DNA from: a virus | IMG/VR virus record: IMGVR_UViG_3300050821_014313 | Span: 4,677-68,676 of that record | DNA length: 64,000 nt | Direction: 5' to 3' (one strand) | Translations under genes and position numbers: made by a program | Shown here: positions 1 to 64,000 of the stretch, piece after piece | How positions within the stretch are numbered: position 1 is the stretch's first letter | Layout of the letters: the number at the start of each line of letters is the position of its first letter | Notes under the pieces: model-generated | Database searches by the model: none | What the model was told of the DNA's origin: nothing | The model's input: only the letters and a program-made list of their open reading frames with translations

Positions 1-24
1 TTAGAATCTCTCAAGGAGTCATTT

Positions 25-288
25 ATGGCAGACGTAACGAATCACGGCACCGCTTGGCCGTTCGACAAGAGCCCAGCCGGAGCCAAAAGCAATTTCAGGG
101 GGTCAGGTGTGAAGCAAAATAAGAAAGGCAATCCGAATAGTTCTCCGTGGACCGGCGGAGCCGATCGCGGCGCGGACTACACGAGAACATCCTCGAACAA
201 AGCTGGGCTCGGGCCGAAGAAGCCTAGCGACGCTCGTCCAGGCAATCCACTGTACGCTGGCAACCGTGATCGGTCTGGAAAGATCTAA
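25..288 (+). CDS. small basic Gly/Lys/Pro-rich hypothetical protein
   Basis: AAGGAG Shine-Dalgarno before ATG 25; the stop overlaps the next start (TAATG). Confidence 0.75.
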   Translation: MADVTNHGTAWPFDKSPAGAKSNFRGSGVKQNKKGNPNSSPWTGGADRGADYTRTSSNKAGLGPKKPSDARPGNPLYAGNRDRSGKI

Positions 289-500
289 TGGCAAAGCTGT
301 CCATGGCGCAGCGGAGAAAGCTACCGCTATCAAAGTTTGCGGTGCCTAGCAAAGCCCCAGGCCCAGGTAGCTATCCGATTCCGGATCAGGAACACGCGAA
401 CGTAGCCGCAGGGCTAGCCGGCATGCACAACGGACCCAAAGCCGCAGTTCACAAAAAGGCGAGCGCTCTGGGCTTCGCCGGAGTAAAGGACAAATCATGA
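288..500 (+). CDS. small basic phage protein, DUF6582-like
   Basis: Motif SKFAVP...GSYPIPDQEHANVA resembles the phage YPIPDxxHAxxA family; translationally coupled on both sides. Confidence 0.55.
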   Translation: MAKLSMAQRRKLPLSKFAVPSKAPGPGSYPIPDQEHANVAAGLAGMHNGPKAAVHKKASALGFAGVKDKS

Positions 501-652
501 CGTACTACATCTCGCCGACTCGCGGCAACGACAACAACACCGGAAAGACTACTGGCAGTCCTTGGCAGCATTATCCGTGCTGCCCGGGAGCGATCGGTAA
601 CGCTGCTGCGCATACTCCAGTCGCTGGCGACGTCTACCACATCCTCTCGTAG
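497..652 (+). CDS. 51-aa peptide resembling the N-terminal cap of beta-helix proteins (DUF1565-like)
   Basis: Read by hand, below the ORF-track cutoff: MTYYISPTRGNDNNTGKTTGSPWQHYPCCPGAIGNAAAHTPVAGDVYHILS; ATGA overlap with upstream gene. Confidence 0.65.
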   Translation: MTYYISPTRGNDNNTGKTTGSPWQHYPCCPGAIGNAAAHTPVAGDVYHILS

Positions 653-754
653 TCTTCGTTTTCTCTCTGAGCGAACAAAAAGCGTTATGTGGTACGCTCT
701 TCTTAGTATCCGAGCGACGTGATGCTCGGGGGAAACTATCTGAGGAAAATAATC

Positions 755-1276
755 ATGGGAATACGAATCAAAAACACCGCAGAGTACGACGAGACTCTGC
801 TTAACCGCGCGAACCCGCTCGCAGTCGCGACTGGCGTAACGCAGGTTATGGTGCCCGCAAACGGCTATATCAAAGCGATCCTCGCCGAAATCGGAACTCC
901 AGGCACCGACGGCACTGGCGCACCAACTCAAGATCTTCGCGTCGACATCAAACGCGTACCGATCGCGACCGGAGTTGCAGCGAGTATTTTCGTTTCCGCG
1001 ACCCCATACATCGCTTGGGCGCACGCACGATTTATTGGTGGAACGATTCCGTTGCTACCGTCGACGTACGACGGCCAGATCTCGGCTCCTGGCGTGAGCG
1101 ATCCAGCCGTGCAGGTGCTCAAAGGCGACATCATTCGTGTCGACGTCCTGCAGATTCTGAACGGCACTTCGCCGACGCAGCCGAGCGATCTAAACATTTT
1201 GCTTGTGTTTTCGCGTGGCCAGCTGTGGGCTCCGGAAGGCACGCTGCTCGGTACGTTCTCCGAGCTCGATACTTAA
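755..1276 (+). CDS. putative virion (head decoration-like) protein
   Basis: GAGG RBS before ATG 755; beta-rich composition; sits just upstream of scaffold and capsid genes. Confidence 0.5.
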   Translation: MGIRIKNTAEYDETLLNRANPLAVATGVTQVMVPANGYIKAILAEIGTPGTDGTGAPTQDLRVDIKRVPIATGVAASIFVSATPYIAWAHARFIGGTIPLLPSTYDGQISAPGVSDPAVQVLKGDIIRVDVLQILNGTSPTQPSDLNILLVFSRGQLWAPEGTLLGTFSELDT

Positions 1277-1355
1277 GGTTCAGGAGGAAGCAGCGAGTCT
1301 GCGATCCTCCTAATCTAACGCCCGGGCTAATCCTTGGGCAGAAAGTTGTACCGCA

Positions 1356-2354
1356 ATGCCGCAAGAAATCGATGAACAGGATAATACTGGACTCGATGTC
1401 GAACAACTCAACGAAGACGGAAGTAATGACTCCGTTGGAGGCGATAACGACGAGGACTTTCTCGTTGTAAACGAACGAACCCGTTTCAAGAACGCAGACG
1501 ATGCAATCAAGTCGTTCAATGAAGCTGGTCAGCGTATCGCTCAGTTATCTGGTTGGGAAAAGGAGATCAAGGAACGCTTTGGCGTTTCGGATCCCCAAAC
1601 CGCCGCCGCACTACTGCAAGAGCTCGTAGATCGTAGAGCCGAAGCAGCCAATGCTGCGAAAGAAGCTGCGAAGGCCAAGGAGAAGCCAGCAACCGCTGCG
1701 ACTACGACCTCGGCCGACGAAGTGTTGACGCAGGAAGACGCAGACGCACTAAAGTGGTTGAAAAAGCATGCTCCGAGACTAGGCTTCGTGCCTAAAGACG
1801 AGCTGACAGCCACGGTAGATGCTCTCAAGCAGCAGATTGAGGAGCTCCGAACAGGATCGACTCAGTCAGCCGAGATGGAGCAAGAGAGAGTCAAGTCTGA
1901 GCGTGTCGACGCTGGGCGTGAGGCAGTCAGAGGTTGGATGGCAGAGCAGAAGATCGCCGCTGATCCCGAAGGCGAAAAGCAACTCGTAATTGAGTCGTTG
2001 ATTCGCGATTGGGTAAACAGCGATAACGAACGAGTACGCAGATTCTATGAGTCTGGCTCGTCTGCGAAGCAGCTGATCAAAGAAGGCTTTGACAAGGCTG
2101 TCAAAGTTCTGGGGTGGGGAAAGACCGCAGTCAATCCTAGCTCCGCGGCTTACGCACAAAGCAAGGGACAAGCGATGGCAAGAAACGGCAAGAAACTGCC
2201 TCAGAATGGACAAGCACGAAGAACGAATGGTCAAAAGATCGATCAATCGAACGTTCGTCGCGATGCCAGCGGGAAGCGTGATTACATAGCCGAAGCGCAT
2301 AATGCAGCTTTCGACTTGGCTAACAAGCACTTCTCCGGTCATTCGTCTGAGTAA
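1356..2354 (+). CDS. capsid scaffolding protein (putative)
   Basis: Acidic N-terminus, coiled-coil helical body, immediately upstream of the major capsid gene. Confidence 0.65.
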   Translation: MPQEIDEQDNTGLDVEQLNEDGSNDSVGGDNDEDFLVVNERTRFKNADDAIKSFNEAGQRIAQLSGWEKEIKERFGVSDPQTAAALLQELVDRRAEAANAAKEAAKAKEKPATAATTTSADEVLTQEDADALKWLKKHAPRLGFVPKDELTATVDALKQQIEELRTGSTQSAEMEQERVKSERVDAGREAVRGWMAEQKIAADPEGEKQLVIESLIRDWVNSDNERVRRFYESGSSAKQLIKEGFDKAVKVLGWGKTAVNPSSAAYAQSKGQAMARNGKKLPQNGQARRTNGQKIDQSNVRRDASGKRDYIAEAHNAAFDLANKHFSGHSSE

Positions 2355-2441
2355 GCAGTTGCAGCCTTGCTGAACGCCGGTTATCGCTTAAACGACATCG
2401 ATTCATTCGTTGTCGAAAAACGAAACTAGGAGAGAAGAATT

Positions 2442-3725
2442 ATGGCGCAGGATACTACTGTTTCGGGTTTCGATGCGGCGTTGAAAGACGTTTACGCGGG
2501 CCCGATTCGCAATCAGCTGAACGAGAAAACTCGTTTGCTCGATTTGTTCACCAAAGGTGACATCGAGCAGTACGAATGGGAAGGCCGACAGGTTGTACTC
2601 GCTCTGCGCAAGGCGCGCAACGCGGGAGTTAAGGCTACGCCCGAATCCGGTGGACTGCCAGTCGCCGGCAAACAAGGTTACGCGAACCTCAAGATTCCAA
2701 TGAGGTTCATTCAGGGCAGAATTACCCTGACTGCGCAGGTTATGAAGGCCTCGCGGTCTGACAAGGGCAGCTTTGCTCGCGCGATGGACAGCGAACAAAA
2801 AGGTCTGGTCGACGACTTGGCGAGGCAGCGTAATCGTATGATTGCGAGCTTCGGTCAGGGCACGTTGGCTACGATCTCGGCCGGTGCAGCTTCGGCTACG
2901 CAAGGTCTGGCGAACCCCGGCGGAGTGACCGGAACTGTCAACGCGACCCGATTCACTAAGGTCGGAATGATGGTTGCGTTTACCGACCCGACCGGAGTTA
3001 CGATCCGTGGCGTGCAAACAATTCTGACGGTTGCTGAACCGAACATTACCCTGGACGCATCGGTCACCACGACCACTGCGGACTTGGTTTCGCTCGGTAC
3101 GAACTCGTTGGGTTCGAACGAAGGAAGCTTTGGCGTTGAGCCGATGGGGATTCTTGGGATTGTGGACAGCACGACTTACGTGTCTGTGCTCTTTTCTCTG
3201 GATCGCTCGCAGGCGGTCAATGCGTTCTTCCGCTCGACTGTGATGCCGGCGATCGGGACAGTTATTCCCGACGTCCTGCAGCGCGGGATTGACAACGCGG
3301 AAGAAGTTTCGGGCGAGGTCATCGATCAGTTTCTCTGCCACGTTAGCGTGCGGAGAGAGATCCTTAAGCTCACCGAAGCCGATCGACGCTACATGGGCAG
3401 CTCGTCTGCGCAGAACTTCGACGGCGGGACCAAGGCCGGCGCGTTCAAGTCTGAGTACACTTTCAACGATATCCCGGTGAAGGTTGATAAGGACTTCGCG
3501 TACGCGACCCTGGTTGGCGCGAACAAAGCGCATCTGTTCTGGATCCCTGAGGTCGAGGGTGAATGGGCAGACGACGACGGTACGGTGCTGTTCCGTGTGC
3601 CGAACCAAGACAATTACGAGGCTCGCTATCGCGTGTACGAGAACTTCTTCTCGGACAAAGGCGATGCGCACGTACGGTTCGACGGGATCACAGCAACTGT
3701 GACGTCTGGCGTTTACGCAGACTGA
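2442..3725 (+). CDS. major capsid protein
   Basis: 427 aa; strong AGGAG RBS; N-terminus DAALKDVYAGPIRNQLNE and GGLPVAG motifs typical of HK97-fold coat proteins; followed by a hairpin. Confidence 0.85.
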   Translation: MAQDTTVSGFDAALKDVYAGPIRNQLNEKTRLLDLFTKGDIEQYEWEGRQVVLALRKARNAGVKATPESGGLPVAGKQGYANLKIPMRFIQGRITLTAQVMKASRSDKGSFARAMDSEQKGLVDDLARQRNRMIASFGQGTLATISAGAASATQGLANPGGVTGTVNATRFTKVGMMVAFTDPTGVTIRGVQTILTVAEPNITLDASVTTTTADLVSLGTNSLGSNEGSFGVEPMGILGIVDSTTYVSVLFSLDRSQAVNAFFRSTVMPAIGTVIPDVLQRGIDNAEEVSGEVIDQFLCHVSVRREILKLTEADRRYMGSSSAQNFDGGTKAGAFKSEYTFNDIPVKVDKDFAYATLVGANKAHLFWIPEVEGEWADDDGTVLFRVPNQDNYEARYRVYENFFSDKGDAHVRFDGITATVTSGVYAD

Positions 3726-3738
3726 CGACTTGATGTAA

Positions 3739-3773
3739 TCGAACGGCGACAACTGCAAAATGTCGCCGTTCGA
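3739..3773 (+). terminator. 13-bp perfect hairpin after the capsid gene (terminator or processing site)
   Basis: TCGAACGGCGACA / TGTCGCCGTTCGA; only a weak U tract follows. Confidence 0.6.
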
Positions 3774-3882
3774 CAACTTTAACCGAGCCTCCACAGCGGC
3801 TGCTGCGCGCTCATAACTAACGCAAGGGTAGGTAAGCCGCCGCGGCCTCTGCCTCTCGTCCTTGAGTTTCAGGAGAAGCGTC

Positions 3883-4419
3883 ATGCAGATAGAAACAACG
3901 CAGGTAAGGCTACGACTAGTCGGCGAGAAGGACGTCTTTCCCGACGGCAGCGAAGGCCGAGAAGTCCTGAACGAAATCAAGAAGCGAAACAAGAAAGAAC
4001 ACATCTGGCTGAACGACGAGATCGGGAAGTACATCTCGATCATGTACGATGCGCACGAGTTTAGGTTCCGGCCGGGGAAGGCAATAACCGTTGGCAAGGT
4101 TGTTGCGAATGCGCTCAGACGGTCGTCCGCGCTGATGATCGGTCCGGACTACCTTAACGGACCTATCCTCCCTATGATCGTGGTTGACAAGGAGTTTACG
4201 TTGGGCGAGGAGCTCGTCGACGGCTCAAAGCCGATGACACAGACTACCTGCTCGGTTTGCTTTGTCGATCAGCTGACGCTGCCCAAGCTCATGCGGCATC
4301 TTGAGAAGCACCGTAGCGATCATCCTGAGCTCTTTGAGGAGCCCGATGCGCTGCCGTGGGACGGCGAAGGCGAGATTGCTAACCCGTTGGTTGAGGCTGA
4401 CGGAGCCGACGGAGAATAG
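3883..4419 (+). CDS. hypothetical protein with C2H2-type zinc finger
   Basis: AGGAG RBS before ATG 3883; CSVC-x12-H-x3-H near the C-terminus. Confidence 0.65.
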   Translation: MQIETTQVRLRLVGEKDVFPDGSEGREVLNEIKKRNKKEHIWLNDEIGKYISIMYDAHEFRFRPGKAITVGKVVANALRRSSALMIGPDYLNGPILPMIVVDKEFTLGEELVDGSKPMTQTTCSVCFVDQLTLPKLMRHLEKHRSDHPELFEEPDALPWDGEGEIANPLVEADGADGE

Positions 4420-4681
4420 CAATGATCACATCAATAGTGGTTATTGGCGAAAGCAAGGCAGCACGCCCTCAACCTACTTTGAATCGTCTTGTCATGCCAA
4501 CACGGCTTCCTCACTATACTGATCATATTGGGGCTGCGCATGATCGGGCATGGCGTGCTGCGAGGATACGTTGGTTCGGAGGATACCTTCCGTCGCTTCG
4601 GTTGTGGAAGAAAGCTCGATTTCTTATTCGCGGCTTCGCAACCACGATCGCAGCTCTAAACGATGATTGGAGATTTAACTA

Positions 4682-5257
4682 ATGCCAACTGCTCCGGAGT
4701 GGTTTGAACGGTCGCTTAAGTTGTACGACGCCGATTTAGCTGTTCGGTGGGGCGAGAAAATCGGCCAGTGGTGTATCGAGCGGACCGCCGTAATCACCCC
4801 GGACGAGATCGGTTACATGCGCAAGCGTAAGCTGCGCACGAAAGCGTTCGTAAACTCTCCCCCTCGGACTGCATCGCCAGCGAGTATTGCGCAGCATCTA
4901 CGTCTCTGGCTACAGCTATCGGAGGAGCTTGCGGCTGCTCGGTTGAACCGAAGAATAATTGTCTTCGTGCGAGAGCTCGCTCCTCCGGTGTTTGATTTGC
5001 TCGCGGCGGCGGACATCAAGCGTTACGGCGGTTACGCTCGCTTCGCGGACGAGCTCGAGAAAGCCGAAGCGCGCAAGGAGTCTGACGCCGAGCGTATCCT
5101 CGCGAACAAACGCAACGCGTACAACAAAGAAATCTGGGGAATGCTCGATCATATCTGGAGGAAGAAAGAAGACAAGTTGCTTAACGGCGAGCGCTCGATG
5201 CCTAAGCTCCTTGGGCTGCGTGAGGACGAACCAATCATTCAGCTAACCGATGTATAA
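4682..5257 (+). CDS. hypothetical basic protein
   Basis: GGAG RBS; 191-aa ORF within the structural operon. Confidence 0.65.
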   Translation: MPTAPEWFERSLKLYDADLAVRWGEKIGQWCIERTAVITPDEIGYMRKRKLRTKAFVNSPPRTASPASIAQHLRLWLQLSEELAAARLNRRIIVFVRELAPPVFDLLAAADIKRYGGYARFADELEKAEARKESDAERILANKRNAYNKEIWGMLDHIWRKKEDKLLNGERSMPKLLGLREDEPIIQLTDV

Positions 5258-5277
5258 TCAGGCAGGAGAGTGCGTTT

Positions 5278-6018
5278 ATGCCTGGACCCGGATTCCTAAC
5301 TGGCCAAGATCTGATCGACGGGGCGAACTCGCGCCTTGCTGGTTACCAAAACGCGATCGATTCCGATGGATTACTTAGCTTCTTAAACGAAGCTAAGGAC
5401 GAAGTCTGGGCCGCGCTCAAGAACCTGCACACCGAGTACTTCGAGCAGTCCACACAAAACACCGACTCGACTCAATTAAACTTCTTCCCGCTCGATCAAA
5501 ACGGCAACATTCTCCCAGGAAACTCGCTCCAGACCAATCTTCGTCAATACACTCTGCCGGCCGATTTTCGCGAGATCAAGTTCATCGAGGTTACTCTCCA
5601 AGGGTACGAGCAAACGGTGTTTACGTACCGGCCGATCGACAGCGAGGATTTTCGTACCGCTCGACGCTCCGCGAACGTCGATCCAACACTATCGCCGACT
5701 GTCGAGTACTTCTACACGATCAGCGGAAAGAACCAATTGGTTCTCGCGCAGTTTCCCGAAGTGAACTTCACCGCGACTCTGTGGTACATCCGCGATCTGA
5801 TAGACTTCACCGCGACCGATACGATTGATCAGATTCTCTTCCCATACAGCAAGAAGATGGAGACTTACGCGGTCAAGATGGCGATGCTTAGCTTGCAGGA
5901 TCCTGGGCAGATCACTGCGTGGCAGCAACAATGGAGAGAGTCGCTGCATACGATTGAGACTAGCGCGAGTCCGCGGAATCAAGCCGACGCCGAGTACGTT
6001 GAAGATTTCTTAGGTTAG
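5278..6018 (+). CDS. head-tail adaptor (podovirus tail tubular protein A-like)
   Basis: Size and position; LLSFLNEAKDEVW and YTLPADFREI motifs typical of adaptor proteins. Confidence 0.7.
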   Translation: MPGPGFLTGQDLIDGANSRLAGYQNAIDSDGLLSFLNEAKDEVWAALKNLHTEYFEQSTQNTDSTQLNFFPLDQNGNILPGNSLQTNLRQYTLPADFREIKFIEVTLQGYEQTVFTYRPIDSEDFRTARRSANVDPTLSPTVEYFYTISGKNQLVLAQFPEVNFTATLWYIRDLIDFTATDTIDQILFPYSKKMETYAVKMAMLSLQDPGQITAWQQQWRESLHTIETSASPRNQADAEYVEDFLG

Positions 6019-6027
6019 TTTTAAGCT

Positions 6028-8280
6028 ATGGGCGCAGCAGAGAAAGTATCCCGTTACAATCTTATAACTGGCGAGGACACTTACGCCTCCCAAACCTCGC
6101 AGAACCCTGCGACCGCACGTAAGCTCGCTTCGTGGATTCCCGCGGACGACGGCCAGCTCACTCGCGAGTTACTAGACGTAAAATTTAACACCACGCAGTT
6201 GTCTGGGCCAGTAGTTGGACTTTACGAGTACGACTGGAACGATCTGACTGGTACGGTCAACCGAACGTACTTCGCCGCTGCTCGCACCGACTTCAACCCC
6301 GGGACGCAAACCTGCAACTTATACTTCTTCACCACTGCTGGGCCGTTCGTCCAAGTCGCGTCGAACCAAACCACAATCAATCCTCTTGCTGGAGTCCCAG
6401 CGTGCGTGACCATCAACAATCTTTTCCACGTCACCGACGGCTCGTACTCGTACGTCTACGACGGCCCAAACAACGTCTGGTACATCGAGGGGTACTTCAC
6501 TACGACTGAGTTCGGTTCAATCGACACGCAGTCCGCAGGCAGCTTAACTCTTGCGATCGGACGTTACTACTGGATCGGCTACGCCGATCACACTCACAAT
6601 CATGAGTCGGATGCGATTACGTTCTTTCCTTTGGGCTCGGTGAACACTCTATTCACCGGTCCGATCACAAGTAAAGAAGTCAAAGTCTATCCGTTTACTG
6701 GACTAGCCTCGTGCTCGCCTGGATCAGGTATAGTTACTCGCTCGTCTTCGGGCGATAATCCAGGTCCGTCTGCGGCTCAAGCCACGCTACTCATTCAACC
6801 TGGATTTTACGATCCTAGTCGGATTCGTTTTGGTGTATGGATAAACGGGACACAGCTGACAGACAGTTTTGGAAATCCAGTCTACGTCGTAAACAATACT
6901 CCGGTGAATCTTGTTCTCAACGCGCATCCGACGCAGACGATTACAAACGGTCGCGCTGTGTTAGCTCCGTTGAAAACTACTCACTGGCATTTGTATGCTA
7001 GCGAGGTCGACGGCTCGCAGGTTGGACAACAGCTCGGAGAGATACCGTTAACGCAAAACTTATCCACAACTCCGTTTATCGATCAGGATCCGGGGATTAG
7101 TTCACCTTCTTCGTTGTTTCTTCCGATTTTTCGTCCAGTACGCAACGACGAGCCGCCGCCGAGCAAGATTCTCGAGGTGCACAAGTACCGTCAGTGGAGA
7201 GTACGTAAGAATCGACCGACGTTCTTCTCGTTCTCGGCGAACGAAGAAGTAACTTCGGGCGCGAATGGCTCTCCGCAAGAATCGTGGCCAGGGACCGATA
7301 CGATCTACGGAACGTTCTCGGACATCGTAAACGAGTACCCTTATCCTGATCAGTCGAACAACATCCGTGCGCTGATTAGTCACGCGGACGCGTTGTATAT
7401 CTTCTCGGAGAAACAAGGACTGCCGCTGTATGGAGAATCGCTAGACGACTTTGCGCTCTCGCAGGTCACTGCGTTCGCAGTTGGCATTGCTGGACAATTC
7501 GCCGGAACAAGCACCCCAAGCGGGCTCGCGTTTCTCTCGTACGACCGTATGCTCTTTCTCTACCCGACAAGCAATTATCCCTGGGCATACGTGCCAAAAG
7601 ACGTCAACGTCACCGACTCGTTAATCGACATCGGCAAGCCGCAACGTAAGTCTTGGGAGCAGATTCAGTTCGCCGATATGAATAAAACCTGGGTCCGTAA
7701 CTACCGTTTCGGCCGAAGAAACTGGTTGGTAGTCTCGGCAGTGCTCAACTCGACTTCTTGGCAGACTCTAGTCTACGACTTCAACACAAAAGGCTGGTTC
7801 CATCTCCAGCAAGGGTTTCAGTCGCTTGCGACGTTCGAGGTTAGCAATGGAGCGAAGATTCTGGTTGGCGGAGGCAGCGATGGGTTTGTTTACGTCGCTG
7901 ACGATATCTCGGGAACTTATGTTTCTACTGGCCCGCATCCGAATGCGGTATGGCGACCAGCGTTGATCGACTTTGGCGCGCCCGATGACAAGCATGTGTT
8001 TATGTACGTTGAGTTGGAGTTTTCGTCGCCGGCTCTTGAAGCCGACACTCGAATCAACTACTACCTCGATCCTCCCGACGTCGACAACCCCGGGACTCCA
8101 CGAACGCTCATCTTACAAAAAGTTAAGAACGTTGGGGCTAATCTTTATCGTGGCTGGGCGACTGGTGGGAACGCTTGTCATCGTTTGCTTCTCGAAGTCA
8201 ATACTGCCGCGAGCACGAACGTAGGATCGATCCGATCGGCTAAGCTCGTTGCTTGCAAGATCGTAGGGTTGGTGAACTAA
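6028..8280 (+). CDS. tail nozzle / DNA stabilization protein (P22 gp10 or T7 gp12-like)
   Basis: 750 aa, beta-propeller-like repeats, LVYDFNTKGW motif, follows the adaptor gene. Confidence 0.7.
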   Translation: MGAAEKVSRYNLITGEDTYASQTSQNPATARKLASWIPADDGQLTRELLDVKFNTTQLSGPVVGLYEYDWNDLTGTVNRTYFAAARTDFNPGTQTCNLYFFTTAGPFVQVASNQTTINPLAGVPACVTINNLFHVTDGSYSYVYDGPNNVWYIEGYFTTTEFGSIDTQSAGSLTLAIGRYYWIGYADHTHNHESDAITFFPLGSVNTLFTGPITSKEVKVYPFTGLASCSPGSGIVTRSSSGDNPGPSAAQATLLIQPGFYDPSRIRFGVWINGTQLTDSFGNPVYVVNNTPVNLVLNAHPTQTITNGRAVLAPLKTTHWHLYASEVDGSQVGQQLGEIPLTQNLSTTPFIDQDPGISSPSSLFLPIFRPVRNDEPPPSKILEVHKYRQWRVRKNRPTFFSFSANEEVTSGANGSPQESWPGTDTIYGTFSDIVNEYPYPDQSNNIRALISHADALYIFSEKQGLPLYGESLDDFALSQVTAFAVGIAGQFAGTSTPSGLAFLSYDRMLFLYPTSNYPWAYVPKDVNVTDSLIDIGKPQRKSWEQIQFADMNKTWVRNYRFGRRNWLVVSAVLNSTSWQTLVYDFNTKGWFHLQQGFQSLATFEVSNGAKILVGGGSDGFVYVADDISGTYVSTGPHPNAVWRPALIDFGAPDDKHVFMYVELEFSSPALEADTRINYYLDPPDVDNPGTPRTLILQKVKNVGANLYRGWATGGNACHRLLLEVNTAASTNVGSIRSAKLVACKIVGLVN

Positions 8281-8843
8281 TGGCCGGAAGATACACTCGA
8301 GTCAATCGTGCGTTGCCTACAATCACAAACGTTGGCCAACTCCAGCAATACATGGCGACGTGGAAGAACACAATTACTCGCGCGTTGAAGCGACCAGCTC
8401 CTCCGCCGCCACCGCAAAACTTCACCGCAACCAACTCACGAGGTGGGATCGTGCTTACGTGGACCCCTGGAAGCTTAGTCGGCACGCACAACGCCGGAGT
8501 GATCTCGGCTCCTGGCACGCCCGACGGATACGAGATCGTAAAATCGCCTTCGGGTAACTTCATGAGTGACCTGACGATTATTCCGATTCGCGATCCTGCT
8601 GCAACAACTTACTTCGACTCGGTCGGCGGGCACCCGCAAACAGCAAGCTACCGCATACGCACTACCGCAGGTACTCCGACCAGCTCGTACGCTCAACACG
8701 GTCCCGAGTCTGGCGTGGTCACTCACACCAGCATCGACAGCAGCGATACTTCGACCACGCCTACGAGCAAACGCGACAACTACACAAGCGATAAGGTTCG
8801 CGCGACAGCCTCGCGCGGTCGTTATGGAGCGTTTCTACAATGA
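8280..8843 (+). CDS. virion protein with fibronectin type III-like domain
   Basis: PPPPQNFTAT...IVLTWTP...DGYEIVKS...YRIRT pattern; TAATG coupling to the nozzle gene. Confidence 0.6.
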   Translation: MAGRYTRVNRALPTITNVGQLQQYMATWKNTITRALKRPAPPPPPQNFTATNSRGGIVLTWTPGSLVGTHNAGVISAPGTPDGYEIVKSPSGNFMSDLTIIPIRDPAATTYFDSVGGHPQTASYRIRTTAGTPTSSYAQHGPESGVVTHTSIDSSDTSTTPTSKRDNYTSDKVRATASRGRYGAFLQ

Positions 8844-9364
8844 GAATGAAAAACATAAACACTCGACCGGTGCGCGGCAGCGATCTAGCTGCGCTTGAGC
8901 GTTGGCGCAAAGCTTATTGGGAAGGGGATCTCGAGATTCCATTCGGGTACGAGCGTGCCGATGGAACAGTTACGACTGCTGTTGGAACAAAGGACGGAAA
9001 GATCCTCAACGCGCTGACTGGCAAGCGTGCGATTGTGTGCGACCCGTTGATTGTCAATCCAGACGCCGATCACGTAGATGTAGTTGCCGCGCTGTACTTA
9101 CTTGAGCGTAATCTAACTTATGAAGCTCAACGCTACGGCGCGGTCGAGAGCTATATTGCCGTCCCGAATCAGCTGGAGAAGTACCATCGGATTGTCGAGA
9201 ACGCCGGCTACGTTCGAACGGTCGAGAATTGCACGGTTTTCCGGCGGGCGCTAGCCGATGAGACTGTGCCGTTGCTTGGGCCCGAACGCGATGAGCTGCT
9301 GCGTGCGATGGAGGGCGAAGAACCTACGAAAGAGGTAGAATTAGTCGAGGAGACCACAAAGTGA
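8840..9364 (+). CDS. GNAT-fold-like protein between nozzle and ejection genes
   Basis: RPVRGSDLAALERW start and YHRIVENAGY end; position equivalent to T7 gp13-like genes. Confidence 0.45.
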   Translation: MRMKNINTRPVRGSDLAALERWRKAYWEGDLEIPFGYERADGTVTTAVGTKDGKILNALTGKRAIVCDPLIVNPDADHVDVVAALYLLERNLTYEAQRYGAVESYIAVPNQLEKYHRIVENAGYVRTVENCTVFRRALADETVPLLGPERDELLRAMEGEEPTKEVELVEETTK

Positions 9365-9987
9365 TTCAATCCAGCCGGATGAGCCCAAGAGAGTTTATCG
9401 TATTCGTTTTGTCGCATCCGGTCAGCGGAGCCAAAAAAGGCCGGTCCGCCGCGAACACCGCAACAACGGGATTGAACAACGTTGGGTCGACCGCAGCTGG
9501 TCTAGCCGGGACCGACACAGGACTACAAACCTCGGCTCGCAACACCGCGGCTCCGTTCGCTGCTAGCCTAATTCCTAAGGCCGGAGGCGGTCTTTCGCCC
9601 TACGCTGCCTCGCAGTTTGGTCAGGAAAAACAAGAAATCGGCAAGACGTACAACGACCTAAGTCAGGTCGGGATCAAGCAGTTAGGTAATCGCGGGTTGG
9701 CTGCTCCGGGCGCGAGCGCAAGCATCGTCAACTCCGACAATCGAGCAGCGGGCGACGCGACGACCGCAGCGTACAACCAAGCTTTGCAGTCCTCGCTTGG
9801 CCAAGGACTCGCCGGTATCGGTTACCAACAAGGCCAACAGCAAATCTACAACCCGAACCAACCGCTGCAAACCGCGACCGGGGCTTACAACGGAGCGGTC
9901 AGCGGAGGCAAGGCGATCAATTCTATGGGCTCGACTCTAGGCGATATTGGAGCTGGGTTGAGCGGTATTGCTGGTTTAGCTGTCTAA
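9361..9987 (+). CDS. internal virion / ejection protein
   Basis: Ala/Gly/Gln-rich, no Cys, hydrophobic Gly-rich C-terminus. Confidence 0.6.
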   Translation: MIQSSRMSPREFIVFVLSHPVSGAKKGRSAANTATTGLNNVGSTAAGLAGTDTGLQTSARNTAAPFAASLIPKAGGGLSPYAASQFGQEKQEIGKTYNDLSQVGIKQLGNRGLAAPGASASIVNSDNRAAGDATTAAYNQALQSSLGQGLAGIGYQQGQQQIYNPNQPLQTATGAYNGAVSGGKAINSMGSTLGDIGAGLSGIAGLAV

Positions 9988-9999
9988 GGAGCACTCTTC

Positions 10000-11865
10000 G
10001 TGGCAGGATCCGATAACACAGACGCGGTTAATGCGGTCGCGAGCGGAAACGATCCGTTTCAACTAGGCACGACCTCGCTTAAAAAGGGCAGGAGCTCGTT
10101 GTTTCCGGCTCCGGCCGGCGACGCCTCGACTCAGCCACCCTTGCCTTTTGGTCCTCAGCAAGACGCAGCAGTAGTCGCCTCGCAAAGCAACAGCGACGGC
10201 AGCTCTACGCATCTCGTGCATGTTCCTCCAGCGATTCACGCAGCAGTGAAAGCACAGAATTCAGCAGTTAAGCCCGAAGCAGATTCGACAGCGATGAAGG
10301 TTGCGCCAGAAGCAGGCTTGTCGGGTCAGCAAGGAGCAGCAGCTGACGGCACTGGCAATGGCTCTGGGCAGAGCTCAACTACTCCTGTTGGCGGTCGAGC
10401 CGCGCGCCCTACTACCGAAGCCGCCTCAACAACTCCAGCTGCTGCTGGCAACCCTGGCGAGCCCGATGTTTCGTCGATTCAAGCCGGAGGTCAGGACGAA
10501 GCCGCGAAAGCTGTTGCTCAGCAAGACAATACTGCGCTACCTACGCTCAAGCCTCAAGGAGGTTCGTCTGCGATTGCTCGCTTTCTTTCCCGCTTTAGTG
10601 GTACTGCTGGGCCAACTCCCGACCCTGGGGAAAAGTATACGGGCCCGACGAACCCGACAGAGTTAGCGGCTAGCGAGAAAGCCTCGCCGTTGGGCAAGCT
10701 TGCGTCGATTGCTGGTCGTGTTGGCAACGCCGCGATGGCCGTAGGCGGCACGCCCGAACAAAAACAAATCGCCGAGCAACGCGCAGAGTTCGTGCCGAAG
10801 ACTCAGCTTGAGTTACAGGCACTAAAGAACGAACAAGCGTTTCATGGCGCGATGGCAACAGCTGCTTTGCAACGAGCGTCGACTGGCGAAGAAAAAGCGC
10901 AAGAGATAAAATCGAAAGACACTGCCGCGATGCGCGCCAAAGGCTACGTTCCAGACGAGAGCGGTGTGGGTTATCGTGCGATGACTCCAGACGAAATCAT
11001 GAACGACCAGACTCTTCGTCAGAAGCAGGATCTCGCGACGGCCGCAATCAGCCTAAAGTCCGCGCAGGCTCAAGCTCAGCGTGCGACTGCTGACTTCAAC
11101 ACGAACCCCGATAACGCCCGACTCAAGCAAATGCACGAAGAAGCAATGAGCAGGCTCGCGATCGCTCAATCCAACATGCACATCGCGCAGGGTCGCTTGG
11201 GCTTAGAAGCTCAGAACCAAGCGATGCACGGACAAGAAGACTTGCTTAACCTTGGCCGGAATCCTTTGACTGGCGAGATTGCTGGCCAGGGTCCGACGAA
11301 GCTCCCGCCAACCATGATGGCTGATGCGCAGAACAATCCTGTGCCTTACAAAGGCCAGTCGATTTACGCACCAACTCAAACCATGAAGAACGCATCGGCT
11401 CAGGCACAGATTGTTAAGGCTGAGCTCGATCCAACAATCGCAATGCTGCAAGCGCAGCGTGACGAGATCGGACCGGTTATTGGTCGATGGAACGCTTGGA
11501 CGCAAGGCCAGCTTGGTGTCGATAATCCTTCGTTCGCGGCGTTGCAAGGCAACCAAACTATGATGGCGACGGCGCTCGCGCTGATGCATGCTCGCGGTCG
11601 CTTACCCGACAACCTCCGTATCGAATTCGACAAGATGATCAAAGCGCCACAGCAATCGCCCGACAACCTAATCGCGACGCTGAACGCGGTTGCGCCTTGG
11701 GTCGACGATATGGTGAAGCAAGGAAAGATTCCTGAGTACGGAGAGACTCCAGCCGGCGCGAAAAGTCCAATACATAAGGCTGCGGCGGCCGGCGGCGGCA
11801 GCTCCTCGGGCTCTTCGCGCAAGCTCTCTCCCGAAGAATGGGATAAGCTCCACGGAGGTCGCTAA
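10000..11865 (+). CDS. internal virion / ejection protein
   Basis: 621 aa, Ala/Gln-rich helical composition, AAGGAG RBS with GTG start. Confidence 0.6.
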   Translation: MAGSDNTDAVNAVASGNDPFQLGTTSLKKGRSSLFPAPAGDASTQPPLPFGPQQDAAVVASQSNSDGSSTHLVHVPPAIHAAVKAQNSAVKPEADSTAMKVAPEAGLSGQQGAAADGTGNGSGQSSTTPVGGRAARPTTEAASTTPAAAGNPGEPDVSSIQAGGQDEAAKAVAQQDNTALPTLKPQGGSSAIARFLSRFSGTAGPTPDPGEKYTGPTNPTELAASEKASPLGKLASIAGRVGNAAMAVGGTPEQKQIAEQRAEFVPKTQLELQALKNEQAFHGAMATAALQRASTGEEKAQEIKSKDTAAMRAKGYVPDESGVGYRAMTPDEIMNDQTLRQKQDLATAAISLKSAQAQAQRATADFNTNPDNARLKQMHEEAMSRLAIAQSNMHIAQGRLGLEAQNQAMHGQEDLLNLGRNPLTGEIAGQGPTKLPPTMMADAQNNPVPYKGQSIYAPTQTMKNASAQAQIVKAELDPTIAMLQAQRDEIGPVIGRWNAWTQGQLGVDNPSFAALQGNQTMMATALALMHARGRLPDNLRIEFDKMIKAPQQSPDNLIATLNAVAPWVDDMVKQGKIPEYGETPAGAKSPIHKAAAAGGGSSSGSSRKLSPEEWDKLHGGR

Positions 11866-13271
11866 TGGCCGAAGACAACAGCGATCTGACACAAAATCCA
11901 ACTTTTCAGTCTTGGCCTAGCGAGAAGCAGCACGCGTACTTGCTGGATCAGTCTCCTGCTTACGCGGGGTTTCCCGCCGACAAGCAGAACGCGTACCTAA
12001 GCTATCTGAACGGCAAGCCGACGTACGGTCCGCACCAAGCAGCAGCTGCACCCAAGCCTACTCCTACCTCGCAAGCTGATATTTCTCGCGGTCTGAGCAA
12101 GCTTCCTCCGGTTGAGTTCAACGATCTAAGCTCCTACGGCAACGCAACTATTTCTGGGCTCGACTCGGTTGGTCGTGGAGTGGCTGGAGCAGCGTCTGCT
12201 CTTGGTAGTGCTATTGCTCATCCTTGGGACACAATTCGCGGGATCAAGAATGCGGTTACTTCGGCCCCGGACACGCTCTCACAGATTCCAGCAGCTGTTA
12301 GCGACATAAACTCCTCGGCAGATCCGATCAGTGCTTACGGCAAGGTTGCGCAGGAAACTGCTGGCCAAGGTGCGGGTCAAGCAGCAGTCGCTGCCGCAAC
12401 TATGGGTTTACCTAAGCTCGCTGGAGCTGGAGCTCGCGCTCTAAGCAGCGGAACTGGTATTCCTGGAACGGCTTCGCGAGTGCTCCAAACTGGCCTAAAA
12501 ACTGCCGAGAACTTTGACGTGACGAAGCCGGGGAAATCTATTGGTGCGATCGGTGATACATACGAGTCTACGTCTCAGCCTGGGCGATTACTCTCAGCGA
12601 CGAACAAAGCAGTCGAGCAAGGCCGCGCGAATCCAGTGAAAACTGTCATTCCTACAGACGCTGAGCAAGCGATCAGCGAAGGCCGTGCGAATCCATTACC
12701 AACAAAACTCAAGCCACAGCCTACACCAGCTGAAGCCGCAATTAAATCAGGTAAGGCTTCGCCTCTGCGCACTCGCATACCAGCTTCAGTTCTGCGCGAG
12801 CAACCTCCGACTCCGCCGGAAGAAATCGCTCGTGCCGCTGCGCTCGACAAAGTACTCAAATCGACCCCTGGCAACCTCGCGAACGTTCCAACGCCTCCTG
12901 GCAATGCGGCAGTTCTAGGCGACCTTGGTCCTTCTGCGCCTCCACAAGCTGAAGAGCTTGCTCGCAGACCTCTTCCTGCTGCCGAGCCGGCCGCTCGCCG
13001 CGCGTTTGAGCAATCTACTCCCGGGGCGCTCGGAGGCATTCGTCCGCCCGCCGACACACCAGCTGCCGCGATCCCACGGTCTTCTATTCCTGATGTCTCG
13101 CTTGTTCCTGAGCCTCGCTCTCTCTTCCCTGGCGAGCAACCAAACTACATGGCGAACGTTCCGCGCGAGGAGCTACCGGGACTCGCCGACATCGCTAAGC
13201 CTGGGGCTGGTCAGCAGCTACAGCAGCTTGGTAAACGCGTGATTTATATTCCTCGGGAGGCGCTGAAGTAG
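11865..13271 (+). CDS. internal virion / ejection protein
   Basis: N-terminal tandem repeat (FQSWPSEKQHAYL / YAGFPADKQNAYL); Pro/Ala-rich C-terminal half. Confidence 0.55.
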   Translation: MAEDNSDLTQNPTFQSWPSEKQHAYLLDQSPAYAGFPADKQNAYLSYLNGKPTYGPHQAAAAPKPTPTSQADISRGLSKLPPVEFNDLSSYGNATISGLDSVGRGVAGAASALGSAIAHPWDTIRGIKNAVTSAPDTLSQIPAAVSDINSSADPISAYGKVAQETAGQGAGQAAVAAATMGLPKLAGAGARALSSGTGIPGTASRVLQTGLKTAENFDVTKPGKSIGAIGDTYESTSQPGRLLSATNKAVEQGRANPVKTVIPTDAEQAISEGRANPLPTKLKPQPTPAEAAIKSGKASPLRTRIPASVLREQPPTPPEEIARAAALDKVLKSTPGNLANVPTPPGNAAVLGDLGPSAPPQAEELARRPLPAAEPAARRAFEQSTPGALGGIRPPADTPAAAIPRSSIPDVSLVPEPRSLFPGEQPNYMANVPREELPGLADIAKPGAGQQLQQLGKRVIYIPREALK

Positions 13272-15029
13272 ATGTCTACTCCAAATCTTATCCCGCAACC
13301 TGCGGTCCCGCCCGAAGCTTATGTAAAAGGCCAACCGATAGGTAATTCCGTTACCCGCGAAGGTGCGCCCGACTTTGATCGTGAAGACCAGCTGCCGCTT
13401 CCGCCGTCGACCGACCCGATCTCACAAGGCGCAGTCGCGTTCGGATCTCAGGTTGCCGAGAACGCCAAGACGTATCCCCAAAATCTCAAGGAGGCTTACG
13501 ACAAGCGCAACCAACCGGTTAAGGACCAACTAAAAGACGCAGTAAACAACAACACGCAACCAACTTACTACAGCCGTACTCCTCTTGGCGGTGCGGCTTC
13601 ACCAATCAACACTGGTGAGAGTCTCGCTGATGTGTTTTTGCCTCCACAGCACACGCTGGCTGGCGAGCATCCGCACGTAGCCGCCGCGGCTCTCGACGAG
13701 CACACAAAAAACTCTTTCTCGGTTTTCGATCCGCGGACCGGCGAGAGCTTAGCCGGAGCACGTAAGTGGGCGGTGCCCGTAGCTCCCGAAGCCTCGCAGA
13801 TCTCGATCAAACCGCCAAGCGTGGACGACTACTCGAACTTCGTCGCTACTCACCGAGACTTATTCGACCGCAACCCGAACGCCGCCGTCGGCACGCACAC
13901 CGATCCGTTAACCGGACTGCATCACCTGAATATCGTTGGCACGACGTCCTCGAAGAACGCAGCTCTTCAGGCTGCTGACCAGCTTGGTGAGCCTGGAGCG
14001 ATGCATCTCGGCCGAACCGAATTCGCACCTAGCAGCGGCAACCCCCGTCCCGACTTCATCGGCCAACCAATCGATACTCGGCTTAATCAAATGCGCTTGG
14101 CCGATCCTCCTTCCGAGCCGTTCGCCGGTACGCACTACTCCGACACCAAAATGGATTTCATCGACGGCTCACGTCGCGGCCAACCGCAAGAGCCCAAGCT
14201 TAAGGGTCCGAACGCTCCTCCGCCCGCGCCAGCTGGAGCTGAATCCGCGCGAGTTCGCCTGGGCTCGGCAAACGGAGTGCCTGACGCTGACGCTCCACCG
14301 GGATTCTACGTCTACAAGTCCGGATCGCTTCCGGACCCGTCGATCGCTAACCGCCGCTTCGCGCATTCTGTGCAAGGAAACTTCAGCTTCGCTAATATCA
14401 AGACTGAGCCTGCGTGGCAGGAGGGGCTAAAAGATGGTCTGGCGAAAGCGACCGCAGCCGGAGCGGACCCACAGACAGCCTCTGGCATTGCGCTCAACTC
14501 CGCGGAACACTCTCTTCGTGACGCTGGTTTTGACGGCTACTACAATCCTGACCACCCTAATTCGCGTTTCATCTTCGATTCGCATCCGACTGCTCCTTTG
14601 GGCGCTCGAACGCAAACGCCAACGACTGGCGGCAAGCTCGCGGCCGAAGCAGTAACAACACGAGTCGCCGAGCAGAAGAAGGCTACCGAAGCTGCACAAA
14701 AACAATCTATGGCTGCTTCTTCTGCTGCACAAAACCCCTCGAAAAAGGGGGTTTCAGCAAACAGTGAAACACCCTCTCCGACTGAAACTGCTCCTGGGCT
14801 AACCACCGACTCCGAGACGGTCCCAGCCTCGCTTGCCACCGCTCCTGCCGCCAACAACAGTTACATCCACGCGATGGATTTGGCCGCGAAGAACCGAGAC
14901 GACGCAACGTATTTTGGACGCAAAACTGCGGCTCCGGCTCCCGACGCGCACCTTCGCCCCGACGGCGATCCAGCGGGTCTCCTCGAGCCTGGGGAACTCG
15001 TACGAAATCGTTTAGCTGCTATGAGGTAA
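13272..15029 (+). CDS. internal virion protein with a possible ADP-ribosyltransferase-like (polyvalent-protein) domain
   Basis: GTHYS...GFYVY...AEHSLRDAGFDGYY pattern; last gene of the ejection cluster. Confidence 0.45.
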   Translation: MSTPNLIPQPAVPPEAYVKGQPIGNSVTREGAPDFDREDQLPLPPSTDPISQGAVAFGSQVAENAKTYPQNLKEAYDKRNQPVKDQLKDAVNNNTQPTYYSRTPLGGAASPINTGESLADVFLPPQHTLAGEHPHVAAAALDEHTKNSFSVFDPRTGESLAGARKWAVPVAPEASQISIKPPSVDDYSNFVATHRDLFDRNPNAAVGTHTDPLTGLHHLNIVGTTSSKNAALQAADQLGEPGAMHLGRTEFAPSSGNPRPDFIGQPIDTRLNQMRLADPPSEPFAGTHYSDTKMDFIDGSRRGQPQEPKLKGPNAPPPAPAGAESARVRLGSANGVPDADAPPGFYVYKSGSLPDPSIANRRFAHSVQGNFSFANIKTEPAWQEGLKDGLAKATAAGADPQTASGIALNSAEHSLRDAGFDGYYNPDHPNSRFIFDSHPTAPLGARTQTPTTGGKLAAEAVTTRVAEQKKATEAAQKQSMAASSAAQNPSKKGVSANSETPSPTETAPGLTTDSETVPASLATAPAANNSYIHAMDLAAKNRDDATYFGRKTAAPAPDAHLRPDGDPAGLLEPGELVRNRLAAMR

Positions 15030-15070
15030 ACTAGTTAAGCGATGAAAAAGCGAACTCAAGGAGAACACTT

Positions 15071-15580
15071 GTGAAGGAGATCAAGCTAAATAAAGGGTAT
15101 GTTGCTTTGGTCGACGACGAAGACTACGAACGCGTTTCCAAATTCAACTGGCGTGTGTCTCTGCACAAGAAAAAGAAAACACCTTATGCAGTCGCGATCG
15201 TGAAACTGCATCGTTTGGTGATGAACGCAGATGCTTCTTCGCCTTCGGTCGATCACAAGAATCGTTATGGCTTAGATTGCCAGAAATCGAATCTTCGTTT
15301 TGCTACACGATCGCAAAACGCAGCGAACCAAAAAAGCCACCGCGCGAGTTTCAGCAAGTACAAAGGAGTCCAGTGGCACAAAGCGTCCAAGAGCTGGATG
15401 AGTCGGATTATGCGAGAAGGAAAAGTCTGGACTAGCTATCATGCAACCGAGCTCGAAGCAGCTCTAGCTTACGATTCGATTTCGCGTGCGTTGGATCGAG
15501 AGTTCGCGAACCCGAATTTTCAACTTTGTCCGTTAACAATTAAGAAAGAGAGCTATACATATGTTCGCCATGATGCGTAA
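15071..15580 (+). CDS. HNH homing endonuclease with AP2 DNA-binding domain
   Basis: ALVDDEDYE, LHRLVM, VDHKNR..LDCQKSNLRFATRSQNAAN, SKYKGV..W, EAALAYD motifs. Confidence 0.9.
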   Translation: MKEIKLNKGYVALVDDEDYERVSKFNWRVSLHKKKKTPYAVAIVKLHRLVMNADASSPSVDHKNRYGLDCQKSNLRFATRSQNAANQKSHRASFSKYKGVQWHKASKSWMSRIMREGKVWTSYHATELEAALAYDSISRALDREFANPNFQLCPLTIKKESYTYVRHDA

Positions 15581-17696
15581 GCTTACTCTTCTTACGCTCT
15601 TGTTTTTGAGCGTATGCTCGCTCGCTCAAACCGTTGCGGTCTCGGGAACTCTCCAAACTATGGGCCCGAGCGGCCCGAACCCTGGCTCAAACAACGACTT
15701 CGTAGTCTTTCGTCTAAAAAACTGGCAAGGTGACCTTCCTCGAGTTATTGGGGTTGGTCCGATTGACCCTCTAAGCTACACCATCACTCCCGACTCCAGC
15801 GGCAACTTCTCGACGACGTTTTACGGCAACGACCAAATTACTCCACTGCATACGTATTATGTTTTTGAGCAATGGCACGACGGCAAGATCCAGTCGTCTG
15901 CGAACTACCAGTTCTGCGTCAACGCGAACTGCACTCAAGGTCTCGCCGCCAAGTGCCCATGCAACATAAACACACAACCGCCGCTAGCGGCCTCGCCTAA
16001 CCAAGCGCTCAACGTCGCTCCTCTCCTCACCCTAAACAACATCTGGACCGGAACAAACACGTTCAACGGCCCAACGATCTTCAACTCCTCGATCGTCTTC
16101 AACTCGCTAATAAACACTTGCGATTTGAACGGTGCGCTTATTGTCAGCGCGGGATGCTACTCGACTCCTCAGCTCGCGATCAATGCTTTGCCTGGGTCGG
16201 GTGGAACAGTCCTCGTTGCTCCTGGCACGTACTCTGGCCCAACTTCAATCCCCAACAGCAATACCTCGATTGAATGCGCGACTTGGCTCGGGTGCACGTT
16301 TACCTACACTACGAACCTTGCGCTCGGCAACGGCACCTCGATTCTTCGCAATATAAAGTTGGACGGGATTATTTTCGACTTCGGCGGAACCGCTCATGGG
16401 ATCATCATGACCAGCTTGCAGTACAGCGAGTTTCGGATCCAAGTCCAAAACAGCTCGGCAGTCTTTCCTGCAGCTGCGTTATTGCTTACTGCCACCAATA
16501 CCGCGGGTTCGTTTTACGAGAACAAGTTCGATTGGTTAAGTATTCAGACCGGCGGCGGAAGCTTAGGCACTGGACTGATCCTGAACGGCGACCAAAACAT
16601 CTCGGGCTGCGGCGGAACGCAGGTTGGAGCTGGGGCGGTTTTCTATAATCAGTTTCATTTTCTTACGATTGGTGGGCAAGCTAGTGGACCGTCGGCCGAT
16701 GCGATCGACTTTACTTCCGGCGCGGACTCGAACGACTTTGGGCTTGTTTCAGTTATTCTTGGAACCGGAAACACTACCGGCCACGCGGTGAACTTCGGCA
16801 CTCGCTGCCCATCGAGCTACGGCGATATTGTTTTTGAGCATTTCTTTACGCTTTCGGCCAACGCAATCCAGGCGGGCTACACCGGACCGTTTATTCAGTA
16901 CGGAGACTCCGAGGGAGCGATCGATAACTACGTCTGCGGGACGAACTGCAGCGGAAGCGCGTTCCAGGGATTCGATCCAACCGCTCTCGCTGCCGGCCTA
17001 ATCAACTGGAACGTCCAAGACATTGGAGGGAACATATACTCGTTGGTTAATCCTGTTTGGGACATGAACAACGCAGCACTACACAACGAGTTGCTGATGA
17101 TCCCGCTGCCGGTCGCAACCGCTTCCAACAATTATTCCTGTCCGGTGATCAAGCTAAACTCCGCGCAGTGGACTGGAAGCGCTAACACGTACTCTGACTG
17201 GGCGTTGTCGTGCACTCTAGCTGCCTCGGGCGTGCCTACGTTCGAGAACCTAAACCTAACCTACCAAGGTCCGTCGAGCAACGTGAACTTTATCCTTGGG
17301 ACGAACATTAAGCTGGCGCTTTCGGGTGGCGGATTCAACGCATTCTTCTCCGGCAACTCGAGCATGACCGCCTCAGTCACTCTAACCACACCGCTAAAAA
17401 CCGGGACGTTAGTCGATGGCAGTAGCTCGTTTGGGTTTATGCAAGCGGCGAGCGCATCGGGGGTAGCGACGACAGGCGGAGCCGCCTGGACCGGCGCAAG
17501 CAGCTCGCCAGTTTCGTGGCCAACTCCTTTCACCGGAGCCTACAACGCAGTTTGTACCGGCGACGGAGTAGCCTCGGGCGTACCAATCTACCAAGGTACG
17601 ACTGGCCAAGTCGCAGGAGGAATCACGGTCATAACGCAGCAAGCGACTGCTGCGACCGCAAGTTTCAGCACTGTTGAGTGTATCGGTTACCAATAG
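15561..17696 (+). CDS. tailspike-like beta-helix protein with N-terminal signal peptide
   Basis: MRKLTLLTLLFLSVCSLA/Q leader; QLAINALPGSGGTVLVAPGTY beta-helix entry motif; gp53-like C-terminus (VSWPTPF...VECIGY). Confidence 0.7.
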   Translation: MFAMMRKLTLLTLLFLSVCSLAQTVAVSGTLQTMGPSGPNPGSNNDFVVFRLKNWQGDLPRVIGVGPIDPLSYTITPDSSGNFSTTFYGNDQITPLHTYYVFEQWHDGKIQSSANYQFCVNANCTQGLAAKCPCNINTQPPLAASPNQALNVAPLLTLNNIWTGTNTFNGPTIFNSSIVFNSLINTCDLNGALIVSAGCYSTPQLAINALPGSGGTVLVAPGTYSGPTSIPNSNTSIECATWLGCTFTYTTNLALGNGTSILRNIKLDGIIFDFGGTAHGIIMTSLQYSEFRIQVQNSSAVFPAAALLLTATNTAGSFYENKFDWLSIQTGGGSLGTGLILNGDQNISGCGGTQVGAGAVFYNQFHFLTIGGQASGPSADAIDFTSGADSNDFGLVSVILGTGNTTGHAVNFGTRCPSSYGDIVFEHFFTLSANAIQAGYTGPFIQYGDSEGAIDNYVCGTNCSGSAFQGFDPTALAAGLINWNVQDIGGNIYSLVNPVWDMNNAALHNELLMIPLPVATASNNYSCPVIKLNSAQWTGSANTYSDWALSCTLAASGVPTFENLNLTYQGPSSNVNFILGTNIKLALSGGGFNAFFSGNSSMTASVTLTTPLKTGTLVDGSSSFGFMQAASASGVATTGGAAWTGASSSPVSWPTPFTGAYNAVCTGDGVASGVPIYQGTTGQVAGGITVITQQATAATASFSTVECIGYQ

Positions 17697-17706
17697 GAAG
17701 ATTCTT

Positions 17707-17964
17707 ATGCCCACGCGAAAAGAAGAAATCGAACTCGCAGTAAGGTTAGCCAAAATCGACGACGGTCAGGCAGCTCTGATTGCCAAAATCGACGCCAACC
17801 ATCACAGCCTAACACTACAACTTGCTCCGTTGCTCGAGCTCAAGCAAACCGTAAAAGAACACGAGCACGCGATATCTATGTGGCGCGGAGTGAACGCAGC
17901 GATCGGATTCGTACTCACTCTTATCGTCGCACTTTACGGCAAGCTGAAGTTGTTTCACCCGTAG
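17707..17964 (+). CDS. small coiled-coil protein with a C-terminal TM helix (holin-like)
   Basis: AGGAAG RBS; hydrophobic stretch AAIGFVLTLIVALYG. Confidence 0.5.
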   Translation: MPTRKEEIELAVRLAKIDDGQAALIAKIDANHHSLTLQLAPLLELKQTVKEHEHAISMWRGVNAAIGFVLTLIVALYGKLKLFHP

Positions 17965-17988
17965 TAGAATTGCAGAAGGAGTCACTTT

Positions 17989-18414
17989 ATGCCTTTAGCC
18001 ACCGGCCCGAGCCAAAGCTTAATCACCTACGATCGCGGATCGCAGGCGGTAATTATCCCTGGCGCAGCCGCCAACGTCGCTCAAGTTGGTAACGCTCAAC
18101 CGGCTGGAACGACTGGCTACGGCGTCGTCGCAGCGTTGTCGCGCGCGATGCAACCGCCTAACCTGATGATGCAGATCGATGTTCAAGGAACCGGCGCGCT
18201 GACTTCAGCGACCGTCAATCTTCTAGGCAGCTTGGACGGTATAGCCTGGGGAGTGATTGGATCGGTAGTGATCGGCGCAGGCAACCTAGCCGCTGGCTCT
18301 ACCCAAATGGCTCCGTTTGGCGGCAACGCAATGATGCGTTACGTCTGTGCTTCGATCAGTAATCTTGTAGTCGCGTCGGGCGCACCGTTAGTCAAAGTTT
18401 CGTTCTCGATGTAA
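17989..18414 (+). CDS. putative tail/virion beta-sandwich protein
   Basis: AAGGAG RBS; VNLLGSLDGIAW and MRYVCASIS pattern; no signal peptide. Confidence 0.55.
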   Translation: MPLATGPSQSLITYDRGSQAVIIPGAAANVAQVGNAQPAGTTGYGVVAALSRAMQPPNLMMQIDVQGTGALTSATVNLLGSLDGIAWGVIGSVVIGAGNLAAGSTQMAPFGGNAMMRYVCASISNLVVASGAPLVKVSFSM

Positions 18415-18430
18415 AGGAGAGTTTTCGGTC

Positions 18431-21400
18431 GTGATCAAGAATCTTATTCGCATCGCGTTACTTCTCTCGATCCTTCCGATCTTTTCTGTCTTCTCGTCCG
18501 CTCAAGCCAACTACAACTTCAACGTCGGAGGACTCGGGTTCAACTCTGGACCGGCAGTTCCTGCGTCGTGCGCCCAAGACGGTTATAAGTTCTGGCTAAA
18601 CACTGGATCGATCGCTTGGTACACGTGCAAGGCTGGGACGTACGTGGTCGACGGCAGCGGGACCGGCGGCGGCACAGTGACCGGTGTAACCTGCGGAGCC
18701 GGTCTCAGCGGCGGTACTTTTACGACCTCGGGCACCTGCGCGATCGCGACCGGTGGAGTAACTTTCGCGATGCTCGCCGCGGCCACAAACTTCGTTACGA
18801 TCGCCGGAACAAGCGTGAGCTTAGGCACAGCAACGAGCAGTCTACCTTCGCCAGGAGCGATCGGTTCCGGCACGCCAAGCACCGGTACGTTCACAACTCT
18901 TCAAGCCAACACTCAGATCAACGCCGGAACAGCAGGAGTGCTTGCTCCGATTATCTTCGGTAACGCGACCAGCGGACTGATTACGCTACAGCCTGGGCCC
19001 GGGGCGATTACCTCTTACACTCTCGATTTGCCAATCGCGCAACCAACCGTAGGAAACACCTTCTTAAGCTGTACCGCAGCCAACCCGTCGGTCTGTACGT
19101 TCACTGCTGGCGGCGCGCTGCCGGCTGGCTCAGCTCCCCAAATCCTAATCAACCAAGGCGGCACAACCTACACTCCGAACTCTGTCTCGGGCGATTCGAC
19201 TCTGGCCTCGAACGGCGCAATGGCTAACATCGGGTTGACGTTCTCGGGCGCGGTCGATATTCCGCTCGGCGCTGCTCCAGGCACAGGTAACTGCCTCGGC
19301 TACAACGGGACAAACATCATCGGACTAACCTGTGGCGGTAGCGGTAGCTTACCAACCGGTATCCAAGGTGCCGACGCTCTCAATCTTTCTGGCTCCTCAA
19401 CGTACTTCGCGAGCTCTTCCGCGCGCATCGATGCGACATCGTTTTGCGCGACAGTCAACGGCGCTTCGACGTTCGCGAATGGTTACTGCACTGCCGGCGT
19501 CGACATGTGGCAGGCGATTACTGCTGCGATCGCAGCCTCAACAACCTCTACTCGATCGGTGCTGATTGACGCTCGAGGCTTCTACGGCACGCACGTTATT
19601 CCTGCGTCCTCGCTCACTCAAGCTCTTCTTGGCAACCTCTCGGGCCCGAACTCCCCCGGCGGTGAGATCTGGCTCGGTAACGTCCGGATGTACATCGACG
19701 GTCCGGTGCTCAGCAAGACCTCAACTACCAGTTTCTCGTTCAACGACGGCACCGGGAACAACGGAACTTACCCCGGGACGCCAGCATTGCTTCTGCCTGA
19801 GCGCGTCGCTCTGGTTGGCATTGGCTTCCGGCCGCTTGGCGGAACCGGCGCAGTCTTCGATATTTGTACCGGCGCAGGCACGCCGAACGGCAGCTGCACC
19901 AAGCCGTTCCCGCAACGCTCGTGGCCAATCAACTCGACCAGCTGTACCAACCATGTTTGCACAATCTTAATCGACGTCACGGCTGGCAATGCTTTTGGCT
20001 GCGGCGGAACAGCTGCTTCTTGCGACCCAACCGCAATAACCTCGATCTCACCTGACGATCAATCCGACGCGATGCCAGTTTGGATTACCAACACTGGCTC
20101 GGGCTTGTGCACTCCGCTCTCGTGCAAGATGTACGCAGGAGGCGTGACGAGCACGGTCGCGCGCGTTGGCAACCAAGCGACGATCGTCGTAACTGCTGCG
20201 GTCCCAGACATCATTCCTGACTCCGCTATGACTTGTGCTTCTTCGTGCGGTACGCTCAACGCACCAACGCCAATGATCGGGCTAGCCAACGGCGATATTT
20301 CTTCTGGTACTTGTCAAGCCTTCCCGACCCTAGGCAACGGTGGAACGTCTCCCTGCGCATACACCGATCTTTCGCACGGCACTGGCGCGAACAAAGTCTG
20401 TTACGGTTGCTATCTCCGCCAGATTGGTTTACAAGGCGAGTCGTACGAAGGCTCGATTGGATTCGAAGACAAAAACGGCCAGGAACGTAGCGGAGCAGAC
20501 CATGTTGGCTTCGCGAACCTCGCTTGGGCATACATTATTCGTTCCGTCCATGCGCAGAACGGCGGACCGTGGGCTGACTTCGAAATGGACGCTGGATCGG
20601 TCTGGACCGATTGCGAAGGCCACGGCATGGGATGGATCCAGGCTGGCGCGAGCATTCGCGGTATCTGGCACGCAACCTACAACATCGGCGGAGGCTGCAA
20701 CAACGGGGTAGTAGGGTACGTAGTTGACGGCGGCCGCGAAAACCTCGACACGCTGTACACTGCGGGATCGCAAGTCGGAATCTTGCTTGGCTCTCAGTCT
20801 GCGACCTCGGGCCTAAACATTCTCAACGGCGGCTGCGGCGCAACCGGCCAAAACCTCCAGTGCCGTCAAAACGGAATCGAGTTCAGTAACCTCGAGGGAG
20901 GCGTAACCGACACGACGGTTCTCGGTTACACCATGATCGAGCAGGCTCAATTCACTCCAGCGAACACTCTCGCGACGGTCACCTTCGCCGCCAACACCGT
21001 CACTCTTACCTGCGTCAACACTGACGGTCACTGCACGGGCGGCACGAACTTCCCCGCAGCTTACACTCTGGGCTCGTTCATCAACGTCACCGCGTGCACC
21101 AACCCAAGCAACAACACGTTGCCGGGAATCGCAACCTGGATCACCGCTGGCGGAGCAGGATCGACAACGCTCAGCTACACCAACACCGCCGGAGTAACTG
21201 GTGGAACCTGCACTGTCAATCCCGCAACCTGGGTGACCGCTCTGCTTAACAACGGCTCTGGGCACTCGACCGGCGCAGACAACCAAATCGGTCTCTACAC
21301 CTACGATAAAAACGGCAACATCATTCGCGAGATCTCGACGAGCACAAACTTCCCGTCGACCGACGGTAGCGCGTACAACTTGATGATTGCTGCAGGTACG

Positions 21401-21823
21401 ACGCTCGCGACTGCTACCTGTACCGGCTCGACTGCGGTCCCGGGCATGGCGTGGCCAATGCTAGCGAACAAAAACTACCGCCTGAGCTGCGATCTTCCTC
21501 TTGTGCTTACTGGCGCTGCGACTGCCGCGGTCTGTCTAAACGGTCCCGCCGGTCCGATCTCGTACAACCTCGATCTCTTCGGTGCGCTCGGGGCGGCCGG
21601 CGCTTGGCAGGAAAACTCGTTGTTCAACCAAACATCGTACTTAGTGCACACTCCTGCGTCGGCTGCGTTCGCTGGCACACAAATGTCGCACGTCGCGGCT
21701 GAGATTCAAAACGGCTCAACCGCGTCGAGCACGAACCTAACCCTGCAAATCTCGAACGTCGCAGCGTCCGGAACGGTTCAGGTCGGCGCGAACGCCGCTT
21801 GCACCTTCCAACAGATGAACTAG
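18431..21823 (+). CDS. large Cys-rich tail fibre/adhesin with signal peptide
   Basis: 1130 aa, Thr/Gly/Ser-rich; leader MIKNLIRIALLLSILPIFSVFSSAQA; fibre motifs GGGTVTGVTCGAGLSGG and PGAIGSGTPSTGTFTTL. Confidence 0.7.
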   Translation: MIKNLIRIALLLSILPIFSVFSSAQANYNFNVGGLGFNSGPAVPASCAQDGYKFWLNTGSIAWYTCKAGTYVVDGSGTGGGTVTGVTCGAGLSGGTFTTSGTCAIATGGVTFAMLAAATNFVTIAGTSVSLGTATSSLPSPGAIGSGTPSTGTFTTLQANTQINAGTAGVLAPIIFGNATSGLITLQPGPGAITSYTLDLPIAQPTVGNTFLSCTAANPSVCTFTAGGALPAGSAPQILINQGGTTYTPNSVSGDSTLASNGAMANIGLTFSGAVDIPLGAAPGTGNCLGYNGTNIIGLTCGGSGSLPTGIQGADALNLSGSSTYFASSSARIDATSFCATVNGASTFANGYCTAGVDMWQAITAAIAASTTSTRSVLIDARGFYGTHVIPASSLTQALLGNLSGPNSPGGEIWLGNVRMYIDGPVLSKTSTTSFSFNDGTGNNGTYPGTPALLLPERVALVGIGFRPLGGTGAVFDICTGAGTPNGSCTKPFPQRSWPINSTSCTNHVCTILIDVTAGNAFGCGGTAASCDPTAITSISPDDQSDAMPVWITNTGSGLCTPLSCKMYAGGVTSTVARVGNQATIVVTAAVPDIIPDSAMTCASSCGTLNAPTPMIGLANGDISSGTCQAFPTLGNGGTSPCAYTDLSHGTGANKVCYGCYLRQIGLQGESYEGSIGFEDKNGQERSGADHVGFANLAWAYIIRSVHAQNGGPWADFEMDAGSVWTDCEGHGMGWIQAGASIRGIWHATYNIGGGCNNGVVGYVVDGGRENLDTLYTAGSQVGILLGSQSATSGLNILNGGCGATGQNLQCRQNGIEFSNLEGGVTDTTVLGYTMIEQAQFTPANTLATVTFAANTVTLTCVNTDGHCTGGTNFPAAYTLGSFINVTACTNPSNNTLPGIATWITAGGAGSTTLSYTNTAGVTGGTCTVNPATWVTALLNNGSGHSTGADNQIGLYTYDKNGNIIREISTSTNFPSTDGSAYNLMIAAGTTLATATCTGSTAVPGMAWPMLANKNYRLSCDLPLVLTGAATAAVCLNGPAGPISYNLDLFGALGAAGAWQENSLFNQTSYLVHTPASAAFAGTQMSHVAAEIQNGSTASSTNLTLQISNVAASGTVQVGANAACTFQQMN

Positions 21824-21835
21824 GAGGAAGAATCT

Positions 21836-22144
21836 ATGCGCAAGATCTTGGTTGCGTTAACAATCCTATACGCAATATCGATGTCTGCGACGCAGAACGT
21901 CGCGTTCAGCTGGACGCTGAGCGTTACTCCTGGCGTAACTGGACAACGCATGTATTGCGGTTCGGTCTCGGGAGGTCCGTATACGCAAAAATGGCCAGCG
22001 GTCGGCACCTGGGCGAACTCAACCGTTCGCACACATACAATCGGGTTTGGTATGATCGAGACGCACTACTGCGTGTTTACGACACTCGGTCCAACAGGTG
22101 AGTCTGGGCCGTCGAACGAAGTAGTATTTACAACCGTTTCTTAG
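21836..22144 (+). CDS. secreted single FN3-domain protein
   Basis: AGGAGG RBS; signal peptide; FSWT...GQRMY...GGPY...GESGPSNEV. Confidence 0.7.
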   Translation: MRKILVALTILYAISMSATQNVAFSWTLSVTPGVTGQRMYCGSVSGGPYTQKWPAVGTWANSTVRTHTIGFGMIETHYCVFTTLGPTGESGPSNEVVFTTVS

Positions 22145-22153
22145 GAGGATTTT

Positions 22154-22525
22154 ATGAAAAAGATTCTTGCGGTTCTCGCTTTGCTTGTGTTCGCTGCTAC
22201 GCTCTACGCGATTGGTCCTGCGTTTCCGTATTCGGTCGCGCTCGGCTGGACCGACAGCACAACGCCAAACACTACTGGACAGAACGTTTATCGTGCGCCG
22301 TACGCGAGCGGTAGCTGTGGCACGTATGCCGTCCTTACTGCCGGCGCAAACATCGCACCAACCCTGACTACCTTTACCGATACTACGGTTGTTCCTGGCG
22401 CAAGTTATTGCTATGCGACTTCGGCGCTCGAAGGCACAGCTGAGTCGGCTCTCGCGATCAGCTCGTCCAACCCCGTGCTCATCCCTCCCGCGCCTCAAAC
22501 CGGCGTGACGGCCGTGGTGCAGTAA
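22154..22525 (+). CDS. secreted single FN3-domain protein
   Basis: AGGAGG RBS; signal peptide; LGWTDS...GQNVYR...FTDTTV...YCYATSA...ES. Confidence 0.75.
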   Translation: MKKILAVLALLVFAATLYAIGPAFPYSVALGWTDSTTPNTTGQNVYRAPYASGSCGTYAVLTAGANIAPTLTTFTDTTVVPGASYCYATSALEGTAESALAISSSNPVLIPPAPQTGVTAVVQ

Positions 22526-22528
22526 GCC

Positions 22529-23050
22529 GTGGCAGACTTTGCCTATGCTATTGCGAAGGTTCTAGCGAACGAAGGAGCTTACGAGGCTCCTTCGCCGCTG
22601 GATCCTGGCGGCGAGACATATTGCGGGGTGAGTAGAAGGTTTTGGCCGAACTGGCCAGGGTGGGCGATAATCGACACTTACAAGGGCCAGGAAAGCTTTC
22701 CAAAGAATCTTGCTGCTGCTCCGGGCTTAGACGACATGGTCAAGTCGTTCTATCTAAAGAACTTCTGGCACTTCGACGGGATAGTTGACCGTGACGTTGC
22801 GGAAAAACTCCTGGACCTCTGGGTCAACCTGCCTCCCGATCGCGCCGCCAAGGTCATCCAGGCAGCGGCACGAGGGCTTGGAGAGCAGGTTGTCCTAGAC
22901 GGCAGCTATGGACCGGCTACAGAAACTGCTCTGAATCGCTGCTCCCCCACGACGTTGCTTCTCGAGCTCCGGGCTCAGCAGGCGTATCATTATGCGACAA
23001 CGGCAAAGCCCCAACTTCTCCTCGGTCTACTGCGGCGCGCAGTGAAGTAA
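22529..23050 (+). CDS. endolysin, glycoside hydrolase family 108 with peptidoglycan-binding C-terminus
   Basis: VLANEGAY...DPGGETYCGVS catalytic motif; DGSYGPATETALN. Confidence 0.85.
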   Translation: MADFAYAIAKVLANEGAYEAPSPLDPGGETYCGVSRRFWPNWPGWAIIDTYKGQESFPKNLAAAPGLDDMVKSFYLKNFWHFDGIVDRDVAEKLLDLWVNLPPDRAAKVIQAAARGLGEQVVLDGSYGPATETALNRCSPTTLLLELRAQQAYHYATTAKPQLLLGLLRRAVK

Positions 23051-23474
23051 GTCCTTGAGTAACCTCTTTCTCCGTCGATAGTCCTGTGTGCTTCAACCAC
23101 TCATACAAGTATCCACGGAGGTTAAAGATCGCCCCGTTGATCGAATCCTCCATCGAGACTTGGTTACCTTTTTCGTCGAACGCTTTGTAGCCGCGATGGA
23201 TCTTCCAGGCGTGCACGAAGTGGCGGAACGCGCTCTTCATGTAGACGATCCTCGGGATCCCCTTTTGCCAGTTATCGCTGTCGCGCAAGGATCCATCCTG
23301 CATTGTCCGGTGCTTGTGCAAGTACTTCGCAAAGCTATCAAACGTTAGGGGCTCGTAAAACCCCTCGTAGTCAAGCTTGCCTGCGTCGGTGTCGCGCTTG
23401 GCTCCGGTCTCGAAGACTCGAGTCGGAACAGGATCAGTTACGATTTCTCTAAGTATTCTCGCCATATTTTTCAT
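22917..23474 (-). CDS. dATP/dGTP diphosphohydrolase-like protein (DUF5664)
   Basis: FETGAKRD..GKLDY, NWQKGIP, SAFRH, AIFN motifs. Confidence 0.75.
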   Translation of the reverse strand: MKNMARILREIVTDPVPTRVFETGAKRDTDAGKLDYEGFYEPLTFDSFAKYLHKHRTMQDGSLRDSDNWQKGIPRIVYMKSAFRHFVHAWKIHRGYKAFDEKGNQVSMEDSINGAIFNLRGYLYEWLKHTGLSTEKEVTQGLTSLRAAVDRGEVGALPLSHNDTPAEPGAREATSWGSSDSEQFL

Positions 23475-23721
23475 TCTCCCTCTCGCTTAAGTTGTAAACC
23501 TGGGTCTCGCTTAGGCCGGCGAGCTCGCCCAACCTAAGCAACTGCGTGCATTGCAAACACGCGCGTCTTGTGCGCTTACGGCTACAGCTGGTCAACCACC
23601 GCTGTGCATGCAGTTGCAGTATCCGCGATTGCTGAATTTTTCCGCTCGCTTCGTCCTGCGCCCGCTCGATTAACTTTAACCAAAACCCGCGGTCGTACCG
23701 ACCGTCGTCAGTCTCCGGCAC
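23449..23721 (-). CDS. hypothetical protein
   Basis: AGGAG RBS with GTG start; lies in frame with the operon order. Confidence 0.5.
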   Translation of the reverse strand: MPETDDGRYDRGFWLKLIERAQDEASGKIQQSRILQLHAQRWLTSCSRKRTRRACLQCTQLLRLGELAGLSETQVYNLSERENEKYGENT

Positions 23722-23731
23722 GAGGACGCTC

Positions 23732-24136
23732 CTAGGCGATGCTTATCAGATACTTCTTGGCTTCTTCCCACGTATCAAACTGCGCGACAAACGGGAGCGA
23801 GTGAAAGATGTTCTCGCGCGGACCGACAATAGTTATTGGCTTTCCTAGTCCTTCCGCGTACCCTGTTTCCCAATGCCGCCCGCCTCGCCGATGACACGGT
23901 CCGTTGTTCGGGTCAACCGTAAATAACACGAAGACAGTACACGCCTGAATGTCCTCTTTGTCCATCTGCGCGGTCGCGCGAAGAAAGCTCTCGTCGAAGT
24001 CGCCTAGTTTGCTGTTTGGCGGCGCAGTCTCTTCGAGCCATCGGCTTGTTACTGCGATTCCTGCTGCGCGCAGTTCTTCGGCTTGCTTATTCCGCTCGTC
24101 CTTGCTACTGAACCAAGAAGCTAAATAAACCTTCAT
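23732..24136 (-). CDS. nucleoside 2-deoxyribosyltransferase / N-glycosidase-like protein
   Basis: MKVYLAS..F, D..DI..C, GGRHWETGYA..LGKP motifs. Confidence 0.75.
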   Translation of the reverse strand: MKVYLASWFSSKDERNKQAEELRAAGIAVTSRWLEETAPPNSKLGDFDESFLRATAQMDKEDIQACTVFVLFTVDPNNGPCHRRGGRHWETGYAEGLGKPITIVGPRENIFHSLPFVAQFDTWEEAKKYLISIA

Positions 24137-24144
24137 CTATCCTC

Positions 24145-24759
24145 CTAAACCTCGGCGATCTTGAATCCGTTCGGAAAACTCTTGTTGAACTCTACCTTCC
24201 AAATCGATGCGTTCGGGAACTCGTCCTTATCCACGGGAATCGGCTTAGCTTTGTCGCCCAACGCATGCTTCAACGCGAGCAAGTTCCGGCTGTGCGTGGA
24301 CGCGATCAATGCTTTGTCTGGGTTCGCTTCGACGTACGCTCGCATTTTTGCGACCGTCGGATAAAACCTGCCCTCCGTATAATCGTTGAAGCTTTCGCCT
24401 CCCGGCGTTGGTCTGTCTGGGTTGTCTTGGAACTGCTGCAGCTTTGCTTGATTCTCTTTGTCGTTTGGTTTGCCCGCGATCTCTCCGTAGTTCCATGGCA
24501 GCAACCCATGTGTGGTTGTGATTGCTGCGCCGGTCGCCCTGGCAAGTATCGTCGCGTTCTGCGTAGCTCGCTGCAGCGGCGACGTATAGATATGTGCGAT
24601 CGGCTGTCCCTTGAGCTTCTTCGCTTCTTCTTCTCCCTGCTTGAGCCCTTTGGGATCGAGTTTCTGATCCTGCCACCCAGGCAGAATATTCTCCTTGTTG
24701 TCAACGATCTCAGGATGCCTTACGAAGAATATCGTTGGATTGCTTAGCGTCTTCTGCAT
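24145..24759 (-). CDS. histidine phosphatase (phosphoglycerate mutase superfamily)
   Basis: FFVRHPE (RHG variant), YTSPLQRATQ, GGESF, STHS, NASI motifs. Confidence 0.85.
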   Translation of the reverse strand: MQKTLSNPTIFFVRHPEIVDNKENILPGWQDQKLDPKGLKQGEEEAKKLKGQPIAHIYTSPLQRATQNATILARATGAAITTTHGLLPWNYGEIAGKPNDKENQAKLQQFQDNPDRPTPGGESFNDYTEGRFYPTVAKMRAYVEANPDKALIASTHSRNLLALKHALGDKAKPIPVDKDEFPNASIWKVEFNKSFPNGFKIAEV

Positions 24760-24932
24760 TAGCTTAGCCTCTCCCAATGCGGCTCAGGCTCGTACCAGAA
24801 CCTCTCGAACCGGCTGCAGTTCGTGCAGTACCGCTCAGCCTTATGCTCGTCTCTAGCCCCAGGCTTGTGGTCGGGGTTCCCGCGGTACAGCCAGCTATGC
24901 AGTCCGAAGAAACACTTGACGTTGTCGATCAC
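24759..24932 (-). CDS. 57-aa Zn-binding peptide (C..GLH.W...C..C)
   Basis: Read by hand; GTGA and TAATG overlaps with both neighbours. Confidence 0.55.
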   Translation of the reverse strand: MIDNVKCFFGLHSWLYRGNPDHKPGARDEHKAERYCTNCSRFERFWYEPEPHWERLS

Positions 24933-25801
24933 AGCCGGCGACCTCTCGCGTGCAAGCTTACATCGATTCGACCGTCAGGCTGTAACGTAACCGCAGTCAG
25001 TCCTCGATTCCCCGGAGCCATACGTTTCTTCGCTGCGTACCCACCAAAGTACTTCACGTAGCTCGGCGAGATGATCACGACGGCATTCCTCTCGAACGCT
25101 AGTCCCGTCGCCTGATCGTGATCGATCTGATAAACCACGTCGGCCATCGGCTGATGCAAGTGTCCAGTCCAGAAAATATCGAAGTGCGCCCACGGCATAT
25201 CCTTCCTCGCGGCGTTTCGCTGCGCGCCTGGAGTCTGCGCCGCCCCGGACCCATGATGTGCGAGTAACCTAAAGTTCTGTCCTCGCCAGCGAATCGTTAC
25301 GAATGCGTAGTCAGGGTAGTACGGAACTCGAAGAAATTCTGCCAGCGTCTGCGCTCCGTCCATCCCGCTTACGTTGAACGTCCGGTCCTCGTGGTTGCCC
25401 GGGATCGCAAAAAGCATCTTATGCTGAATATCTGCTAAGTCTGTTGCCGCTGCGTACAACTGCTCGTTCGGAGTGCCTTTCTGAACCATCACGCTCGCCC
25501 CAGGACTGCTTGGGTTGGCGTTCTCCACCATATCGCCGCCGTTAAACCACAACACGTTCGGTTTCTTTTTTATCCATTCGTGATGCTTGTCGAAGAGTTC
25601 GCTGTCGTGCTCGCCCGAGCCCTTGTGCACATCGTACAGCGGCGCGAGCTCTATGCTATCCCACTCATCAGGAGCCGTCACGATCAGCTCGGGAAAATCG
25701 CTGTTGATTACCGGTTGGAGCTTCGCGATCCGCGGCGCAAACTGTTCCTGCAATCGTTGGATCTTGGACTTGAATTCCTCACTAATAAACGCTTGACGCA
25801 T
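24929..25801 (-). CDS. calcineurin-like metallophosphoesterase
   Basis: DVH, GDMVE, GNHE, HHG, GHLH motifs. Confidence 0.85.
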   Translation of the reverse strand: MRQAFISEEFKSKIQRLQEQFAPRIAKLQPVINSDFPELIVTAPDEWDSIELAPLYDVHKGSGEHDSELFDKHHEWIKKKPNVLWFNGGDMVENANPSSPGASVMVQKGTPNEQLYAAATDLADIQHKMLFAIPGNHEDRTFNVSGMDGAQTLAEFLRVPYYPDYAFVTIRWRGQNFRLLAHHGSGAAQTPGAQRNAARKDMPWAHFDIFWTGHLHQPMADVVYQIDHDQATGLAFERNAVVIISPSYVKYFGGYAAKKRMAPGNRGLTAVTLQPDGRIDVSLHARGRRL

Positions 25802-26052
25802 TAGCTTGCTCCTGTGATTCGTCTGACCCACGCTCTAGGAAACCACCGAAACGACTTCTCTAACCGCTGCAGTTCACGCCTTCGGTCGCTCGACCTGTAT
25901 CTTGCGTACGCAGGATTCTTCGAGCTCTTGCAACTCCCGCACCGACGTTGACGCGAGCTTACGTACCCACTGCGATTGCATCGACGGCCAGGGTGAAACT
26001 TGCAAGCGATGAACTCTCGGTCCCATTTTTCGCCTCGTTCTTCCTTCGTCAT
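25801..26052 (-). CDS. basic Cys-containing hypothetical protein
   Basis: TATAAT lies 9 nt upstream of the ATG; TAATG overlap with the phosphoesterase gene. Confidence 0.5.
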   Translation of the reverse strand: MTKEERGEKWDREFIACKFHPGRRCNRSGYVSSRQRRCGSCKSSKNPAYARYRSSDRRRELQRLEKSFRWFPRAWVRRITGAS

Positions 26053-26217
26053 GGAAGCCTAATTATACGAGACTGCAGCTGCTTCTGTCTAACTTTTCGT
26101 CGTTCCTGAATCTCTTCCGGCAGCAGCGCAGAGTCGTCTACATCCCGATGGTACTGATCGTGCAACACCGCAAAAACATCGCGAATCGGGGAGTTCATAA
26201 GGAAGGTTACCTCTTCC

Positions 26218-26592
26218 CTATTTTACTAGCCCTGCCTCGTCCCGCGATCCTGCTGAATCGATTACATCTAGAATAGTTCGCATCGCCATGGCAGCTAGCT
26301 GTATGAGCTCGACTCGGGCGGCCGGCCGCCGGTCCCTACCCTTCGTTAGATTGTGCGCGTAGACTTCGTCCTTGAACTCGTCGAACTCTTCTTGCACGAT
26401 TCCTAGAGCCTCGTGCAACGAGTGATGCGGAGGGAACAACTGCCGCGCTCTTGCTACCTCGTTCGCAATCTCGTACGCAAGATCGAGCGTCTTTGTGTTG
26501 TCTCCAGGCACTACGCTCTCGACCTCGTTACTTGCGTCCTCGAGATTTCCCCGACCGACCTTGACTGACATGTAATCTTCGCTGTGCATCAT
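26218..26592 (-). CDS. MazG-like all-alpha NTP pyrophosphohydrolase
   Basis: HEALGIVQEEFDEFKDEV...ELIQLAAMAMR; start codon uncertain. Confidence 0.65.
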   Translation of the reverse strand: MMHSEDYMSVKVGRGNLEDASNEVESVVPGDNTKTLDLAYEIANEVARARQLFPPHHSLHEALGIVQEEFDEFKDEVYAHNLTKGRDRRPAARVELIQLAAMAMRTILDVIDSAGSRDEAGLVK

Positions 26593-26788
26593 CCGCTTCT
26601 CTCCTCTGCTTAATTATTGCTTCAATCTGATCTGTTACGTCAAACTTTTCGCCCGTAACTTCGACTAGATACCTCTCTGGCTGGTCAGGAGACTGCTCTG
26701 TTGCCTTCCACGCGCGTGTCACGTAGTACCGCGGAGAACTAGTCAAGTTACTCGTGAGAATCAGTGGATGCTTGCGTTTGCGCGTCAT
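26528..26788 (-). CDS. hypothetical protein
   Basis: AAGGAG RBS; ATGA overlap with the polymerase stop. Confidence 0.6.
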   Translation of the reverse strand: MTRKRKHPLILTSNLTSSPRYYVTRAWKATEQSPDQPERYLVEVTGEKFDVTDQIEAIIKQRREADDAQRRLHVSQGRSGKSRGRK

Positions 26789-28836
26789 GCTTTTTGCTCC
26801 TTTGTCTGGTCCCGCCAGTTCGGCCCGTAGCTACCTTCGGTCGGAATCACGAACCCAGGCATCTCGGGGGTCTCGACCTCCATATCGCCTTTCAACCACC
26901 CCATAGCTTCGGCCGGCGGAATCTCATTCCTCGTATAGCCAATCAACTCATCGTGTACCTGTAGCACCGGTCGCTGCGGTCGACCTTTCTTAAACTTCCG
27001 CCAGTTATTAAGCAACGCGATCTTGCTTATGTGTGCGATCGGCTGAGAACCCCAGACAGCCAGACCAGTCTTTATCCTGTCCTCGTCAGTCCCGTAACTA
27101 ATTAAGTAGTACCCGTGCGGAGGTCTTACGTATCCTTGCTCGATCTGCGCAGCGATCTTCTTTTGTAACTCACGTATCTTAGGGAACGTTCCATCAATAT
27201 ATCTACTAACAATCGCATTCGCCTTAGCCCTGTTGTCAAGGCTAGCTTTTCCAAACGCTCGACGCGCGAGGTTAGTTCCTGTAATCGTAACGATCTTTCC
27301 TCGGAACTTCCAGTCGGCGAATACAATTCGAGCTCCTGCGTCGATCTCAGATCGAATTTTCTTGGACCGCAACTCATAAGGCTCCTTAAGCTGCAGACCC
27401 TCAAAGTAGTCCGCGGCGTGCGTAACCGACTTGCTCGCGTCTCGCGCCGAGCCCAGCTTGATACTAAACTCGTCCGTTTCCTTCAATCCGATGTTTGTGA
27501 CCATCCAGCCATGCAGATCTCCCTTTGGCTGCTCGTACCCTGAGAGATATAGAAAATTACGATTCTCTGCGTTGCTATAATCGGCTCGAACGATGTAAAA
27601 ACCTTCTGGTGCTGCGATTGCTCGACGAATCTTCTTACCGACAAATTCTCCACTGAAACCTCTGCATGCGCAACCAAGCACCAAGCATCGATCGGCTGCG
27701 TGCTCACCTTTGCTGTGCCCGCATCCGCAAACCTTACGACTACGTCTCCGCTTGGCGACGTTTTGGAAGTTTGGGTCGGAACACATAAGTCGCGCACTGC
27801 TAGTATAGTAAGCGAGGCGAGGATGGACGAAGCCAAAGCTATCCAGATAACCCTCGATGTAACCGGTTTTTTCGCTCCGGTACTGCTCTTTGAACCACCT
27901 GTCTGGGCCATTGCCAAGCTCCTTATAGTCAAGCAAATCGACTAACTCATCTGGTGCGAATTCCTCTCCCCCAAGCTTCTCGATCATCGCACGAATAGTT
28001 TCTTCTTGGGCGTTCTCGAGCAACAGCTGCCTATCGCCTGGACCAACCAGACGCTTGGCTCCTTTGTCGTTGAAGTACGCGAGCACTTGCTGCGTGCTCT
28101 TAGGATTAAACGGCAACTCGCTCCCGGCTTCTTCTTTCTCCGCGAGAAACTCTGCTCGCAGCTTCTCTACGTACGGCCGGTCAATAAACACTCCGTATTC
28201 CCTGATCTCGGCTAGCGCCAGAGCAAGTTCGCGATGCATCGGATAGAGTTTCTCCAGTCCGCGAAACGCCATTGTTCGCTTGAGCTGTGGCAACGCGACC
28301 ACAGGCGCTGCAGCATCAAGCCCGTTATAACCGTAAGGATCGTGCTGAGGACAAGGTCCGCTACAGTACGGCTCGCGACAGTCTTTCCAATGAGCAAAGT
28401 CAGTATACAGACTAGCCATAGTCCAGAGATTATTAAACCCCCGACCTCTTTTCTCACCAGCGTCCTCCTCGAGCGCGGCTTTGCCTCCGCCCTTGCTCAA
28501 ATGCATGTTCACCAGCCAGTGCCGTATTATAGAATCCTCGATTTGCTCCAGCGGGATCTTTATCCCGTCTTTCTCCAAGACTTGTAAGTCAGCTCCAACG
28601 AAATTGTGTCCGCACCAAACTGTTCTCGGATATCTTCGAATAATCTCGAGAAGACTCGCACGTCCTGCGGAGTACGGCACCGAAATATGAGTTGTGCCGT
28701 CACTGAGTCCAAGGATGGTTGGTTTTTGGTCGTTGTCAAATTCGAGGTCGAGACCGAGCGGAGATTTTCCATAAAGCTTCCTTATGTCGTCCGGATTACG
28801 AGAGACCTTAGGCCACTCGGGAAGAAACTTATACAC
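26785..28836 (-). CDS. family A DNA polymerase with 3'-5' exonuclease domain
   Basis: Exo motifs LDLEFD, GHNF..AD, YNGLD; pol motifs NFQN, ADYSNAENR, KSVTHAADY, LQVHDEL. Confidence 0.93.
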   Translation of the reverse strand: MYKFLPEWPKVSRNPDDIRKLYGKSPLGLDLEFDNDQKPTILGLSDGTTHISVPYSAGRASLLEIIRRYPRTVWCGHNFVGADLQVLEKDGIKIPLEQIEDSIIRHWLVNMHLSKGGGKAALEEDAGEKRGRGFNNLWTMASLYTDFAHWKDCREPYCSGPCPQHDPYGYNGLDAAAPVVALPQLKRTMAFRGLEKLYPMHRELALALAEIREYGVFIDRPYVEKLRAEFLAEKEEAGSELPFNPKSTQQVLAYFNDKGAKRLVGPGDRQLLLENAQEETIRAMIEKLGGEEFAPDELVDLLDYKELGNGPDRWFKEQYRSEKTGYIEGYLDSFGFVHPRLAYYTSSARLMCSDPNFQNVAKRRRSRKVCGCGHSKGEHAADRCLVLGCACRGFSGEFVGKKIRRAIAAPEGFYIVRADYSNAENRNFLYLSGYEQPKGDLHGWMVTNIGLKETDEFSIKLGSARDASKSVTHAADYFEGLQLKEPYELRSKKIRSEIDAGARIVFADWKFRGKIVTITGTNLARRAFGKASLDNRAKANAIVSRYIDGTFPKIRELQKKIAAQIEQGYVRPPHGYYLISYGTDEDRIKTGLAVWGSQPIAHISKIALLNNWRKFKKGRPQRPVLQVHDELIGYTRNEIPPAEAMGWLKGDMEVETPEMPGFVIPTEGSYGPNWRDQTKEQKA

Positions 28837-29450
28837 AAACTACCTCTCGTAAACTGGAATCGCACAGAAACTCAGAGTCGAGTACGCCGGCAACGGCCAC
28901 CCGTACCTAGTCGCATAAACCAACCACTCGCGATACTCTTCGCGATCTATCCACAACTTGGTCGGCCGGTAACCGTACCGCTGCTCGAACTCGTTCAACC
29001 ACTGAATCGCCTTGCTTGTGTCTCGCTTCATCGAAACAGCCTCAAGAAGCTACTCGTGTTCTCGAGTTGCTGCTTGATCGCCGGCGCATAAACCTCAAGC
29101 AACGCGCGATCCAACTCGACCCTCTGCTGCAGATCCAACCACTGCTGCCTGGGCATACGAGTAAGATACTGCGCGATCCTAGTTGTTGCGATCCGTTTAG
29201 TTCTCGGCCGGCTCGGTTTTCGTTTCTTCATGGCTTGTCCAGGGCTTGCGCATCTGTGAGGCGAACTGCGAAAGTATGTCAGGCAACGCAGTCTCGTCCG
29301 CGATGTTATGCACGACCGAAAGATGCTCAGGCTTACGCGCAACAATAACAACCACTGTCACGTCGTCGAACTTGTCAGCCGCTTGCATCAACGAGTCAAC
29401 GTACGATTGAATGCTTAAGTCGTCAGGCTTCTTTAGATCCGCGAGCTTCA

Positions 29451-29912
29451 TCAGAAATCTCCTTCGGCAACCTGCAGCGCTCTCACTCCGCGCGCCCGCC
29501 ACATATCGACTACGCTTCTGCGGTCCTCGAACGCTCCACCAACCACCGATACATGCGAAGGATCACCAGCGTCCGCGCGTTCTTTCAGCAACCGATCAAG
29601 CAACTCACTCTTTACGACTGTATCCGGTCGATGATCGCCTTCCTTGCGCATCAGCAAGTCGTTGAACGGCATGCGAAAGAGATTCATCCAGCGCTCGGTA
29701 ATCTCGCGAATCTCGTCGCTGCGTCCTGTAATCACGCTGATCCGGTGATGCTGCTTGTCGAGAGCCTGGGCGATCGCGATCATCGGATAGACCGGAGAAT
29801 CTGCTGCCGCGGCCTTGAAGAAGCTCGTCCAGTCAATCGGATGCGTCTGCAGATAATGCAGTCTGTGCGTTGCATCGCTGATCGTTCCATCGATGTCGAA
29901 AATATAAATCAT
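29451..29912 (-). CDS. HAD-family phosphatase (T4 Pnk 3'-phosphatase-like)
   Basis: IFDIDGT, ITGRS, MRKEGDHRPDTVVK, FEDRRSVVDMWR motifs. Confidence 0.88.
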   Translation of the reverse strand: MIYIFDIDGTISDATHRLHYLQTHPIDWTSFFKAAAADSPVYPMIAIAQALDKQHHRISVITGRSDEIREITERWMNLFRMPFNDLLMRKEGDHRPDTVVKSELLDRLLKERADAGDPSHVSVVGGAFEDRRSVVDMWRARGVRALQVAEGDF

Positions 29913-30082
29913 GCTCTTCCTCCACAATACGGACAGTAGTTGGGCTCGTTGCCTTGAGCGTAAGCCGCTGTTCGTGTGTGCTCAGGATCGAATGGATCTA
30001 CTCGCCCAATCCTTACCTGCGCCCCACACTCCGAGCACTTAAACTCATTGATAACTGCACCCTGAACATACGCTAGTGTCAT
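29909..30082 (-). CDS. 57-aa zinc-ribbon peptide
   Basis: Read by hand: CSECG...NYCPYCG; ATGA overlaps on both sides. Confidence 0.6.
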   Translation of the reverse strand: MTLAYVQGAVINEFKCSECGAQVRIGRVDPFDPEHTRTAAYAQGNEPNYCPYCGGRA

Positions 30083-31089
30083 GGCTTATTCTTTTCCTCG
30101 AACCTATCCCAACACGGCGCGCAACCGCATCTCGGCGCACGCTTCCCTAAGTACCGCTTGTAGGATTTGCACGCCTCCACCGCGAGTTCACTAGGCCGAG
30201 CGTGTCGTGCAGCACGTCTGACTCGGGTCTCGAGGCTGCTTGGGAAGAACTCGTCGTCGCTTTCTTCCTTCTTTTTCTTCCCTGCTTTAGCCTTCGCGAT
30301 GAATCGTTCTTTGTACTTCTTGACCCACTCCGGTCCCACGTTAACGTAGTGACCGCGCCACTTGGTGACGTTAGCGCCAAAACGGGCAAAGGCTTGGACG
30401 GCTTTCCCACCAAGCAAACCGATAACCCTGCGCCCTTGCGTAGCAAAATCTCTGATCTTTTCCATGTCCTTGACTTGTAGTGGAAGCGGAGTAATTTCAC
30501 GCAACAACCCTGCGGGGTGAAGTGAGAACACGAGGGTATCGGGCCGAAACTCGTCCAATCGATCGTATTGTCGGCAGCATAGCTCGGCGGACGTTTTGAT
30601 TGCTCCAGTAGGATAAGCGGCTCCTTGCTTGCTTTTGGGCGGTAAGCATCGGATTGTGTTATCAAGAAATACTTCGCTTCGGCTGATCCCGCTTTTTGGC
30701 CACGCCTGATACTGCAACTGAGACCCCGATGGGCCAACCACAGGCGCGCCTGATTCGATGAACTTGGGATCCATTTCTGGATAAGCTCTTCGTCGCTCAT
30801 TACGTTCCTCATTTACCTCTTTCTCCGTTGCAAAGAAAGCTCGGTCTTTAACCGCTCGCAAAGCGAAGCTAGTCTCTTCCCGCCCGGGAGCTTCCAAGAT
30901 AAACGCGTAGCGAGCGTTTCGTGGCGAGCCTGTTCCGAGCACAAATCCCTTAGATAACGACTCGAAAGTATGCTGGCCATCGGGGCAAGCCGATGCCTCT
31001 TTGTGATCTTCAAGCTTCTCCTTACAATGCCGACAAGTCACCGCCAGCAAACAGCCAGAGGCATAACAGCTTTCTGGCTTGTCTTTCAC
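30079..31089 (-). CDS. uracil-DNA glycosylase family 4-like protein (rearranged)
   Basis: LEAPGREE, PVVGPSG, NTIRCLPP, HPAGLLR, LGGKA, WRG motifs; GTG start overlaps the upstream stop. Confidence 0.8.
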   Translation of the reverse strand: MKDKPESCYASGCLLAVTCRHCKEKLEDHKEASACPDGQHTFESLSKGFVLGTGSPRNARYAFILEAPGREETSFALRAVKDRAFFATEKEVNEERNERRRAYPEMDPKFIESGAPVVGPSGSQLQYQAWPKSGISRSEVFLDNTIRCLPPKSKQGAAYPTGAIKTSAELCCRQYDRLDEFRPDTLVFSLHPAGLLREITPLPLQVKDMEKIRDFATQGRRVIGLLGGKAVQAFARFGANVTKWRGHYVNVGPEWVKKYKERFIAKAKAGKKKKEESDDEFFPSSLETRVRRAARHARPSELAVEACKSYKRYLGKRAPRCGCAPCWDRFEEKNKP

Positions 31090-31331
31090 TCTGCGTATCC
31101 ATCGGCTTGCGTCTGCGCGACCGTACTCTCGTGCGTTTCCTGGCACTCGCTGCAGCCCACGCGCTTATGCTCCAAACAAGAGCTCAGACCGATAAACGTC
31201 GCGTCCAGCAACTCTCGAGTAGCGATTGCGATCGTGCGATAAATCGTCGTATCGTCCGCGCCCGTTGTTGCTTTGAGCTCAGCATAGATGTTGTTGATGC
31301 TTTCTTCGGCGTTGAATTTCATGCGGCTCTC

Positions 31332-32816
31332 CTATTCTTCGATATAAATAAGCTCGTTCATCGCACGAGTTTTTGCGACGTACTTCAAGTTTCCTTCTTG
31401 ATCCGGCACCCCGGGCTTCGACCACTTCCCAATCAACCCGTACTTAAGAATGAAGACTCGGTTCCACTCCTTACCCTTAGCTTTATGAATAGTGCTGAGT
31501 ACGATTTTGTTTGGATTCGCGTCGTCATCGAAAAGATTCAAGATTCGCGCAAGCAACGCGTCGACCGACTGCGATCGCATCTGACGAGTAAACACTCGAA
31601 TAGTATCGACGCGATCTTGTAGACTGTTGACCTTCCATGACTTGCCTTCGCGTAGCAACCGAGACCGCTCAGACTCAAGATGTGCTGCGAGCTTTGACTC
31701 GAGCTCAAGCACCGTCGCTGCGTGCATCTTCTTGACTAGTGAGATCAGACCCTTGCCGATGTCGCGTCCGAGCACTCTGCACGGAATGTCTTTGGCGATT
31801 AACTTGAACGCGTGCTCGACTAACGGAGCGTTTAACCGGCAGAGAATAACGTCCTCTTTCGCGTAATCCTCAGGCTCGTAGCTGTAGCTGTGCTCGACTC
31901 GTCCGTCAGGCGCGCCGGCTCGTGGCTGCAACCACTCAACTTGCTCGTTCGCGTCCTCAACAATCAGCCGTGCGCACCGATAGCTCACGCTGAGCGGCAG
32001 CTCCTCGGCGGCAAACTCCTGCTTAAGCAACTCCATCGAGTCTGTGCCAGCTCCGCGGAAACCATAAATCGCTTGGTTAGGATCCCCAATCGCAATCAGC
32101 CGGCCGTCCTTAACCAACGATCGTCTGATGATCTCTCTCTGAATCTCGTTTACGTCCTGAGCCTCGTCGACAAACAAATACTCGTACCGTTTGAACGGAG
32201 CGTCCGCAACCACCGGCATGTATAGCTGATCGTTGAAATCGATCACTTGACCGCTCATTGCGATAGACTCGACGAGCACGCGCCTTGCGGTCGCTATCGC
32301 TCGGTGCCTAGCTACCTTCCCAAAATCGAGATCGAACTCCTCGGCTAGGTCGAGCCAGTTGTAGTCGCTGTCCTCGACGAGACCTTTCAGGTGCGCGGTC
32401 TCAGCCGCCCTCGGCACGAGCCCAACTCCTTTCGCGAGAGCTACGAGCTTCGTCACGTCCTCACGAAACTCGCTATTGTAGCTGTCGGGCTGCGCACGAA
32501 CCAACGCGCTCACCTTAAACTTATCGAGCTTGGCGTATTGTCCGTTATGCATGTACCACGCAGAGTTGCCCAGGCTGTTGAAGGTCTTCGCTTTGTCCTT
32601 CCCGAGCTTACCCTCGAGCACCAGCTGTATGTCCTTGTTGAACGCCAGGAACTTCGCGGAGCTGTGCTTCATCACGCGCTTGAACCCTACGACTCCGGTC
32701 GTAGTCTTCCCGGCTCCTGCTCCAGCCTTAACAATCAAGCTTCGGTCGTCGTTCTCAAGGAAGTCGAATATTGCTTCCTGCTCGGGCGAGAAAACTCTTT
32801 CGTCTACTGCGTTCAT
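31332..32816 (-). CDS. UvrD/Rep-like superfamily 1 helicase
   Basis: AGAGAGKTT, LAFN, VDEAQD, GDPNQAIYGFRGA, SYRC, STIHKAKGKEW, YVAKTRA motifs. Confidence 0.93.
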   Translation of the reverse strand: MNAVDERVFSPEQEAIFDFLENDDRSLIVKAGAGAGKTTTGVVGFKRVMKHSSAKFLAFNKDIQLVLEGKLGKDKAKTFNSLGNSAWYMHNGQYAKLDKFKVSALVRAQPDSYNSEFREDVTKLVALAKGVGLVPRAAETAHLKGLVEDSDYNWLDLAEEFDLDFGKVARHRAIATARRVLVESIAMSGQVIDFNDQLYMPVVADAPFKRYEYLFVDEAQDVNEIQREIIRRSLVKDGRLIAIGDPNQAIYGFRGAGTDSMELLKQEFAAEELPLSVSYRCARLIVEDANEQVEWLQPRAGAPDGRVEHSYSYEPEDYAKEDVILCRLNAPLVEHAFKLIAKDIPCRVLGRDIGKGLISLVKKMHAATVLELESKLAAHLESERSRLLREGKSWKVNSLQDRVDTIRVFTRQMRSQSVDALLARILNLFDDDANPNKIVLSTIHKAKGKEWNRVFILKYGLIGKWSKPGVPDQEGNLKYVAKTRAMNELIYIEE

Positions 32817-32989
32817 CGTACCCTCGATCGAATAAGAAAAATCAGTGCGTCGGCTTGCGCCTGCGTAAGATTCACTCCGGCGAGCTGCCGCCATATTGAG
32901 CTTACCCAAGGAGAGATTTTCTCCCCTGTCTCCCTAAATACTCCACTCCGCCTAAGCATCTCGTCTAGCGAGTTTCTAGTCTTCTTCAT
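32813..32989 (-). CDS. 58-aa hypothetical protein
   Basis: Read by hand (MKKTRNSLDE...); ATGA overlap with the helicase start; preceded by AACCAG. Confidence 0.5.
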   Translation of the reverse strand: MKKTRNSLDEMLRRSGVFRETGEKISPWVSSIWRQLAGVNLTQAQADALIFLIRSRVR

Positions 32990-32998
32990 CTGGTTGAA

Positions 32999-33170
32999 AA
33001 CGAGGACGACTCAAAGGGGTTATGTGATTTCCTCTGTCCGTCCTCGTGCTCCAGGCTAGCCCCTGGCGGCAACGGATGCAGGCCTACGACCGTCCTGCGT
33101 CTGATCCGTCTCAGTCGATGAGGTAGCTTATATCCCGCTTAAACCCATCCTCTGCGGTGCAACGTTGCGT
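32999..33170 (-). ncRNA. candidate structured leader or small RNA
   Basis: Stems ACGAGGACG/CGTCCTCGT, CCAGG/CCTGG and GATGCAGG/CCTGCGTC, directly downstream of a promoter-like motif. Confidence 0.4.
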
Positions 33171-33177
33171 GTACTAA

Positions 33178-33207
33178 GTTAGATATTAGTTCACTGCAAA
33201 AGGTTGC
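33178..33207 (-). promoter_or_regulatory. ECF-sigma-like promoter, copy 1
   Basis: Minus strand GCAACC-N18-TCTAAC. Confidence 0.5.
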
Positions 33208-33215
33208 AAAATTAT

Positions 33216-33237
33216 GGGGAGCCCTCTCAGACTCCCC
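33216..33237 (-). terminator. GC-rich hairpin downstream of the putative SSB gene
   Basis: GGGGAG...CTCCCC flanked by T/A-rich tracts. Confidence 0.5.
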
Positions 33238-33288
33238 TTTTCTCGTAGTCGAAGGGTGATCAGCTCCTAAACACTACGAAAATTGTTG

Positions 33289-33894
33289 TTACTGCTCGAA
33301 CAACTTGATGTACCCGCCCTTTTTGAAGGCCTTAGGAGCTGCCGCGTCTTCCCGCTTCATAATCCCCTTAACCTCCAACCGCTTCGCGAACCGTGGCTCG
33401 GCTTTCTTGTTCACGTTCCGATAGAACGCGATCTCCAGGCCGGTCAGCAGCAGTGCGTAGTTATTCACTACTTCCTCGATCGTCGTGGGCTTCTTAGTGA
33501 GCCCTTCGACGGTCCGGGGAGTGCGACCAAGATCCCTCGCGATTCCTCGGAGCTGTTCGAGAAACGCATCGCCGTCGGCGTTCGCAATGCCGATGCGGTA
33601 CGACATTTGTGCCGACTCAGGCAGAGTCGAAGCATCAACATCGACGTTCTCGTAGTACCCCCGTGGCAGAATCATCTTGTACTCGAATTCGCCAGTCGGG
33701 ACGTTCTCGCTCCGGAGCTTGATCACGAACTGCGCCGGCCAGTCTTCGTTCTCGGTCGGGTTCAAATACACGGCCTCAATCGTCCCAAAGTGCACATCCG
33801 GCACTGCGGGCGGCGTCGGTAGATCCGACGTAGTGAAAAAATCTGCGTCCGGATCCTGCGCTCCTGTTCCAACCTCAACTTCGACTTCACTCAT
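33289..33894 (-). CDS. putative single-stranded DNA-binding protein
   Basis: Strong AAGGAGG RBS; directly follows the Sak4-like ATPase cluster; assignment is positional. Confidence 0.45.
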   Translation of the reverse strand: MSEVEVEVGTGAQDPDADFFTTSDLPTPPAVPDVHFGTIEAVYLNPTENEDWPAQFVIKLRSENVPTGEFEYKMILPRGYYENVDVDASTLPESAQMSYRIGIANADGDAFLEQLRGIARDLGRTPRTVEGLTKKPTTIEEVVNNYALLLTGLEIAFYRNVNKKAEPRFAKRLEVKGIMKREDAAAPKAFKKGGYIKLFEQ

Positions 33895-33925
33895 TGTGCT
33901 TCCTCCTTAAGGATTACTGCGTTTG

Positions 33926-34114
33926 TGGACCGATTACGTGTGTACCGCTGCCCCACATCGGTCCAAGGGCCAAGACTAGAGTACGAAAGCTGCTTTCGCT
34001 CACGTTTACCCGCTAGCCTCGTGCGGTTTCCCTTCTAGCTCGGTGCTCACCAGATTACGAGCTCGGCGAGGATGTCCTCACCGGAGGAAGGCATTACCTC
34101 CAACCTCCGAGCTA
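33926..34114 (-). ncRNA. candidate structured 5' leader of the putative SSB gene
   Basis: Stems TGGACCGAT/ATCGGTCCA, CGAAAGC/GCTTTCG, TAGCTCGG/CCGAGCTA. Confidence 0.4.
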
Positions 34115-34375
34115 AGGTCGATAGTTCGTTCGTGCGTATTCTGCAAGAGGTCTGCCGGCTTTGCCTCGCTGCCAAGGCTGCTGCGGCGTGCCGTCCTTAC
34201 GCTTACGTCTGTTGCGATTCGCGATTCTCCGCTTTTCCCCGCAGTCCGTACAGACTCTCTTAAACGGCGAGTCGCCTCGGTCGCGTGCGCACCAAATGCA
34301 CTTGCCTGCCCGCCAGACCCGGATCTGCCAGATAGTCTGCCGGGAATACTTACGCTTTTGTTTCTTCTCGCTCAC
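34112..34375 (-). CDS. basic zinc-finger protein
   Basis: CIWC...CTDC; Arg/Lys-rich. Confidence 0.6.
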   Translation of the reverse strand: MSEKKQKRKYSRQTIWQIRVWRAGKCIWCARDRGDSPFKRVCTDCGEKRRIANRNRRKRKDGTPQQPWQRGKAGRPLAEYARTNYRP

Positions 34376-35436
34376 GGTTGTTTAGGCAGACTGCTCTTCG
34401 CCGCCTTGATCCTCTCCCAAACCGCCCTGAGCTCCATCGCTTCCTCGAGCTTGACCACCTTCTTATCAACCGGCAGAAGCTCGAGAGCTAGTGGCAGCTT
34501 ACGCTTGGCAAAGATCTCACGAATGAACGTCTCGGGCTTACCTTTCTGATTCAGCTTTGAGTACTGCAAGCTGCTCCGCGACGTGATCATCTTCCACTTC
34601 CGCGGGTCGAGATAAAACACGTACTCCATCTCGGCGGTGAGCAAGTTGCTGATGCCGCTGCTTAGCGCAGGAACTATCGTCTCGCGGTTCTCGGCCCCGT
34701 ACGCAGTGACTTTACTCAGTCCAATAAATATCGTATGCATCGGCTTGCGCTTGAGCGAGTTAAGAATCTCGCGAAACGCGACATTGCTGTTGCCGTAGAT
34801 CTTGCGGCCGTCGCGGAGCTCCTTGCCTTCGTCGTCCGTCCGGTTGTCGTCGACAATCAACTCCGCGCCTTCCGTTGTGTCGTCGATGATCAGCGTACGC
34901 TCGGCGCTCTTCTCCCAGGCCAGCAGATTCGCTCGCTCGGTCTCGTTCAGTCCTGGCGCATCGTAAACCCACTTCGCCGCCGCCTCGGGATTCTGCAACG
35001 CCCACAGCAGTCCATCCGCACTGTCAACTTGCACAAACGGGTAACCTTCGTCGCGCACCGGCATCAGCTGTTCTTTACCACGCGTAAGCACGAAGAAGGT
35101 ATTCTTCGGTCCACTGAACGCCGACGCAGTAGTAGTCTTCCTTGTGTCCGTCTCTCCGTACAGCAACAAATGCATGAACCCGGACTCGATCTCCCGGGAG
35201 CTGCCTCTTTTGACTCCCGCTGGCGGCGCAACTCTACTGCCTACGCTCGCGTTGACCGTAGCAGCTACTGTTGGCTTCGGCGCTTGCAACGGCAGCTGTT
35301 TAGGCTGAACTACGACGGCAGACTTTACTCCGACCGTCGCAGCGGGCGAGACAGCGCCAGCTAACGGCGTACCCGCCGTCGTCATCTCTGTCTTCGCTTC
35401 TCCGACTACTGGACCCGAATCGGTCAAGCTATTCAT
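34372..35436 (-). CDS. Sak4-like / AAA_24 P-loop ATPase (recombinase-like)
   Basis: LLLYGETDTRKTT (variant Walker A), LIIDDTTE Walker B, next to a RecB/Cas4-like nuclease. Confidence 0.7.
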   Translation of the reverse strand: MNSLTDSGPVVGEAKTEMTTAGTPLAGAVSPAATVGVKSAVVVQPKQLPLQAPKPTVAATVNASVGSRVAPPAGVKRGSSREIESGFMHLLLYGETDTRKTTTASAFSGPKNTFFVLTRGKEQLMPVRDEGYPFVQVDSADGLLWALQNPEAAAKWVYDAPGLNETERANLLAWEKSAERTLIIDDTTEGAELIVDDNRTDDEGKELRDGRKIYGNSNVAFREILNSLKRKPMHTIFIGLSKVTAYGAENRETIVPALSSGISNLLTAEMEYVFYLDPRKWKMITSRSSLQYSKLNQKGKPETFIREIFAKRKLPLALELLPVDKKVVKLEEAMELRAVWERIKAAKSSLPKQP

Positions 35437-35473
35437 GTTTTCTCCTGATAAAGTAATTATACCACTGCAAACC

Positions 35474-35776
35474 TTAATCGCGCAACTTTAGCACCGCGTT
35501 GACTAGGGCGGTCTGAGAGTACAAATCGATTGCGGCTTTCATTGCTGTGTCTAGGCCTTCGGTTTGGTCGGCGTGCTCGGCCGCGATTCTCCATCGCACG
35601 TACTTTCTTCCTACTGCCGGTACAACAACCGTCGCTGCAGCTACCGGCACGCTCATCGCGATGTGCAGCGGCGTGCGCCAGACTGCCCTTTTCCAGTCCC
35701 GTTGAAACGCAGGACACGGAATAGTCTGCGCCGCCGCGGCCGCCGTCAGTACTAACCAAACCGCGAGCTGTTTCAC
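35474..35776 (-). CDS. secreted or membrane hypothetical protein
   Basis: Leader MKQLAVWLVLTAAAAA/Q; internal hydrophobic segment. Confidence 0.55.
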   Translation of the reverse strand: MKQLAVWLVLTAAAAAQTIPCPAFQRDWKRAVWRTPLHIAMSVPVAAATVVVPAVGRKYVRWRIAAEHADQTEGLDTAMKAAIDLYSQTALVNAVLKLRD

Positions 35777-36069
35777 CGCAGACCCTCAGCAAGCAGTGCT
35801 TCGCTCCCGCCGGCACGCTCTAACGCTCGTACTGCTATTGCTGCTATCTTTACGATCTGTTTTAGACTCGGCCGGTTGTCTCCCGCGACATTCCAATCGA
35901 CCATCGCTTTGTCGACGTAGATCTGGAGCAGTACAAGATGGCTCGTTACGTCTTTGTCGCGATCCGCGCGAGTTCGGCCGCTCGATAATTCCTCGTTTGG
36001 GTTGTACGTGCGATCCTGATACGCACGCTCGATATTTACAATGCCTATCGCTTGTTCTCTCGTCATCAT
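35773..36069 (-). CDS. MazG-like helical protein (possibly inactive)
   Basis: ERAYQD...KIAAIAVRALE pattern; the acidic catalytic cluster is not evident. Confidence 0.5.
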   Translation of the reverse strand: MMTREQAIGIVNIERAYQDRTYNPNEELSSGRTRADRDKDVTSHLVLLQIYVDKAMVDWNVAGDNRPSLKQIVKIAAIAVRALERAGGSEALLAEGLR

Positions 36070-37049
36070 TTTGTCTTCTCCTGTTGCTCTTCCTTGATCA
36101 TCCGGTAGAACTCGCTATAACCAGCATGAGCTACTGTGCCGACGTGCATTCCTGCGACCGAGTTAGACTCTTCGTTGTCTTTCTCAGACATAGATCCGGA
36201 GACGATTCTGTGCAGTTCTAAACACTGACTCGCCATGTCGTAGCTGCTCGCGGAGAGCACGACTAGATTAGGATTGTCGAACCGATCTGGATCGATATGC
36301 GGGACCGCAAGGACCGTCGCTGGATCACTTTCGTCGAACAGCAACTGCTTGTCCTCGCCCTCGAGCACCGTTGGCGGCTCATGCTTCGAGCAAAACTTAT
36401 CGAGCATGCTGCATGTTCGGTTGAACGGAAAGCATTGCTTCCCCGGCAACTGAAAAGGCACTATCCCGGCTTTTCTCGCGCACCTTATTTGCTCAGCTTT
36501 GGCAAGGAATCCGTTCCTAATACTTTGGAGCGCGTTGCTGTCGAAGCTGTAGACTCCGGTGTCTTCGCTTGGCCAGAACCTAACGGGGTTGCTTTTGACG
36601 GCGGCTCGGACACGAACACGAGAATTCGCGGTTGGCTCGTTCGCAAAACTGAAATGCTCACCACTCCGGTCGTAGAAATCAGCTCCCGCAATTGCTGCAG
36701 CATACAATCCCACTTGGGATCCAGTGGAAATCTCTCGTAACCAGACTTCTTCGTTCCACCAACTACTATCCCTTCCGCGGGAATCTTTTCTCGGTTCTTT
36801 GACGTTTTTCCACTCATTCCCAAAAACTCCCTTCGCGTCGCGCATGATTACATCCTGCACGCCGATCGCAAGCGTGTTCTGGTCAAGCTCAAGCACAAAC
36901 CCACACTCGACTGCCACAATCTCGTACTGACTGTCTTCGTCGTAGAACTCCTTCGCCCATTCGTCGACTAAGTTTGCCCCGGTCTCAAGCGCCAGCGGCG
37001 GCAGACCCGTCGCCATAATCGCTGCGTTGATTCTGTCAGGATCGATCAT
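36066..37049 (-). CDS. PD-(D/E)XK RecB/Cas4-like exonuclease, circularly permuted
   Basis: AVE, GVQD, NEWK, QVGLY motifs; three-Cys cluster followed by LSASS...C...GTVAH. Confidence 0.8.
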   Translation of the reverse strand: MIDPDRINAAIMATGLPPLALETGANLVDEWAKEFYDEDSQYEIVAVECGFVLELDQNTLAIGVQDVIMRDAKGVFGNEWKNVKEPRKDSRGRDSSWWNEEVWLREISTGSQVGLYAAAIAGADFYDRSGEHFSFANEPTANSRVRVRAAVKSNPVRFWPSEDTGVYSFDSNALQSIRNGFLAKAEQIRCARKAGIVPFQLPGKQCFPFNRTCSMLDKFCSKHEPPTVLEGEDKQLLFDESDPATVLAVPHIDPDRFDNPNLVVLSASSYDMASQCLELHRIVSGSMSEKDNEESNSVAGMHVGTVAHAGYSEFYRMIKEEQQEKTK

Positions 37050-37237
37050 CTTCTTCCTCAGTCTTCGCTGCCAACTTGTACTCGCCCAACGACATCACCG
37101 CACAGATAAGCGCGCCGCTGCCGTCGTAGACCGCAATAGAGTCTCCGAACTCAATCAGCTTCGCCTCTATTGCGATCGTCGCGGTCTCGCCGGTTCGCTT
37201 GTTCGTGAACACGTACTCTTGCTTCACGCAGGCTCTC

Positions 37238-37651
37238 CTACTTTTTTGTTGGGGCAGTTGCGGCCGGTGCTGCTGCTGGCGCTTTGGCTTTGAGCAAAAA
37301 CTTAAACCCCGCTGTGTCGGCTTCGTACTGATCCTTGCTCAAACCGCTTTCTTTCCACGAGGCTTCGATCGCCGCATCAAGCAGCTTCTGGCTGTTCTTC
37401 TCGTCGTTGTCGGCGTCGGCTTTCGCCTTGCTCAGCCGCTCGCTCAGTCTCTGCGCCTCGATTTGCAGCTCCTGCAGCCCGCCTTGAGCTTCCATCTGAG
37501 CCTTAACCGCTTTATCATGCGCGACCTCGGCTTTGAGAATCTGAGTCTCTGCTGCCTGCGACATTGGAACTTCTTTCTTTGGAGCGTCGTCAGCAAGTAG
37601 ACCAACCACGCACGCCAATAACATCACTCCGGCAAAACCTACTTTATTCAT
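37238..37651 (-). CDS. exported coiled-coil protein
   Basis: Signal peptide MNKVGFAGVMLLACVVGLLA; helical Ala/Glu/Lys-rich body. Confidence 0.6.
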   Translation of the reverse strand: MNKVGFAGVMLLACVVGLLADDAPKKEVPMSQAAETQILKAEVAHDKAVKAQMEAQGGLQELQIEAQRLSERLSKAKADADNDEKNSQKLLDAAIEASWKESGLSKDQYEADTAGFKFLLKAKAPAAAPAATAPTKK

Positions 37652-38100
37652 TTCCTTTTCTTCTCCTTAGGTAATTTCGCTTCTTCTGCCCGCATCCACT
37701 GCGTGCAAATTTTTGTCGCTTTCTCGAGCTTCTCGGCTCGACCAAGGTTCTCGATACTGGCTGTTGGACAAATCGGCTGCGAGATTCCTTCGTACTTCGC
37801 GCATCCCTCGGGCCAGTTCTCCTTCCAACCGATTACTACGTAATCTGGTCGAACGTTCGCGCCTGTTTGCTGCGTAACCTTGCACCCGATTTTTGGCGGT
37901 TGCGCAGCCGGCGCGGTCGTGTCTGTGCAGTGCGCAAAGACCGCCGCTAGCACTACCAGTCCCACGAGCATCGCTGTTGCAGTCCACCCGGGCCCGAGCT
38001 CAAGGAGAATTCTGCGCTTGGGCTGCGGCGGCTCCTCGCACTCGCACTGAATGCGCTTTCTCCACGCTTTGTTCGAATCGCGTTGTTGTTCCTCGTTCAT
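37648..38100 (-). CDS. single-pass membrane protein with Cys-rich external domain
   Basis: TM segment WTATAMLVGLVVLAAVFA followed by several Cys. Confidence 0.55.
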   Translation of the reverse strand: MNEEQQRDSNKAWRKRIQCECEEPPQPKRRILLELGPGWTATAMLVGLVVLAAVFAHCTDTTAPAAQPPKIGCKVTQQTGANVRPDYVVIGWKENWPEGCAKYEGISQPICPTASIENLGRAEKLEKATKICTQWMRAEEAKLPKEKKRK

Positions 38101-38287
38101 GGCACTTGCCTCAACACTTCCCACTGCTCCGAAGGAATAAACAATAACAACTGATTATCCATGCTCAGCGTAACCGCTCCCGAGCTATCGCGCACAAACT
38201 TCACACGCTTGATCGTTGTTCCTGAGTCGTCGCGAAAGCTCACCGGCCATTCAAAGACGATGTTTTCGAAGTTTGGTTTTACGTCGT

Positions 38288-38707
38288 TCATTCGCTGTCC
38301 GTTAGTACAATCTTTCCGGCGTTCTTCGGCACGAGCAACCCGGACTTTTCCGCCTTCTCTCCGGTCATCGCTGCAGCTGCTTCTGCGTACTGCTGCATCG
38401 CGTTTTCGATCCGGATTCGCGCAGCAGTTAGCCCTACTCCGATCTCTTCGAGCAGTGCGCGTTTTTCGGCTGTCTCCGCACAAATCACTGCGGTCTGTTT
38501 ATCCTCGTGCTCCAGTCCTTTGGCTTCGTTTTCCTCGCATGTCTTTGCGATACTGCGTACGCACATCAGCAGCACGTCGGACGGAAACATCCTGACTGCT
38601 ACCCCGAGCCTCGCCGCAGCCTCGATAATCTGCTGGTAAGTCTGCGGAGAGATTGTCTGCGGAGCAGCCTTCTTCTCTTCCTCGTGCTTATTCTGATGTT
38701 TGTTCAT
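38288..38707 (-). CDS. hypothetical helical protein
   Basis: 139-aa ORF preceded by AACCCAG. Confidence 0.6.
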   Translation of the reverse strand: MNKHQNKHEEEKKAAPQTISPQTYQQIIEAAARLGVAVRMFPSDVLLMCVRSIAKTCEENEAKGLEHEDKQTAVICAETAEKRALLEEIGVGLTAARIRIENAMQQYAEAAAAMTGEKAEKSGLLVPKNAGKIVLTDSE

Positions 38708-38737
38708 CTGGGTTGGGCCGCTCTCGCGACCCTACAG

Positions 38738-39184
38738 CTAAAACAACTGTCCCGAAACGTTCACTGCTGCGCTAGCTGCCGCTGGCAACGTCCCGCTCCA
38801 CAATACGCATACGTACTGTGGATTCGAAACTGTCAACGACGACGTTCCTAAGTAAACCTCAAAATGAGCCAACGGCACTGTCGCAGTGGTTGCGAGAAAC
38901 CCTGCCCACAAAAGATTCTCGCCCGTCGTACACGTCGAGTTACTCCCTTCCTCCACAACTACCGCTTGCCCTCCCGACGCCCCATTGTAAAACAACGACC
39001 CCGAAATCGCTTGCAACTGAAACGAGCATCCGTTCGTATCCGCATTGATATACAGCGCGGGCTTTACTCCTGCGCCCGGAGAGCTACTTCCCGAAATCGG
39101 TCCGGTAGCCACGCAAGACCCAAACGCAGCCGTAGCCGCCACGCTCATCAACAACGCAACAACAATTGTTCGAAGTGTTTTCAT
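38738..39184 (-). CDS. secreted Cys-containing beta-sandwich protein
   Basis: AGGAG RBS; extended -10 promoter upstream; signal peptide MKTLRTIVVALLMSVAATAAFG. Confidence 0.7.
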   Translation of the reverse strand: MKTLRTIVVALLMSVAATAAFGSCVATGPISGSSSPGAGVKPALYINADTNGCSFQLQAISGSLFYNGASGGQAVVVEEGSNSTCTTGENLLWAGFLATTATVPLAHFEVYLGTSSLTVSNPQYVCVLWSGTLPAAASAAVNVSGQLF

Positions 39185-39206
39185 TCTTTTTCTCCTGATG
39201 AATGCA

Positions 39207-39217
39207 ATTATACCACA
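39207..39217 (-). promoter_or_regulatory. sigma70 extended -10 promoter (TGTGGTATAAT); similar copies at 35456, 39481 and 42928
   Basis: TGGTATAAT (TGGTATAAA at 42928) recurs on the minus strand just upstream of gene starts. Confidence 0.65.
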
Positions 39218-39223
39218 GAAAGA

Positions 39224-39469
39224 CTAGCCCATGCTTTTCGTCCACATCGGCTCGTCCAGGGCTGCGAACTCGATCCGGTGCGAGTTAGTCTTCCCGTAGT
39301 CTTTGACTATCGCCGCGAGCTTATCGTACTTCTCGACCCTCGCATGATACCAACCGTGCCCAGAGTTGTAACGAACTGTTGCCCCGACCGGGAAACGAGC
39401 TTCTGTCCTCTCGCGTAATCCTTGTAACTCCTTCTCCTGCTTCAGTTTCTCTTCTTTTTTCTTGTTCAT
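39224..39469 (-). CDS. small SH3/Tudor-like protein
   Basis: FPVGATVRY...WYHARVEKY...VKDYG pattern. Confidence 0.5.
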   Translation of the reverse strand: MNKKKEEKLKQEKELQGLRERTEARFPVGATVRYNSGHGWYHARVEKYDKLAAIVKDYGKTNSHRIEFAALDEPMWTKSMG

Positions 39470-39830
39470 CTGGGTTCCTGATTATACCACAACAATTACT
39501 TCTCTGGTTGCCGTTGCAGCTGCTGCCGTGCTACTCTGTGGTGTTGCTCGGGTGAGGTTCTAGGCTCCTGTCCTTCTTCCTCTGCGAACCTTCCTCAGTT
39601 TCTCTTCGCACCCTCACCCCGAGCAAACACTTACTTAGTACACGTAACCTCTCCACGACCCTTCTTAGTCTCCTCACACATGTAGTACTTTCCTGGCGGT
39701 CGACTGCTCGGAAAAATACAACTGTGTTTCCAAACTTTCGGGTCGGGAGATTTCACGCACCGGCACGACGGAGACATTGTTACTCCGTCGTGCCGAACAA
39801 ACACAAGCATCGCGAGCGCTAACGCGATCT

Positions 39831-41636
39831 TCATGGCAGGTAAAACTTTCCCCACTTAGCCGCGTCGCACGACGTCGGTCCTTGTGGTTGAGTTCCCGGG
39901 CCAATCTCCGCACCAAACCCACCATCAAGCAGTCCTGCTAAGTTGCTGCTTGGCTGTGGACCCATCACGCTCAACGCAACCCCGCCGTGACTAGCTGGAC
40001 ACCCCTGACCCAACCCAAACATTGTTTCGAGCTGCATCGGACAATCCTCGAACCCCTCGAAATGCCCGTTCTCATGCGCAGCCAATCCCTTGTAATTCGT
40101 CGCAGGGGTAAGCGTCTTTCGCATATACGTATCCACGTGATAGATACTTCCGTAGATCCACGGGAAGTCTCGGTTGAAAAACATCACCGAGTGCGTTCCC
40201 GTGCATCCAGCTGTCGGCTCGCATCCAGTCACGAATACATACGGTTGTTGTGGCCGTACTGGCGGACCAATCGTACTTACGCATCCGTAGGCTTTTCCGT
40301 CAACTGCCTCCCACGACTGAAAACCCGCACAGATGTTTTGCTCTGCAACCGATCCGTTCGCCCAATAACCCGAGTCAATATACACCGTGACTATCCCTGG
40401 CTCCCAATACTTCTGATTGAACGGCGGATAGTACGGGCACGGGCCGGTTGGATCCAACATTGAAACCACGGTTGCAATCGTCCCGGCGGCTGCGCAGGTA
40501 ACCTGAGCTGCTGTGCTGTGTGTACCGCACTTAGTGCTTGGTGCTCCTGGCGCAAACTGCACATCACACGCCGACATGAAATCCTGTACCAACCCCGTAT
40601 CGAGCGTGGCCGGGAGGTAGCTTTGTTGGGAGTTTTTGTGTTCGGTTGGACAAGAATCCACATCGAACGTTGCAACCGCCAGCGCTTGCAAGTACGTTTG
40701 GTCGGGCGCACACGGCGGTGGCAAGGTCGATCCTGCAAACGTCGCTTGTGAGTTCACAAACGGTTCCATGAAGTTAAAATGAAACGCGTTGCCGCTTGCT
40801 GACTGCACCGCAAACAACTCAGCCTTGCTCACCGCGAGCGTAGTCGCAGTGTCCTGCACCTGCACCCAACAAGTGGTGCACATTGTTGCGTCGCTAGTTG
40901 ATCCTGCCCAATAACTCACCGCATGCGCGTTGCTGACAATCGCGACCATGGTGTCGGTTGCGACGATCTCTTGAGCTGCTCCGCCCGGGCTGTTGCATCC
41001 TGCCGGCACGAATCCAGCCGAGAACGCACAGTACTCCGGAGTGAACCCACCGGTCACTGCGTTCGCCAGCAACCAAACTCCGAACCGGCTAACCACTGCC
41101 AGCTGTCCTGTGTTGATCCCTTGATTCGCCAGCAAGTACAACCCTGTGTCGGTAAACAACGTCGACCCAGAGTAAGCGCACAGCAGATGATAATCTCCGT
41201 TGTGGATCCCGCAGATAGACCCGTCCAACTGACTCGCCGCGATGCTACGAAAAGTCGTCGTTGTTCCGAACGGATTCGTCCAGCTAGTCCCATCGTACAT
41301 CGAGATCACTCCCGACGCGCCCAACACATAAACCTGCGTGAAACTCACCACTGCAACTTCCGCTGCTCCGCTCGACAACTCCACCCAGGTGTTGGTCTCC
41401 CAATGCCAAAGATTAGCCGAGGTATCGATTGCCCACGCATCGCCGTCGCCGCCGTAAGCATGCCGCTTAAAGTTCGACCCAATGCCAGTACGAGGAATCG
41501 CGTTCAAACACCCATGCGTCTTGCAATACTGATGCTGCGCTTGATAGTTGAAAGTGGTTACAGCCGAATACGTGTCTGCGCCAAACATCGGCAGAGACAG
41601 CAGACAGAAAACGATCAGTTTACACCAACTCTTCAT
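39831..41636 (-). CDS. secreted tectonin-like beta-propeller fused to a metzincin-type Zn protease domain
   Basis: Signal peptide MKSWCKLIVFCLLSLPMFG; repeats AWAIDTSANLWHW and VYVLGASGVISMYDGTSW; HENGHFEGFED plus SVMGP Met-turn. Confidence 0.7.
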   Translation of the reverse strand: MKSWCKLIVFCLLSLPMFGADTYSAVTTFNYQAQHQYCKTHGCLNAIPRTGIGSNFKRHAYGGDGDAWAIDTSANLWHWETNTWVELSSGAAEVAVVSFTQVYVLGASGVISMYDGTSWTNPFGTTTTFRSIAASQLDGSICGIHNGDYHLLCAYSGSTLFTDTGLYLLANQGINTGQLAVVSRFGVWLLANAVTGGFTPEYCAFSAGFVPAGCNSPGGAAQEIVATDTMVAIVSNAHAVSYWAGSTSDATMCTTCWVQVQDTATTLAVSKAELFAVQSASGNAFHFNFMEPFVNSQATFAGSTLPPPCAPDQTYLQALAVATFDVDSCPTEHKNSQQSYLPATLDTGLVQDFMSACDVQFAPGAPSTKCGTHSTAAQVTCAAAGTIATVVSMLDPTGPCPYYPPFNQKYWEPGIVTVYIDSGYWANGSVAEQNICAGFQSWEAVDGKAYGCVSTIGPPVRPQQPYVFVTGCEPTAGCTGTHSVMFFNRDFPWIYGSIYHVDTYMRKTLTPATNYKGLAAHENGHFEGFEDCPMQLETMFGLGQGCPASHGGVALSVMGPQPSSNLAGLLDGGFGAEIGPGTQPQGPTSCDAAKWGKFYLP

Positions 41637-41730
41637 TCGCTTCTTCTCCAGAGGATAGATTTTCCTGATACCGATTGGATGCAGCGGCAGCGAGCAAGGA
41701 TGCAGTGAATTCTGATATAATTGCTGCACG

Positions 41731-42666
41731 ATGATCCCCGAAAACCTAGAAGATTCGGCCTCTGCTTATGTCTTCCCGTCCTTCGAATACCTCATCGACG
41801 AGCTGCTGCCGACGCAGGAGATTCATCTTATTGGCGGACCAACCGGCGCAGGCAAAACTACTTGGCTGCTGCGGCTGCTCGACCAGTGGCGCAGAGGCGA
41901 ACGAATCTTTGGCTTCGCCTCGCATCCGGCGGAGTTCCTCTACGTCTCGCTTGACCGCTCGCGCAACGGCATGCTCCGGATCCTCCAACGCATGCGGCTA
42001 GATCCACGCAACTTCAACCTGATCTTTCCCTCCCTCGCCGACCGCAAGTTAGGTATTCCTTTGTATCTGCAAAAGCTCGTTGCAGCTTACCCTGCCGCGC
42101 GTTTGATTGTTGTCGAGGGCTTCCAAACGGGCGTCGAAAACATCAACGACCAAAAAGAGGTAACTAGCTATCTCGCCAACGTCCAAACGCTGTGCGTTCG
42201 CACAAACATCACGGTCCTGGGCGTCGTGCACACCTCGAAAGCCAAGCAAAACGCTAAGTACGAGAACCCTCGCGAGCGTATTGCTGGCTGCGGTCAGTGG
42301 GGAGGATGGAGCGAGACCGTAATCATGGTCGAGCCGCAAACCGACCCAAGCGGAGCCGAAGCCGACCTACGCAACCTCCAGGTGCTGCCGCGCAACGGCA
42401 AGCATATTCACTTCGTGCTGGAGTTCCGCGACGGACTGCTAGTCGAGCGAACCAAAGCCCTCACTAACGAACAAAAAATCATCGAGTACTGCCTGACTCA
42501 CCCTGAGCCGTTCTACCACCGAGATACTTTCCGTGCGGTCACAGGCTTGCCAGATTCTTCTCTCACTCGCTTACTTAATACTCTTATAGACTTAGGCCGT
42601 CTCTCGCGCATCGAGGCCGGTAATGGAACCTACCGTTTCCACGCTCCCAAGCAACCTAGTAACTAA
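41731..42666 (+). CDS. RepA-like (AAA_25) SF4-type helicase with C-terminal winged helix
   Basis: LIDELLP..IHLIGGPTGAGKTT, LYVSLD, LIVVE, VVHTSK motifs; HTH-like C-terminus; own TGATATAAT promoter. Confidence 0.8.
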   Translation: MIPENLEDSASAYVFPSFEYLIDELLPTQEIHLIGGPTGAGKTTWLLRLLDQWRRGERIFGFASHPAEFLYVSLDRSRNGMLRILQRMRLDPRNFNLIFPSLADRKLGIPLYLQKLVAAYPAARLIVVEGFQTGVENINDQKEVTSYLANVQTLCVRTNITVLGVVHTSKAKQNAKYENPRERIAGCGQWGGWSETVIMVEPQTDPSGAEADLRNLQVLPRNGKHIHFVLEFRDGLLVERTKALTNEQKIIEYCLTHPEPFYHRDTFRAVTGLPDSSLTRLLNTLIDLGRLSRIEAGNGTYRFHAPKQPSN

Positions 42667-42671
42667 CTCGC

Positions 42672-42860
42672 CACGGGGGGTGTGTGTGTGTGTATTTGGA
42701 TGAGCTTCCCCGTATCTCTCTGATTCCTATATATATACGCTTAAATTATGGGTGCTCTTCGGCATCGAGAAAGAGTATGCTTTCGCCTAAGTATATGATT
42801 CTTATAAGAATCGCTCCTGAGCATGATTAGAATCAGTGGCTTAAGCCGAAACGTACTCAG
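42672..42860. other. candidate replication origin
   Basis: G6(TG)n, (TA)5, perfect palindrome GATTCTTATAAGAATC and an IHF-consensus match, directly after the helicase gene. Confidence 0.5.
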
Positions 42861-44422
42861 GGCGTTTTCTGCTTGAATACAGGCTAACTCGAGTGTTTGC
42901 ACTCGCTTGCGCGCGAGCTTGCTCACTTTTATACCACACTATAGGAAAACGCAGTAGCTGCTAACGTGGTCCCGCGAAGCCGGCGACGGTGCGCACCCGC
43001 AGGTCGTCGCCTAGCTTAGGTATCTGCTTAAGCTCCATGGCGATCTCCCACAAAGCTAGCGCGATCTCTTTGGCGAAAACCGCTGTTTGGCTGTGCGCTG
43101 CCATACCGTCGACGTACTCTATTCGCTTCTCGATGTCTCCTTGTCTCATTTGCCGGCCTCCGCTTCGGCTGGGCACGTCCATTGCATTCCGTAAGCATTG
43201 AATCCGCTCGCAAAGAATGCAAATACTGACGCGACAGGCCCAAATATAAGGCCATATCCAAGGCTCATACCCATTGCTTCGCGGCAGTCGCCTGGATCGA
43301 TGTGCTGCAAATCGGCCAGCATTGTAGGGTAGGTATAGAGTGAGCACGATAACCAGAGGACAACAGCCAAGATTGACTGTCTCATTTGCCGACCTCCGCC
43401 TTGAGTGATTCGGCCACGTTAACCGCTAATCGGTCAATATGATTGCGCCTAGCCGACTTGTCCATCTTGCAAGAACTAAACAAGCAGGTCCAATCATGAG
43501 TTTTCTCAATCGCTAGCCTCATCGCCCGCTCAAGCACCACGGCCACTATGTCCGTTGATGGAAAGCTCCACCACTCTTGGGCTAGTTGTTCGGCAATCGC
43601 TCGCAGACCTTCGCTCACAAAAACTCCTTCCTAAGCTGCACCCAGATCTCTTGCTCGAGGCAAGCCAACTCGTGCTCGCGGTCGCGCTCGGCTCGCGTAA
43701 GCTCCAACCCGGACTCAAAGTCGCCTGCGATGTTCGTGGACTCGAGGGCGTTGGCTAGGCTTGCTAACTCGTGCTGCAGCCGCGCGTGCCGCTGCACAGA
43801 GGCTCTCAGCTGCACGATCCCCGGGGTGACGTACCTCGGCATGCCTAGGTTTATGTCCTCGTGCACCGGTCCGTAGTAATGCTCGCTACGTAAGTCCTTA
43901 GCAGGCTTAGTCTTGTGCTCGTTCTCCCACGCTGTTCCGTCAGCTAAGCTCATAATTTTCTCCTTTTACTCGTGTTCCGCCCTTTCGCGTAGGTTCGCTA
44001 GCTGCGACTGCAGTTGCTGTCCTTGGTTGTCAAGATATTCTATTGCTTCCTCCGGTAGTTCGTGCGACCACGCTCGGTCAAGCTGGAACTCGCGAGAGAC
44101 GATCGGTGGCAGCAGCCTGAGCATCTCGTCGCACGCAGAGTAATCGTCTAGCCGCAGGGTCTCGTGCTGCTGCACATCAAGATGTTTCATCGCGCTCATC
44201 AGCTTGTGCATCCCAAGCAACCACTGCGCAGCAGTCAAAGCTTTCTGCGGTACTCGTTCTCCGCTCATCGATTCAACCTCCAGTATCCCAACCACTTCGC
44301 GGGAAAGTATTTGTGCATTCTCTGTGAGAGCAGCCTCCCGAACCACGTCCGATGAAACTCTATCCAGTCCTTCGCATCGTAGAACCACGCGGCGCGCAGC
44401 TGCTGTTCGTCGGCGCGCATCT

Positions 44423-44956
44423 TTAGTTCCCTTGCTTCAACCAAGTGTTCGCTTTGGCGAGCTCAGCCGAGTTCCGCGCCAGATCGATCTCTTGCTGCGC
44501 GTGTTGGTCGTCAGCGGCTTGCTTAAGCCTGCGCAAGCTCTCGATCTGAATCTGCTGAGACTCCAGCTGAATCGACGCCATTGCGTTGTTTAGCCTATGC
44601 CCCGCGATCAGCGTCTCGCTGAGCTCGACTTGCTTAAGATTAAACGCGTCTATTGTCCGTTGCACCTTGACCCCGACGGTCGCGCGCTCGTACGTAATAA
44701 GCATCGCGTTCGCGACCGCAACCACAACTAAAATCCTCGTTACGAACTGAAAGAACTCTGTTGGCTGTCCGTAGTCGACCCAGACTAGCGTCGCCGCGAC
44801 CCAAAAGCTAAAGCAATACTGACAACCCAAGAAGTAGTTAAGCACTGTGGTTGAGAATTTCTTGCGTAGTCCCGCGAAGATCTGTTCCTGCGTGACTGTT
44901 CTTGCGATCACCGCGGTCATCGCTCCGAGCGTGGCTAGTTCTGCGTACTGATTCAT
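44423..44956 (-). CDS. DUF1360-like membrane protein with coiled-coil tail
   Basis: RTVTQEQIFAGLR...LGCQYCFSFWVA motif. Confidence 0.6.
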   Translation of the reverse strand: MNQYAELATLGAMTAVIARTVTQEQIFAGLRKKFSTTVLNYFLGCQYCFSFWVAATLVWVDYGQPTEFFQFVTRILVVVAVANAMLITYERATVGVKVQRTIDAFNLKQVELSETLIAGHRLNNAMASIQLESQQIQIESLRRLKQAADDQHAQQEIDLARNSAELAKANTWLKQGN

Positions 44957-45215
44957 GCGTTTGTGGTCTCCTTTTTCTGGTGTAATCCTCTGCGTTCTTC
45001 CATCCCTAAGCTCATCAGCTTCGCGCACTCATGACAGTAGTGCCGGATTGTCGCTTCGCTCTGCGGCACGATTCTGCCGGCCAGATGCGTTACGCTGCCT
45101 TCTCCCCCGCTCACGCTGATCCATCGCTCTGGCCAAGCCTCACCAAAGCTCTCTGCCACGCAGTTGTCGCAGACAAAGCTAAGAATCGTTCGCACGACTC
45201 GTTCGGTTACCTTCA

Positions 45216-45503
45216 TCATGCAGCTGGCTCCTTGTAAACTGGTCGCACACTCATCACTACGTATCCTCGGGTGATCGCGACCGGACTGACCGCGCAGTGC
45301 GAGTCCGTCCCTAAGATATACGGCACTTCGACAAGAGTTCTCCGTCCGGTGTATTCCTTGGTCTGCTCGTCCCACTCGCGAAGCAGCAACTGGTCGCCAA
45401 CTCGATAGTCTCGATCGTTGATCCTCAACTCGAAAGTTTTTCGTCCAGCTATAACCTCCTCGAAGAATCTTGGCCAGGACTTAAGCACGTGCGTTCGTCT
45501 CAT
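45216..45503 (-). CDS. DUF3850 / ASCH-domain protein
   Basis: HVLKSWPRFFEEVIAGRKTFELRINDRDYRVGD.LLLREW motif. Confidence 0.88.
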   Translation of the reverse strand: MRRTHVLKSWPRFFEEVIAGRKTFELRINDRDYRVGDQLLLREWDEQTKEYTGRRTLVEVPYILGTDSHCAVSPVAITRGYVVMSVRPVYKEPAA

Positions 45504-48500
45504 AATGCTTCCTCTTGACGCAGATAACGACTCAGGTTCCATCGGCGAACGATCTGCTTGACCGAGAAGCTGCGGTCGCCAACCCGTACCTTGACATCCC
45601 ACAAGCCACGATCAGCGTAGCTAAGCACGAGCCGGATGATCGTCCCGGTCTCGCTGCTGCCGGTGTGTTCCTCTGCGGTTTCGACCTCACTGACTAGTCT
45701 GATCATGATTTGATGCTCCTTCGCTCTCGCTCGAAAGCCTCAAACAAAGCTATTCCTTCGTTAGTCAGCACGCGAAAGCTGCCATGGCATTCCTTGCAAT
45801 TTTCGTGGTCGAGGTCGGTCCCGCGAGTCTTGTTGCATCGCTGAACAAAAACCTCGAGTACTTCGGTTGGACTCAAGCTTATATCCATTAGAACGGAATC
45901 TCCTTCGGGTCGAGGATCCCGGCCTCGGCCGAAGCAGCCGCAGCCGCAGCCGCAGCCTCCGCTGCCCCGCAGTTCGGGTCGACTAGGACGAACTTTGTTC
46001 GCTTCTCGATCCTCGCCGGCACCTCGACTTCCTCTTCTTCGGTTGTGAACGCACACGGCGGAGCGGACTCGCGGACAACTACTAGCACTCCCCGGAGCTC
46101 CGCTGCGTGCACCCAAACTCCTTCGTCGAACTCGCGGCTAAACTTCTCCCCGGTCTTTTCCTGCATCTCCGAGATCAGCTTCTTCACTGCCTCTCCCTGG
46201 TTTTCGCCAAAGTACAACGTGATCGAGGGTTGGCCGTAGTAGCTCCAGCTGGCAGCGAACTCCGTCTCATACAACCCAAGCTCTAACGCGATCTCCCTAA
46301 GCACCGCAAGCTTGCCTAGAATCTCCGCATGAAACGCCGTATCCCGCACGAACTCCTGGCTCAAAGACATAGTTGCTTCTCCTGTAGTTTTGATCTGGTT
46401 CGAGGCTGCAGCTTACAACAGCTAGGTTTTATGTTCTTGGGACTACCCTAGCCTTCTCGGTTACAGCCTCGGTTACTTTCCTTCTGGTCGATCTCTCCGG
46501 CCCTCGAGCAACCCGCGGATCCTGCGCTGCGCTTTTATCCACTCCTGCTGCAGCTGCATCCAGTACGGCCTCGCTCCAACCGCCTTATACATCCCCATGC
46601 ACACATGACAGAACCCGATGCCTCTGAGCTGCCCAAGCGTAAGCAACTTACAGTCCTCGCAGCGGCAGTTTAGATCGATCTCGGCTGTGCAGTGCCTGCA
46701 GCGGTTCTTCTCGGCGTCGCTCACGACGCTATTCTACTCCGCCGGAGGTCCGACCAGCTTAAACTTCCTCGGAAGCCTCTGACGCAACCAATCGATCTCT
46801 GCGGCCTCGGGATTCTTCCTCGCTTTATCGAACTTCTCCACGAACTCCCATAACCGTTCGCTATCGTCAGCCCGAAAAAGCGTATTCTTATCGAAGTCTG
46901 ATCCGACCCTCACATGACTTCCCGCGCAGCTAAAGAAGTCCGCACCGAACTCCTCGAGCGCCGCTTGTCCAATCAAGCAGTACCGGTTGTTGTGGTAGCC
47001 TTTGTGCGCGAGCGCTCGATCGAGATGCTCTTGGGTTACTTCGAGGATTCGTTCTTGACCCGTTGTATCCATTCCGCCTTCTTTCCGGCAGCGACTCTTC
47101 GCGCTGCTCTGCGTTGCCTGCTGCTTCCGCTGGTTCGACCGGTGATCTTGCCTGCTGCTACTCTGTGCTCGCGAATTACTTTTTCTTTTGCTGTCACTCT
47201 GTGCATCCTCCTGGCGAGCGCACCGCAGCTTCCGCGCACTCGAGTTTTAGTGCTTGCTTAAGCACTCGGTTCTCGAACTCCAGCCGATCCACCTTTTGCA
47301 GCAACGAGAACACGCGATTCTGCGTACGCTCGTTGACTACTGTCCCGTGTCGCATGCCGTTCGCGTAAATCTTCGTACACTCGGCGCAGAAAATCGTGTC
47401 GTGTTTGTGCTTAAATGGATTCTTCATCGCTTTTGTCCTAACCAGTTGCTCATACTCTTTAGAGCGCAGCTGTCGCTGCAAAGATGCAAAACTTCTTCGT
47501 CGTGCGACAACGTTGCGTCGCTTGCGTAGCTCCAGGGGTACAAATGAAACGCTGCTGCGGCTCGCGCTTTCAACCAACCGTTCTGCCCAGGAAAATCAGT
47601 ATGCTGCAAGCAGTTCGCTTCGTTGCACCAATACGTAATCTTTGTGGTCATTTGTGAATTATCCTCACGATCTCCGCAATTTGTTCGTTGTTGAACTTTC
47701 GTCTGAGCTCGGTCGCCATCCCAAGATATCTACTAGGCTCGGCAATGTTTGCGGTTGTCCCGCTTGGCCCAAACTGATAGTTAAAATCGCAGTCCCGATG
47801 GTTGCACAACGCCGCGTGCAACTCGATCGACAACACGAACTCTGGCGACCATTTCTTACGCTTTTCTTCCTCCGCAACTAACTCGTTGAGCTCAACCGAC
47901 GTGCGGCTGATTCTCGTTTTCAACTGCTCAGACGTAAGCAAGTACGGTGCGATGTCGGTTGTGGTCATTAGCTTTCCCTCACTGCGGTGAAGTCGTCGCC
48001 GGTCCTCGGCAGGACGAAAGTCGTTACTCCGTCCAACGGATCCGACTCGACAATCCACGCAGTAGCTGTCGCGTAGATCTTTAGGTAAATCGACTTAAAC
48101 ACAAGCTTTTTCTGCTCACTCATCTGGGCACACTTTCTGATCCTCTTTGTAGCTTTCGGTGTGATAAAAGTACTCTCCGTCTCCGTCTCGTCGTTTGAGA
48201 AACAACCTCGCGTTGCTGTTTGCGCACTCAACCTGCAGCTGGATCGTCTCGCCTTCTTCGAGCTCGGCACAGTTTATGTTGATGCACTCTAGGTGCAGTA
48301 CTAGTCCTCCTTGTCTCCCGCCCTGGCGAACCTGCACGTACTCGCCTTTCTCATGCGTCTGCTCAACCACGTAGTCTCGAGTATCGATCGGAACTGCGGT
48401 TGTTGCTCCGTCCGTCGCAGCACTCAACTCTAATCCAACCTTCGTCGCTGCGATCATTACGAGCAACGCCAGTCCACCCATCACGTACAACCAAGCTACT

Positions 48501-48507
48501 CGCTTGT

Positions 48508-48981
48508 TCATATTCGTTCGAACTCCTGCACCGGAATGAGGTATTGCAAGTCCGCAAACTCTTTCCTCGTCTTGCTGTTGTGTTCGTGCACCGACCAATC
48601 AGCAGGCTGAGCCTTCGCGAGGTCTAGCCTCGTCATCTCGCCGTCCTGCCACGACACAACTAAATACACCGGCACGCGTCGGATCTTCACTGCGTCCCTC
48701 AACCAATCGATCTTCTTCATGTCGATGTTTAGGTACTCGATTTGCGTACGAACGAGCTTGCGCTCCTTAACCTCGATGAGCTCGCGAAGCGTGCCCGCGT
48801 TGCCAAAAATCTGCGCGTCGTAGCGACTGCCTATTCCGCCCTGCCAGTACCCCGTTGCCTCAGTCTTCTCGCAATACACCTGAATCAACTGCCTCTCGCG
48901 TTCTTGCCTCTCTGGCGTATCGTGCGTCTTCCATTGGTCGGGAAACTGGTCCTGCTTCTTATCTGGTTTCGTCTTACCCAT
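48508..48981 (-). CDS. PD-(D/E)XK endonuclease
   Basis: RYD...LIEVKER...YLVVSWQDG pattern. Confidence 0.65.
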   Translation of the reverse strand: MGKTKPDKKQDQFPDQWKTHDTPERQERERQLIQVYCEKTEATGYWQGGIGSRYDAQIFGNAGTLRELIEVKERKLVRTQIEYLNIDMKKIDWLRDAVKIRRVPVYLVVSWQDGEMTRLDLAKAQPADWSVHEHNSKTRKEFADLQYLIPVQEFERI

Positions 48982-49509
48982 ACCACTTCACCATCCTTTC
49001 GTAAACATCGCATCCTTTGCCGTACCCCAGCTCACGCAACACCGCGACTAACAACTCGTCGGCGTCGCTATGCGCGCCCTCGCGATCCTTGCTGCTTTGC
49101 GACTGAATAAACTGCATCCTGGTTGCGAAGTCGGTTGGGCTCATTTGTACCCTAGCCTTTCTAACGCTGCCTCGATCTCAACTACCTTCGCATGCCTGTC
49201 GGCGACGCTCGCCTTAAAACTCTCGACTTCTGTTGAGGCTTTCTTGAGCTCGCGCACCGCCCACTCGTACAACTCCGTTTGCTTCTTCAACGCTTCTCTC
49301 AACTGCTCCTCGACAATCATGCTCATCGCTGTCTCCTAAAATTCCATTCTAGATGCTTGTCGCGAAAATGCTTTTTAAACTCTTCTTCGCTCGATAATCT
49401 CTCTGGGCACGCTGGACAACAAAATTCCTTCGCGGACTTGCCTTCGCTTCGCCTTCGCTCGCGTGCGCGTGTTCGGTGAAAGCTTGGGCTGCGTTGTCTG
49501 TATCCTCGC

Positions 49510-49812
49510 CTACTCAAACAACTCTCCTTGAGGCTCGACGTAAGCTGATCCAGTAACTACCTCGGCTCGCTCTAGGCTGTTCATGATTCTTGTCCACGCC
49601 ACAGCGACTCGAACCCTGTTCGCGGTCTTGCCCAACCCAAAATATCTGGTCAACCAAGCTAGTCGTTGCTTGACGTTCGTCGAATTCACTCGCATGCGCT
49701 TCGCGATCTCTGCTGTGCTCAACCCTTGCCTCAGCCCTTCGAGTACCTCATAGTCTCGCTTGGTCGGATGAGAGTCTGGTCCTCGTCGATCGAACGTGCG
49801 CTTGGCTCTCAC
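49510..49812 (-). CDS. LuxR-type HTH regulator
   Basis: TKRDYEVLEGLRQGLSTAEIAKRM..TNVK...NRVRVA. Confidence 0.8.
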   Translation of the reverse strand: MRAKRTFDRRGPDSHPTKRDYEVLEGLRQGLSTAEIAKRMRVNSTNVKQRLAWLTRYFGLGKTANRVRVAVAWTRIMNSLERAEVVTGSAYVEPQGELFE

Positions 49813-50768
49813 TCGGTCGTAATCCTAAACTTCTTTAACCACGCTTTATCGGTTGCGCTGAACTGCGGCTCGCTAGTCGCGCTAGCTTTTGGCCGATCGA
49901 ACCATGCATATGCGCGCAAGTACGCTCTAGCTCGCTCGCATTGCTTGCACGGCAATGGCAGCTCATGCAACTCGCATTGCTGCTGCCACTGCTCGTGCTC
50001 GACAATGTCGTCTTGTAGACTCATGTCGTCGTTGCTTCTACCGGCAGTCGTCGAAAGCTTTTTCGGCTTCGGCGATCTCGGATGCGGTCGCTTGCTTGGA
50101 CAGGTTCACGCCTGTCGTCGGTGAATTAGCTGCAGCTGCCCTGGCTTTGCCGGCTGCGTAGTTTTCTTTGCGAGCCTTGTCGACCCCGACGTCGTTCGGA
50201 CTGACCCCGACGCTCTTCGCAAGCTCTTCGATAAAAATCAAGCTGACTTCCGTGACCAGTTGCGGAAACAACTCCTTGGCCACTGCGAAGTTGAGCGCCC
50301 CGACTGCGGCTAACGAACTCAGCTGAACCTTAACGATTCGCTGCGCTGCATTGAGAATGCCCGTTCCGATCAAATTGACTGCTTTGTCGCTTGCTGCTCC
50401 TACTGCTCCGGCTGCTCCTGCTATTCCTGCTGTACTCATGTTTTCCTGCTCCTTCATGGTTGAATTAACTACATCTACTCTTGCAGTGCTTGCAATTCTG
50501 CAAGAATATTTTCGCGTGCTTCTGCGTTTAGCTCGGCGCTGCCAATCCTACAGTCTCTGCACAATGTTCGTGCGATCCAGCTTGGGCTAAAAGCAGGCTC
50601 TAGACGTGCTCCCGCGCCTCGTGCCCCGCACATCTCACAGTGCTTAAGCAACTGCAGTGATTCCAGCGGTCCTAGTTTCTTGGTCTCGTTCTTAGTCTCG
50701 TTCATCTGGTTTAGTCCTTCCTGTATTGCCTTCATCCTTGCGGGACTACTGCGTCGCCACTCAAGGCC

Positions 50769-51118
50769 GTACAAGCTAGCTCGCTTTAGGCTCCCACCGT
50801 AGGAACTCAGAACTTAAACCTCTGCAGAGAGCTATCACCTACTCGCTCGCGGCCACACGAAACGAGCTTGACCGCTCCCTGCATTGTTCGCTAGCGTCTG
50901 TCCAACCGAATCGCTTGTACTTCGCTTTCGGCTGCGGAGTCTTGTGCGTTCCTCCGCCTGCGCGCATTAACGCTTCCCGCTAGAGCTTATAGGAACTCAG
51001 CCGAGCAGGACACTAGGCCTGACATATCCTGCTCGTGCTTTGCAGTTGCTCTGCCGCCAATTCAGCCTTCGCATGGTGCGGGCCACGCACCCCACGGAGT
51101 TTTCTCCGCACACAGAGC
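50769..51118 (-). ncRNA. candidate ~350-nt structured RNA
   Basis: Long interval without a convincing ORF, containing multiple helices and an 11-bp direct repeat. Confidence 0.45.
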
Positions 51119-51529
51119 CATTACCGCCGATTGACTACAACTTTACTAGTTCGTACTTCACCGGCACCTGCGCGACCTCGGTTAGCTTGCCGACCAGTAC
51201 CTTGTATCCTTGGACACTGTACGGCTTCGCTTCCCATTGATTCTTCGCCTGGATTGCGGCTTCGACTGCCTCGTGCTTGGTCGCGCCAACGAAACTTGCC
51301 CAATCACCATTGCTGCGTTCGCTTTCGATCGTGCCCGCTCGATCCTTATAAACCACCGCGACGAACTGCGGCTTAGGCTGCACCGGTCCGGTTGGAACCT
51401 TAGTCTTTCTCTTGTACCCCATTGCTTGACTCTCCTTTAGTTTTTGTGCGGGCTTTTTGGTTACGCAACGAGTTTTCACCCCGTACCCGCTTGTGCGTTG
51501 TGCCGGTCTCTCTCTCCAGCTTGCACTTA

Positions 51530-51558
51530 ATTAGATGACTGACTAGCTACTCGGATTC
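51530..51558 (-). promoter_or_regulatory. ECF-sigma-like promoter, copy 2
   Basis: Minus strand GAATCC-N17-TCTAAT. Confidence 0.55.
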
Positions 51559-52118
51559 ACAAATCTTTCTGCTTGTGCTCTTTGTGCTCTTCGTTCGTTC
51601 TCTCGCTTTACGATGTAGCAGGTTAAGCACGTCTTGCTGGAGTTCTCCCGGTGCTTCCTACAGCTAAACCTCTGCTGTTTGTACTCGACCTTGCCTCCAT
51701 GCACTCCGCAGAAACTCATTCCTGGCCGCGCCGCCCGACTACACTGCACGCTGTTAGCTGTAACTGCTTTGCACCGACGCTCGCTCATGCGATTCGCTTT
51801 CTGCTGCGAACTTTTACTGTTACTGGCCCGTCGACACTGCGACCGCTTTTGTTGCTCGCGGCTTTGATCGCCATTGCTCGCAAGCCTTGAAGATCTACGC
51901 TGTAGTCGTAGTAAATCTCCTCGACCTGGGGCACAGTTAATCTGGTCCCGTCTTCCGCTCTCATCGTCTTGCGCAATGCGTAATCCATTTTGTCTAGCCT
52001 CCGGCACAAGACAGAGAAAGGGAGCTAGAGACGGTTCATGGTGCGCGCCACCCAGCAAGTCTCAGCGGTTCCTCTGCCTTGTGCAGGAGACTAGCGAACA
52101 GCCGCTCCTGCTTACTGC

Positions 52119-53015
52119 TTACTCGACTACCTTGCCCTCAAGCATCTTGGGCTCGATGCCGACTCCCATCGTCTTGAGTTCTGCCATCGCTTCGGCTCGC
52201 GTCCACAACGCTCGATTAAGCTTCACGTCTTGACCGATGCCCGTAACCTCTCTTGTGCTCATCCTGCGTCCGCGAACGTAGCCGTGCTCTGCCGTGTTCG
52301 AGCTCGCTGTCCGTCCTCGCAGTCCACCCTTGATCACGTTTTCTTGAATCCTGTTAAACACACTCCAAAGATCGTCGCGGTTGTCTTGCATTCTCCGGAC
52401 GTTTAGCAACTGCGTAGGTTGAATTGCCGTCGCGATCTTGCCCTCGCTCGACTCAAACCGCAGTCGGTGCGCGGACGTCGCGAACGCAACCTGCTCGTCG
52501 TAGCTGAGCTGAATGCTTTTCCACTGCTTGATCGTTTCGAGCACGGTGCCCGACTGCTCCGCGATGCGCAAACTAGCCTGGATAACCTCCGCCACCACAT
52601 CGCCTCTGTGCATCACGCTGATACTCGCGAGAGTCGAGTCCGCAACCAGCAACCCGTTCGCGCACGCAAACCTAAACACCCCGGCGTTCAGCTTGTATCG
52701 GGTCGTTCCATCGTGCCCGTTCACCATTACGATCTCAGGGACGAGTTCGCCAACCACTGCCGCCCGCGCCATATCTTCCTCGCGCCGAAACCGAATCATA
52801 TGCTTGGTGAAGTCTCTACGTCCTTCATCTCGGCAGCTGCTTTGCGTCGCTGCGTACGCCTCGAACCCTGCCTTTTGCATTCCCTCGATAACCGTCGAAG
52901 TCGGTATGTAGCAGTAACGTTCGCTTCGGCTCTCGTGCGCCGCTGTAGCTGTTGCGCTCGGCGCTAGCTCCGCGATCTCTTCCATGCTCAACTTATGCTT
53001 GCTTGCGTTCATCAT
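52119..53015 (-). CDS. DUF932 family protein
   Basis: HESRSERYCYIPT, TKHMIRFRR, NGHDG, FRFACANGL, LWSVFNRIQENVIKGG, LNRALW motifs. Confidence 0.88.
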   Translation of the reverse strand: MMNASKHKLSMEEIAELAPSATATAAHESRSERYCYIPTSTVIEGMQKAGFEAYAATQSSCRDEGRRDFTKHMIRFRREEDMARAAVVGELVPEIVMVNGHDGTTRYKLNAGVFRFACANGLLVADSTLASISVMHRGDVVAEVIQASLRIAEQSGTVLETIKQWKSIQLSYDEQVAFATSAHRLRFESSEGKIATAIQPTQLLNVRRMQDNRDDLWSVFNRIQENVIKGGLRGRTASSNTAEHGYVRGRRMSTREVTGIGQDVKLNRALWTRAEAMAELKTMGVGIEPKMLEGKVVE

Positions 53016-53217
53016 CTGGTTACTTCTCCTTGATTGGAATAACTCGCGCTGCGCGAGTCTCGGTGTCGAATTCGATCGTGATGTACTCATCGTACTCAAT
53101 GAACTTATCGAGTACCTCGCGAACCTCGGGCGGATCGTACACGCTTTCGGCTCGGCTGTAGTCTGGGTCTTTCATCGTGACTCTAAACTTCGCCATCTAG
53201 TTTTTCTCTCCTAACTG

Positions 53218-53246
53218 TTTAGATTACTCTGGACTAATTACGATTC
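53218..53246 (-). promoter_or_regulatory. ECF-sigma-like promoter, copy 3
   Basis: Minus strand GAATCG-N17-TCTAAA with spacer ATTAGTCCA. Confidence 0.55.
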
Positions 53247-54216
53247 AAAATCTTCCTAGTAACCATCTCATCGGTGCGCCTCCGGTTTCCCGTCCCGGTA
53301 GAACACCGCCTTGTACCCGTCCCGCAAAGCCTCGGATTTGCATTCCCGCCGCGTCATCCAAGGGTAGTATTCGCCCCCGCCAATTGCCTCTGCGGAGTAG
53401 CCATCGCGCCAAGTGTACTTGGCCCCACGCTCGATACCTCCCCGAAAATGGTAGATTCTCTCCGGTCTATTCATCATCTTCCTAGTACGGCTGCATGACT
53501 TCGTCTTTGTCTTGTTGTTCTTCGAAGTACAAGTTGTCGCGGCTGCGCTCCAGACTCGACACGAGAGTCTTAAGCGCTCCATCGCGACGATTCCAGTCCT
53601 GCTGGTTGTCTAGCCAGTACTTGAGCCTGCGCACTGCCTCGTCGTAGTTCAGCTTGTGGTTGACGTACAGGTTGTTGTTCATGCTATCTGTCCTTTCCCG
53701 AGAACTTTCCTTGCGTCCTCTGCCCACTTGCTCATGAATGCGGTTAAGTCTCCGCCGCCGACCTCGTTGTTGTAGTACTCGCTTTGCGGGTCTAGCTGTG
53801 GGTAAGCAATGAGAATATCCTTGACTAGCTTTTCCAGCTTTTCTTCTCTGGTTCGCTTTGGATGGTACATTTTCAGCATCTGGTTAGCCTCCTTTAGGCT
53901 TCTAGCTCTTCGGCAATCTGCTTAAACAACCTCGCGACGTCCTTACGCGTTCCTGCAAACTCGATCGGCGCGTGCTCGCCTCGCTGCTTGCTGTAGAAAC
54001 TCACCCAGGTGATGGATTCGTTTCCAAAAATCTCTGCTTCGCGCAAGCTAAACCATCCGTTGCGTCCGCGCGCAACAATATCCTTTGGCACCGCGATTGA
54101 GTTTTCTTTTTGGTGGTCAAAACAAGGATGCCCAAGGTTTGCGCAGAACTTGCATTCCTCAGCTGGTACTAGTTTTTCGGTGTTCATCTGGTTCGATCTC
54201 CTTTGGTCGTATGCTT

Positions 54217-54246
54217 ATTAGATGCTCTGGACTAATCCCGGGATGC
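54217..54246 (-). promoter_or_regulatory. ECF-sigma-like promoter, copy 4
   Basis: Minus strand GCATCC-N18-TCTAAT with spacer ATTAGTCCA. Confidence 0.55.
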
Positions 54247-55150
54247 AAATTTATTTTTGTAGTACCCTGGCGTGCACAACTTGCACGTGTGCCAGCCGTT
54301 CGCATCGTCGTCTCTGCCTACGTCTGGTCTGCCGTCGTGCTTGATCTTGCGCACGGCTCCGCAGCTGCAGTGCTCGTAATGGCCGCCACTATACAACTCG
54401 ATTCCCCGGCTCGCGGTCTCGTGCGTATGCTGGTCGCGTTCGCTCATTTTAGGTTCCCTCCACATCCCGGACACTGTAAGTTGTTCCCGGCCCGCACAGA
54501 TACTTTCCGCTTTCCTTGGGCTCGCTCGCGGGCTGATTCATCTTGCCGAGCACTGCTCCTTGCTTCGCGCGCAAGCTTCGCTCGTCTGTCTGGTCTTCGT
54601 CCCACCGGTATAAGTGCCCGAGCTGGATCTTGGCCGGCGCGCCCTGGAGCACGTGAGTAATCCGTCCTCCCTTCAACTCGGGATAACTTCGTCTTGCTAT
54701 CTGCGCGAGCTGCAGCGTGCTGCTAAAACACTGGTACGCGCCCTTCGCTGTGCGAAACATCGTGATCATGCTGTCCTCTTTTCTTTGTAGTCGTAGCACA
54801 CGCAATGCCGCGTGTAGCCGTACCGCGCGAGATTGTTTAGATCCTCTGGCGTGCTCGCATCGTAATCCCGGTGAGTGCACGGATAGATAGTCAAGCTTAC
54901 CCGCGTGTTTGGATTGTAGCTGGTTGCGGGCTCATGTTCGCTTCGGCTGTGCCCGCACTCGCATCTGGTTGTATCGTTCATGCTGTCCTCGCTTGAATTA
55001 GTTTGTTCACTTCGGCTTTGCGCTTCGCGATAACGCACTCTGCGTGCTCAGTGAATAGCTGTGTGTAATCGCTTGGCTTTCCGCCGAACTTTTGCGCGCG
55101 CTCGCTCGCACTAGGCGCGAGAGTAATCAGTTGTTTGCAAATTGTGCAAT

Positions 55151-55900
55151 TCATGCGGCCTTTCCAATCTGTATGAGTTTTTGATGCGGTTGTACAAACC
55201 CGGATTCATCTTTTTTCGCCCTGCCCTTCGCGCGCAACCCGACAACCACTCCCTTGCGGTCCGCAAACCTCAGATCGCTTTCGTCTCCATCGATAACGCT
55301 GTAGCCATTCCACTGCTTAGGCAATTCATGCCCGCGCTTCACAGCAAACACCACTGCAACGTTAATCTTGTGCGCGAGTGCGTCTAACGCGTCGCTTAGG
55401 TTTTCCTCGCTTAAGCTAAACGTTAGATCGTAGTTGCTCCTTGTGCGCTTCCACGGCTCAGGAATCTTTGTGTAGTCGTAAAACTGTACCTCTGGAAACC
55501 GCTTCGCTAGCTCTAAAGCGAGCTTAGGTTGGTCGGACGTCCCATTGAGTCGTACGCATGGGGTTAGGTCAAGCTTTTTGGCTTTGCGCACGAGAGCCGC
55601 TATTTCGCGCGCGAGTGTATCGCAAAACGATTTGTAGTCACTGACGTACGCGCGCGTGCGAGCGTTCCTCGCAAGATTAATCTTGGGGAAAATTCCTGCT
55701 CTGCCCGCAGTGTATAGACACGCTTTTTTGCATCCGGTTGTTGCGAACGGGCAGAGATTGACTTCGCTGCCGTTTGAGTGCCGTAATCCGCTTTCGTTCG
55801 CTGGCGACATGTAGCAGATTCCCGTGAGGAATCCTTTGCTTTCGCCTTTGACTGTCTTAGCATCGTTCGAGACGGACAGTAGCTTTGGTTGTCTGGTCAT
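55151..55900 (-). CDS. GP88 family protein (Fe-S / radical-SAM-like)
   Basis: NLCPFATTGCKKACLY.AGR, VRLNGTSD, FYDYTK, DGDESDLRF, VVGLRAKG motifs. Confidence 0.8.
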   Translation of the reverse strand: MTRQPKLLSVSNDAKTVKGESKGFLTGICYMSPANESGLRHSNGSEVNLCPFATTGCKKACLYTAGRAGIFPKINLARNARTRAYVSDYKSFCDTLAREIAALVRKAKKLDLTPCVRLNGTSDQPKLALELAKRFPEVQFYDYTKIPEPWKRTRSNYDLTFSLSEENLSDALDALAHKINVAVVFAVKRGHELPKQWNGYSVIDGDESDLRFADRKGVVVGLRAKGRAKKDESGFVQPHQKLIQIGKAA

Positions 55901-55930
55901 TTTGCTCCTTGAGTTACTTGGGCTCAGGTT

Positions 55931-55960
55931 ATTAGAGTGTAATGGACTAATCTAGGATTC
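55931..55960 (-). promoter_or_regulatory. ECF-sigma-like promoter, copy 5
   Basis: Minus strand GAATCC-N18-TCTAAT with spacer ATTAGTCCA. Confidence 0.55.
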
Positions 55961-56028
55961 ACAAAATGAGACGGGAGAATTCTACCGGAGGGATTCTAGC
56001 TTGCGGTTGCTGGTCTGGTCGCAATTAA

Positions 56029-56058
56029 AAAGGCCTACAGTTTGCGCTGTAGGCCTTT
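56029..56058 (-). terminator. intrinsic terminator
   Basis: AAAGGCCTACAG/CTGTAGGCCTTT stem with a T tract on the minus strand. Confidence 0.8.
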
Positions 56059-56079
56059 GAGACGAACGAACGTAGCTTC

Positions 56080-58085
56080 TTACATCATACTGTCTGTCGG
56101 ACCAAGTTTTTCGTTGTCTTGGTCTATCCTTCGGCTAGCAAGATAGAACCAAGCATAAAAGGCGAGAACAGTAGAAACTACAGTCGCGAGTGCTAGCATT
56201 GCTCCTCCTTTTCGCTGCTGGTCGGTAGTGGAATAGCTCCGTTAACTTTCTTGCAACCGAGAGAATCGAGCAGCGTTGGAATGAGCGCATAGGTCCGACT
56301 GGTCAAGGTTCCAAAATGCTCTAATGCGGCCACTACTTCCGCGAAACACGTATCGACTGGAAAGTCTTCCGCGCTGTTATCCTCAGGCGCATCGAACCGA
56401 CCAGTTTGGATGCAGTAACCTTTTCCCCATGGGTTGCGTTTTGTCGGCAAGCCTAGACTATCTGCTAGGCTCATTGGGTCTTCTGATTTCTTGATGCGTG
56501 TTGTCATGGCGTTATTTAATCCTCCGTACTGCTCGGTTAACGTTGTTGGCCCACTCGCTCTGACAATCACAATCGCTTTGTGCGCATTGCGGACAGAGCG
56601 TATCTTGCGAGCGTAGCTGTTTTTGTCTCCACTCGCTCATAAATTCGTTGTACGCGTGTTTGCTTCTGGTCATCTGGTCTTGGGGTCTGTTGTATGGTTC
56701 GTACATTTTGTTGTCTCCTTGGTTGTCTAGTGTGAATCGATAGCAGGTCTGCGAACCTGCTAACGTCTCCCGCTAGAGTAAAGCGAGTGGCGAGACCTTC
56801 CTCCTTTGCTTCTTGTCCCATGCATCGAAGATGCTTTCTGGCCTACGCTTGCGCTGCAGTTTCGCGCATCGTTTTTGAAACTGTAACCGGTTAGCTGCTA
56901 GCTTGGCGAATTTGGAGAATGGGTTTTTCATGCTAGCTCTCTCCTCCGCCAAACCAGCTAGCTGGAAACACACGGTCCGCACAAACATCTGTAAACACTT
57001 CGAAAGCTTTCTTGCAGACCACAATTCCGGTTAACGTGTTCTCGTGAATGAGCACGCAAACCACGACAATGCCAACAAAAACTATCGTTCGCACAATTAC
57101 TTTGTGTCGTGCGGCTAGTTGTTGGGCTCTGGTCTTGACAACAATAACTACTGGCGAAAGCTTTTTTCGCATTTTCGGTTGCTCCTTTGGATTGGAATTG
57201 CGATTGTGACCTGAGGACGGTTACTGAGTGTAACTGCTAGCTCCGCGCGTCTAAGCTTGCGGACGATGTACGGCGACGTTGTATCTTTGTGTTGTTGTGT
57301 ATAGTCGGTTCGCGCGTCGAGTGGTTTGGTTCGTGCGTTCGCATCGATAATCATTCCGACCAGCAACGCGATTGCGAGTGCAAACCAGAAAGCTAGCTTG
57401 TGTTGCTGGTTTGTCATTTTGCTACCCTCTGCAGTAGGTTGCTAAAAATCAGGAACCAAGACACTGCATTAACTGCAGACCAGAAGATATAGCTTCGAAT
57501 GTTCGTCATAACTCTTCGCGTCCTCCGTTTCGTTCGCTCAGTCCTTCAAAGTAGTCTGCAATCGAAAATGAGACCACCGCGAGAATTACTATTGCTAGTG
57601 CGCTCAGGAACGTCATAACTATGCGCTCCTTAGGAAAGCTTGCATTGAGAACCTTTGCTTTCCTCCGTCGAGGACGTTGTATGCGACCAGACCAGAATTG
57701 TGCAAGCTGAGGTACGCGCGTGCGTTCGTCTGGTCTTCTTCCGAGTTACGCTGAGGACGCGTGTGCGACGTCTCAACCGCGTGCGAGTTTCGGTACACTA
57801 TTTTTGGCGAGAATCCTTTCGGCTCTTCGCTGGTCTCTTCGAAACTCGGTCCACCATCGTCTTGCCACATTGCGAGCATTTTTTCGAATTCTGTCATTTT
57901 GTTTTCCTCCGTTTGTTGTTCGTTTGTGCAGGATGCGCTGCAGCGCTGAATTAGTAGGTTTGCAGATTGCTGATAGCGTTTATCGTGACCGTGACAATCG
58001 CGATTGATGCGTAGGCGAAAGCACAGATTAGACCTAGTGCGACTACACCTAACAGACCAGTTACGAAAACATCGAATAACCACAT
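56080..58085 (-). other. first early operon, rich in tiny membrane peptides
   Basis: Hydrophobic ORFs 57951-58085, 57506-57616, 57414-57509, 57148-57417, 56933-57172 and 56080-56199, with RBSs or coupled starts. Confidence 0.6.
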
Positions 58086-58171
58086 TGTTGTGTTCTCCTT
58101 GGTTGCTGCGAATTAGTGTTGGTACGCTGTATGACGTTGGCGCGGTTGCCTTGCGTTTTGTGGAAATCGCG

Positions 58172-58201
58172 ATTAGATGGCAGTTCAATTGCCTAGGATG
58201 T
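58172..58201 (-). promoter_or_regulatory. ECF-sigma-like promoter, copy 6
   Basis: Minus strand ACATCC-N18-TCTAAT. Confidence 0.5.
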
Positions 58202-58259
58202 AATTTATTCTTGGTTCTGAGTGAGCTCGGTTGCGCGTGTGTGCTGGTCTTGCATCTTC

Positions 58260-58308
58260 TATAACCATCTGGTTATATAACCGTCTGGTTGTGTATGTTA
58301 ACCATCTC
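58260..58308. repeat. palindromic operator or iteron cluster
   Basis: TATAACCA-TC-TGGTTATA, then TAACCGTCTGGTT and TAACCATCT. Confidence 0.6.
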
Positions 58309-58634
58309 TCACCCGCGCGCGAAAAACTCTCACAGCTGCTCGCGCGGTTGCAGCTACAGCTACGCGCGAGCATAGTAGTATAGCTGCAAGTAGTATAGCG
58401 GTTGCGAGCAGTGTTTATGCGGGTAAGATGCATGCTAGCTGCTCGTGGTTCTCGCGCGTTTGTGCGCTGCAGTTCCTGCACCCTTGCGACTGAGAGACCC
58501 AGGGGAGGCTCAGAAGACCCCGGGGGTTTCTGGGCGCGCGACCTCACCGGCGCGAAAAGTGAAAATTCGCATATAAGTCCACTGACAAGACGAAGCCTCG
58601 AAGGGACAACAACTTACAGCGGCTAGGTTCGTCC

Positions 58635-58663
58635 TAGTCAAGCCGACGCGACTCTGCTATAAT
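58635..58663 (+). promoter_or_regulatory. sigma70-type promoter for the rightward block
   Basis: TAGTCA-N17-TATAAT with an extended TG; ATG lies 8 nt downstream. Confidence 0.6.
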
Positions 58664-59656
58664 GTCAATTCATGACCGAAGCATCACTCGTTCGCGTCGC
58701 AACCGCTCTAATCGCACTGGCCGTCGGGATGATTCTGGGTGATTGGTGGCAGCAGCCGACACTGAAAATCAGCCTCCAACCAGCCGTACTCATCCCCGAA
58801 TACATCGAGCCACGGATGGTCGATAGAGTTCGGCCGAAGCCCGCTCCTTACGAGGGCCGGTGCGTAATGCGCGTTACAACTTGGCATTGTCCCGAAGACG
58901 ACGCCTGGATGGAGCAATAGCCGTGGGCGAGTTGATTGAGTTTTACGCACCAGCAAAGAACGCGAAGTGGGTGCCGCCGGAGAAGCGTGGCAAGGTGATA
59001 CAGTTTCCTAGCTATCCCGAGAAGCGGTGGCACCAAGGGAAGAAGGTTGCGAAGGTAGTCAAGAAGGAGCCCAAATGAGGTCGTGGGTAGAGTACGCGAT
59101 CTTCGTGGCAGTCTCGCTCCTGGCGGTGGTTGGGGCAGCGATGGCTGGGCAGCGTGGCCCGGACGCAGACGATCATGGCGACTGGCGAAGGTTTAGCGAA
59201 GACGAGCCGCCAATACAGCCTGTCGATCCCTGGGGAGACTTTCTCGATCCGGACGAGCTCACCGAAGAAGAACAGGAGCTCGAGTACGCGTGAAATTATA
59301 AGAACGCTGATCTATCCGTTAGCAATGATTTGCGGAGGCGAGTTTACGGCTCCGATCGGGTCGCTACGTTACTACTTGCTGACGTGGTTGTACGGCGAGG
59401 GCGACGAGCAGCACGACGGGTGGATATGGCCAGAAGAAGAGGACAACAACCATGCAGATGGACAACGATAAGTGTAGGGCCGGCGGAGCGCGAGGCGGCC
59501 AGACGAACTACGGCCAACCGCACGTGACCGGCGCGATGTATTGGGAAGACGGCAGCGAGAGCAAGGTTAAGAATTGTTTCTACTGCGGAAAGACGATCGC
59601 AGCGGCAGCGGTGCTTCCTGACGGATGCTACACTGAGCCAGGGAGAGTAACAAGCT

Positions 59657-59902
59657 ATGACGATCTGTCAAGAGATAGTCGACTCGGTGGTGGCGCATCC
59701 AGCCAGCTGGACGTTGGGAGCGGCGTACGTGGCTAGCGCACTGATCACGGCGTTGCCTGAGCCCGGGACGAAAGAGCCAATCAGCTTGATGATCTACCGG
59801 TTCGTATACACCGCCGCGCACACTCTAGTCAACGCTATCCCGGCGAAGTACCGGCCGGCGGCGGCCGCGGTGACGGACCCAAACGACCAAGCGAAGAAAT
59901 AG
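59657..59902 (+). CDS. small membrane protein (holin-like)
   Basis: Two hydrophobic segments and a charged C-terminus. Confidence 0.45.
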   Translation: MTICQEIVDSVVAHPASWTLGAAYVASALITALPEPGTKEPISLMIYRFVYTAAHTLVNAIPAKYRPAAAAVTDPNDQAKK

Positions 59903-59905
59903 CGA

Positions 59906-60520
59906 ATGCAGAAAGAACTCAGGATCGTCGAGATAGTCTGCTTGATCGGGGTGCTGATATTTCTATACAACGTTCAGCAGTCAGTGACCAAGACGTCCGC
60001 ACAGCTGGTCCTGACCTTGCAGGCTACGCAGAGAGATGCCGAGAACGTCCAGCAGATGCTCAACGCGACTTTGTTTCAGATTGGGAACCTGAGCAACGCA
60101 GCGGCGCAGACGATACTCATGGAGCAGAAGTACATCAAGCAGGAAAGTCAGGAGCTCATACGGACGAACGCCAAGCTCAACCAGACACTGGATCAAGCAC
60201 AAGTATCGATACGAGATTCGGGAGACGCCTTGCAGGCTGGGTTAAAACCCCTGCCGGCAGCAGTGGAAGAAGCTCAGCGTACGTTGAGCTCTACAACTCT
60301 CGAAATAACGGAGTTGCAGAAGACGACGGCAGCGTTAACCGACCTGACCGTTCGTCTGCAACCCGCAGCAACGCAGCTCAGTGGTACAATGGAACATGTC
60401 AACAATCTGAGTCGCCAAGCGGACGAGGTAGTTGCGGAGATGCGCAAGCCAAAGCCGTGGTACAAGCGGTATCTGGACGACTTTCTGATGGGCGTGAAGG
60501 CAGTAGCGGTTTTTTACTAA
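59906..60520 (+). CDS. membrane-anchored long coiled-coil protein (spanin- or MCE-like)
   Basis: N-terminal TM helix, Gln/Leu/Thr heptads, PKPWYK C-terminus. Confidence 0.5.
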   Translation: MQKELRIVEIVCLIGVLIFLYNVQQSVTKTSAQLVLTLQATQRDAENVQQMLNATLFQIGNLSNAAAQTILMEQKYIKQESQELIRTNAKLNQTLDQAQVSIRDSGDALQAGLKPLPAAVEEAQRTLSSTTLEITELQKTTAALTDLTVRLQPAATQLSGTMEHVNNLSRQADEVVAEMRKPKPWYKRYLDDFLMGVKAVAVFY

Positions 60521-60531
60521 GGGAGGACGAA

Positions 60532-60906
60532 ATGAGTTTCAGCTTGAGTGGGTTCAAGAATGTTGGGCATTATTTGGCCACGGGGTTTAAGTATGTTGCG
60601 ACTGGCCTGGAGGACGTGATTAAGGTCGCAGCGAAGGGACAGGCGATAGCACCCGAAGTCAGCGCGCTCGCAGCGGCGCTAGCTGGGCCGTTGGGCGCGC
60701 AGATTAGCGATCTTGCGTTCCATAGTCTGGGCGCGGTTGCTGCCGCGATCTCACCGGTCGAAGCCGACGCAGCTTCGGAAGCTTCTGCCGCGTCGCTCGC
60801 TGCGCAGTTACAGCTTGCGCCCGAGACCGTGCTCGCGATTAAGGGAGCAGCGGCGCAGATCGAAGCGCTGATGAAGGCAATTGGGGCTGCGAAGCCAGCG
60901 AAGTAA
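60532..60906 (+). CDS. Ala-rich amphipathic hypothetical protein
   Basis: GGAGG RBS before ATG 60532. Confidence 0.65.
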   Translation: MSFSLSGFKNVGHYLATGFKYVATGLEDVIKVAAKGQAIAPEVSALAAALAGPLGAQISDLAFHSLGAVAAAISPVEADAASEASAASLAAQLQLAPETVLAIKGAAAQIEALMKAIGAAKPAK

Positions 60907-60982
60907 CGATCACTAGGTAGTGCCGAAAAAGCCCGGGATGCCGAAAAGCTGATCCTGAGTAGGGTTCCCGGGCGAAGATCAC

Positions 60983-61016
60983 AAACGTCGTCACTTGCGA
61001 ATAAGTGACGACGTTT
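60983..61016 (+). terminator. intrinsic terminator
   Basis: 14-bp stem AAACGTCGTCACTT/AAGTGACGACGTTT followed by a T tract. Confidence 0.8.
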
Positions 61017-61038
61017 TGTTTTGCGGTATACTCTCAGA

Positions 61039-61608
61039 GTGAATCCCCGAGAAGCGAAGCCGAAGCGAACACGGGTAGTTCCGACTGATCCGATGGCCGA
61101 TCTGACGATGCCAGCGGGATACGGAACGAGGGCTCGGCCGAACGGCGGGATACAGTTCAGGCACCAAGATCCGAGAGTCGCAGCGCACATAGCTAGGGTA
61201 GTTCTTAAGAACAACATGAACTTCGAGGCAGCGGTCGCGGCAATGTCTCCGCGCAAACTGACCGACGAGCAAATCGCCGCCCAGGCGTTCGTGCTCAAGC
61301 GCGCGCCAAAGGTTCAGGCCGAGATCCAGAAGCTGTATCAGACGATCGGATTGGACGATGAGGCGTTTAAGAAGTACTGGAGCGTGTTGTGGGAATGGAT
61401 GCTCAGCGGGGATCGGCCGCGAGCCGTAACTGGAGCAAAGTTGCTCGGCGCGATCTTTGGGATCAACGATAAGGCCGACGAGAGCAAGAAACCGCAGGTG
61501 CTTAAGATCGCGGGTCTCGAGGAAGGGCTGAAAGCGATGGGAGTCACTCCGAGCGCGAACCCGACCGGATTCGGTAAGATAGAAGACGAGGACGAAGAAA
61601 ATGGATAG
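61039..61608 (+). CDS. terminase small subunit (putative)
   Basis: Helical; LKRAPKVQAEIQKL and AKLLGAIFG patterns; upstream of TerL; start codon uncertain. Confidence 0.6.
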   Translation: MNPREAKPKRTRVVPTDPMADLTMPAGYGTRARPNGGIQFRHQDPRVAAHIARVVLKNNMNFEAAVAAMSPRKLTDEQIAAQAFVLKRAPKVQAEIQKLYQTIGLDDEAFKKYWSVLWEWMLSGDRPRAVTGAKLLGAIFGINDKADESKKPQVLKIAGLEEGLKAMGVTPSANPTGFGKIEDEDEENG

Positions 61609-61774
61609 CAAGCAGTTGTTTAAGTTTTTGAAGGATCAGCTTCCGATGCTACCGCATATTCACGCGGCGCTCGACGAGATTCAGCTTGAGCTCGATGCGT
61701 GTCGGCAAGCGCCAAAGCCGCAGCCGGTCGAAGCTCCATCCGAAGCAGTTTCTGCGAAAGAGTAGGCCATTCTT

Positions 61775-62116
61775 ATGGATCTGAGTTTTCTGAGTGGGAT
61801 AATGGATTCGCCTCAAGCGCAAGGAGCGTTGGGGCTCGCGGGCAAAGTTGGTAGCGGACTGCAGGCGGCCAGCAGCGGACAACCTCCGCAGCAAGCACCG
61901 ACCGGAAGCGGTATGACAGGCGGGCTCGCGGGAATACGCACCAACCTCCAGCAGATTGCCGGCGCGCCAGTCAAGCAGAACTCGATGGCACGGTATGTTC
62001 CGGGAGGAGGCAGAATACCTGGGATCGGTCCAGGAACGCCAGCTCAAGGCACAATCGCAGTGCCGCAGCTGAATCCAACAGGCTTGCCTAACGGCAGCGG
62101 AATGTCGGGGATGTAG
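61775..62116 (+). CDS. Gly/Pro/Gln-rich low-complexity protein
   Basis: 113-aa ORF co-oriented with the operon. Confidence 0.55.
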   Translation: MDLSFLSGIMDSPQAQGALGLAGKVGSGLQAASSGQPPQQAPTGSGMTGGLAGIRTNLQQIAGAPVKQNSMARYVPGGGRIPGIGPGTPAQGTIAVPQLNPTGLPNGSGMSGM

Positions 62117-62118
62117 CC

Positions 62119-62436
62119 ATGAGCGATCCAATAAAAACGCTGACGCCAGCAGAAATCGCGCAGAACGAATCTCAGGTAGCTAAAGAAGGTTGGTTGCGAC
62201 GCGACGAAGTAGCCGTGGATATAGCGGCGAACGTGGTAGTACTGCGTGGCCAGGAAGACGAAACAATCTCCTCGCATGCGGCGAGAGCCGATGAAGAAGG
62301 CAAAGGGTGGGGCAGACTACTCAGCCGGTTCCTTAATCTCTTTCAGTCGGATCACGGCGCGAAAGCCCAAGCCGGCGACCTCGAGCGTGCGCAAAACATC
62401 GAGCGGATCGAGGAGAACTCGAAAGGATTGAAATAG
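62119..62436 (+). CDS. conserved phage hypothetical protein
   Basis: D..AN...G..DETISS...W...L...DH motif common in phages. Confidence 0.6.
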   Translation: MSDPIKTLTPAEIAQNESQVAKEGWLRRDEVAVDIAANVVVLRGQEDETISSHAARADEEGKGWGRLLSRFLNLFQSDHGAKAQAGDLERAQNIERIEENSKGLK

Positions 62437-62437
62437 T

Positions 62438-62716
62438 GTGCCTGGGAATAGTTATGGTGGTGGGAGCAGTACTGATCAAGCTGAGCGCGACATCGGTGGT
62501 TACCCTCACAGCGGCCAAGGCGATCCGAGCGGAATCACCGCAAAGAACATAGCAACGATGCTGCAGAAGAGCAAGCAGAACGGGTTGAGCGGGTTGCGTA
62601 AGCGCGATGGCAAAGATCCGCATGCGATCGATCAGTACGCGCTGCGCACGCAGGACGATGTTGGACAGGTTGAACCCGGGAAGGGTTTTGGAGGGATCAA
62701 GAATCTCTTCCAGTAA
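62438..62716 (+). CDS. small Gly-rich hypothetical protein
   Basis: GTG start right after the upstream stop. Confidence 0.5.
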   Translation: MPGNSYGGGSSTDQAERDIGGYPHSGQGDPSGITAKNIATMLQKSKQNGLSGLRKRDGKDPHAIDQYALRTQDDVGQVEPGKGFGGIKNLFQ

Positions 62717-62762
62717 GCAGCAGCTGAATCCGCTGTGATAGTATTTCGTTAGGAGAATTCTT

Positions 62763-62996
62763 ATGACGTTTGTTCCCGATTCGAGCGCAAGCTATCAGTC
62801 GTATCTTTACGCGAAGGGACTGATTGCGGCTGACAAACGCGATCAGTGGGATGTGAATTACCTGATGTATTTGCACTCGCTGATCGACGCAGCGACAACT
62901 CTTGTCGCGAACTCCGGAACGCGCACGGCTCCTAACGGCTCCGTCGCGACTGCAATCGCCGATGCGAACGCCAGCAACTTTCAACGCAATTTCTAA
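62763..62996 (+). CDS. paralogue triad member 1
   Basis: AGGAG RBS; MTFVPD...TTLVANSGT..APNGS...RNF. Confidence 0.75.
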   Translation: MTFVPDSSASYQSYLYAKGLIAADKRDQWDVNYLMYLHSLIDAATTLVANSGTRTAPNGSVATAIADANASNFQRNF

Positions 62997-63011
62997 GGAC
63001 GGTAGCAGCTT

Positions 63012-63299
63012 ATGGTTTTCACGCCTGACACAGATTTGAACTTCCAAGCGTACCGGTATTTTGTTGAGGGTGCGTTTACGAGCGGACTAGCGGCCGGCGC
63101 GATCAATCCTCCTCCCAAGCTAACCGGCGACGACCTTGCGCAGTTCCAACTGGCTCTCATCCAGTGGTTGTGCTTGCAGATGACGAACGGGGTGACGTTG
63201 GTTACAAACGGCGGGACCGCGCAGGCACCAACAAACAGTATTCTGGCTGCACTCAATGCTGCGCAGAGCGTAGCGCGCGGCGGAAATAGAGGCTTCTAA
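63012..63299 (+). CDS. paralogue triad member 2
   Basis: MVFTPDTD...VTLVTNGGT..APTNS...NRGF. Confidence 0.75.
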   Translation: MVFTPDTDLNFQAYRYFVEGAFTSGLAAGAINPPPKLTGDDLAQFQLALIQWLCLQMTNGVTLVTNGGTAQAPTNSILAALNAAQSVARGGNRGF

Positions 63300-63538
63300 T
63301 GGTTTTCACTCCTGATACCGACACGAATTCTCTCGCGCAGTTGTTTGCGCGAGGTCTGATTAAGGGCGAGGATCTCGCGACCTGGGATCAGGTGCTCAAT
63401 CAGTGGTTTATGAACGCGTGCACCGCAGGCACGACCTTGGTCACGAACAGCGGGACGACCGCAGCCCCGAACGGCAGCATCGCAACCGCAATCGCAGCCG
63501 CCAACCTCGCGGTTAAGAGCGGCAACAGGAATTTCTAA
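63299..63538 (+). CDS. paralogue triad member 3
   Basis: MVFTPDTD...TTLVTNSGT..APNGS...NRNF. Confidence 0.75.
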   Translation: MVFTPDTDTNSLAQLFARGLIKGEDLATWDQVLNQWFMNACTAGTTLVTNSGTTAAPNGSIATAIAAANLAVKSGNRNF

Positions 63539-63879
63539 TGAGTTTCTTCAACTCCCCTAAGCTTACCGGCGACAACAACATCCAACAGATCCGCGATCCG
63601 TTGAAGAAGATGACGAACGCGTTGGTGCCGAAGCCACAGGGGAGCGAGATCGGCAGTCCGAAGTTCAAAATGCCCGAGAACGGCGGCGATCCGCATCCGC
63701 GGGCCGGCCAGGGCATGATGAGTAGTCATCTGGGCGCGAGCACCAAGCCCATGCCAAGCTTTCCACAACAACCACTGAGCCCCGAAGGTGGGATCCAGCA
63801 ATCGCTTAGTCCAAAGAGTGGGCTCGCGGGCGTGAAAAAGCCGCCGAGCGCCTCGTCTGTCGGCAAACACCTATTCTGA
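63538..63879 (+). CDS. Pro/Ser/Lys-rich disordered protein
   Basis: TAATG coupling with the upstream gene. Confidence 0.6.
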   Translation: MSFFNSPKLTGDNNIQQIRDPLKKMTNALVPKPQGSEIGSPKFKMPENGGDPHPRAGQGMMSSHLGASTKPMPSFPQQPLSPEGGIQQSLSPKSGLAGVKKPPSASSVGKHLF

Positions 63880-63891
63880 TACAATTTCTCC

Positions 63892-64000
63892 ATGCTAAAC
63901 GTCGCTCCGATCGAAAAATTCGAGATCGAAGAGCGGATGACGAAGTTTCTTCCGTCGCAGCGCGCGTTCGTGTTCGCGCCAGAACGTTTCAGTGCGATCG
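63892..64000 (+). CDS. terminase large subunit, 5' fragment (runs off the window)
   Basis: MLNVAPIEKFEIEERMTKFLPSQRAFVFAPERFSAI matches the P.Q..F adenine-binding motif that precedes Walker A. Confidence 0.65.
   Translation, partial: MLNVAPIEKFEIEERMTKFLPSQRAFVFAPERFSAI

Follow-up and report, generated by a model that had tools for sequence, protein, structure and literature searches.

Predicted Sec leaders on cysteine-rich fibre proteins of a short-tailed phage point to host-recognition parts that may be built outside the cytoplasm

Four late genes of a short-tailed phage, two of them encoding large fibre-like proteins, specify products that look like genuine Sec/signal peptidase I precursors, a reading supported by the layout and conservation of their N-termini. 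Judged from sequence, export of these proteins is very probable and disulfide bonds in them are likely, and export together with disulfide bonding is well supported; actual export, cleavage and oxidation are what we infer from these features. The two large proteins are rather more probably than not the receptor-binding proteins of the virion, and the reading that assumes least would have them attached to particles after export. For the full proposal of periplasmic fibre assembly with docking at lysis, the considerations for and against are evenly balanced. Our literature search found no description of Sec-exported fibres in tailed phages, and the proposal, if true, would amount to a fibre assembly route for which we found no precedent in that literature.

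Results

Predicted leaders on four late genes

The window is the whole 64,000-nucleotide stretch analysed here (IMG/VR record IMGVR_UViG_3300050821_014313, positions 4,677 to 68,676), and covers nearly the entire genome, complete at 68.7 kb, of a short-tailed phage of soil type. The relevant features, all on the plus strand, are:

5278..6018 (+): adaptor protein, SU10 type (PF24175, E 4.9e-13)
6028..8280 (+): nozzle-like or tail protein, 750 aa, directly 3' of the adaptor (weak phrog_578 match, 6.9e-5)
8253..8843 (+): leaderless 196-aa protein, 0 Cys, with an FN3-like stretch (from the translation; FN3 recognised by eye only)
10000..15029 (+): three large ORFs with no Cys (621, 468 and 585 aa), putative ejection or internal virion proteins by size and position
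15071..15580 (+): HNH endonuclease gene (phrog_99, 2.1e-27)
15561..17696 (+): fibre/tailspike 1 precursor (fibre 1), 711 aa, 16 mature Cys
15561..15626 (+): predicted fibre 1 leader, residues 1-22, cut SLA/QT
15627..16010 (+): fibre 1 mature N-terminal domain, about residues 23-150, common to leaderless fibres of related phages
16110..17423 (+): fibre 1 core, residues 184-621, 55% identical to chromosomal Acidobacteriota proteins
17674..17964 (+): small coiled-coil protein, 96 aa, membrane helix at the C-terminus
17989..18414 (+): leaderless 141-aa protein, low in charge and beta-sandwich-like, kept in all four sister phages
18431..21823 (+): fibre 2 precursor (fibre 2), 1130 aa, 36 Cys, all mature
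18431..18502 (+): predicted fibre 2 leader, residues 1-24, cut SSA/QA
18503..18670 (+): two-Cys module at the fibre 2 mature N-terminus (NYNFNVGGL..SSG..VP.SC..WY.C)
21380..21820 (+): fibre 2 C-terminal domain, residues 984-1130, C-terminal in most of 130 relatives
21836..22144 (+): putative small secreted FN3-like protein, 102 aa, 2 Cys
22154..22525 (+): putative small secreted FN3-like protein, 123 aa, 2 Cys
22529..23050 (+): endolysin GH108 (PF05838, 2.3e-10; phrog_315, 1.2e-13)

A preliminary description of this DNA had read the genes at 15561, 18431, 21836 and 22154 as receptor-binding proteins with signal peptides, and its coordinates and reading frames proved exact. All four leaders are of the Sec/signal-peptidase-I type and have the full layout, with a basic n-region, an uncharged hydrophobic core (about 10-15 residues by our criterion) and small residues at -3/-1, as called by custom hydropathy and -3/-1 heuristics plus conservation in relatives. 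With a slash at the predicted cut, the N-termini read MFAMMRKLTLLTLLFLSVCSLA/QTVAV (15561), MIKNLIRIALLLSILPIFSVFSSA/QANYNF (18431, GTG start), MRKILVALTILYAISMSA/TQ (21836) and MKKILAVLALLVFAATLYA/IGPAF (22154). Among the 24 plus-strand ORFs between 25 and 23050, only these four reach, close to the N-terminus, a Kyte-Doolittle maximum of 2.6-3.5 over 10 residues, the remainder staying at or below 2.09. A stricter leader rule was passed by 9 of 335 other ORFs (at least 60 aa, six frames; 2.7%), and at that background leaders on four of six consecutive genes have a probability of about 7e-6. No leader contains RR, which sets them apart from Tat signals, and the LSVC of fibre 1 has Val at -1 and is thus not a canonical lipobox by the known consensus. 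AAGGAG lies 11 nt 5' of the GTG at 18431, a purine-rich stretch lies just upstream of the ATG at 15561, and the 1130-aa frame offers no alternative start until about residue 103; ribosome-binding sites and the lack of later starts thus place the leaders inside the translated proteins.

The leader is kept in 8/9 database relatives of the 711-aa protein (10 of 11 fibre 1 family members, counting the query and the sister-phage copy), in 78/131 of the fibre 2 family and in 12/12 fetched relatives of the 123-aa protein. Gln stands at +1 in fibre 1, in fibre 2 and in 73 of the 78 leader-bearing fibre 2 family members, a rough count under a cleavage rule that favours Gln at that position; the 123-aa protein has Ile there, and its relatives have Gln. 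By the same rule, and as roughly, a Gln-type cut site is present in 13/39 leader-like ORFs of the putative host phylum.

Cysteine counts and pairing

Our recount agrees with the 16, 36, 2 and 2 mature cysteines given earlier for the 711-, 1130-, 102- and 123-aa proteins, the first having 17 in all, with one in the leader. Cysteines of the 1130-aa protein are locally paired, with median gaps of 11.5 within pairs vs 37 between pairs (Mann-Whitney p = 2e-4; permutation p = 0.006), and pairing was also detected in the 711-aa protein (p = 0.014). Mature counts are even in 10/10 leader-bearing members of the fibre 1 family (p = 0.001) and in 71/78 of those of the fibre 2 family (p = 1e-14), p-values that overstate independence because family members share ancestry; the leaderless and fragment set is likewise skewed to even counts, 39 to 15. 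The capsid, adaptor and ejection proteins, already described as leaderless and nearly Cys-free, indeed have no leader and 0-1 Cys (capsid 1, adaptor 0, ejection-type ORFs 0/0/0), and the nozzle-like protein is leaderless with 5. Among the FN3-like proteins, the leaderless one has no cysteine, in contrast to two in each of the leader-bearing ones.

The step from cysteines to a periplasmic location, which the preliminary description had taken, stands in part. Even counts and local pairing are consistent with oxidative folding outside the cytoplasm, but leaderless relatives are Cys-rich too: two that appear full-length have 28 and 30 Cys, and leaderless fibres of related phages have 9 and 7. Cysteine richness alone therefore does not imply the periplasm, and the 28- and 30-Cys relatives indicate that export is not obligatory for such proteins.

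Fibre 1: a shared N-terminal domain on a bacterial-type core

The mature N-terminal domain of fibre 1, a putative virion anchor, is 27-38% identical to fibres at the same position in the related phages G001, G002 and G003, and also in L013. The fibres of G001, G003 and L013 (786 aa in L013) have no leader and lie in the same place after ejection-type genes, which makes fibre 1 the positional (syntenic) orthologue of all three. In the alignment, the first residues of these leaderless orthologues coincide with the predicted cleavage site of fibre 1, which speaks for removal of the leader, leaving fibre 1 with the N-terminus that they have. In the sister phage G002, whose capsid is 72% identical, both fibres have leaders, and that of fibre 1 is homologous to the G002 leader, MMKKLIIATTLFLSSLPVFA/QT.

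The fibre 1 core is probably a right-handed beta-helix, with invariant cysteines at C239, C245, C350 and C416. An AF2 model of fibre 1 had a mean pLDDT of 47 and was confident only over about residues 190-340; with this poor model, Foldseek gave a best E of 1.1e-3 and hence no match at or below 0.001, the top matches all being beta-helix enzymes or tailspikes, and sequence searches of Pfam and PDB gave none. The nearest kin of the core are free secreted proteins in which a leader directly precedes the beta-helix, with no anchor domain; their genes lie in two Acidobacteriota genomes, in chromosomal surroundings that are not prophage. The identity to these secreted proteins suggests that the core fold is adapted to an oxidising compartment. 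As genome matches of the core were confined to these two genomes, the host is probably an Acidobacteriota bacterium.

Fibre 2 and the small secreted companions

In all 19 sequences aligned over the fibre 2 N-terminal module, a leader is followed by the module, with C47 and C66 invariant; a pattern scan of other IMG/VR or metagenome contigs found no further copy. The leaderless remainder of the fibre 2 family is mostly fragment-like, starting mid-domain. The C-terminal domain, for which there was no match among PDB sequences, is likely a tip or binding domain. Its Atlas neighbours are viral and serve as leads only. Fibre 2 has a repeat module in common with a leaderless 1969-aa fibre-like protein, and no match was found among 50,697 deposited phage records.

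Synteny for fibre 1 and the repeat module for fibre 2 make 'receptor-binding proteins' a reasonable name for these two, whereas nothing marks the 102- and 123-aa proteins as adhesins. The latter are predicted to be secreted accessories with single FN3-like domains. They are weakly similar to each other over their first 40 residues or so (E 1e-8). Of 13 relatives matched by the 123-aa protein, those fetched begin with a leader, then (Q)GPAFPYSV, and conserve two Cys; one relative carries the source annotation 'fibronectin type 3 domain-containing protein'. The FN3 profile was not matched by either protein in Pfam or NCBIfam, and PHROG gave weak matches (0.0013 and 0.0082) to parts of large function-unassigned proteins. 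Overall, the observation made in the preliminary description is confirmed and its interpretation partly supported.

Surrounding genes

The PF24175 match of the adaptor scored 50.4 bits against a cut-off of 27. The ORF at 8253..8843, referred to earlier as the FN3 gene at 8280, had no match in Pfam, PHROG or NCBIfam. Family searches likewise gave no match for the three ejection-type ORFs; relatives of the last one occupy the equivalent position in three sister phages. Pfam matches of the HNH gene to AP2 and HNH_3 were below their cut-offs, and its 3' end overlaps the start of the fibre 1 gene by 20 nt. The 96-aa protein, with small membrane-helix proteins at the equivalent position in two sister phages, may be a holin or have some other part in lysis or assembly. 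The 141-aa protein is 33-36% identical to its sister-phage copies, and its nearest Atlas clusters are viral, without a named family. The endolysin has neither leader nor membrane helix, and we therefore expect a hole-forming holin. No further fibre candidate was seen in the late module by family searches and the hydropathy/Cys survey. Among the 75 non-structural ORFs of the phage we found no integrase, which makes lysogenic conversion unlikely and host display in lysogens a less likely explanation.

Discussion

A proposed assembly route

On the route we propose, the two fibres and the two FN3-like proteins would be made as Sec precursors and cross the inner membrane unfolded, and signal peptidase I would cut them at the small-x-small site, leaving Gln at +1 in the two fibres. 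Once in the periplasm, these proteins would fold and probably form trimers, held stable by numerous short-range disulfides, while tailed heads lacking fibres would form in the cytoplasm. Docking on these particles would fall to the mature anchor domain of fibre 1, the one with which the sister phages' leaderless fibres begin, and would occur only at lysis, after a holin has breached the inner membrane. That these proteins belong to the particle is inferred, as are the time and place of their attachment. Several observations weigh against this route: three related phages make the same anchor domain leaderless; the nearest kin of the fibre 1 core are secreted and free, lacking an anchor domain; no phage gene for Dsb, a thioredoxin-like protein or signal peptidase was found among the 75 other ORFs; and attachment at lysis must contend with dilution.

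Alternative explanations

The four proteins might instead be exported without being particle parts and act on the infected cell's own envelope, which we regard as rather unlikely. The beta-helix proteins would then be periplasmic or secreted polysaccharide cutters or binders and the FN3-like ones carbohydrate binders; exopolysaccharide would be trimmed and the receptor destroyed or masked, freeing progeny and keeping superinfecting phages out. Speaking for this reading are the leaders, real and conserved, and the chromosomal, anchorless kin of the fibre 1 core. WceF of Pantoea stewartii, described as a trimer that is exported, folds like a tailspike into a right-handed beta-helix and modifies the bacterium's own exopolysaccharide (PMC7949094), parallels these Acidobacteriota relatives; it has no virion-anchor domain, and its leader is of the Tat kind, for folded export, in contrast to the apparently Sec-type leaders without twin arginine found here. 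In Porphyromonas gingivalis phages, five function-unassigned genes whose predicted signal-peptidase-I cut exposes Gln (the Q-rule), seen as an adaptation to host export, are read in the cited account as host-surface modifiers and not reported there as fibres (PMC10367356). That rule concerns Bacteroidetes, whereas the host here is apparently from Acidobacteriota by the fibre 1 core genome matches, a phylum that the cited account does not mention (PMC10367356). Against action on the envelope, fibre 1 has the N-terminal domain of the sister phages' only fibre at the same genome position, and were fibre 1 set aside, no fibre would be recognisable in this phage. The repeat modules of fibre 2 are of fibre type, and its tip-like domain is C-terminal in many relatives of varied length and N-terminal make-up. 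Moreover, lysogenic conversion is unlikely, with no integrase among the 75 non-structural ORFs, and Sec export goes no further than the periplasm in a two-membrane host.

It is improbable that the hydrophobic N-termini give no or only minor export, with the fibres joining particles in the cytoplasm as usual and the helix doing something else, for example tethering late assembly to the membrane or lying buried in the tail. Cysteines would then oxidise spontaneously after release, and this would accommodate the Cys-rich leaderless relatives and the sister phages whose leaderless fibres share the anchor domain. Published cases of leaderless virion proteins with disulfide networks are those of phage Milano (PMC10811340) and a siphovirus tail tube (PMC13576161), where, as may hold here, Cys bonds stabilise tailed-phage particles; the cited accounts report no export signal, whereas the Cys-rich proteins of this phage carry leaders. 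These leaders are complete in their n, h and c regions and have small residues at -3/-1, the Gln after the predicted cut is frequent in the family and also common in the putative host phylum, and the leaderless orthologues begin exactly at that cut, all of which argues for productive export. Finally, although the gene calls are mechanical ORFs, a chance or annotation artefact, with the leader-like stretches untranslated or in the wrong frame, can be set aside as hardly credible in view of the ribosome-binding sites without later starts, the clustering of leaders on four of six adjacent genes against the 2.7% background and their conservation over dozens of divergent relatives.

Comparison with known systems

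Assembly of fibres outside the cytoplasm, the reading we prefer, has a phage counterpart in pIII of the filamentous (Ff) phages, an adsorption protein with a Sec leader and periplasmic disulfides that joins the particle outside the cytoplasm. By description, the likeness covers a phage receptor-binding protein, the Sec leader, the disulfides and addition outside the cytoplasm. Ff phages differ in assembling at the membrane and being extruded without lysis, whereas the phage studied here has a head and a tail and encodes a capsid protein, an adaptor, ejection proteins and an endolysin. Podovirus fibres also lie after tail and ejection genes and combine an N-terminal anchor, a beta-helix or fibre body and a variable tip; in contrast, T7 gp17 and P22 gp9 are leaderless and fold in the cytoplasm. 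P22 tailspikes can join the particle last, even in vitro. The mature P22 tailspike is described as free of disulfides (PMC3357383).

The MAT fibres of Bdellovibrio bacteriovorus are reported as long proteins of tail-fibre/tailspike type with a signal peptide, disulfides and variable tips (PMC10769870), and by description their architecture resembles that of the proteins here in having a conserved domain directly after the signal peptide; they differ in being the predator's cell-surface proteins, outside any phage structural module. Sec-exported and SAR endolysins are a reported case of a late phage protein using host Sec before lysis (PMC8951688), although they are lysis enzymes and not structural proteins, and the endolysin here is leaderless. 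Leader-bearing, Cys-rich fibre-like proteins are also encoded on at least three further IMG/VR virus contigs.

Gene order in the late block

The full IMG/VR record (68,676 bases, with direct terminal repeats) is rated 100% complete, and the window spans its bases 4677-68676. The late genes of the window are listed below; fibre 1 (711 aa) and fibre 2 (1130 aa) are the products of genes 15561 and 18431, and two small FN3-like proteins of 102 and 123 aa are those of genes 21836 and 22154.

Features of the late block (window positions)
2442-3725, plus strand: major capsid protein (phrog_14242, 1.1e-48)
5278-6018, plus strand: SU10-type adaptor (PF24175, 50.4 bits; cut-off 27)
After the adaptor in the late block, plus strand: nozzle-like protein, 750 aa (weak match to phrog_578)
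10000-15029, plus strand: three large ORFs, ejection proteins by size and position, with no family match
15071-15580, plus strand: HNH endonuclease (phrog_99, 2.1e-27)
Between the HNH and endolysin genes, plus strand: four leader-bearing genes, the gene of a 141-aa leaderless protein (17989-18414) and a small membrane-helix ORF
22529-23050, plus strand: GH108 endolysin

No tRNA gene was found in the window, and Pfam searches of the 75 ORFs outside the late block returned a family A DNA polymerase, UvrD-type helicases, a PNKP-type phosphatase and similar functions, with no integrase, thioredoxin/Dsb-like protein or signal peptidase among them. The phage is short-tailed and probably virulent. 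IMG/VR classes the genome of one sister phage (G003; contigs L004 and L020) as a provirus, in contrast to the lack of an integrase among the 75 window ORFs.

The HNH gene lies between the ejection-type genes and fibre 1, overlapping the start of the latter by 20 nt. On contig L025, an HNH-like ORF (3361-3828, 155 aa, with an N-terminus alike by eye) is found about 6 kb upstream of a leader-bearing fibre. Between fibre 1 and the 141-aa protein, this phage (17674-17964, 96 aa) and two sister phages (L019, 14583-14897; L020, 2882-3157) encode a small coiled-coil protein that has a single membrane helix. The helix is C-terminal in two of these phages and N-terminal in one, and the protein may act as a holin or as an assembly factor at the membrane.

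Predicted signal peptides

The preliminary description had credited four genes at the tail-fibre position with classical signal peptides, and this is borne out by hydropathy and by small-x-small cleavage sites, leaders being called here with our own heuristics on these two features. The products of ORFs 15561, 18431 (GTG start), 21836 and 22154 begin with one or two basic residues, after which come a hydrophobic core free of charges and then a small-x-small site. Alone among the 24 late ORFs, these four reach an N-terminal 10-residue hydropathy maximum of 2.6-3.5, the rest staying at or below 2.09; a stricter leader rule was passed by 9 of 335 other six-frame ORFs, and leaders in four of six adjacent genes would arise by chance with a probability of about 7e-6. 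The GTG of 18431 has a Shine-Dalgarno sequence (AAGGAG) 11 nt ahead of it, and a purine-rich tract precedes the ATG of 15561, while the first later start codon in the frame of fibre 2 comes only at about residue 103. As judged from these sequence features, the leaders are translated.

Other kinds of leader were rejected, a Tat leader because the twin arginine is absent and a lipoprotein leader for want of a canonical lipobox. A leaderless isoform of fibre 1 from an internal start was also rejected, since the next ATG (M34) has no visible ribosome-binding site and would cut into a conserved domain.

Paired cysteines

Cysteine counts of about 16, 36, 2 and 2 had been proposed for the mature proteins, and a recount agrees, with 17 in fibre 1 (16 of them mature), 36 in fibre 2 and two each in the 102- and 123-aa proteins. 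The accompanying remark that the capsid, adaptor and ejection proteins have no leader and almost no cysteine stood equally well (one in the capsid, none in the adaptor and 0, 0 and 0 in the ejection-type proteins); the nozzle-like protein has five. In fibre 2, gaps between cysteines have a median of 11.5 residues within sequential pairs versus 37 between them (Mann-Whitney p = 2e-4; permutation p = 0.006), and local pairing was also detected in fibre 1 (p = 0.014).

Once predicted leaders are removed, the cysteine count is even in all ten leader-bearing members of the fibre 1 family (p = 0.001), and it is even in the mature part of 71 of the 78 leader-bearing members of the fibre 2 family (p = 1e-14), although the sequences within a family are related and these parities are thus not independent observations. 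The set without leaders also leans towards even counts (39 versus 15), as expected if cysteines form local pairs even in fragments. Two fibre 2 relatives, P0015 (1969 aa) and P0051 (985 aa), are apparently full-length and leaderless and contain 28 and 30 cysteines, so that cysteine-paired fibres exist without an export signal. The C-termini of the fibre 1 family and of some fibre 2 relatives often carry a short cysteine-containing strand (..ECIGYQ, ..FICVGN, ..CLSYFIIN), which suggests a conserved disulfide closing a tip domain.

The four leader-bearing proteins and the 141-aa protein have very few charged residues and much Thr, Ser, Gly, Ala and Asn. In fibres 1 and 2, Asp plus Glu amount to about 4.5% and Lys plus Arg to about 2.2%, versus 9-18% and 7-18% in most other late proteins; this low charge may reflect adaptation to acidic surroundings outside the cell.

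Leaders are conserved in protein families and on other virus contigs

The combination of leader and paired cysteines recurs across whole families of proteins and on several virus contigs. A check of homologues found the leader kept in eight of the nine fibre 1 relatives identified in a collection of 5.8 billion proteins, mostly ending in Ala or Gly followed by Gln (P0013 lacks it), in 78 of the 131 members of the fibre 2 family by our rule, and in all 12 fetched sequences among 13 relatives of the 123-aa protein. The fibre 1 alignment contains four invariant cysteines (C239, C245, C350 and C416). The relatives of the 123-aa protein share the mature start (Q)GPAFPYSV and two conserved cysteines, and similarity between the 102- and 123-aa proteins is weak, covering the first ~40 residues (E = 1e-8).

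The fibre 2 set comprises the 130 matches of an exhaustive HMMER search, fibre 2 itself included, together with P0016 and its sister P0017 where not already counted; most of the 53 members without a leader begin inside a domain and look like fragments. Gln occupies position +1 in 73 of the 78 leader-bearing members, a figure inflated by a cleavage rule that prefers sites with Gln. All 19 sequences aligned over the fibre 2 N-terminus show a leader, then a conserved module with two invariant cysteines (NYNFNVGGL..SSG..VP.SC..WY.C), then a Gly-rich linker. A repeat module of ~110 residues in fibre 2 recurs in a leaderless 1969-aa fibre-like protein and in a leader-bearing 805-aa protein, and a domain of ~145 residues, C-terminal in fibre 2, is also C-terminal in most relatives. 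A conserved end combined with variable modules is typical of fibre proteins.

Neither Pfam nor NCBIfam matched the four leader-bearing proteins or the 141-aa protein, PADLOC matched none of these nor the 96-aa protein, and of the same five only the 123-aa protein matched PHROGs, weakly. Sequence searches of the PDB with a fibre 1 family profile and a profile of the C-terminal domain of fibre 2 returned no match, as did a tblastn search with fibre 2 of 50,697 deposited phage records, and pattern scans for the fibre 2 N-terminal module yielded no confirmed relative (36 pattern hits in IMG/VR and 226 in metagenome contigs). In 401 sampled Acidobacteriota genomes, the C-terminal domain was not found and the N-terminal module gave one match, probably spurious, with three stop codons, a result that fits a mobile, phage-borne family. 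A cluster look-up for ten relatives gave 'hypothetical protein' for all.

Among other IMG/VR virus contigs, one of 100.9 kb and one of 67.9 kb each encode a leader-bearing relative of fibre 2, and one of 9.9 kb, which also has a portal gene, encodes a third leader-bearing protein. More cysteine-rich proteins with leaders accompany the fibre 2 relatives on the two larger contigs, and clusters of leader-bearing proteins, some rich in cysteine (e.g. 723 aa with 22 Cys), adjoin leader-bearing fibres on L025 (19093-22028) and L027 (13882-18348). Genes for small low-charge leaderless proteins of 134 and 136 aa (L025, 9597-10001; L026, 2875-3285) come immediately before that of a giant fibre-like protein with a leader, the arrangement also seen for the 141-aa gene in the window phage and in the sister phage G002; their identity to the 141-aa protein is just 15-24%, too low to establish homology. 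In a more distant relative, record G406 (capsid 41% identical), a 513-aa protein with a leader-like N-terminus, probably from an internal Met (L040, 3465-5006), is encoded between the nozzle-like gene and the ejection-type genes; it contains seven cysteines, one of them in the leader.

Fibre 1 is orthologous to the fibre of sister phages

A capsid-based search recovered three sister phages, G001, G002 and G003, at 72-80% capsid identity, each of which has a fibre gene after the gene of a protein related to the last ejection-type one. In G001 and G003 the fibres at that position are leaderless (355 and 383 aa); their N-terminal domains are 27% identical to mature fibre 1 and begin at the residue where cleavage of fibre 1 is predicted. 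A leaderless 786-aa fibre with the same N-terminal domain is encoded on L013, a contig of a more distant phage. The genome of G002 is complete and has terminal repeats; it carries a fibre 1 orthologue whose leader is clearly homologous to that of fibre 1, and its second fibre also has a leader when read from an internal Met of the mechanical ORF. Shared position and N-terminal alignment make fibre 1 orthologous, both in position and in sequence, to the fibre of this phage group, and its leader is an addition seen in two of five genomes under comparison. No other fibre candidate was seen in the late block, and fibres 1 and 2 are very probably the fibres of the phage. The fibre 1-type N-terminal domain was not found in four more distant capsid relatives, whose records are 27-47% complete.

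The fibre 1 core has relatives in Acidobacteriota

Two Acidobacteriota genomes encode proteins of 545-546 aa that match residues 184-621 of fibre 1 at 55% identity, with a leader directly before the core; this identity suggests that a domain may have been borrowed from host secreted enzymes. The neighbouring genes, as read by eye, are ordinary chromosomal ones (such as lipoproteins, a glycerol-kinase-like ORF and sugar-nucleotide/glycosyltransferase-like ORFs), and no phage genes were seen near these relatives. The AF2 model of fibre 1 is poor (mean pLDDT 47), confident only over residues ~190-340, which form stacked strands, and with the leader as a helix. Foldseek searches with this model gave a best E of 1.1e-3, none reaching 0.001 or below, with right-handed beta-helix enzymes and phage tailspikes on top; a depolymerase function is a candidate reading.

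The 'Q-rule' has been described for Bacteroidota, and the available text of the paper describing it makes no mention of Acidobacteria. Five proteins of Porphyromonas gingivalis phages are reported to follow this rule (PMC10367356) and have been read as modifiers of the host surface. By a rough heuristic, 13 of 39 leader-like ORFs in ~255 kb of Acidobacteriota sequence (L028-L038, L022 and L023, from genome G004 and a second genome) have a small-x-small site with Gln next to it, so Gln after the cut agrees with Acidobacteriota as well and not with Bacteroidota alone. Gln at +1 of signal-peptidase-I substrates may thus be common in Acidobacteriota.

A possible two-compartment assembly route

Morphogenesis of tailed phages is taught as wholly cytoplasmic. 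Predicted export and disulfide bonding are well supported by the comparative data, and the best model, whose chances we put at about even, is periplasmic maturation followed by attachment at lysis. Beyond the conserved leader and the paired cysteines, every step is one that we infer. Heads and tails would be built in the cytoplasm, while the fibres would cross unfolded via Sec, and cleavage by signal peptidase I would expose an N-terminus equal to that of the leaderless sister fibres. Oxidised by the host disulfide machinery and folded in the periplasm, they would be added to particles that have no fibres yet, after the inner membrane is opened by the holin. The exported apparatus would consist of the two fibres, possibly with the small FN3-like proteins as accessories. 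A hole-forming holin is expected because the endolysin carries no signal for export; the lesions that canonical holins make are wide enough to let particles through, and P22 tailspikes can be added last in vitro. A likely reason for such an arrangement is an origin of the receptor-binding core in disulfide-dependent host secreted proteins, or an ancestry in common with them. A little more guardedly than for the model itself, we suggest that a tailed-phage lineage, probably with Acidobacteriota hosts, may assemble its virion in two compartments, exporting the whole receptor-binding apparatus and joining it at the holin breach. With at least 78 leader-bearing fibre 2 clusters at 50% identity, several of them on further virus contigs, this route may be widespread among uncultured soil phages.

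Full-text literature searches found no description of Sec-exported fibres or tailspikes in tailed phages. Published accounts, as far as their available text goes, describe a similar layout in the MAT fibres of Bdellovibrio (a signal peptide, then a conserved domain, variable tips and disulphides) and a tailspike fold exported by Tat in WceF. WceF is a precedent for another reading, in which the four proteins are exported non-structural proteins acting on the envelope of the infected cell; the host relatives of the fibre 1 core, which have no anchor, also agree with it, but the phage would then be left without its orthologous fibre. Alternatively, the leaders may not direct export and the cysteines may be oxidised after release, in keeping with the cysteine-rich leaderless relatives and with disulfide networks reported in leaderless virion proteins in the accessible part of the literature. 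Neither the complete, conserved layout of the leaders nor the start of leaderless orthologues at the predicted cut is explained in that case. An artefact is very unlikely given the ribosome-binding sites, the absence of an early later start in fibre 2 and the chance probability of about 7e-6. Lysogenic conversion was rejected because no integrase was found among the 75 ORFs.

If the fibres are indeed exported and attached afterwards, assembly extends into the interval between holin triggering and lysis, the Sec, signal peptidase and Dsb functions of the host count among the host factors for infectivity, and receptor-binding proteins could borrow disulfide-stabilised domains straight from host secreted enzymes. 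Pipelines predicting receptor-binding proteins and depolymerases should then keep leader-bearing candidates, which are now discarded. Annotation practice counts a signal peptide against a structural role, explicitly so in the available portion of one paper on hypervariable phage proteins; such proteins are reported there to have no signal peptides, unlike their bacterial counterparts.

In the early region, two minus-strand ORFs (37238-37651 and 38738-39184) have lipoprotein- or signal-peptide-like N-termini (..MLLAC.. and ..AAFGSC..), followed in the former by a coiled coil; either might be a spanin component or a lipoprotein for superinfection exclusion.

Follow-up and report, generated by a model that had tools for sequence, protein, structure and literature searches.

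A probable circularly permuted Fe-S nuclease of the RecB family, encoded near a Sak4-like ATPase in an uncultured phage

The nuclease gene and its neighbourhood

The window (the whole stretch of 64,000 nucleotides analysed, from IMG/VR virus record IMGVR_UViG_3300050821_014313) encodes on its minus strand a putative PDDEXK_1/RecB-family nuclease, whose parts are listed in Table 1 together with the neighbouring genes. The 98-aa ORF directly downstream matched no family in Pfam or PHROGs and shows no similarity to its positional counterpart in the related locus L004; this ORF and ~340 uncalled bases separate the nuclease from the gene of a Sak4-like ATPase. The module that contains the UvrD-type helicase also holds PolA, a UDG-like protein and an Mre11-like phosphoesterase. 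The linkage between the nuclease and the Sak4-like gene was observed outside the window as well, Sak4-like orthologues being located downstream of the permuted nuclease in the three related loci tested (L002, L003 and L004); a scan of viral contigs with the Sak4-like protein returned no relative. The nuclease is most likely the exonuclease partner within a phage recombination/replication module. We infer both the nuclease polarity and the Sak4 partnership, and the protein may act as a Mg-dependent exonuclease, resecting DNA ends for the adjacent Sak4-like annealing ATPase in a soil phage of ~69 kb. Among the runs compared with this locus, the contigs of run X2 leave a 47-base gap at 36309-36355 and runs X4 to X8 hold small shares; neither was counted as evidence.

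Table 1. Positions in the window of the putative nuclease, its parts and the neighbouring genes.
Feature	Position	Strand	Basis or remark
Whole nuclease ORF, probable circularly permuted PDDEXK_1/RecB-family protein	36066..37049	-	327 aa plus stop; single stop-free frame
New N-terminus, residues 1-40	36930..37049	-	Conservation in A1, PF12705 matches of relatives, AlphaFold model
Nuclease core, residues 41-194	36468..36929	-	Conservation, AddB motif mapping, structure matches
Motif I, E48	36906-36908	-	
Motif II, D66	36852-36854	-	
Motif III, E79-W-K81	36807-36815	-	
Q112xxxY116	36702-36716	-	
Three-Cys motif C206-x6-C213-x6-C220, residues 206-220, predicted Fe-S ligands 2-4	36390..36434	-	Sequence, conservation, model
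Linker, residues 221-262, connecting canonical C- and N-termini	36264..36389	-	A1 and model
Putative relocated "N-terminal" element, residues 263-326	36072..36263	-	Profile matches of relatives, conservation, model
C276, predicted Fe-S ligand 1	36222-36224	-	Between helices 267-275 and 277-285 (model)
G304xxxH308	36126-36140	-	On helix 295-326
98-aa ORF	35773..36069	-	Directly downstream of nuclease; 4-base overlap between its start and the nuclease stop
Sak4-like AAA_24 ATPase, putative single-strand annealing/recombination partner	34372..35436	-	PF13479 E 1.4e-7; phrog_124 E 8.4e-9
UvrD-type helicase, same module	31332..32909	-	L002 orthologue 49% identical

Order of the motifs in the predicted protein

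The catalytic motifs I, II, III and QxxxY follow one another in the canonical RecB-family order, as defined for PDDEXK_1 nucleases. A first-pass annotation of this DNA had quoted them as AVE (E48), GVQD (D66), NEWK (E79/K81) and QVGLY (Q112/Y116), and all these strings are present, as is the three-Cys string QCFPFNRTCSMLDKFC, which lies after the core and corresponds to C206, C213 and C220. The C-terminal segment LSASSYDMASQCLELH...VGTVAHAGYSEFY, given there as about 36105-36266, comprises residues 265-315 (36105-36257).

Residues 1-40 form in the AlphaFold model a short helix (4-12) and a long helix (18-39), which are followed by strand 1. They include four residues that are invariant in alignment A1 (24 sequences; Glu22, Leu27, Trp31 and Asp39) and correspond, in relatives, to positions ~88-110 of PF12705. 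Cysteine residues and the SxS and GxxxH motifs are all absent from this region. The S-x-S...C276...G304xxxH308 segment starts instead ~45 residues after the three-Cys motif, in an element composed of a strand (263-265), S266-x-S268-x-Y270, C276 and a long helix (295-326) that carries G304xxxH308.

All four cysteine residues (206-276) are thus located after the core, whereas the iron-staple layout has one N-terminal and three C-terminal cysteines, as the parts of two papers that deal with the cluster describe (PMC4176176; PMC3378879); these agree with the N-terminal place that the first-pass annotation had taken as established for the first Fe-S ligand. The spacing of the three cysteines is CX6CX6C, with a longer second gap in some relatives, and differs from the canonical CX2CX5C observed in AddB and in the stand-alone control domains examined, and obtained from the residue numbering given for Pcal_0546 and SSO0001 (PMC4176176), so that the geometry of the cluster may differ. 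Fe-S binding by C206, C213, C220 and C276 is a prediction from sequence.

A family of proteins with the same order

Relatives of the nuclease comprise 23 full-length proteins, and an exhaustive search retrieved 98 matches at E<=1e-3, including the query and one spurious protein. Alignment A4 was built with 92 of 119 proteins (22-68% identical to the query), leaving out fragments shorter than ~280 aa, the longer P0034, P0059 and P0087, as well as P0090 and P0119. The last of these (1356 aa), the weakest match, was dropped as an unrelated Big_5/Por_Secre_tail protein, and no other relative in the exhaustive search exceeds 418 aa.

In A1, the residues of the catalytic motifs (Glu48, Asp66, Glu79, Lys81, Gln112 and Tyr116), of the three-Cys motif (Cys206, Cys213 and Cys220) and of the C-terminal element (Ser266, Ser268, Tyr270, Cys276, Gly304 and His308) are invariant, which exceeds what chance would give. 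Asp66, Lys81, Gln112, Cys213, Cys220, Cys276, Gly304 and His308 are also invariant among the 92 sequences of A4, at least 90% of which keep Glu48, Glu79, Tyr116, Cys206 and Ser266; the four cysteines that characterize iron-staple nucleases (AddB, Cas4, Dna2 and Exo5) are found in A4. A regex scan gave the order ExK, QxxxY, three-Cys, SxS..C and GxxxH in all 24 family proteins, where the first-pass annotation had suggested looking for homologues of like order. Judging from these sequences, the permuted order is common to the whole family of uncultured-phage proteins. Outside it, tblastn against 50,697 deposited phages gave no match for P0001 and none for P0118 at E<=1, and no relative turned up when the A1 pattern was scanned against 185,579 species genomes.

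A mis-assembly, a frameshift or a fusion of two genes could mimic a permutation. We found nothing in favour of such an artefact in the window's record, which is a metagenome-derived virus contig, and consider it extremely improbable: the order recurs in the 24/24 close relatives and in the 92-sequence alignment from many sources, the ORF is a single stop-free frame, and the junction is bridged by one contig of run X1 (35900-37038), with joints and loose ends absent in four runs.

Profile matches in swapped order

In the related phage record G002, one open frame matches PF12705 in two parts, the upstream one corresponding to profile positions 97-225 and the downstream one to positions 2-56. The swapped pattern was also found in G004 and G001, that is, in three of the four related phage records, and in these three the relocated piece aligns with profile 2-51, 2-56 or 2-62 (E values of 3.2e-7, 1.7e-6 and 1.0e-5). 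Two PF12705 stretches were likewise observed in 10/11 and 10/13 proteins of two scanned family sets, the best stretch being either protein ~20-220 on profile ~85-247 or protein ~234-320 on profile 2-53; the alignments of relatives reach profile 246-247 at the three-Cys motif. The gathering score of PF12705 (22 bits) was exceeded by all four related phage records and by 11/11 and 11/13 relatives (those below being P0099, with 18.6, and P0087, with 19.9). The matches of relatives to phrog_1218 and phrog_69 present the same swap, with E values down to 7e-10, and the relocated element corresponds to PF12705 2-56, phrog_1218 4-63 and phrog_69 85-138.

The controls, AddB and stand-alone domains of canonical type taken from five bacterial genomes, give a single collinear PF12705 match, from position 1/2 to 215-247. 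Such a collinear alignment, which the first-pass annotation had named as what would speak against a permutation, was not seen in the family, where the profile is matched in two swapped stretches.

Two swapped matches had also been expected for the window's own protein, and here the expectation holds for the relatives but fails for the protein itself, which has no Pfam match at E<=10, whole or as halves, nor does a six-frame search of its genome give one. Among PHROGs it matches phrog_1218 alone, at an E value of 0.24, and NCBIfam gave no match for it or for six relatives. Its connection to PF12705 is therefore made through the relatives, phrog_1218, and structure and language-model searches. 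When residues 255-327 were searched alone, 28 of the 30 nearest named Atlas clusters were PDDEXK_1, with a top score of 0.95. A comparison of A1 with A2, a thin canonical alignment of five sequences, was not significant with hhalign (probability 0.3%); the C-terminal profile A3 fell on the canonical N-terminal segment of A2, with the S, C and G..H residues aligned, also without significance (P=0.053, probability 1%). The PDB sequence search gave two chance-level matches for A1, at E>1, and none for A3.

Structural model and alternative readings of the C-terminal segment

The AlphaFold model obtained from the 92-sequence alignment is a single compact domain (pLDDT 93.5, pTM 0.91, no residue below 50) and supersedes an earlier one from 24 sequences, which was poor precisely at the Cys segments. 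In the model, the protein has a RecB-like fold. The three-Cys motif is placed on a loop and a short helix (214-218), and C276 at a helix-turn-helix break, as is C801 of AddB; the exact three-dimensional position of the relocated segment is that predicted by the model. PDB matches in Foldseek are RecB-fold nucleases (MGME1, ACE1/Cas4, AdnAB, Exo5, AddAB and SSO0001; probability 0.9-1.0), with TM values that do not exceed 0.39 in sequential alignment; PD-(D/E)XK proteins of BFVD have TM values of 0.62/0.71 to the model. The low values against canonical structures could in part be due to insertions rather than to connectivity.

Canonical Atlas clusters cover part of the query, namely 17-221 for Cas4 (165 aa), 1-224 for a RecB-family protein (201 aa) and 1-223 for a helicase-nuclease, and two viral clusters align across 1-325. 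The Cas4 cluster, with a TM by row of 0.78, has 159 positions aligned inside 17-221, and helix 18-39 may thus fill part of the space of the canonical N-terminal helices. Since canonical structures align with residues ~1-224 only, the tail seems to be extra in sequential alignments, and it could be read as the vestige of a truncated second tandem copy, or as an independent C-terminal extension, of a core that simply lost its N-terminal element, with no true structural permutation. That helix 18-39 already precedes strand 1 would fit with this, as would the linker 221-262, which varies in length and sequence and is the least confident part of the model (mean pLDDT of 66 in block 231-240). Nevertheless, we regard this reading as improbable, as invariance of C276, G304 and H308 in 92 sequences with 22-68% identity is unexpected for a vestige, there is no alternative conserved fourth cysteine, and the model is one compact domain with a pTM of 0.91, in which blocks 261-280 have a pLDDT of 96 and blocks 301-320 of 96-98.

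The same linker, being long and flexible, would permit a domain swap, in which the relocated segment fills in the active site and the cluster site of an adjacent protomer instead of those of its own chain. Domain swapping is reported in the superfamily for T7 endonuclease I, in what PMC3424549 gives on this enzyme, and Cas4 SSO0001 is presented as decamers in the relevant part of PMC4176176. In the monomer model the tail lies in cis, at high confidence, and a swapped oligomer seems to us unlikely.

A predicted circular permutation of the iron staple

Taken together, the protein is probably a circularly permuted member of the Fe-S iron-staple nucleases (Cas4/AddB/Dna2-like) in the RecB family (PDDEXK_1), which presumably serves as exonuclease for the neighbouring Sak4-like ATPase. 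The permutation with all four cysteines after the core, put forward in the first-pass annotation, is largely borne out by the order of motifs and by the swapped profile matches of relatives. Its structural side has indirect support, from the confident single-domain model, from the place of C276 at a helix-turn-helix break and from the restriction of canonical structures to residues ~1-224 in alignments. Canonical proteins run from the S-x-S...Cys1...GxxxH element through the nuclease core (motifs I-III and QxxxY) to the three cysteines, and the order here is core, three cysteines, a linker of ~45 residues, the Cys1 element and the GxxxH helix. With the first element at the C-terminus, the predicted ligands C206, C213, C220 and C276 all lie within 71 contiguous residues past the core, and the long C-terminal helix with G304xxxH308 is predicted to pack back on the core. 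Such an order probably goes back to a tandem duplication, after which the outer parts were lost; a second, N-terminal SxS..C copy was not found in the longer members by regex scan.

We found no published description of this permutation in the Fe-S nuclease clade, and we lean towards considering it the first natural circular permutation recognised in the iron-staple clade, in which the staple that ties the two ends would become a contiguous post-core cassette of ~70 residues, with the G..H helix provided by the new C-terminus. The cluster of AddB, Cas4, Dna2 and Exo5 is usually viewed as a staple joining a pre-core cysteine to three post-core ones; a conserved family with four contiguous ligands would indicate that the fold tolerates another connectivity. 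If so, the family would be a natural experiment separating the roles proposed for the cluster, on the one hand holding the fold together and on the other DNA binding or sensing. It would provide a natural construct for probing cluster function, as deletions or mutations in the cassette and in the G..H helix would leave the core intact. It would also be an uncatalogued phage nuclease family, covered by collinear profiles in pieces only. As collinear models such as PF12705 cover the family in fragments or miss the window's copy, permuted nucleases are expected to be under-annotated in phage metagenomes, which a dedicated profile model would fix.

Comparison with known nucleases

Close parallels are found with AddB of Bacillus subtilis AddAB. 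Both proteins have RecB motifs I-III and QxxxY, given for AddB as E915, D944, D961-K963 and Q981-Y985 in a figure legend of PMC3321194, and four conserved cysteines, and the S-x-S...C...G..H element was observed in Bacillus and Staphylococcus AddB domains. The text of PMC3321194 on the cluster places the first cysteine of AddB at the turn between two helices and the other three on a loop and a helix, as predicted here by the model. In AddB, however, the first cysteine (C801) is N-terminal to the core, ~300 residues upstream of C1121/1124/1130, whereas C276 is located 56 residues after C220; moreover, AddB is a helicase-nuclease with the domain as one part and has CX2CX5C, and the phage protein stands alone, with 327 aa and CX6CX6C.

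With Cas4 (DUF83; SSO0001, 4ic1, and Pcal_0546), the protein shares a RecB-like fold, four cysteines and the size of a small stand-alone nuclease, and 4ic1, Cas4-Cas1-Cas2 complexes and ACE1 are among its structural matches. In Cas4, one cysteine is N-terminal and the other three are C-terminal, according to PMC4176176, whereas here all four follow the core. No PF01930 (Cas_Cas4) match is listed for the window's protein or for 24 family proteins (E<=10 or E<=1), and, unlike CRISPR Cas4, the gene has phage replication/recombination neighbours and no CRISPR context.

The Hef/XPF-type nuclease domain (pdb 1j22) is described as a circular permutation in the PD-(D/E)XK superfamily, to which the present family would add a second, independent one. 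Hef/XPF belongs to another clade and has no Fe-S cluster; here, unlike in Hef, the moved piece carries a predicted cluster ligand, and all four predicted ligands are thereby brought into one contiguous stretch.

The phage "exonuclease" families phrog_1218 and phrog_69, of the DNA metabolism category, are also phage-encoded and are both matched by relatives, although in two pieces of swapped order. A functional analogy can be drawn with Lambda Exo/RecE-type systems, in which a PD-(D/E)XK exonuclease gene lies near the gene of a single-strand annealing protein, the partner here being a Sak4-like AAA_24 ATPase and not Red-beta or RecT. Lambda Exo is not known to contain an Fe-S cluster. Lambda exonuclease (6m9k) is found among the weak structural matches of the model.

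Conservation and order of the motifs

The first-pass annotation had described P0001, a nuclease of the window, as a circularly permuted Cas4/AddB-like Fe-S nuclease, in which the catalytic core and three cysteines come first and the element with the first Fe-S ligand, N-terminal in PDDEXK_1, Cas4 and AddB nucleases, comes last. The canonical layout, with one N-terminal and three C-terminal cysteines, is documented in PMC4176176 and PMC3378879. The motif content and order were confirmed: AVE (E48), GVQD (D66), NEWK (E79, K81) and QVGLY (Q112, Y116) are all present, as are the three-Cys string QCFPFNRTCSMLDKFC (C206, C213, C220) and, near the C-terminus, LSASSY...C276...G304TVAH308 (window positions 36105-36257). 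A word-indexed search retrieved 23 full-length relatives (39-67% identity); every named residue is invariant in a 24-sequence alignment, and a regex scan of the word-search set found the same order (ExK, QxxxY, three-Cys, SxS..C, GxxxH) in 24 of 24 proteins. Exhaustive HMMER searching of 1.84 billion cluster representatives gave 98 proteins at E<=1e-3, P0001 itself included, 80 of them at E<=1e-10; the weakest match, P0119, is an unrelated surface protein and was rejected. In a 92-sequence alignment, D66, K81, Q112, C213, C220, C276, G304 and H308 are invariant, and E48, E79, Y116, C206 and S266 are at least 90% conserved. The permuted nuclease is conserved in a family of uncultured phages, probably of soil origin, and no relative was found in 50,697 deposited phages or 185,579 species genomes.

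The three cysteines of P0001 (residues 206-220) are spaced CX6CX6C, the second gap reaching 10 residues in some relatives (columns ~250-270 of the 24-sequence alignment), whereas the fetched canonical domains have CX2CX5C, so that the cluster loop may have another geometry and the cluster itself perhaps another type.

The virus record is complete (68,676 bp, with direct terminal repeats; the window is its bases 4677-68676), and several soil-metagenome runs contain sequence near-identical to the window, three of them with half or more of the words sampled. A single contig of the run X1, which may be the source sample, spans 35900-37038 with one base difference, and joints or loose ends were seen in none of four runs. 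The order kept across diverged homologues from several sources is a stronger argument against an artefact than this contig.

Swapped order against domain profiles

In the canonical proteins, the cluster ligands are Cys64 versus Cys200/203/209 in Pcal_0546 and Cys32 versus Cys188/191/197 in SSO0001 (PMC4176176), and C801, C1121, C1124 and C1130 in AddAB (PMC3321194). As a positive control, the PDDEXK_1 profile (PF12705) was run over five bacterial genomes: AddB-type and stand-alone domains gave one collinear match each, from profile position 1/2 to 215-247, and their translations read S-x-S...C...G..FH, then the core, then, in the three Fe-S-bearing ones, CX2CX5C. Members of the P0001 family matched the profile in 11 of 11 cases and in 13 of 13 further ones (two of the latter below the gathering score), in two separate stretches in 10/11 and 10/13 proteins, respectively. 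The best stretch placed either residues ~20-220 on profile ~85-247 or residues ~234-320 on profile 2-53 (P0004, P0006, P0101, P0114 and P0099). When four related phage records were searched in all six frames, G002 (plus strand) showed 7307-7801 on profile 97-225 and then, in one frame, 8030-8200 on profile 2-56, and G004 (minus strand) 51330-50980 on 90-189 and then, likewise in one frame, 50625-50464 on 2-51; G001 gave the same swapped pattern and G003 the core piece only. Two independent phage profiles behaved alike, the family C-terminus and N-terminal part falling on 4-63 and 93-187 of phrog_1218, and on 85-138 and 166-333 of phrog_69. The relatives thus match in two swapped pieces, as had been expected of a permutation, rather than in a single collinear alignment. 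Sequence profiles support the circular-permutation reading, and the structural evidence does so indirectly.

P0001 itself, being too diverged, gave no PF12705 match when it was used entire or cut in two, or when its genome was searched in all six frames, and it reached only E 0.24 against phrog_1218. Profile-profile comparison of the family with a thin, insertion-rich alignment of five canonical sequences was not significant; against the same five sequences, a profile of the C-terminus alone aligned its S, C and G..H with the N-terminal segment of the canonical domains, at only P=0.053. The sole direct support for the tail of P0001 itself is a language-model search, in which 28 of the 30 nearest named clusters of residues 255-327 were PDDEXK_1 (top score 0.95, a statistic uncalibrated for protein parts).

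Predicted structure

With 24 sequences, AlphaFold gave a pLDDT of 77.6, both Cys segments being below 50; with 92 sequences, the pLDDT rose to 93.5 (pTM 0.91), every residue scoring 50 or more and the blocks that carry the cysteines 93-96, so the chain is predicted to form a single compact domain, tail included. In this second model, the loop that carries C206, C213 and C220 surrounds the short helix 214-218, and C276 occupies the very point where helix 267-275 gives way to helix 277-285. In AddB, too, the first Cys is found at a turn between two helices and the other three on a loop and a helix (PMC3321194).

PDB matches were nearly all RecB-fold nucleases (MGME1, the ACE1/Cas4 family, AdnAB, Exo5, AddAB, SSO0001 and RecBCD), at TM <=0.39. 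The best PDB match of the 92-sequence model was a Finegoldia magna DinG chain (9kqh_A, 738 aa, E 6e-4). In BFVD, only two uncultured-phage proteins aligned over the full length (TM 0.62/0.71 and 0.59/0.56), both with the generic UniProt name 'PD-(D/E)XK nuclease superfamily', all other matches having TM <=0.42 query-normalised and <=0.54 target-normalised. Two viral ESM Atlas clusters align across residues 1-325 (TM 0.69); a 165-aa Cas4 cluster (17-221), a 201-aa RecB-family cluster (1-224) and a helicase-nuclease cluster (1-223) stop just past the three-Cys motif. The outcome of these sequential searches fits a common fold of different connectivity, and we infer that the tail takes the canonical N-terminal position.

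Proposed mechanism and origin

E48, D66, E79/K81 and Q112/Y116 (motifs I-III and QxxxY) would make up a metal-dependent active site of the standard RecB kind; they map in order onto AddB E915, D944, D961/K963 and Q981/Y985 (PMC3321194). The four cysteines would together ligate a single Fe-S cluster, from contiguous residues 206-276 and not from both domain ends, and the helix with the invariant G304xxxH308 would come back onto the core. The equivalent of this histidine in RecB, His956, is an active-site metal ligand; if this role holds in P0001, the relocated piece carries a catalytic residue too.

Classically, a permutation of this kind arises when a gene is duplicated in tandem and then loses the N-terminal element of the first copy and the core of the second. 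No duplication intermediate was found: the exhaustive search gave no relative above 418 aa, and a regex scan of longer members gave no second, N-terminal copy of the element.

Full-text literature searches gave no paper on a permuted Cas4, AddB or PDDEXK_1 nuclease, although supplementary alignments might hold an earlier record; the word stem 'permut' is absent from the text of a Cas4 phylogenomics paper, NCBIfam has no matching model, and the 'circular permutation' of PMC10212523 concerns the Cas10 HD domain. The phenomenon has a precedent in the superfamily, since Hef (1j22) is described in a superfamily survey as circularly permuted, its first core helix coming from the C-terminal region (PMC3424549), but Hef belongs to another clade and lacks a cluster, whereas an Fe-S cluster is predicted in the P0001 family. 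This family is not a new kind of system, but a clean, testable case for the role of the 'iron staple'.

Genomic neighbourhood

The phage has a structural block on the plus strand and a long early block on the minus strand.

Selected features of the window
Feature	Position	Strand	Remarks
Major head protein	2442-3725	+	phrog_14242; structural block
Mre11-like phosphoesterase	24929-25831	-	early block with nuclease
Family A DNA polymerase	26785-28836	-	early block with nuclease
UDG-like protein	30079-31146	-	355 aa; UDG superfamily 23.2 bits, just below Pfam cut-off 24.3
UvrD-type helicase	31332-32909	-	early block with nuclease
Sak4-like AAA_24 ATPase	34372-35436	-	early block with nuclease
98-aa ORF	35773-36069	-	start overlaps nuclease stop by 4 bases
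Permuted nuclease P0001	36066..37049	-	ORF, 327 aa
632-aa ORF	39831-41729	-	abuts AAA_25 ATPase gene; faint Tectonin match only
AAA_25 / primase-helicase-like ATPase	41731-42666	+	inside otherwise minus-strand early block
DUF932 protein	52119-53099	-	E 1.8e-41; far end of early block
GP88 family protein	55151-55900	-	E 6.3e-42; far end of early block

Between the Sak4-like ATPase gene and the nuclease gene there are the 98-aa ORF and about 340 bases without a called gene. This ORF belongs to no Pfam or PHROG family and is dissimilar to the ORF of 104 aa that takes its place in the related locus L004; its overlap with the nuclease stop suggests translational coupling. Each of the three related loci tested has an orthologue of the Sak4-like ATPase downstream of its permuted nuclease (L002, 39% identity; L003, 34%; L004, 32%), followed in L002 by a UvrD-type helicase orthologue. 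Judged by this context, the nuclease would most likely resect DNA ends, either for Sak4-dependent recombination or for replication that depends on recombination.

The UDG-like gene, whose product has no PHROG match, is close to the polymerase gene. Upstream of the permuted nuclease, L004 encodes a DHH/DHHA1 phosphoesterase (3997-4824, plus strand) and L003 a DUF7448 protein (5098-5571, plus strand).
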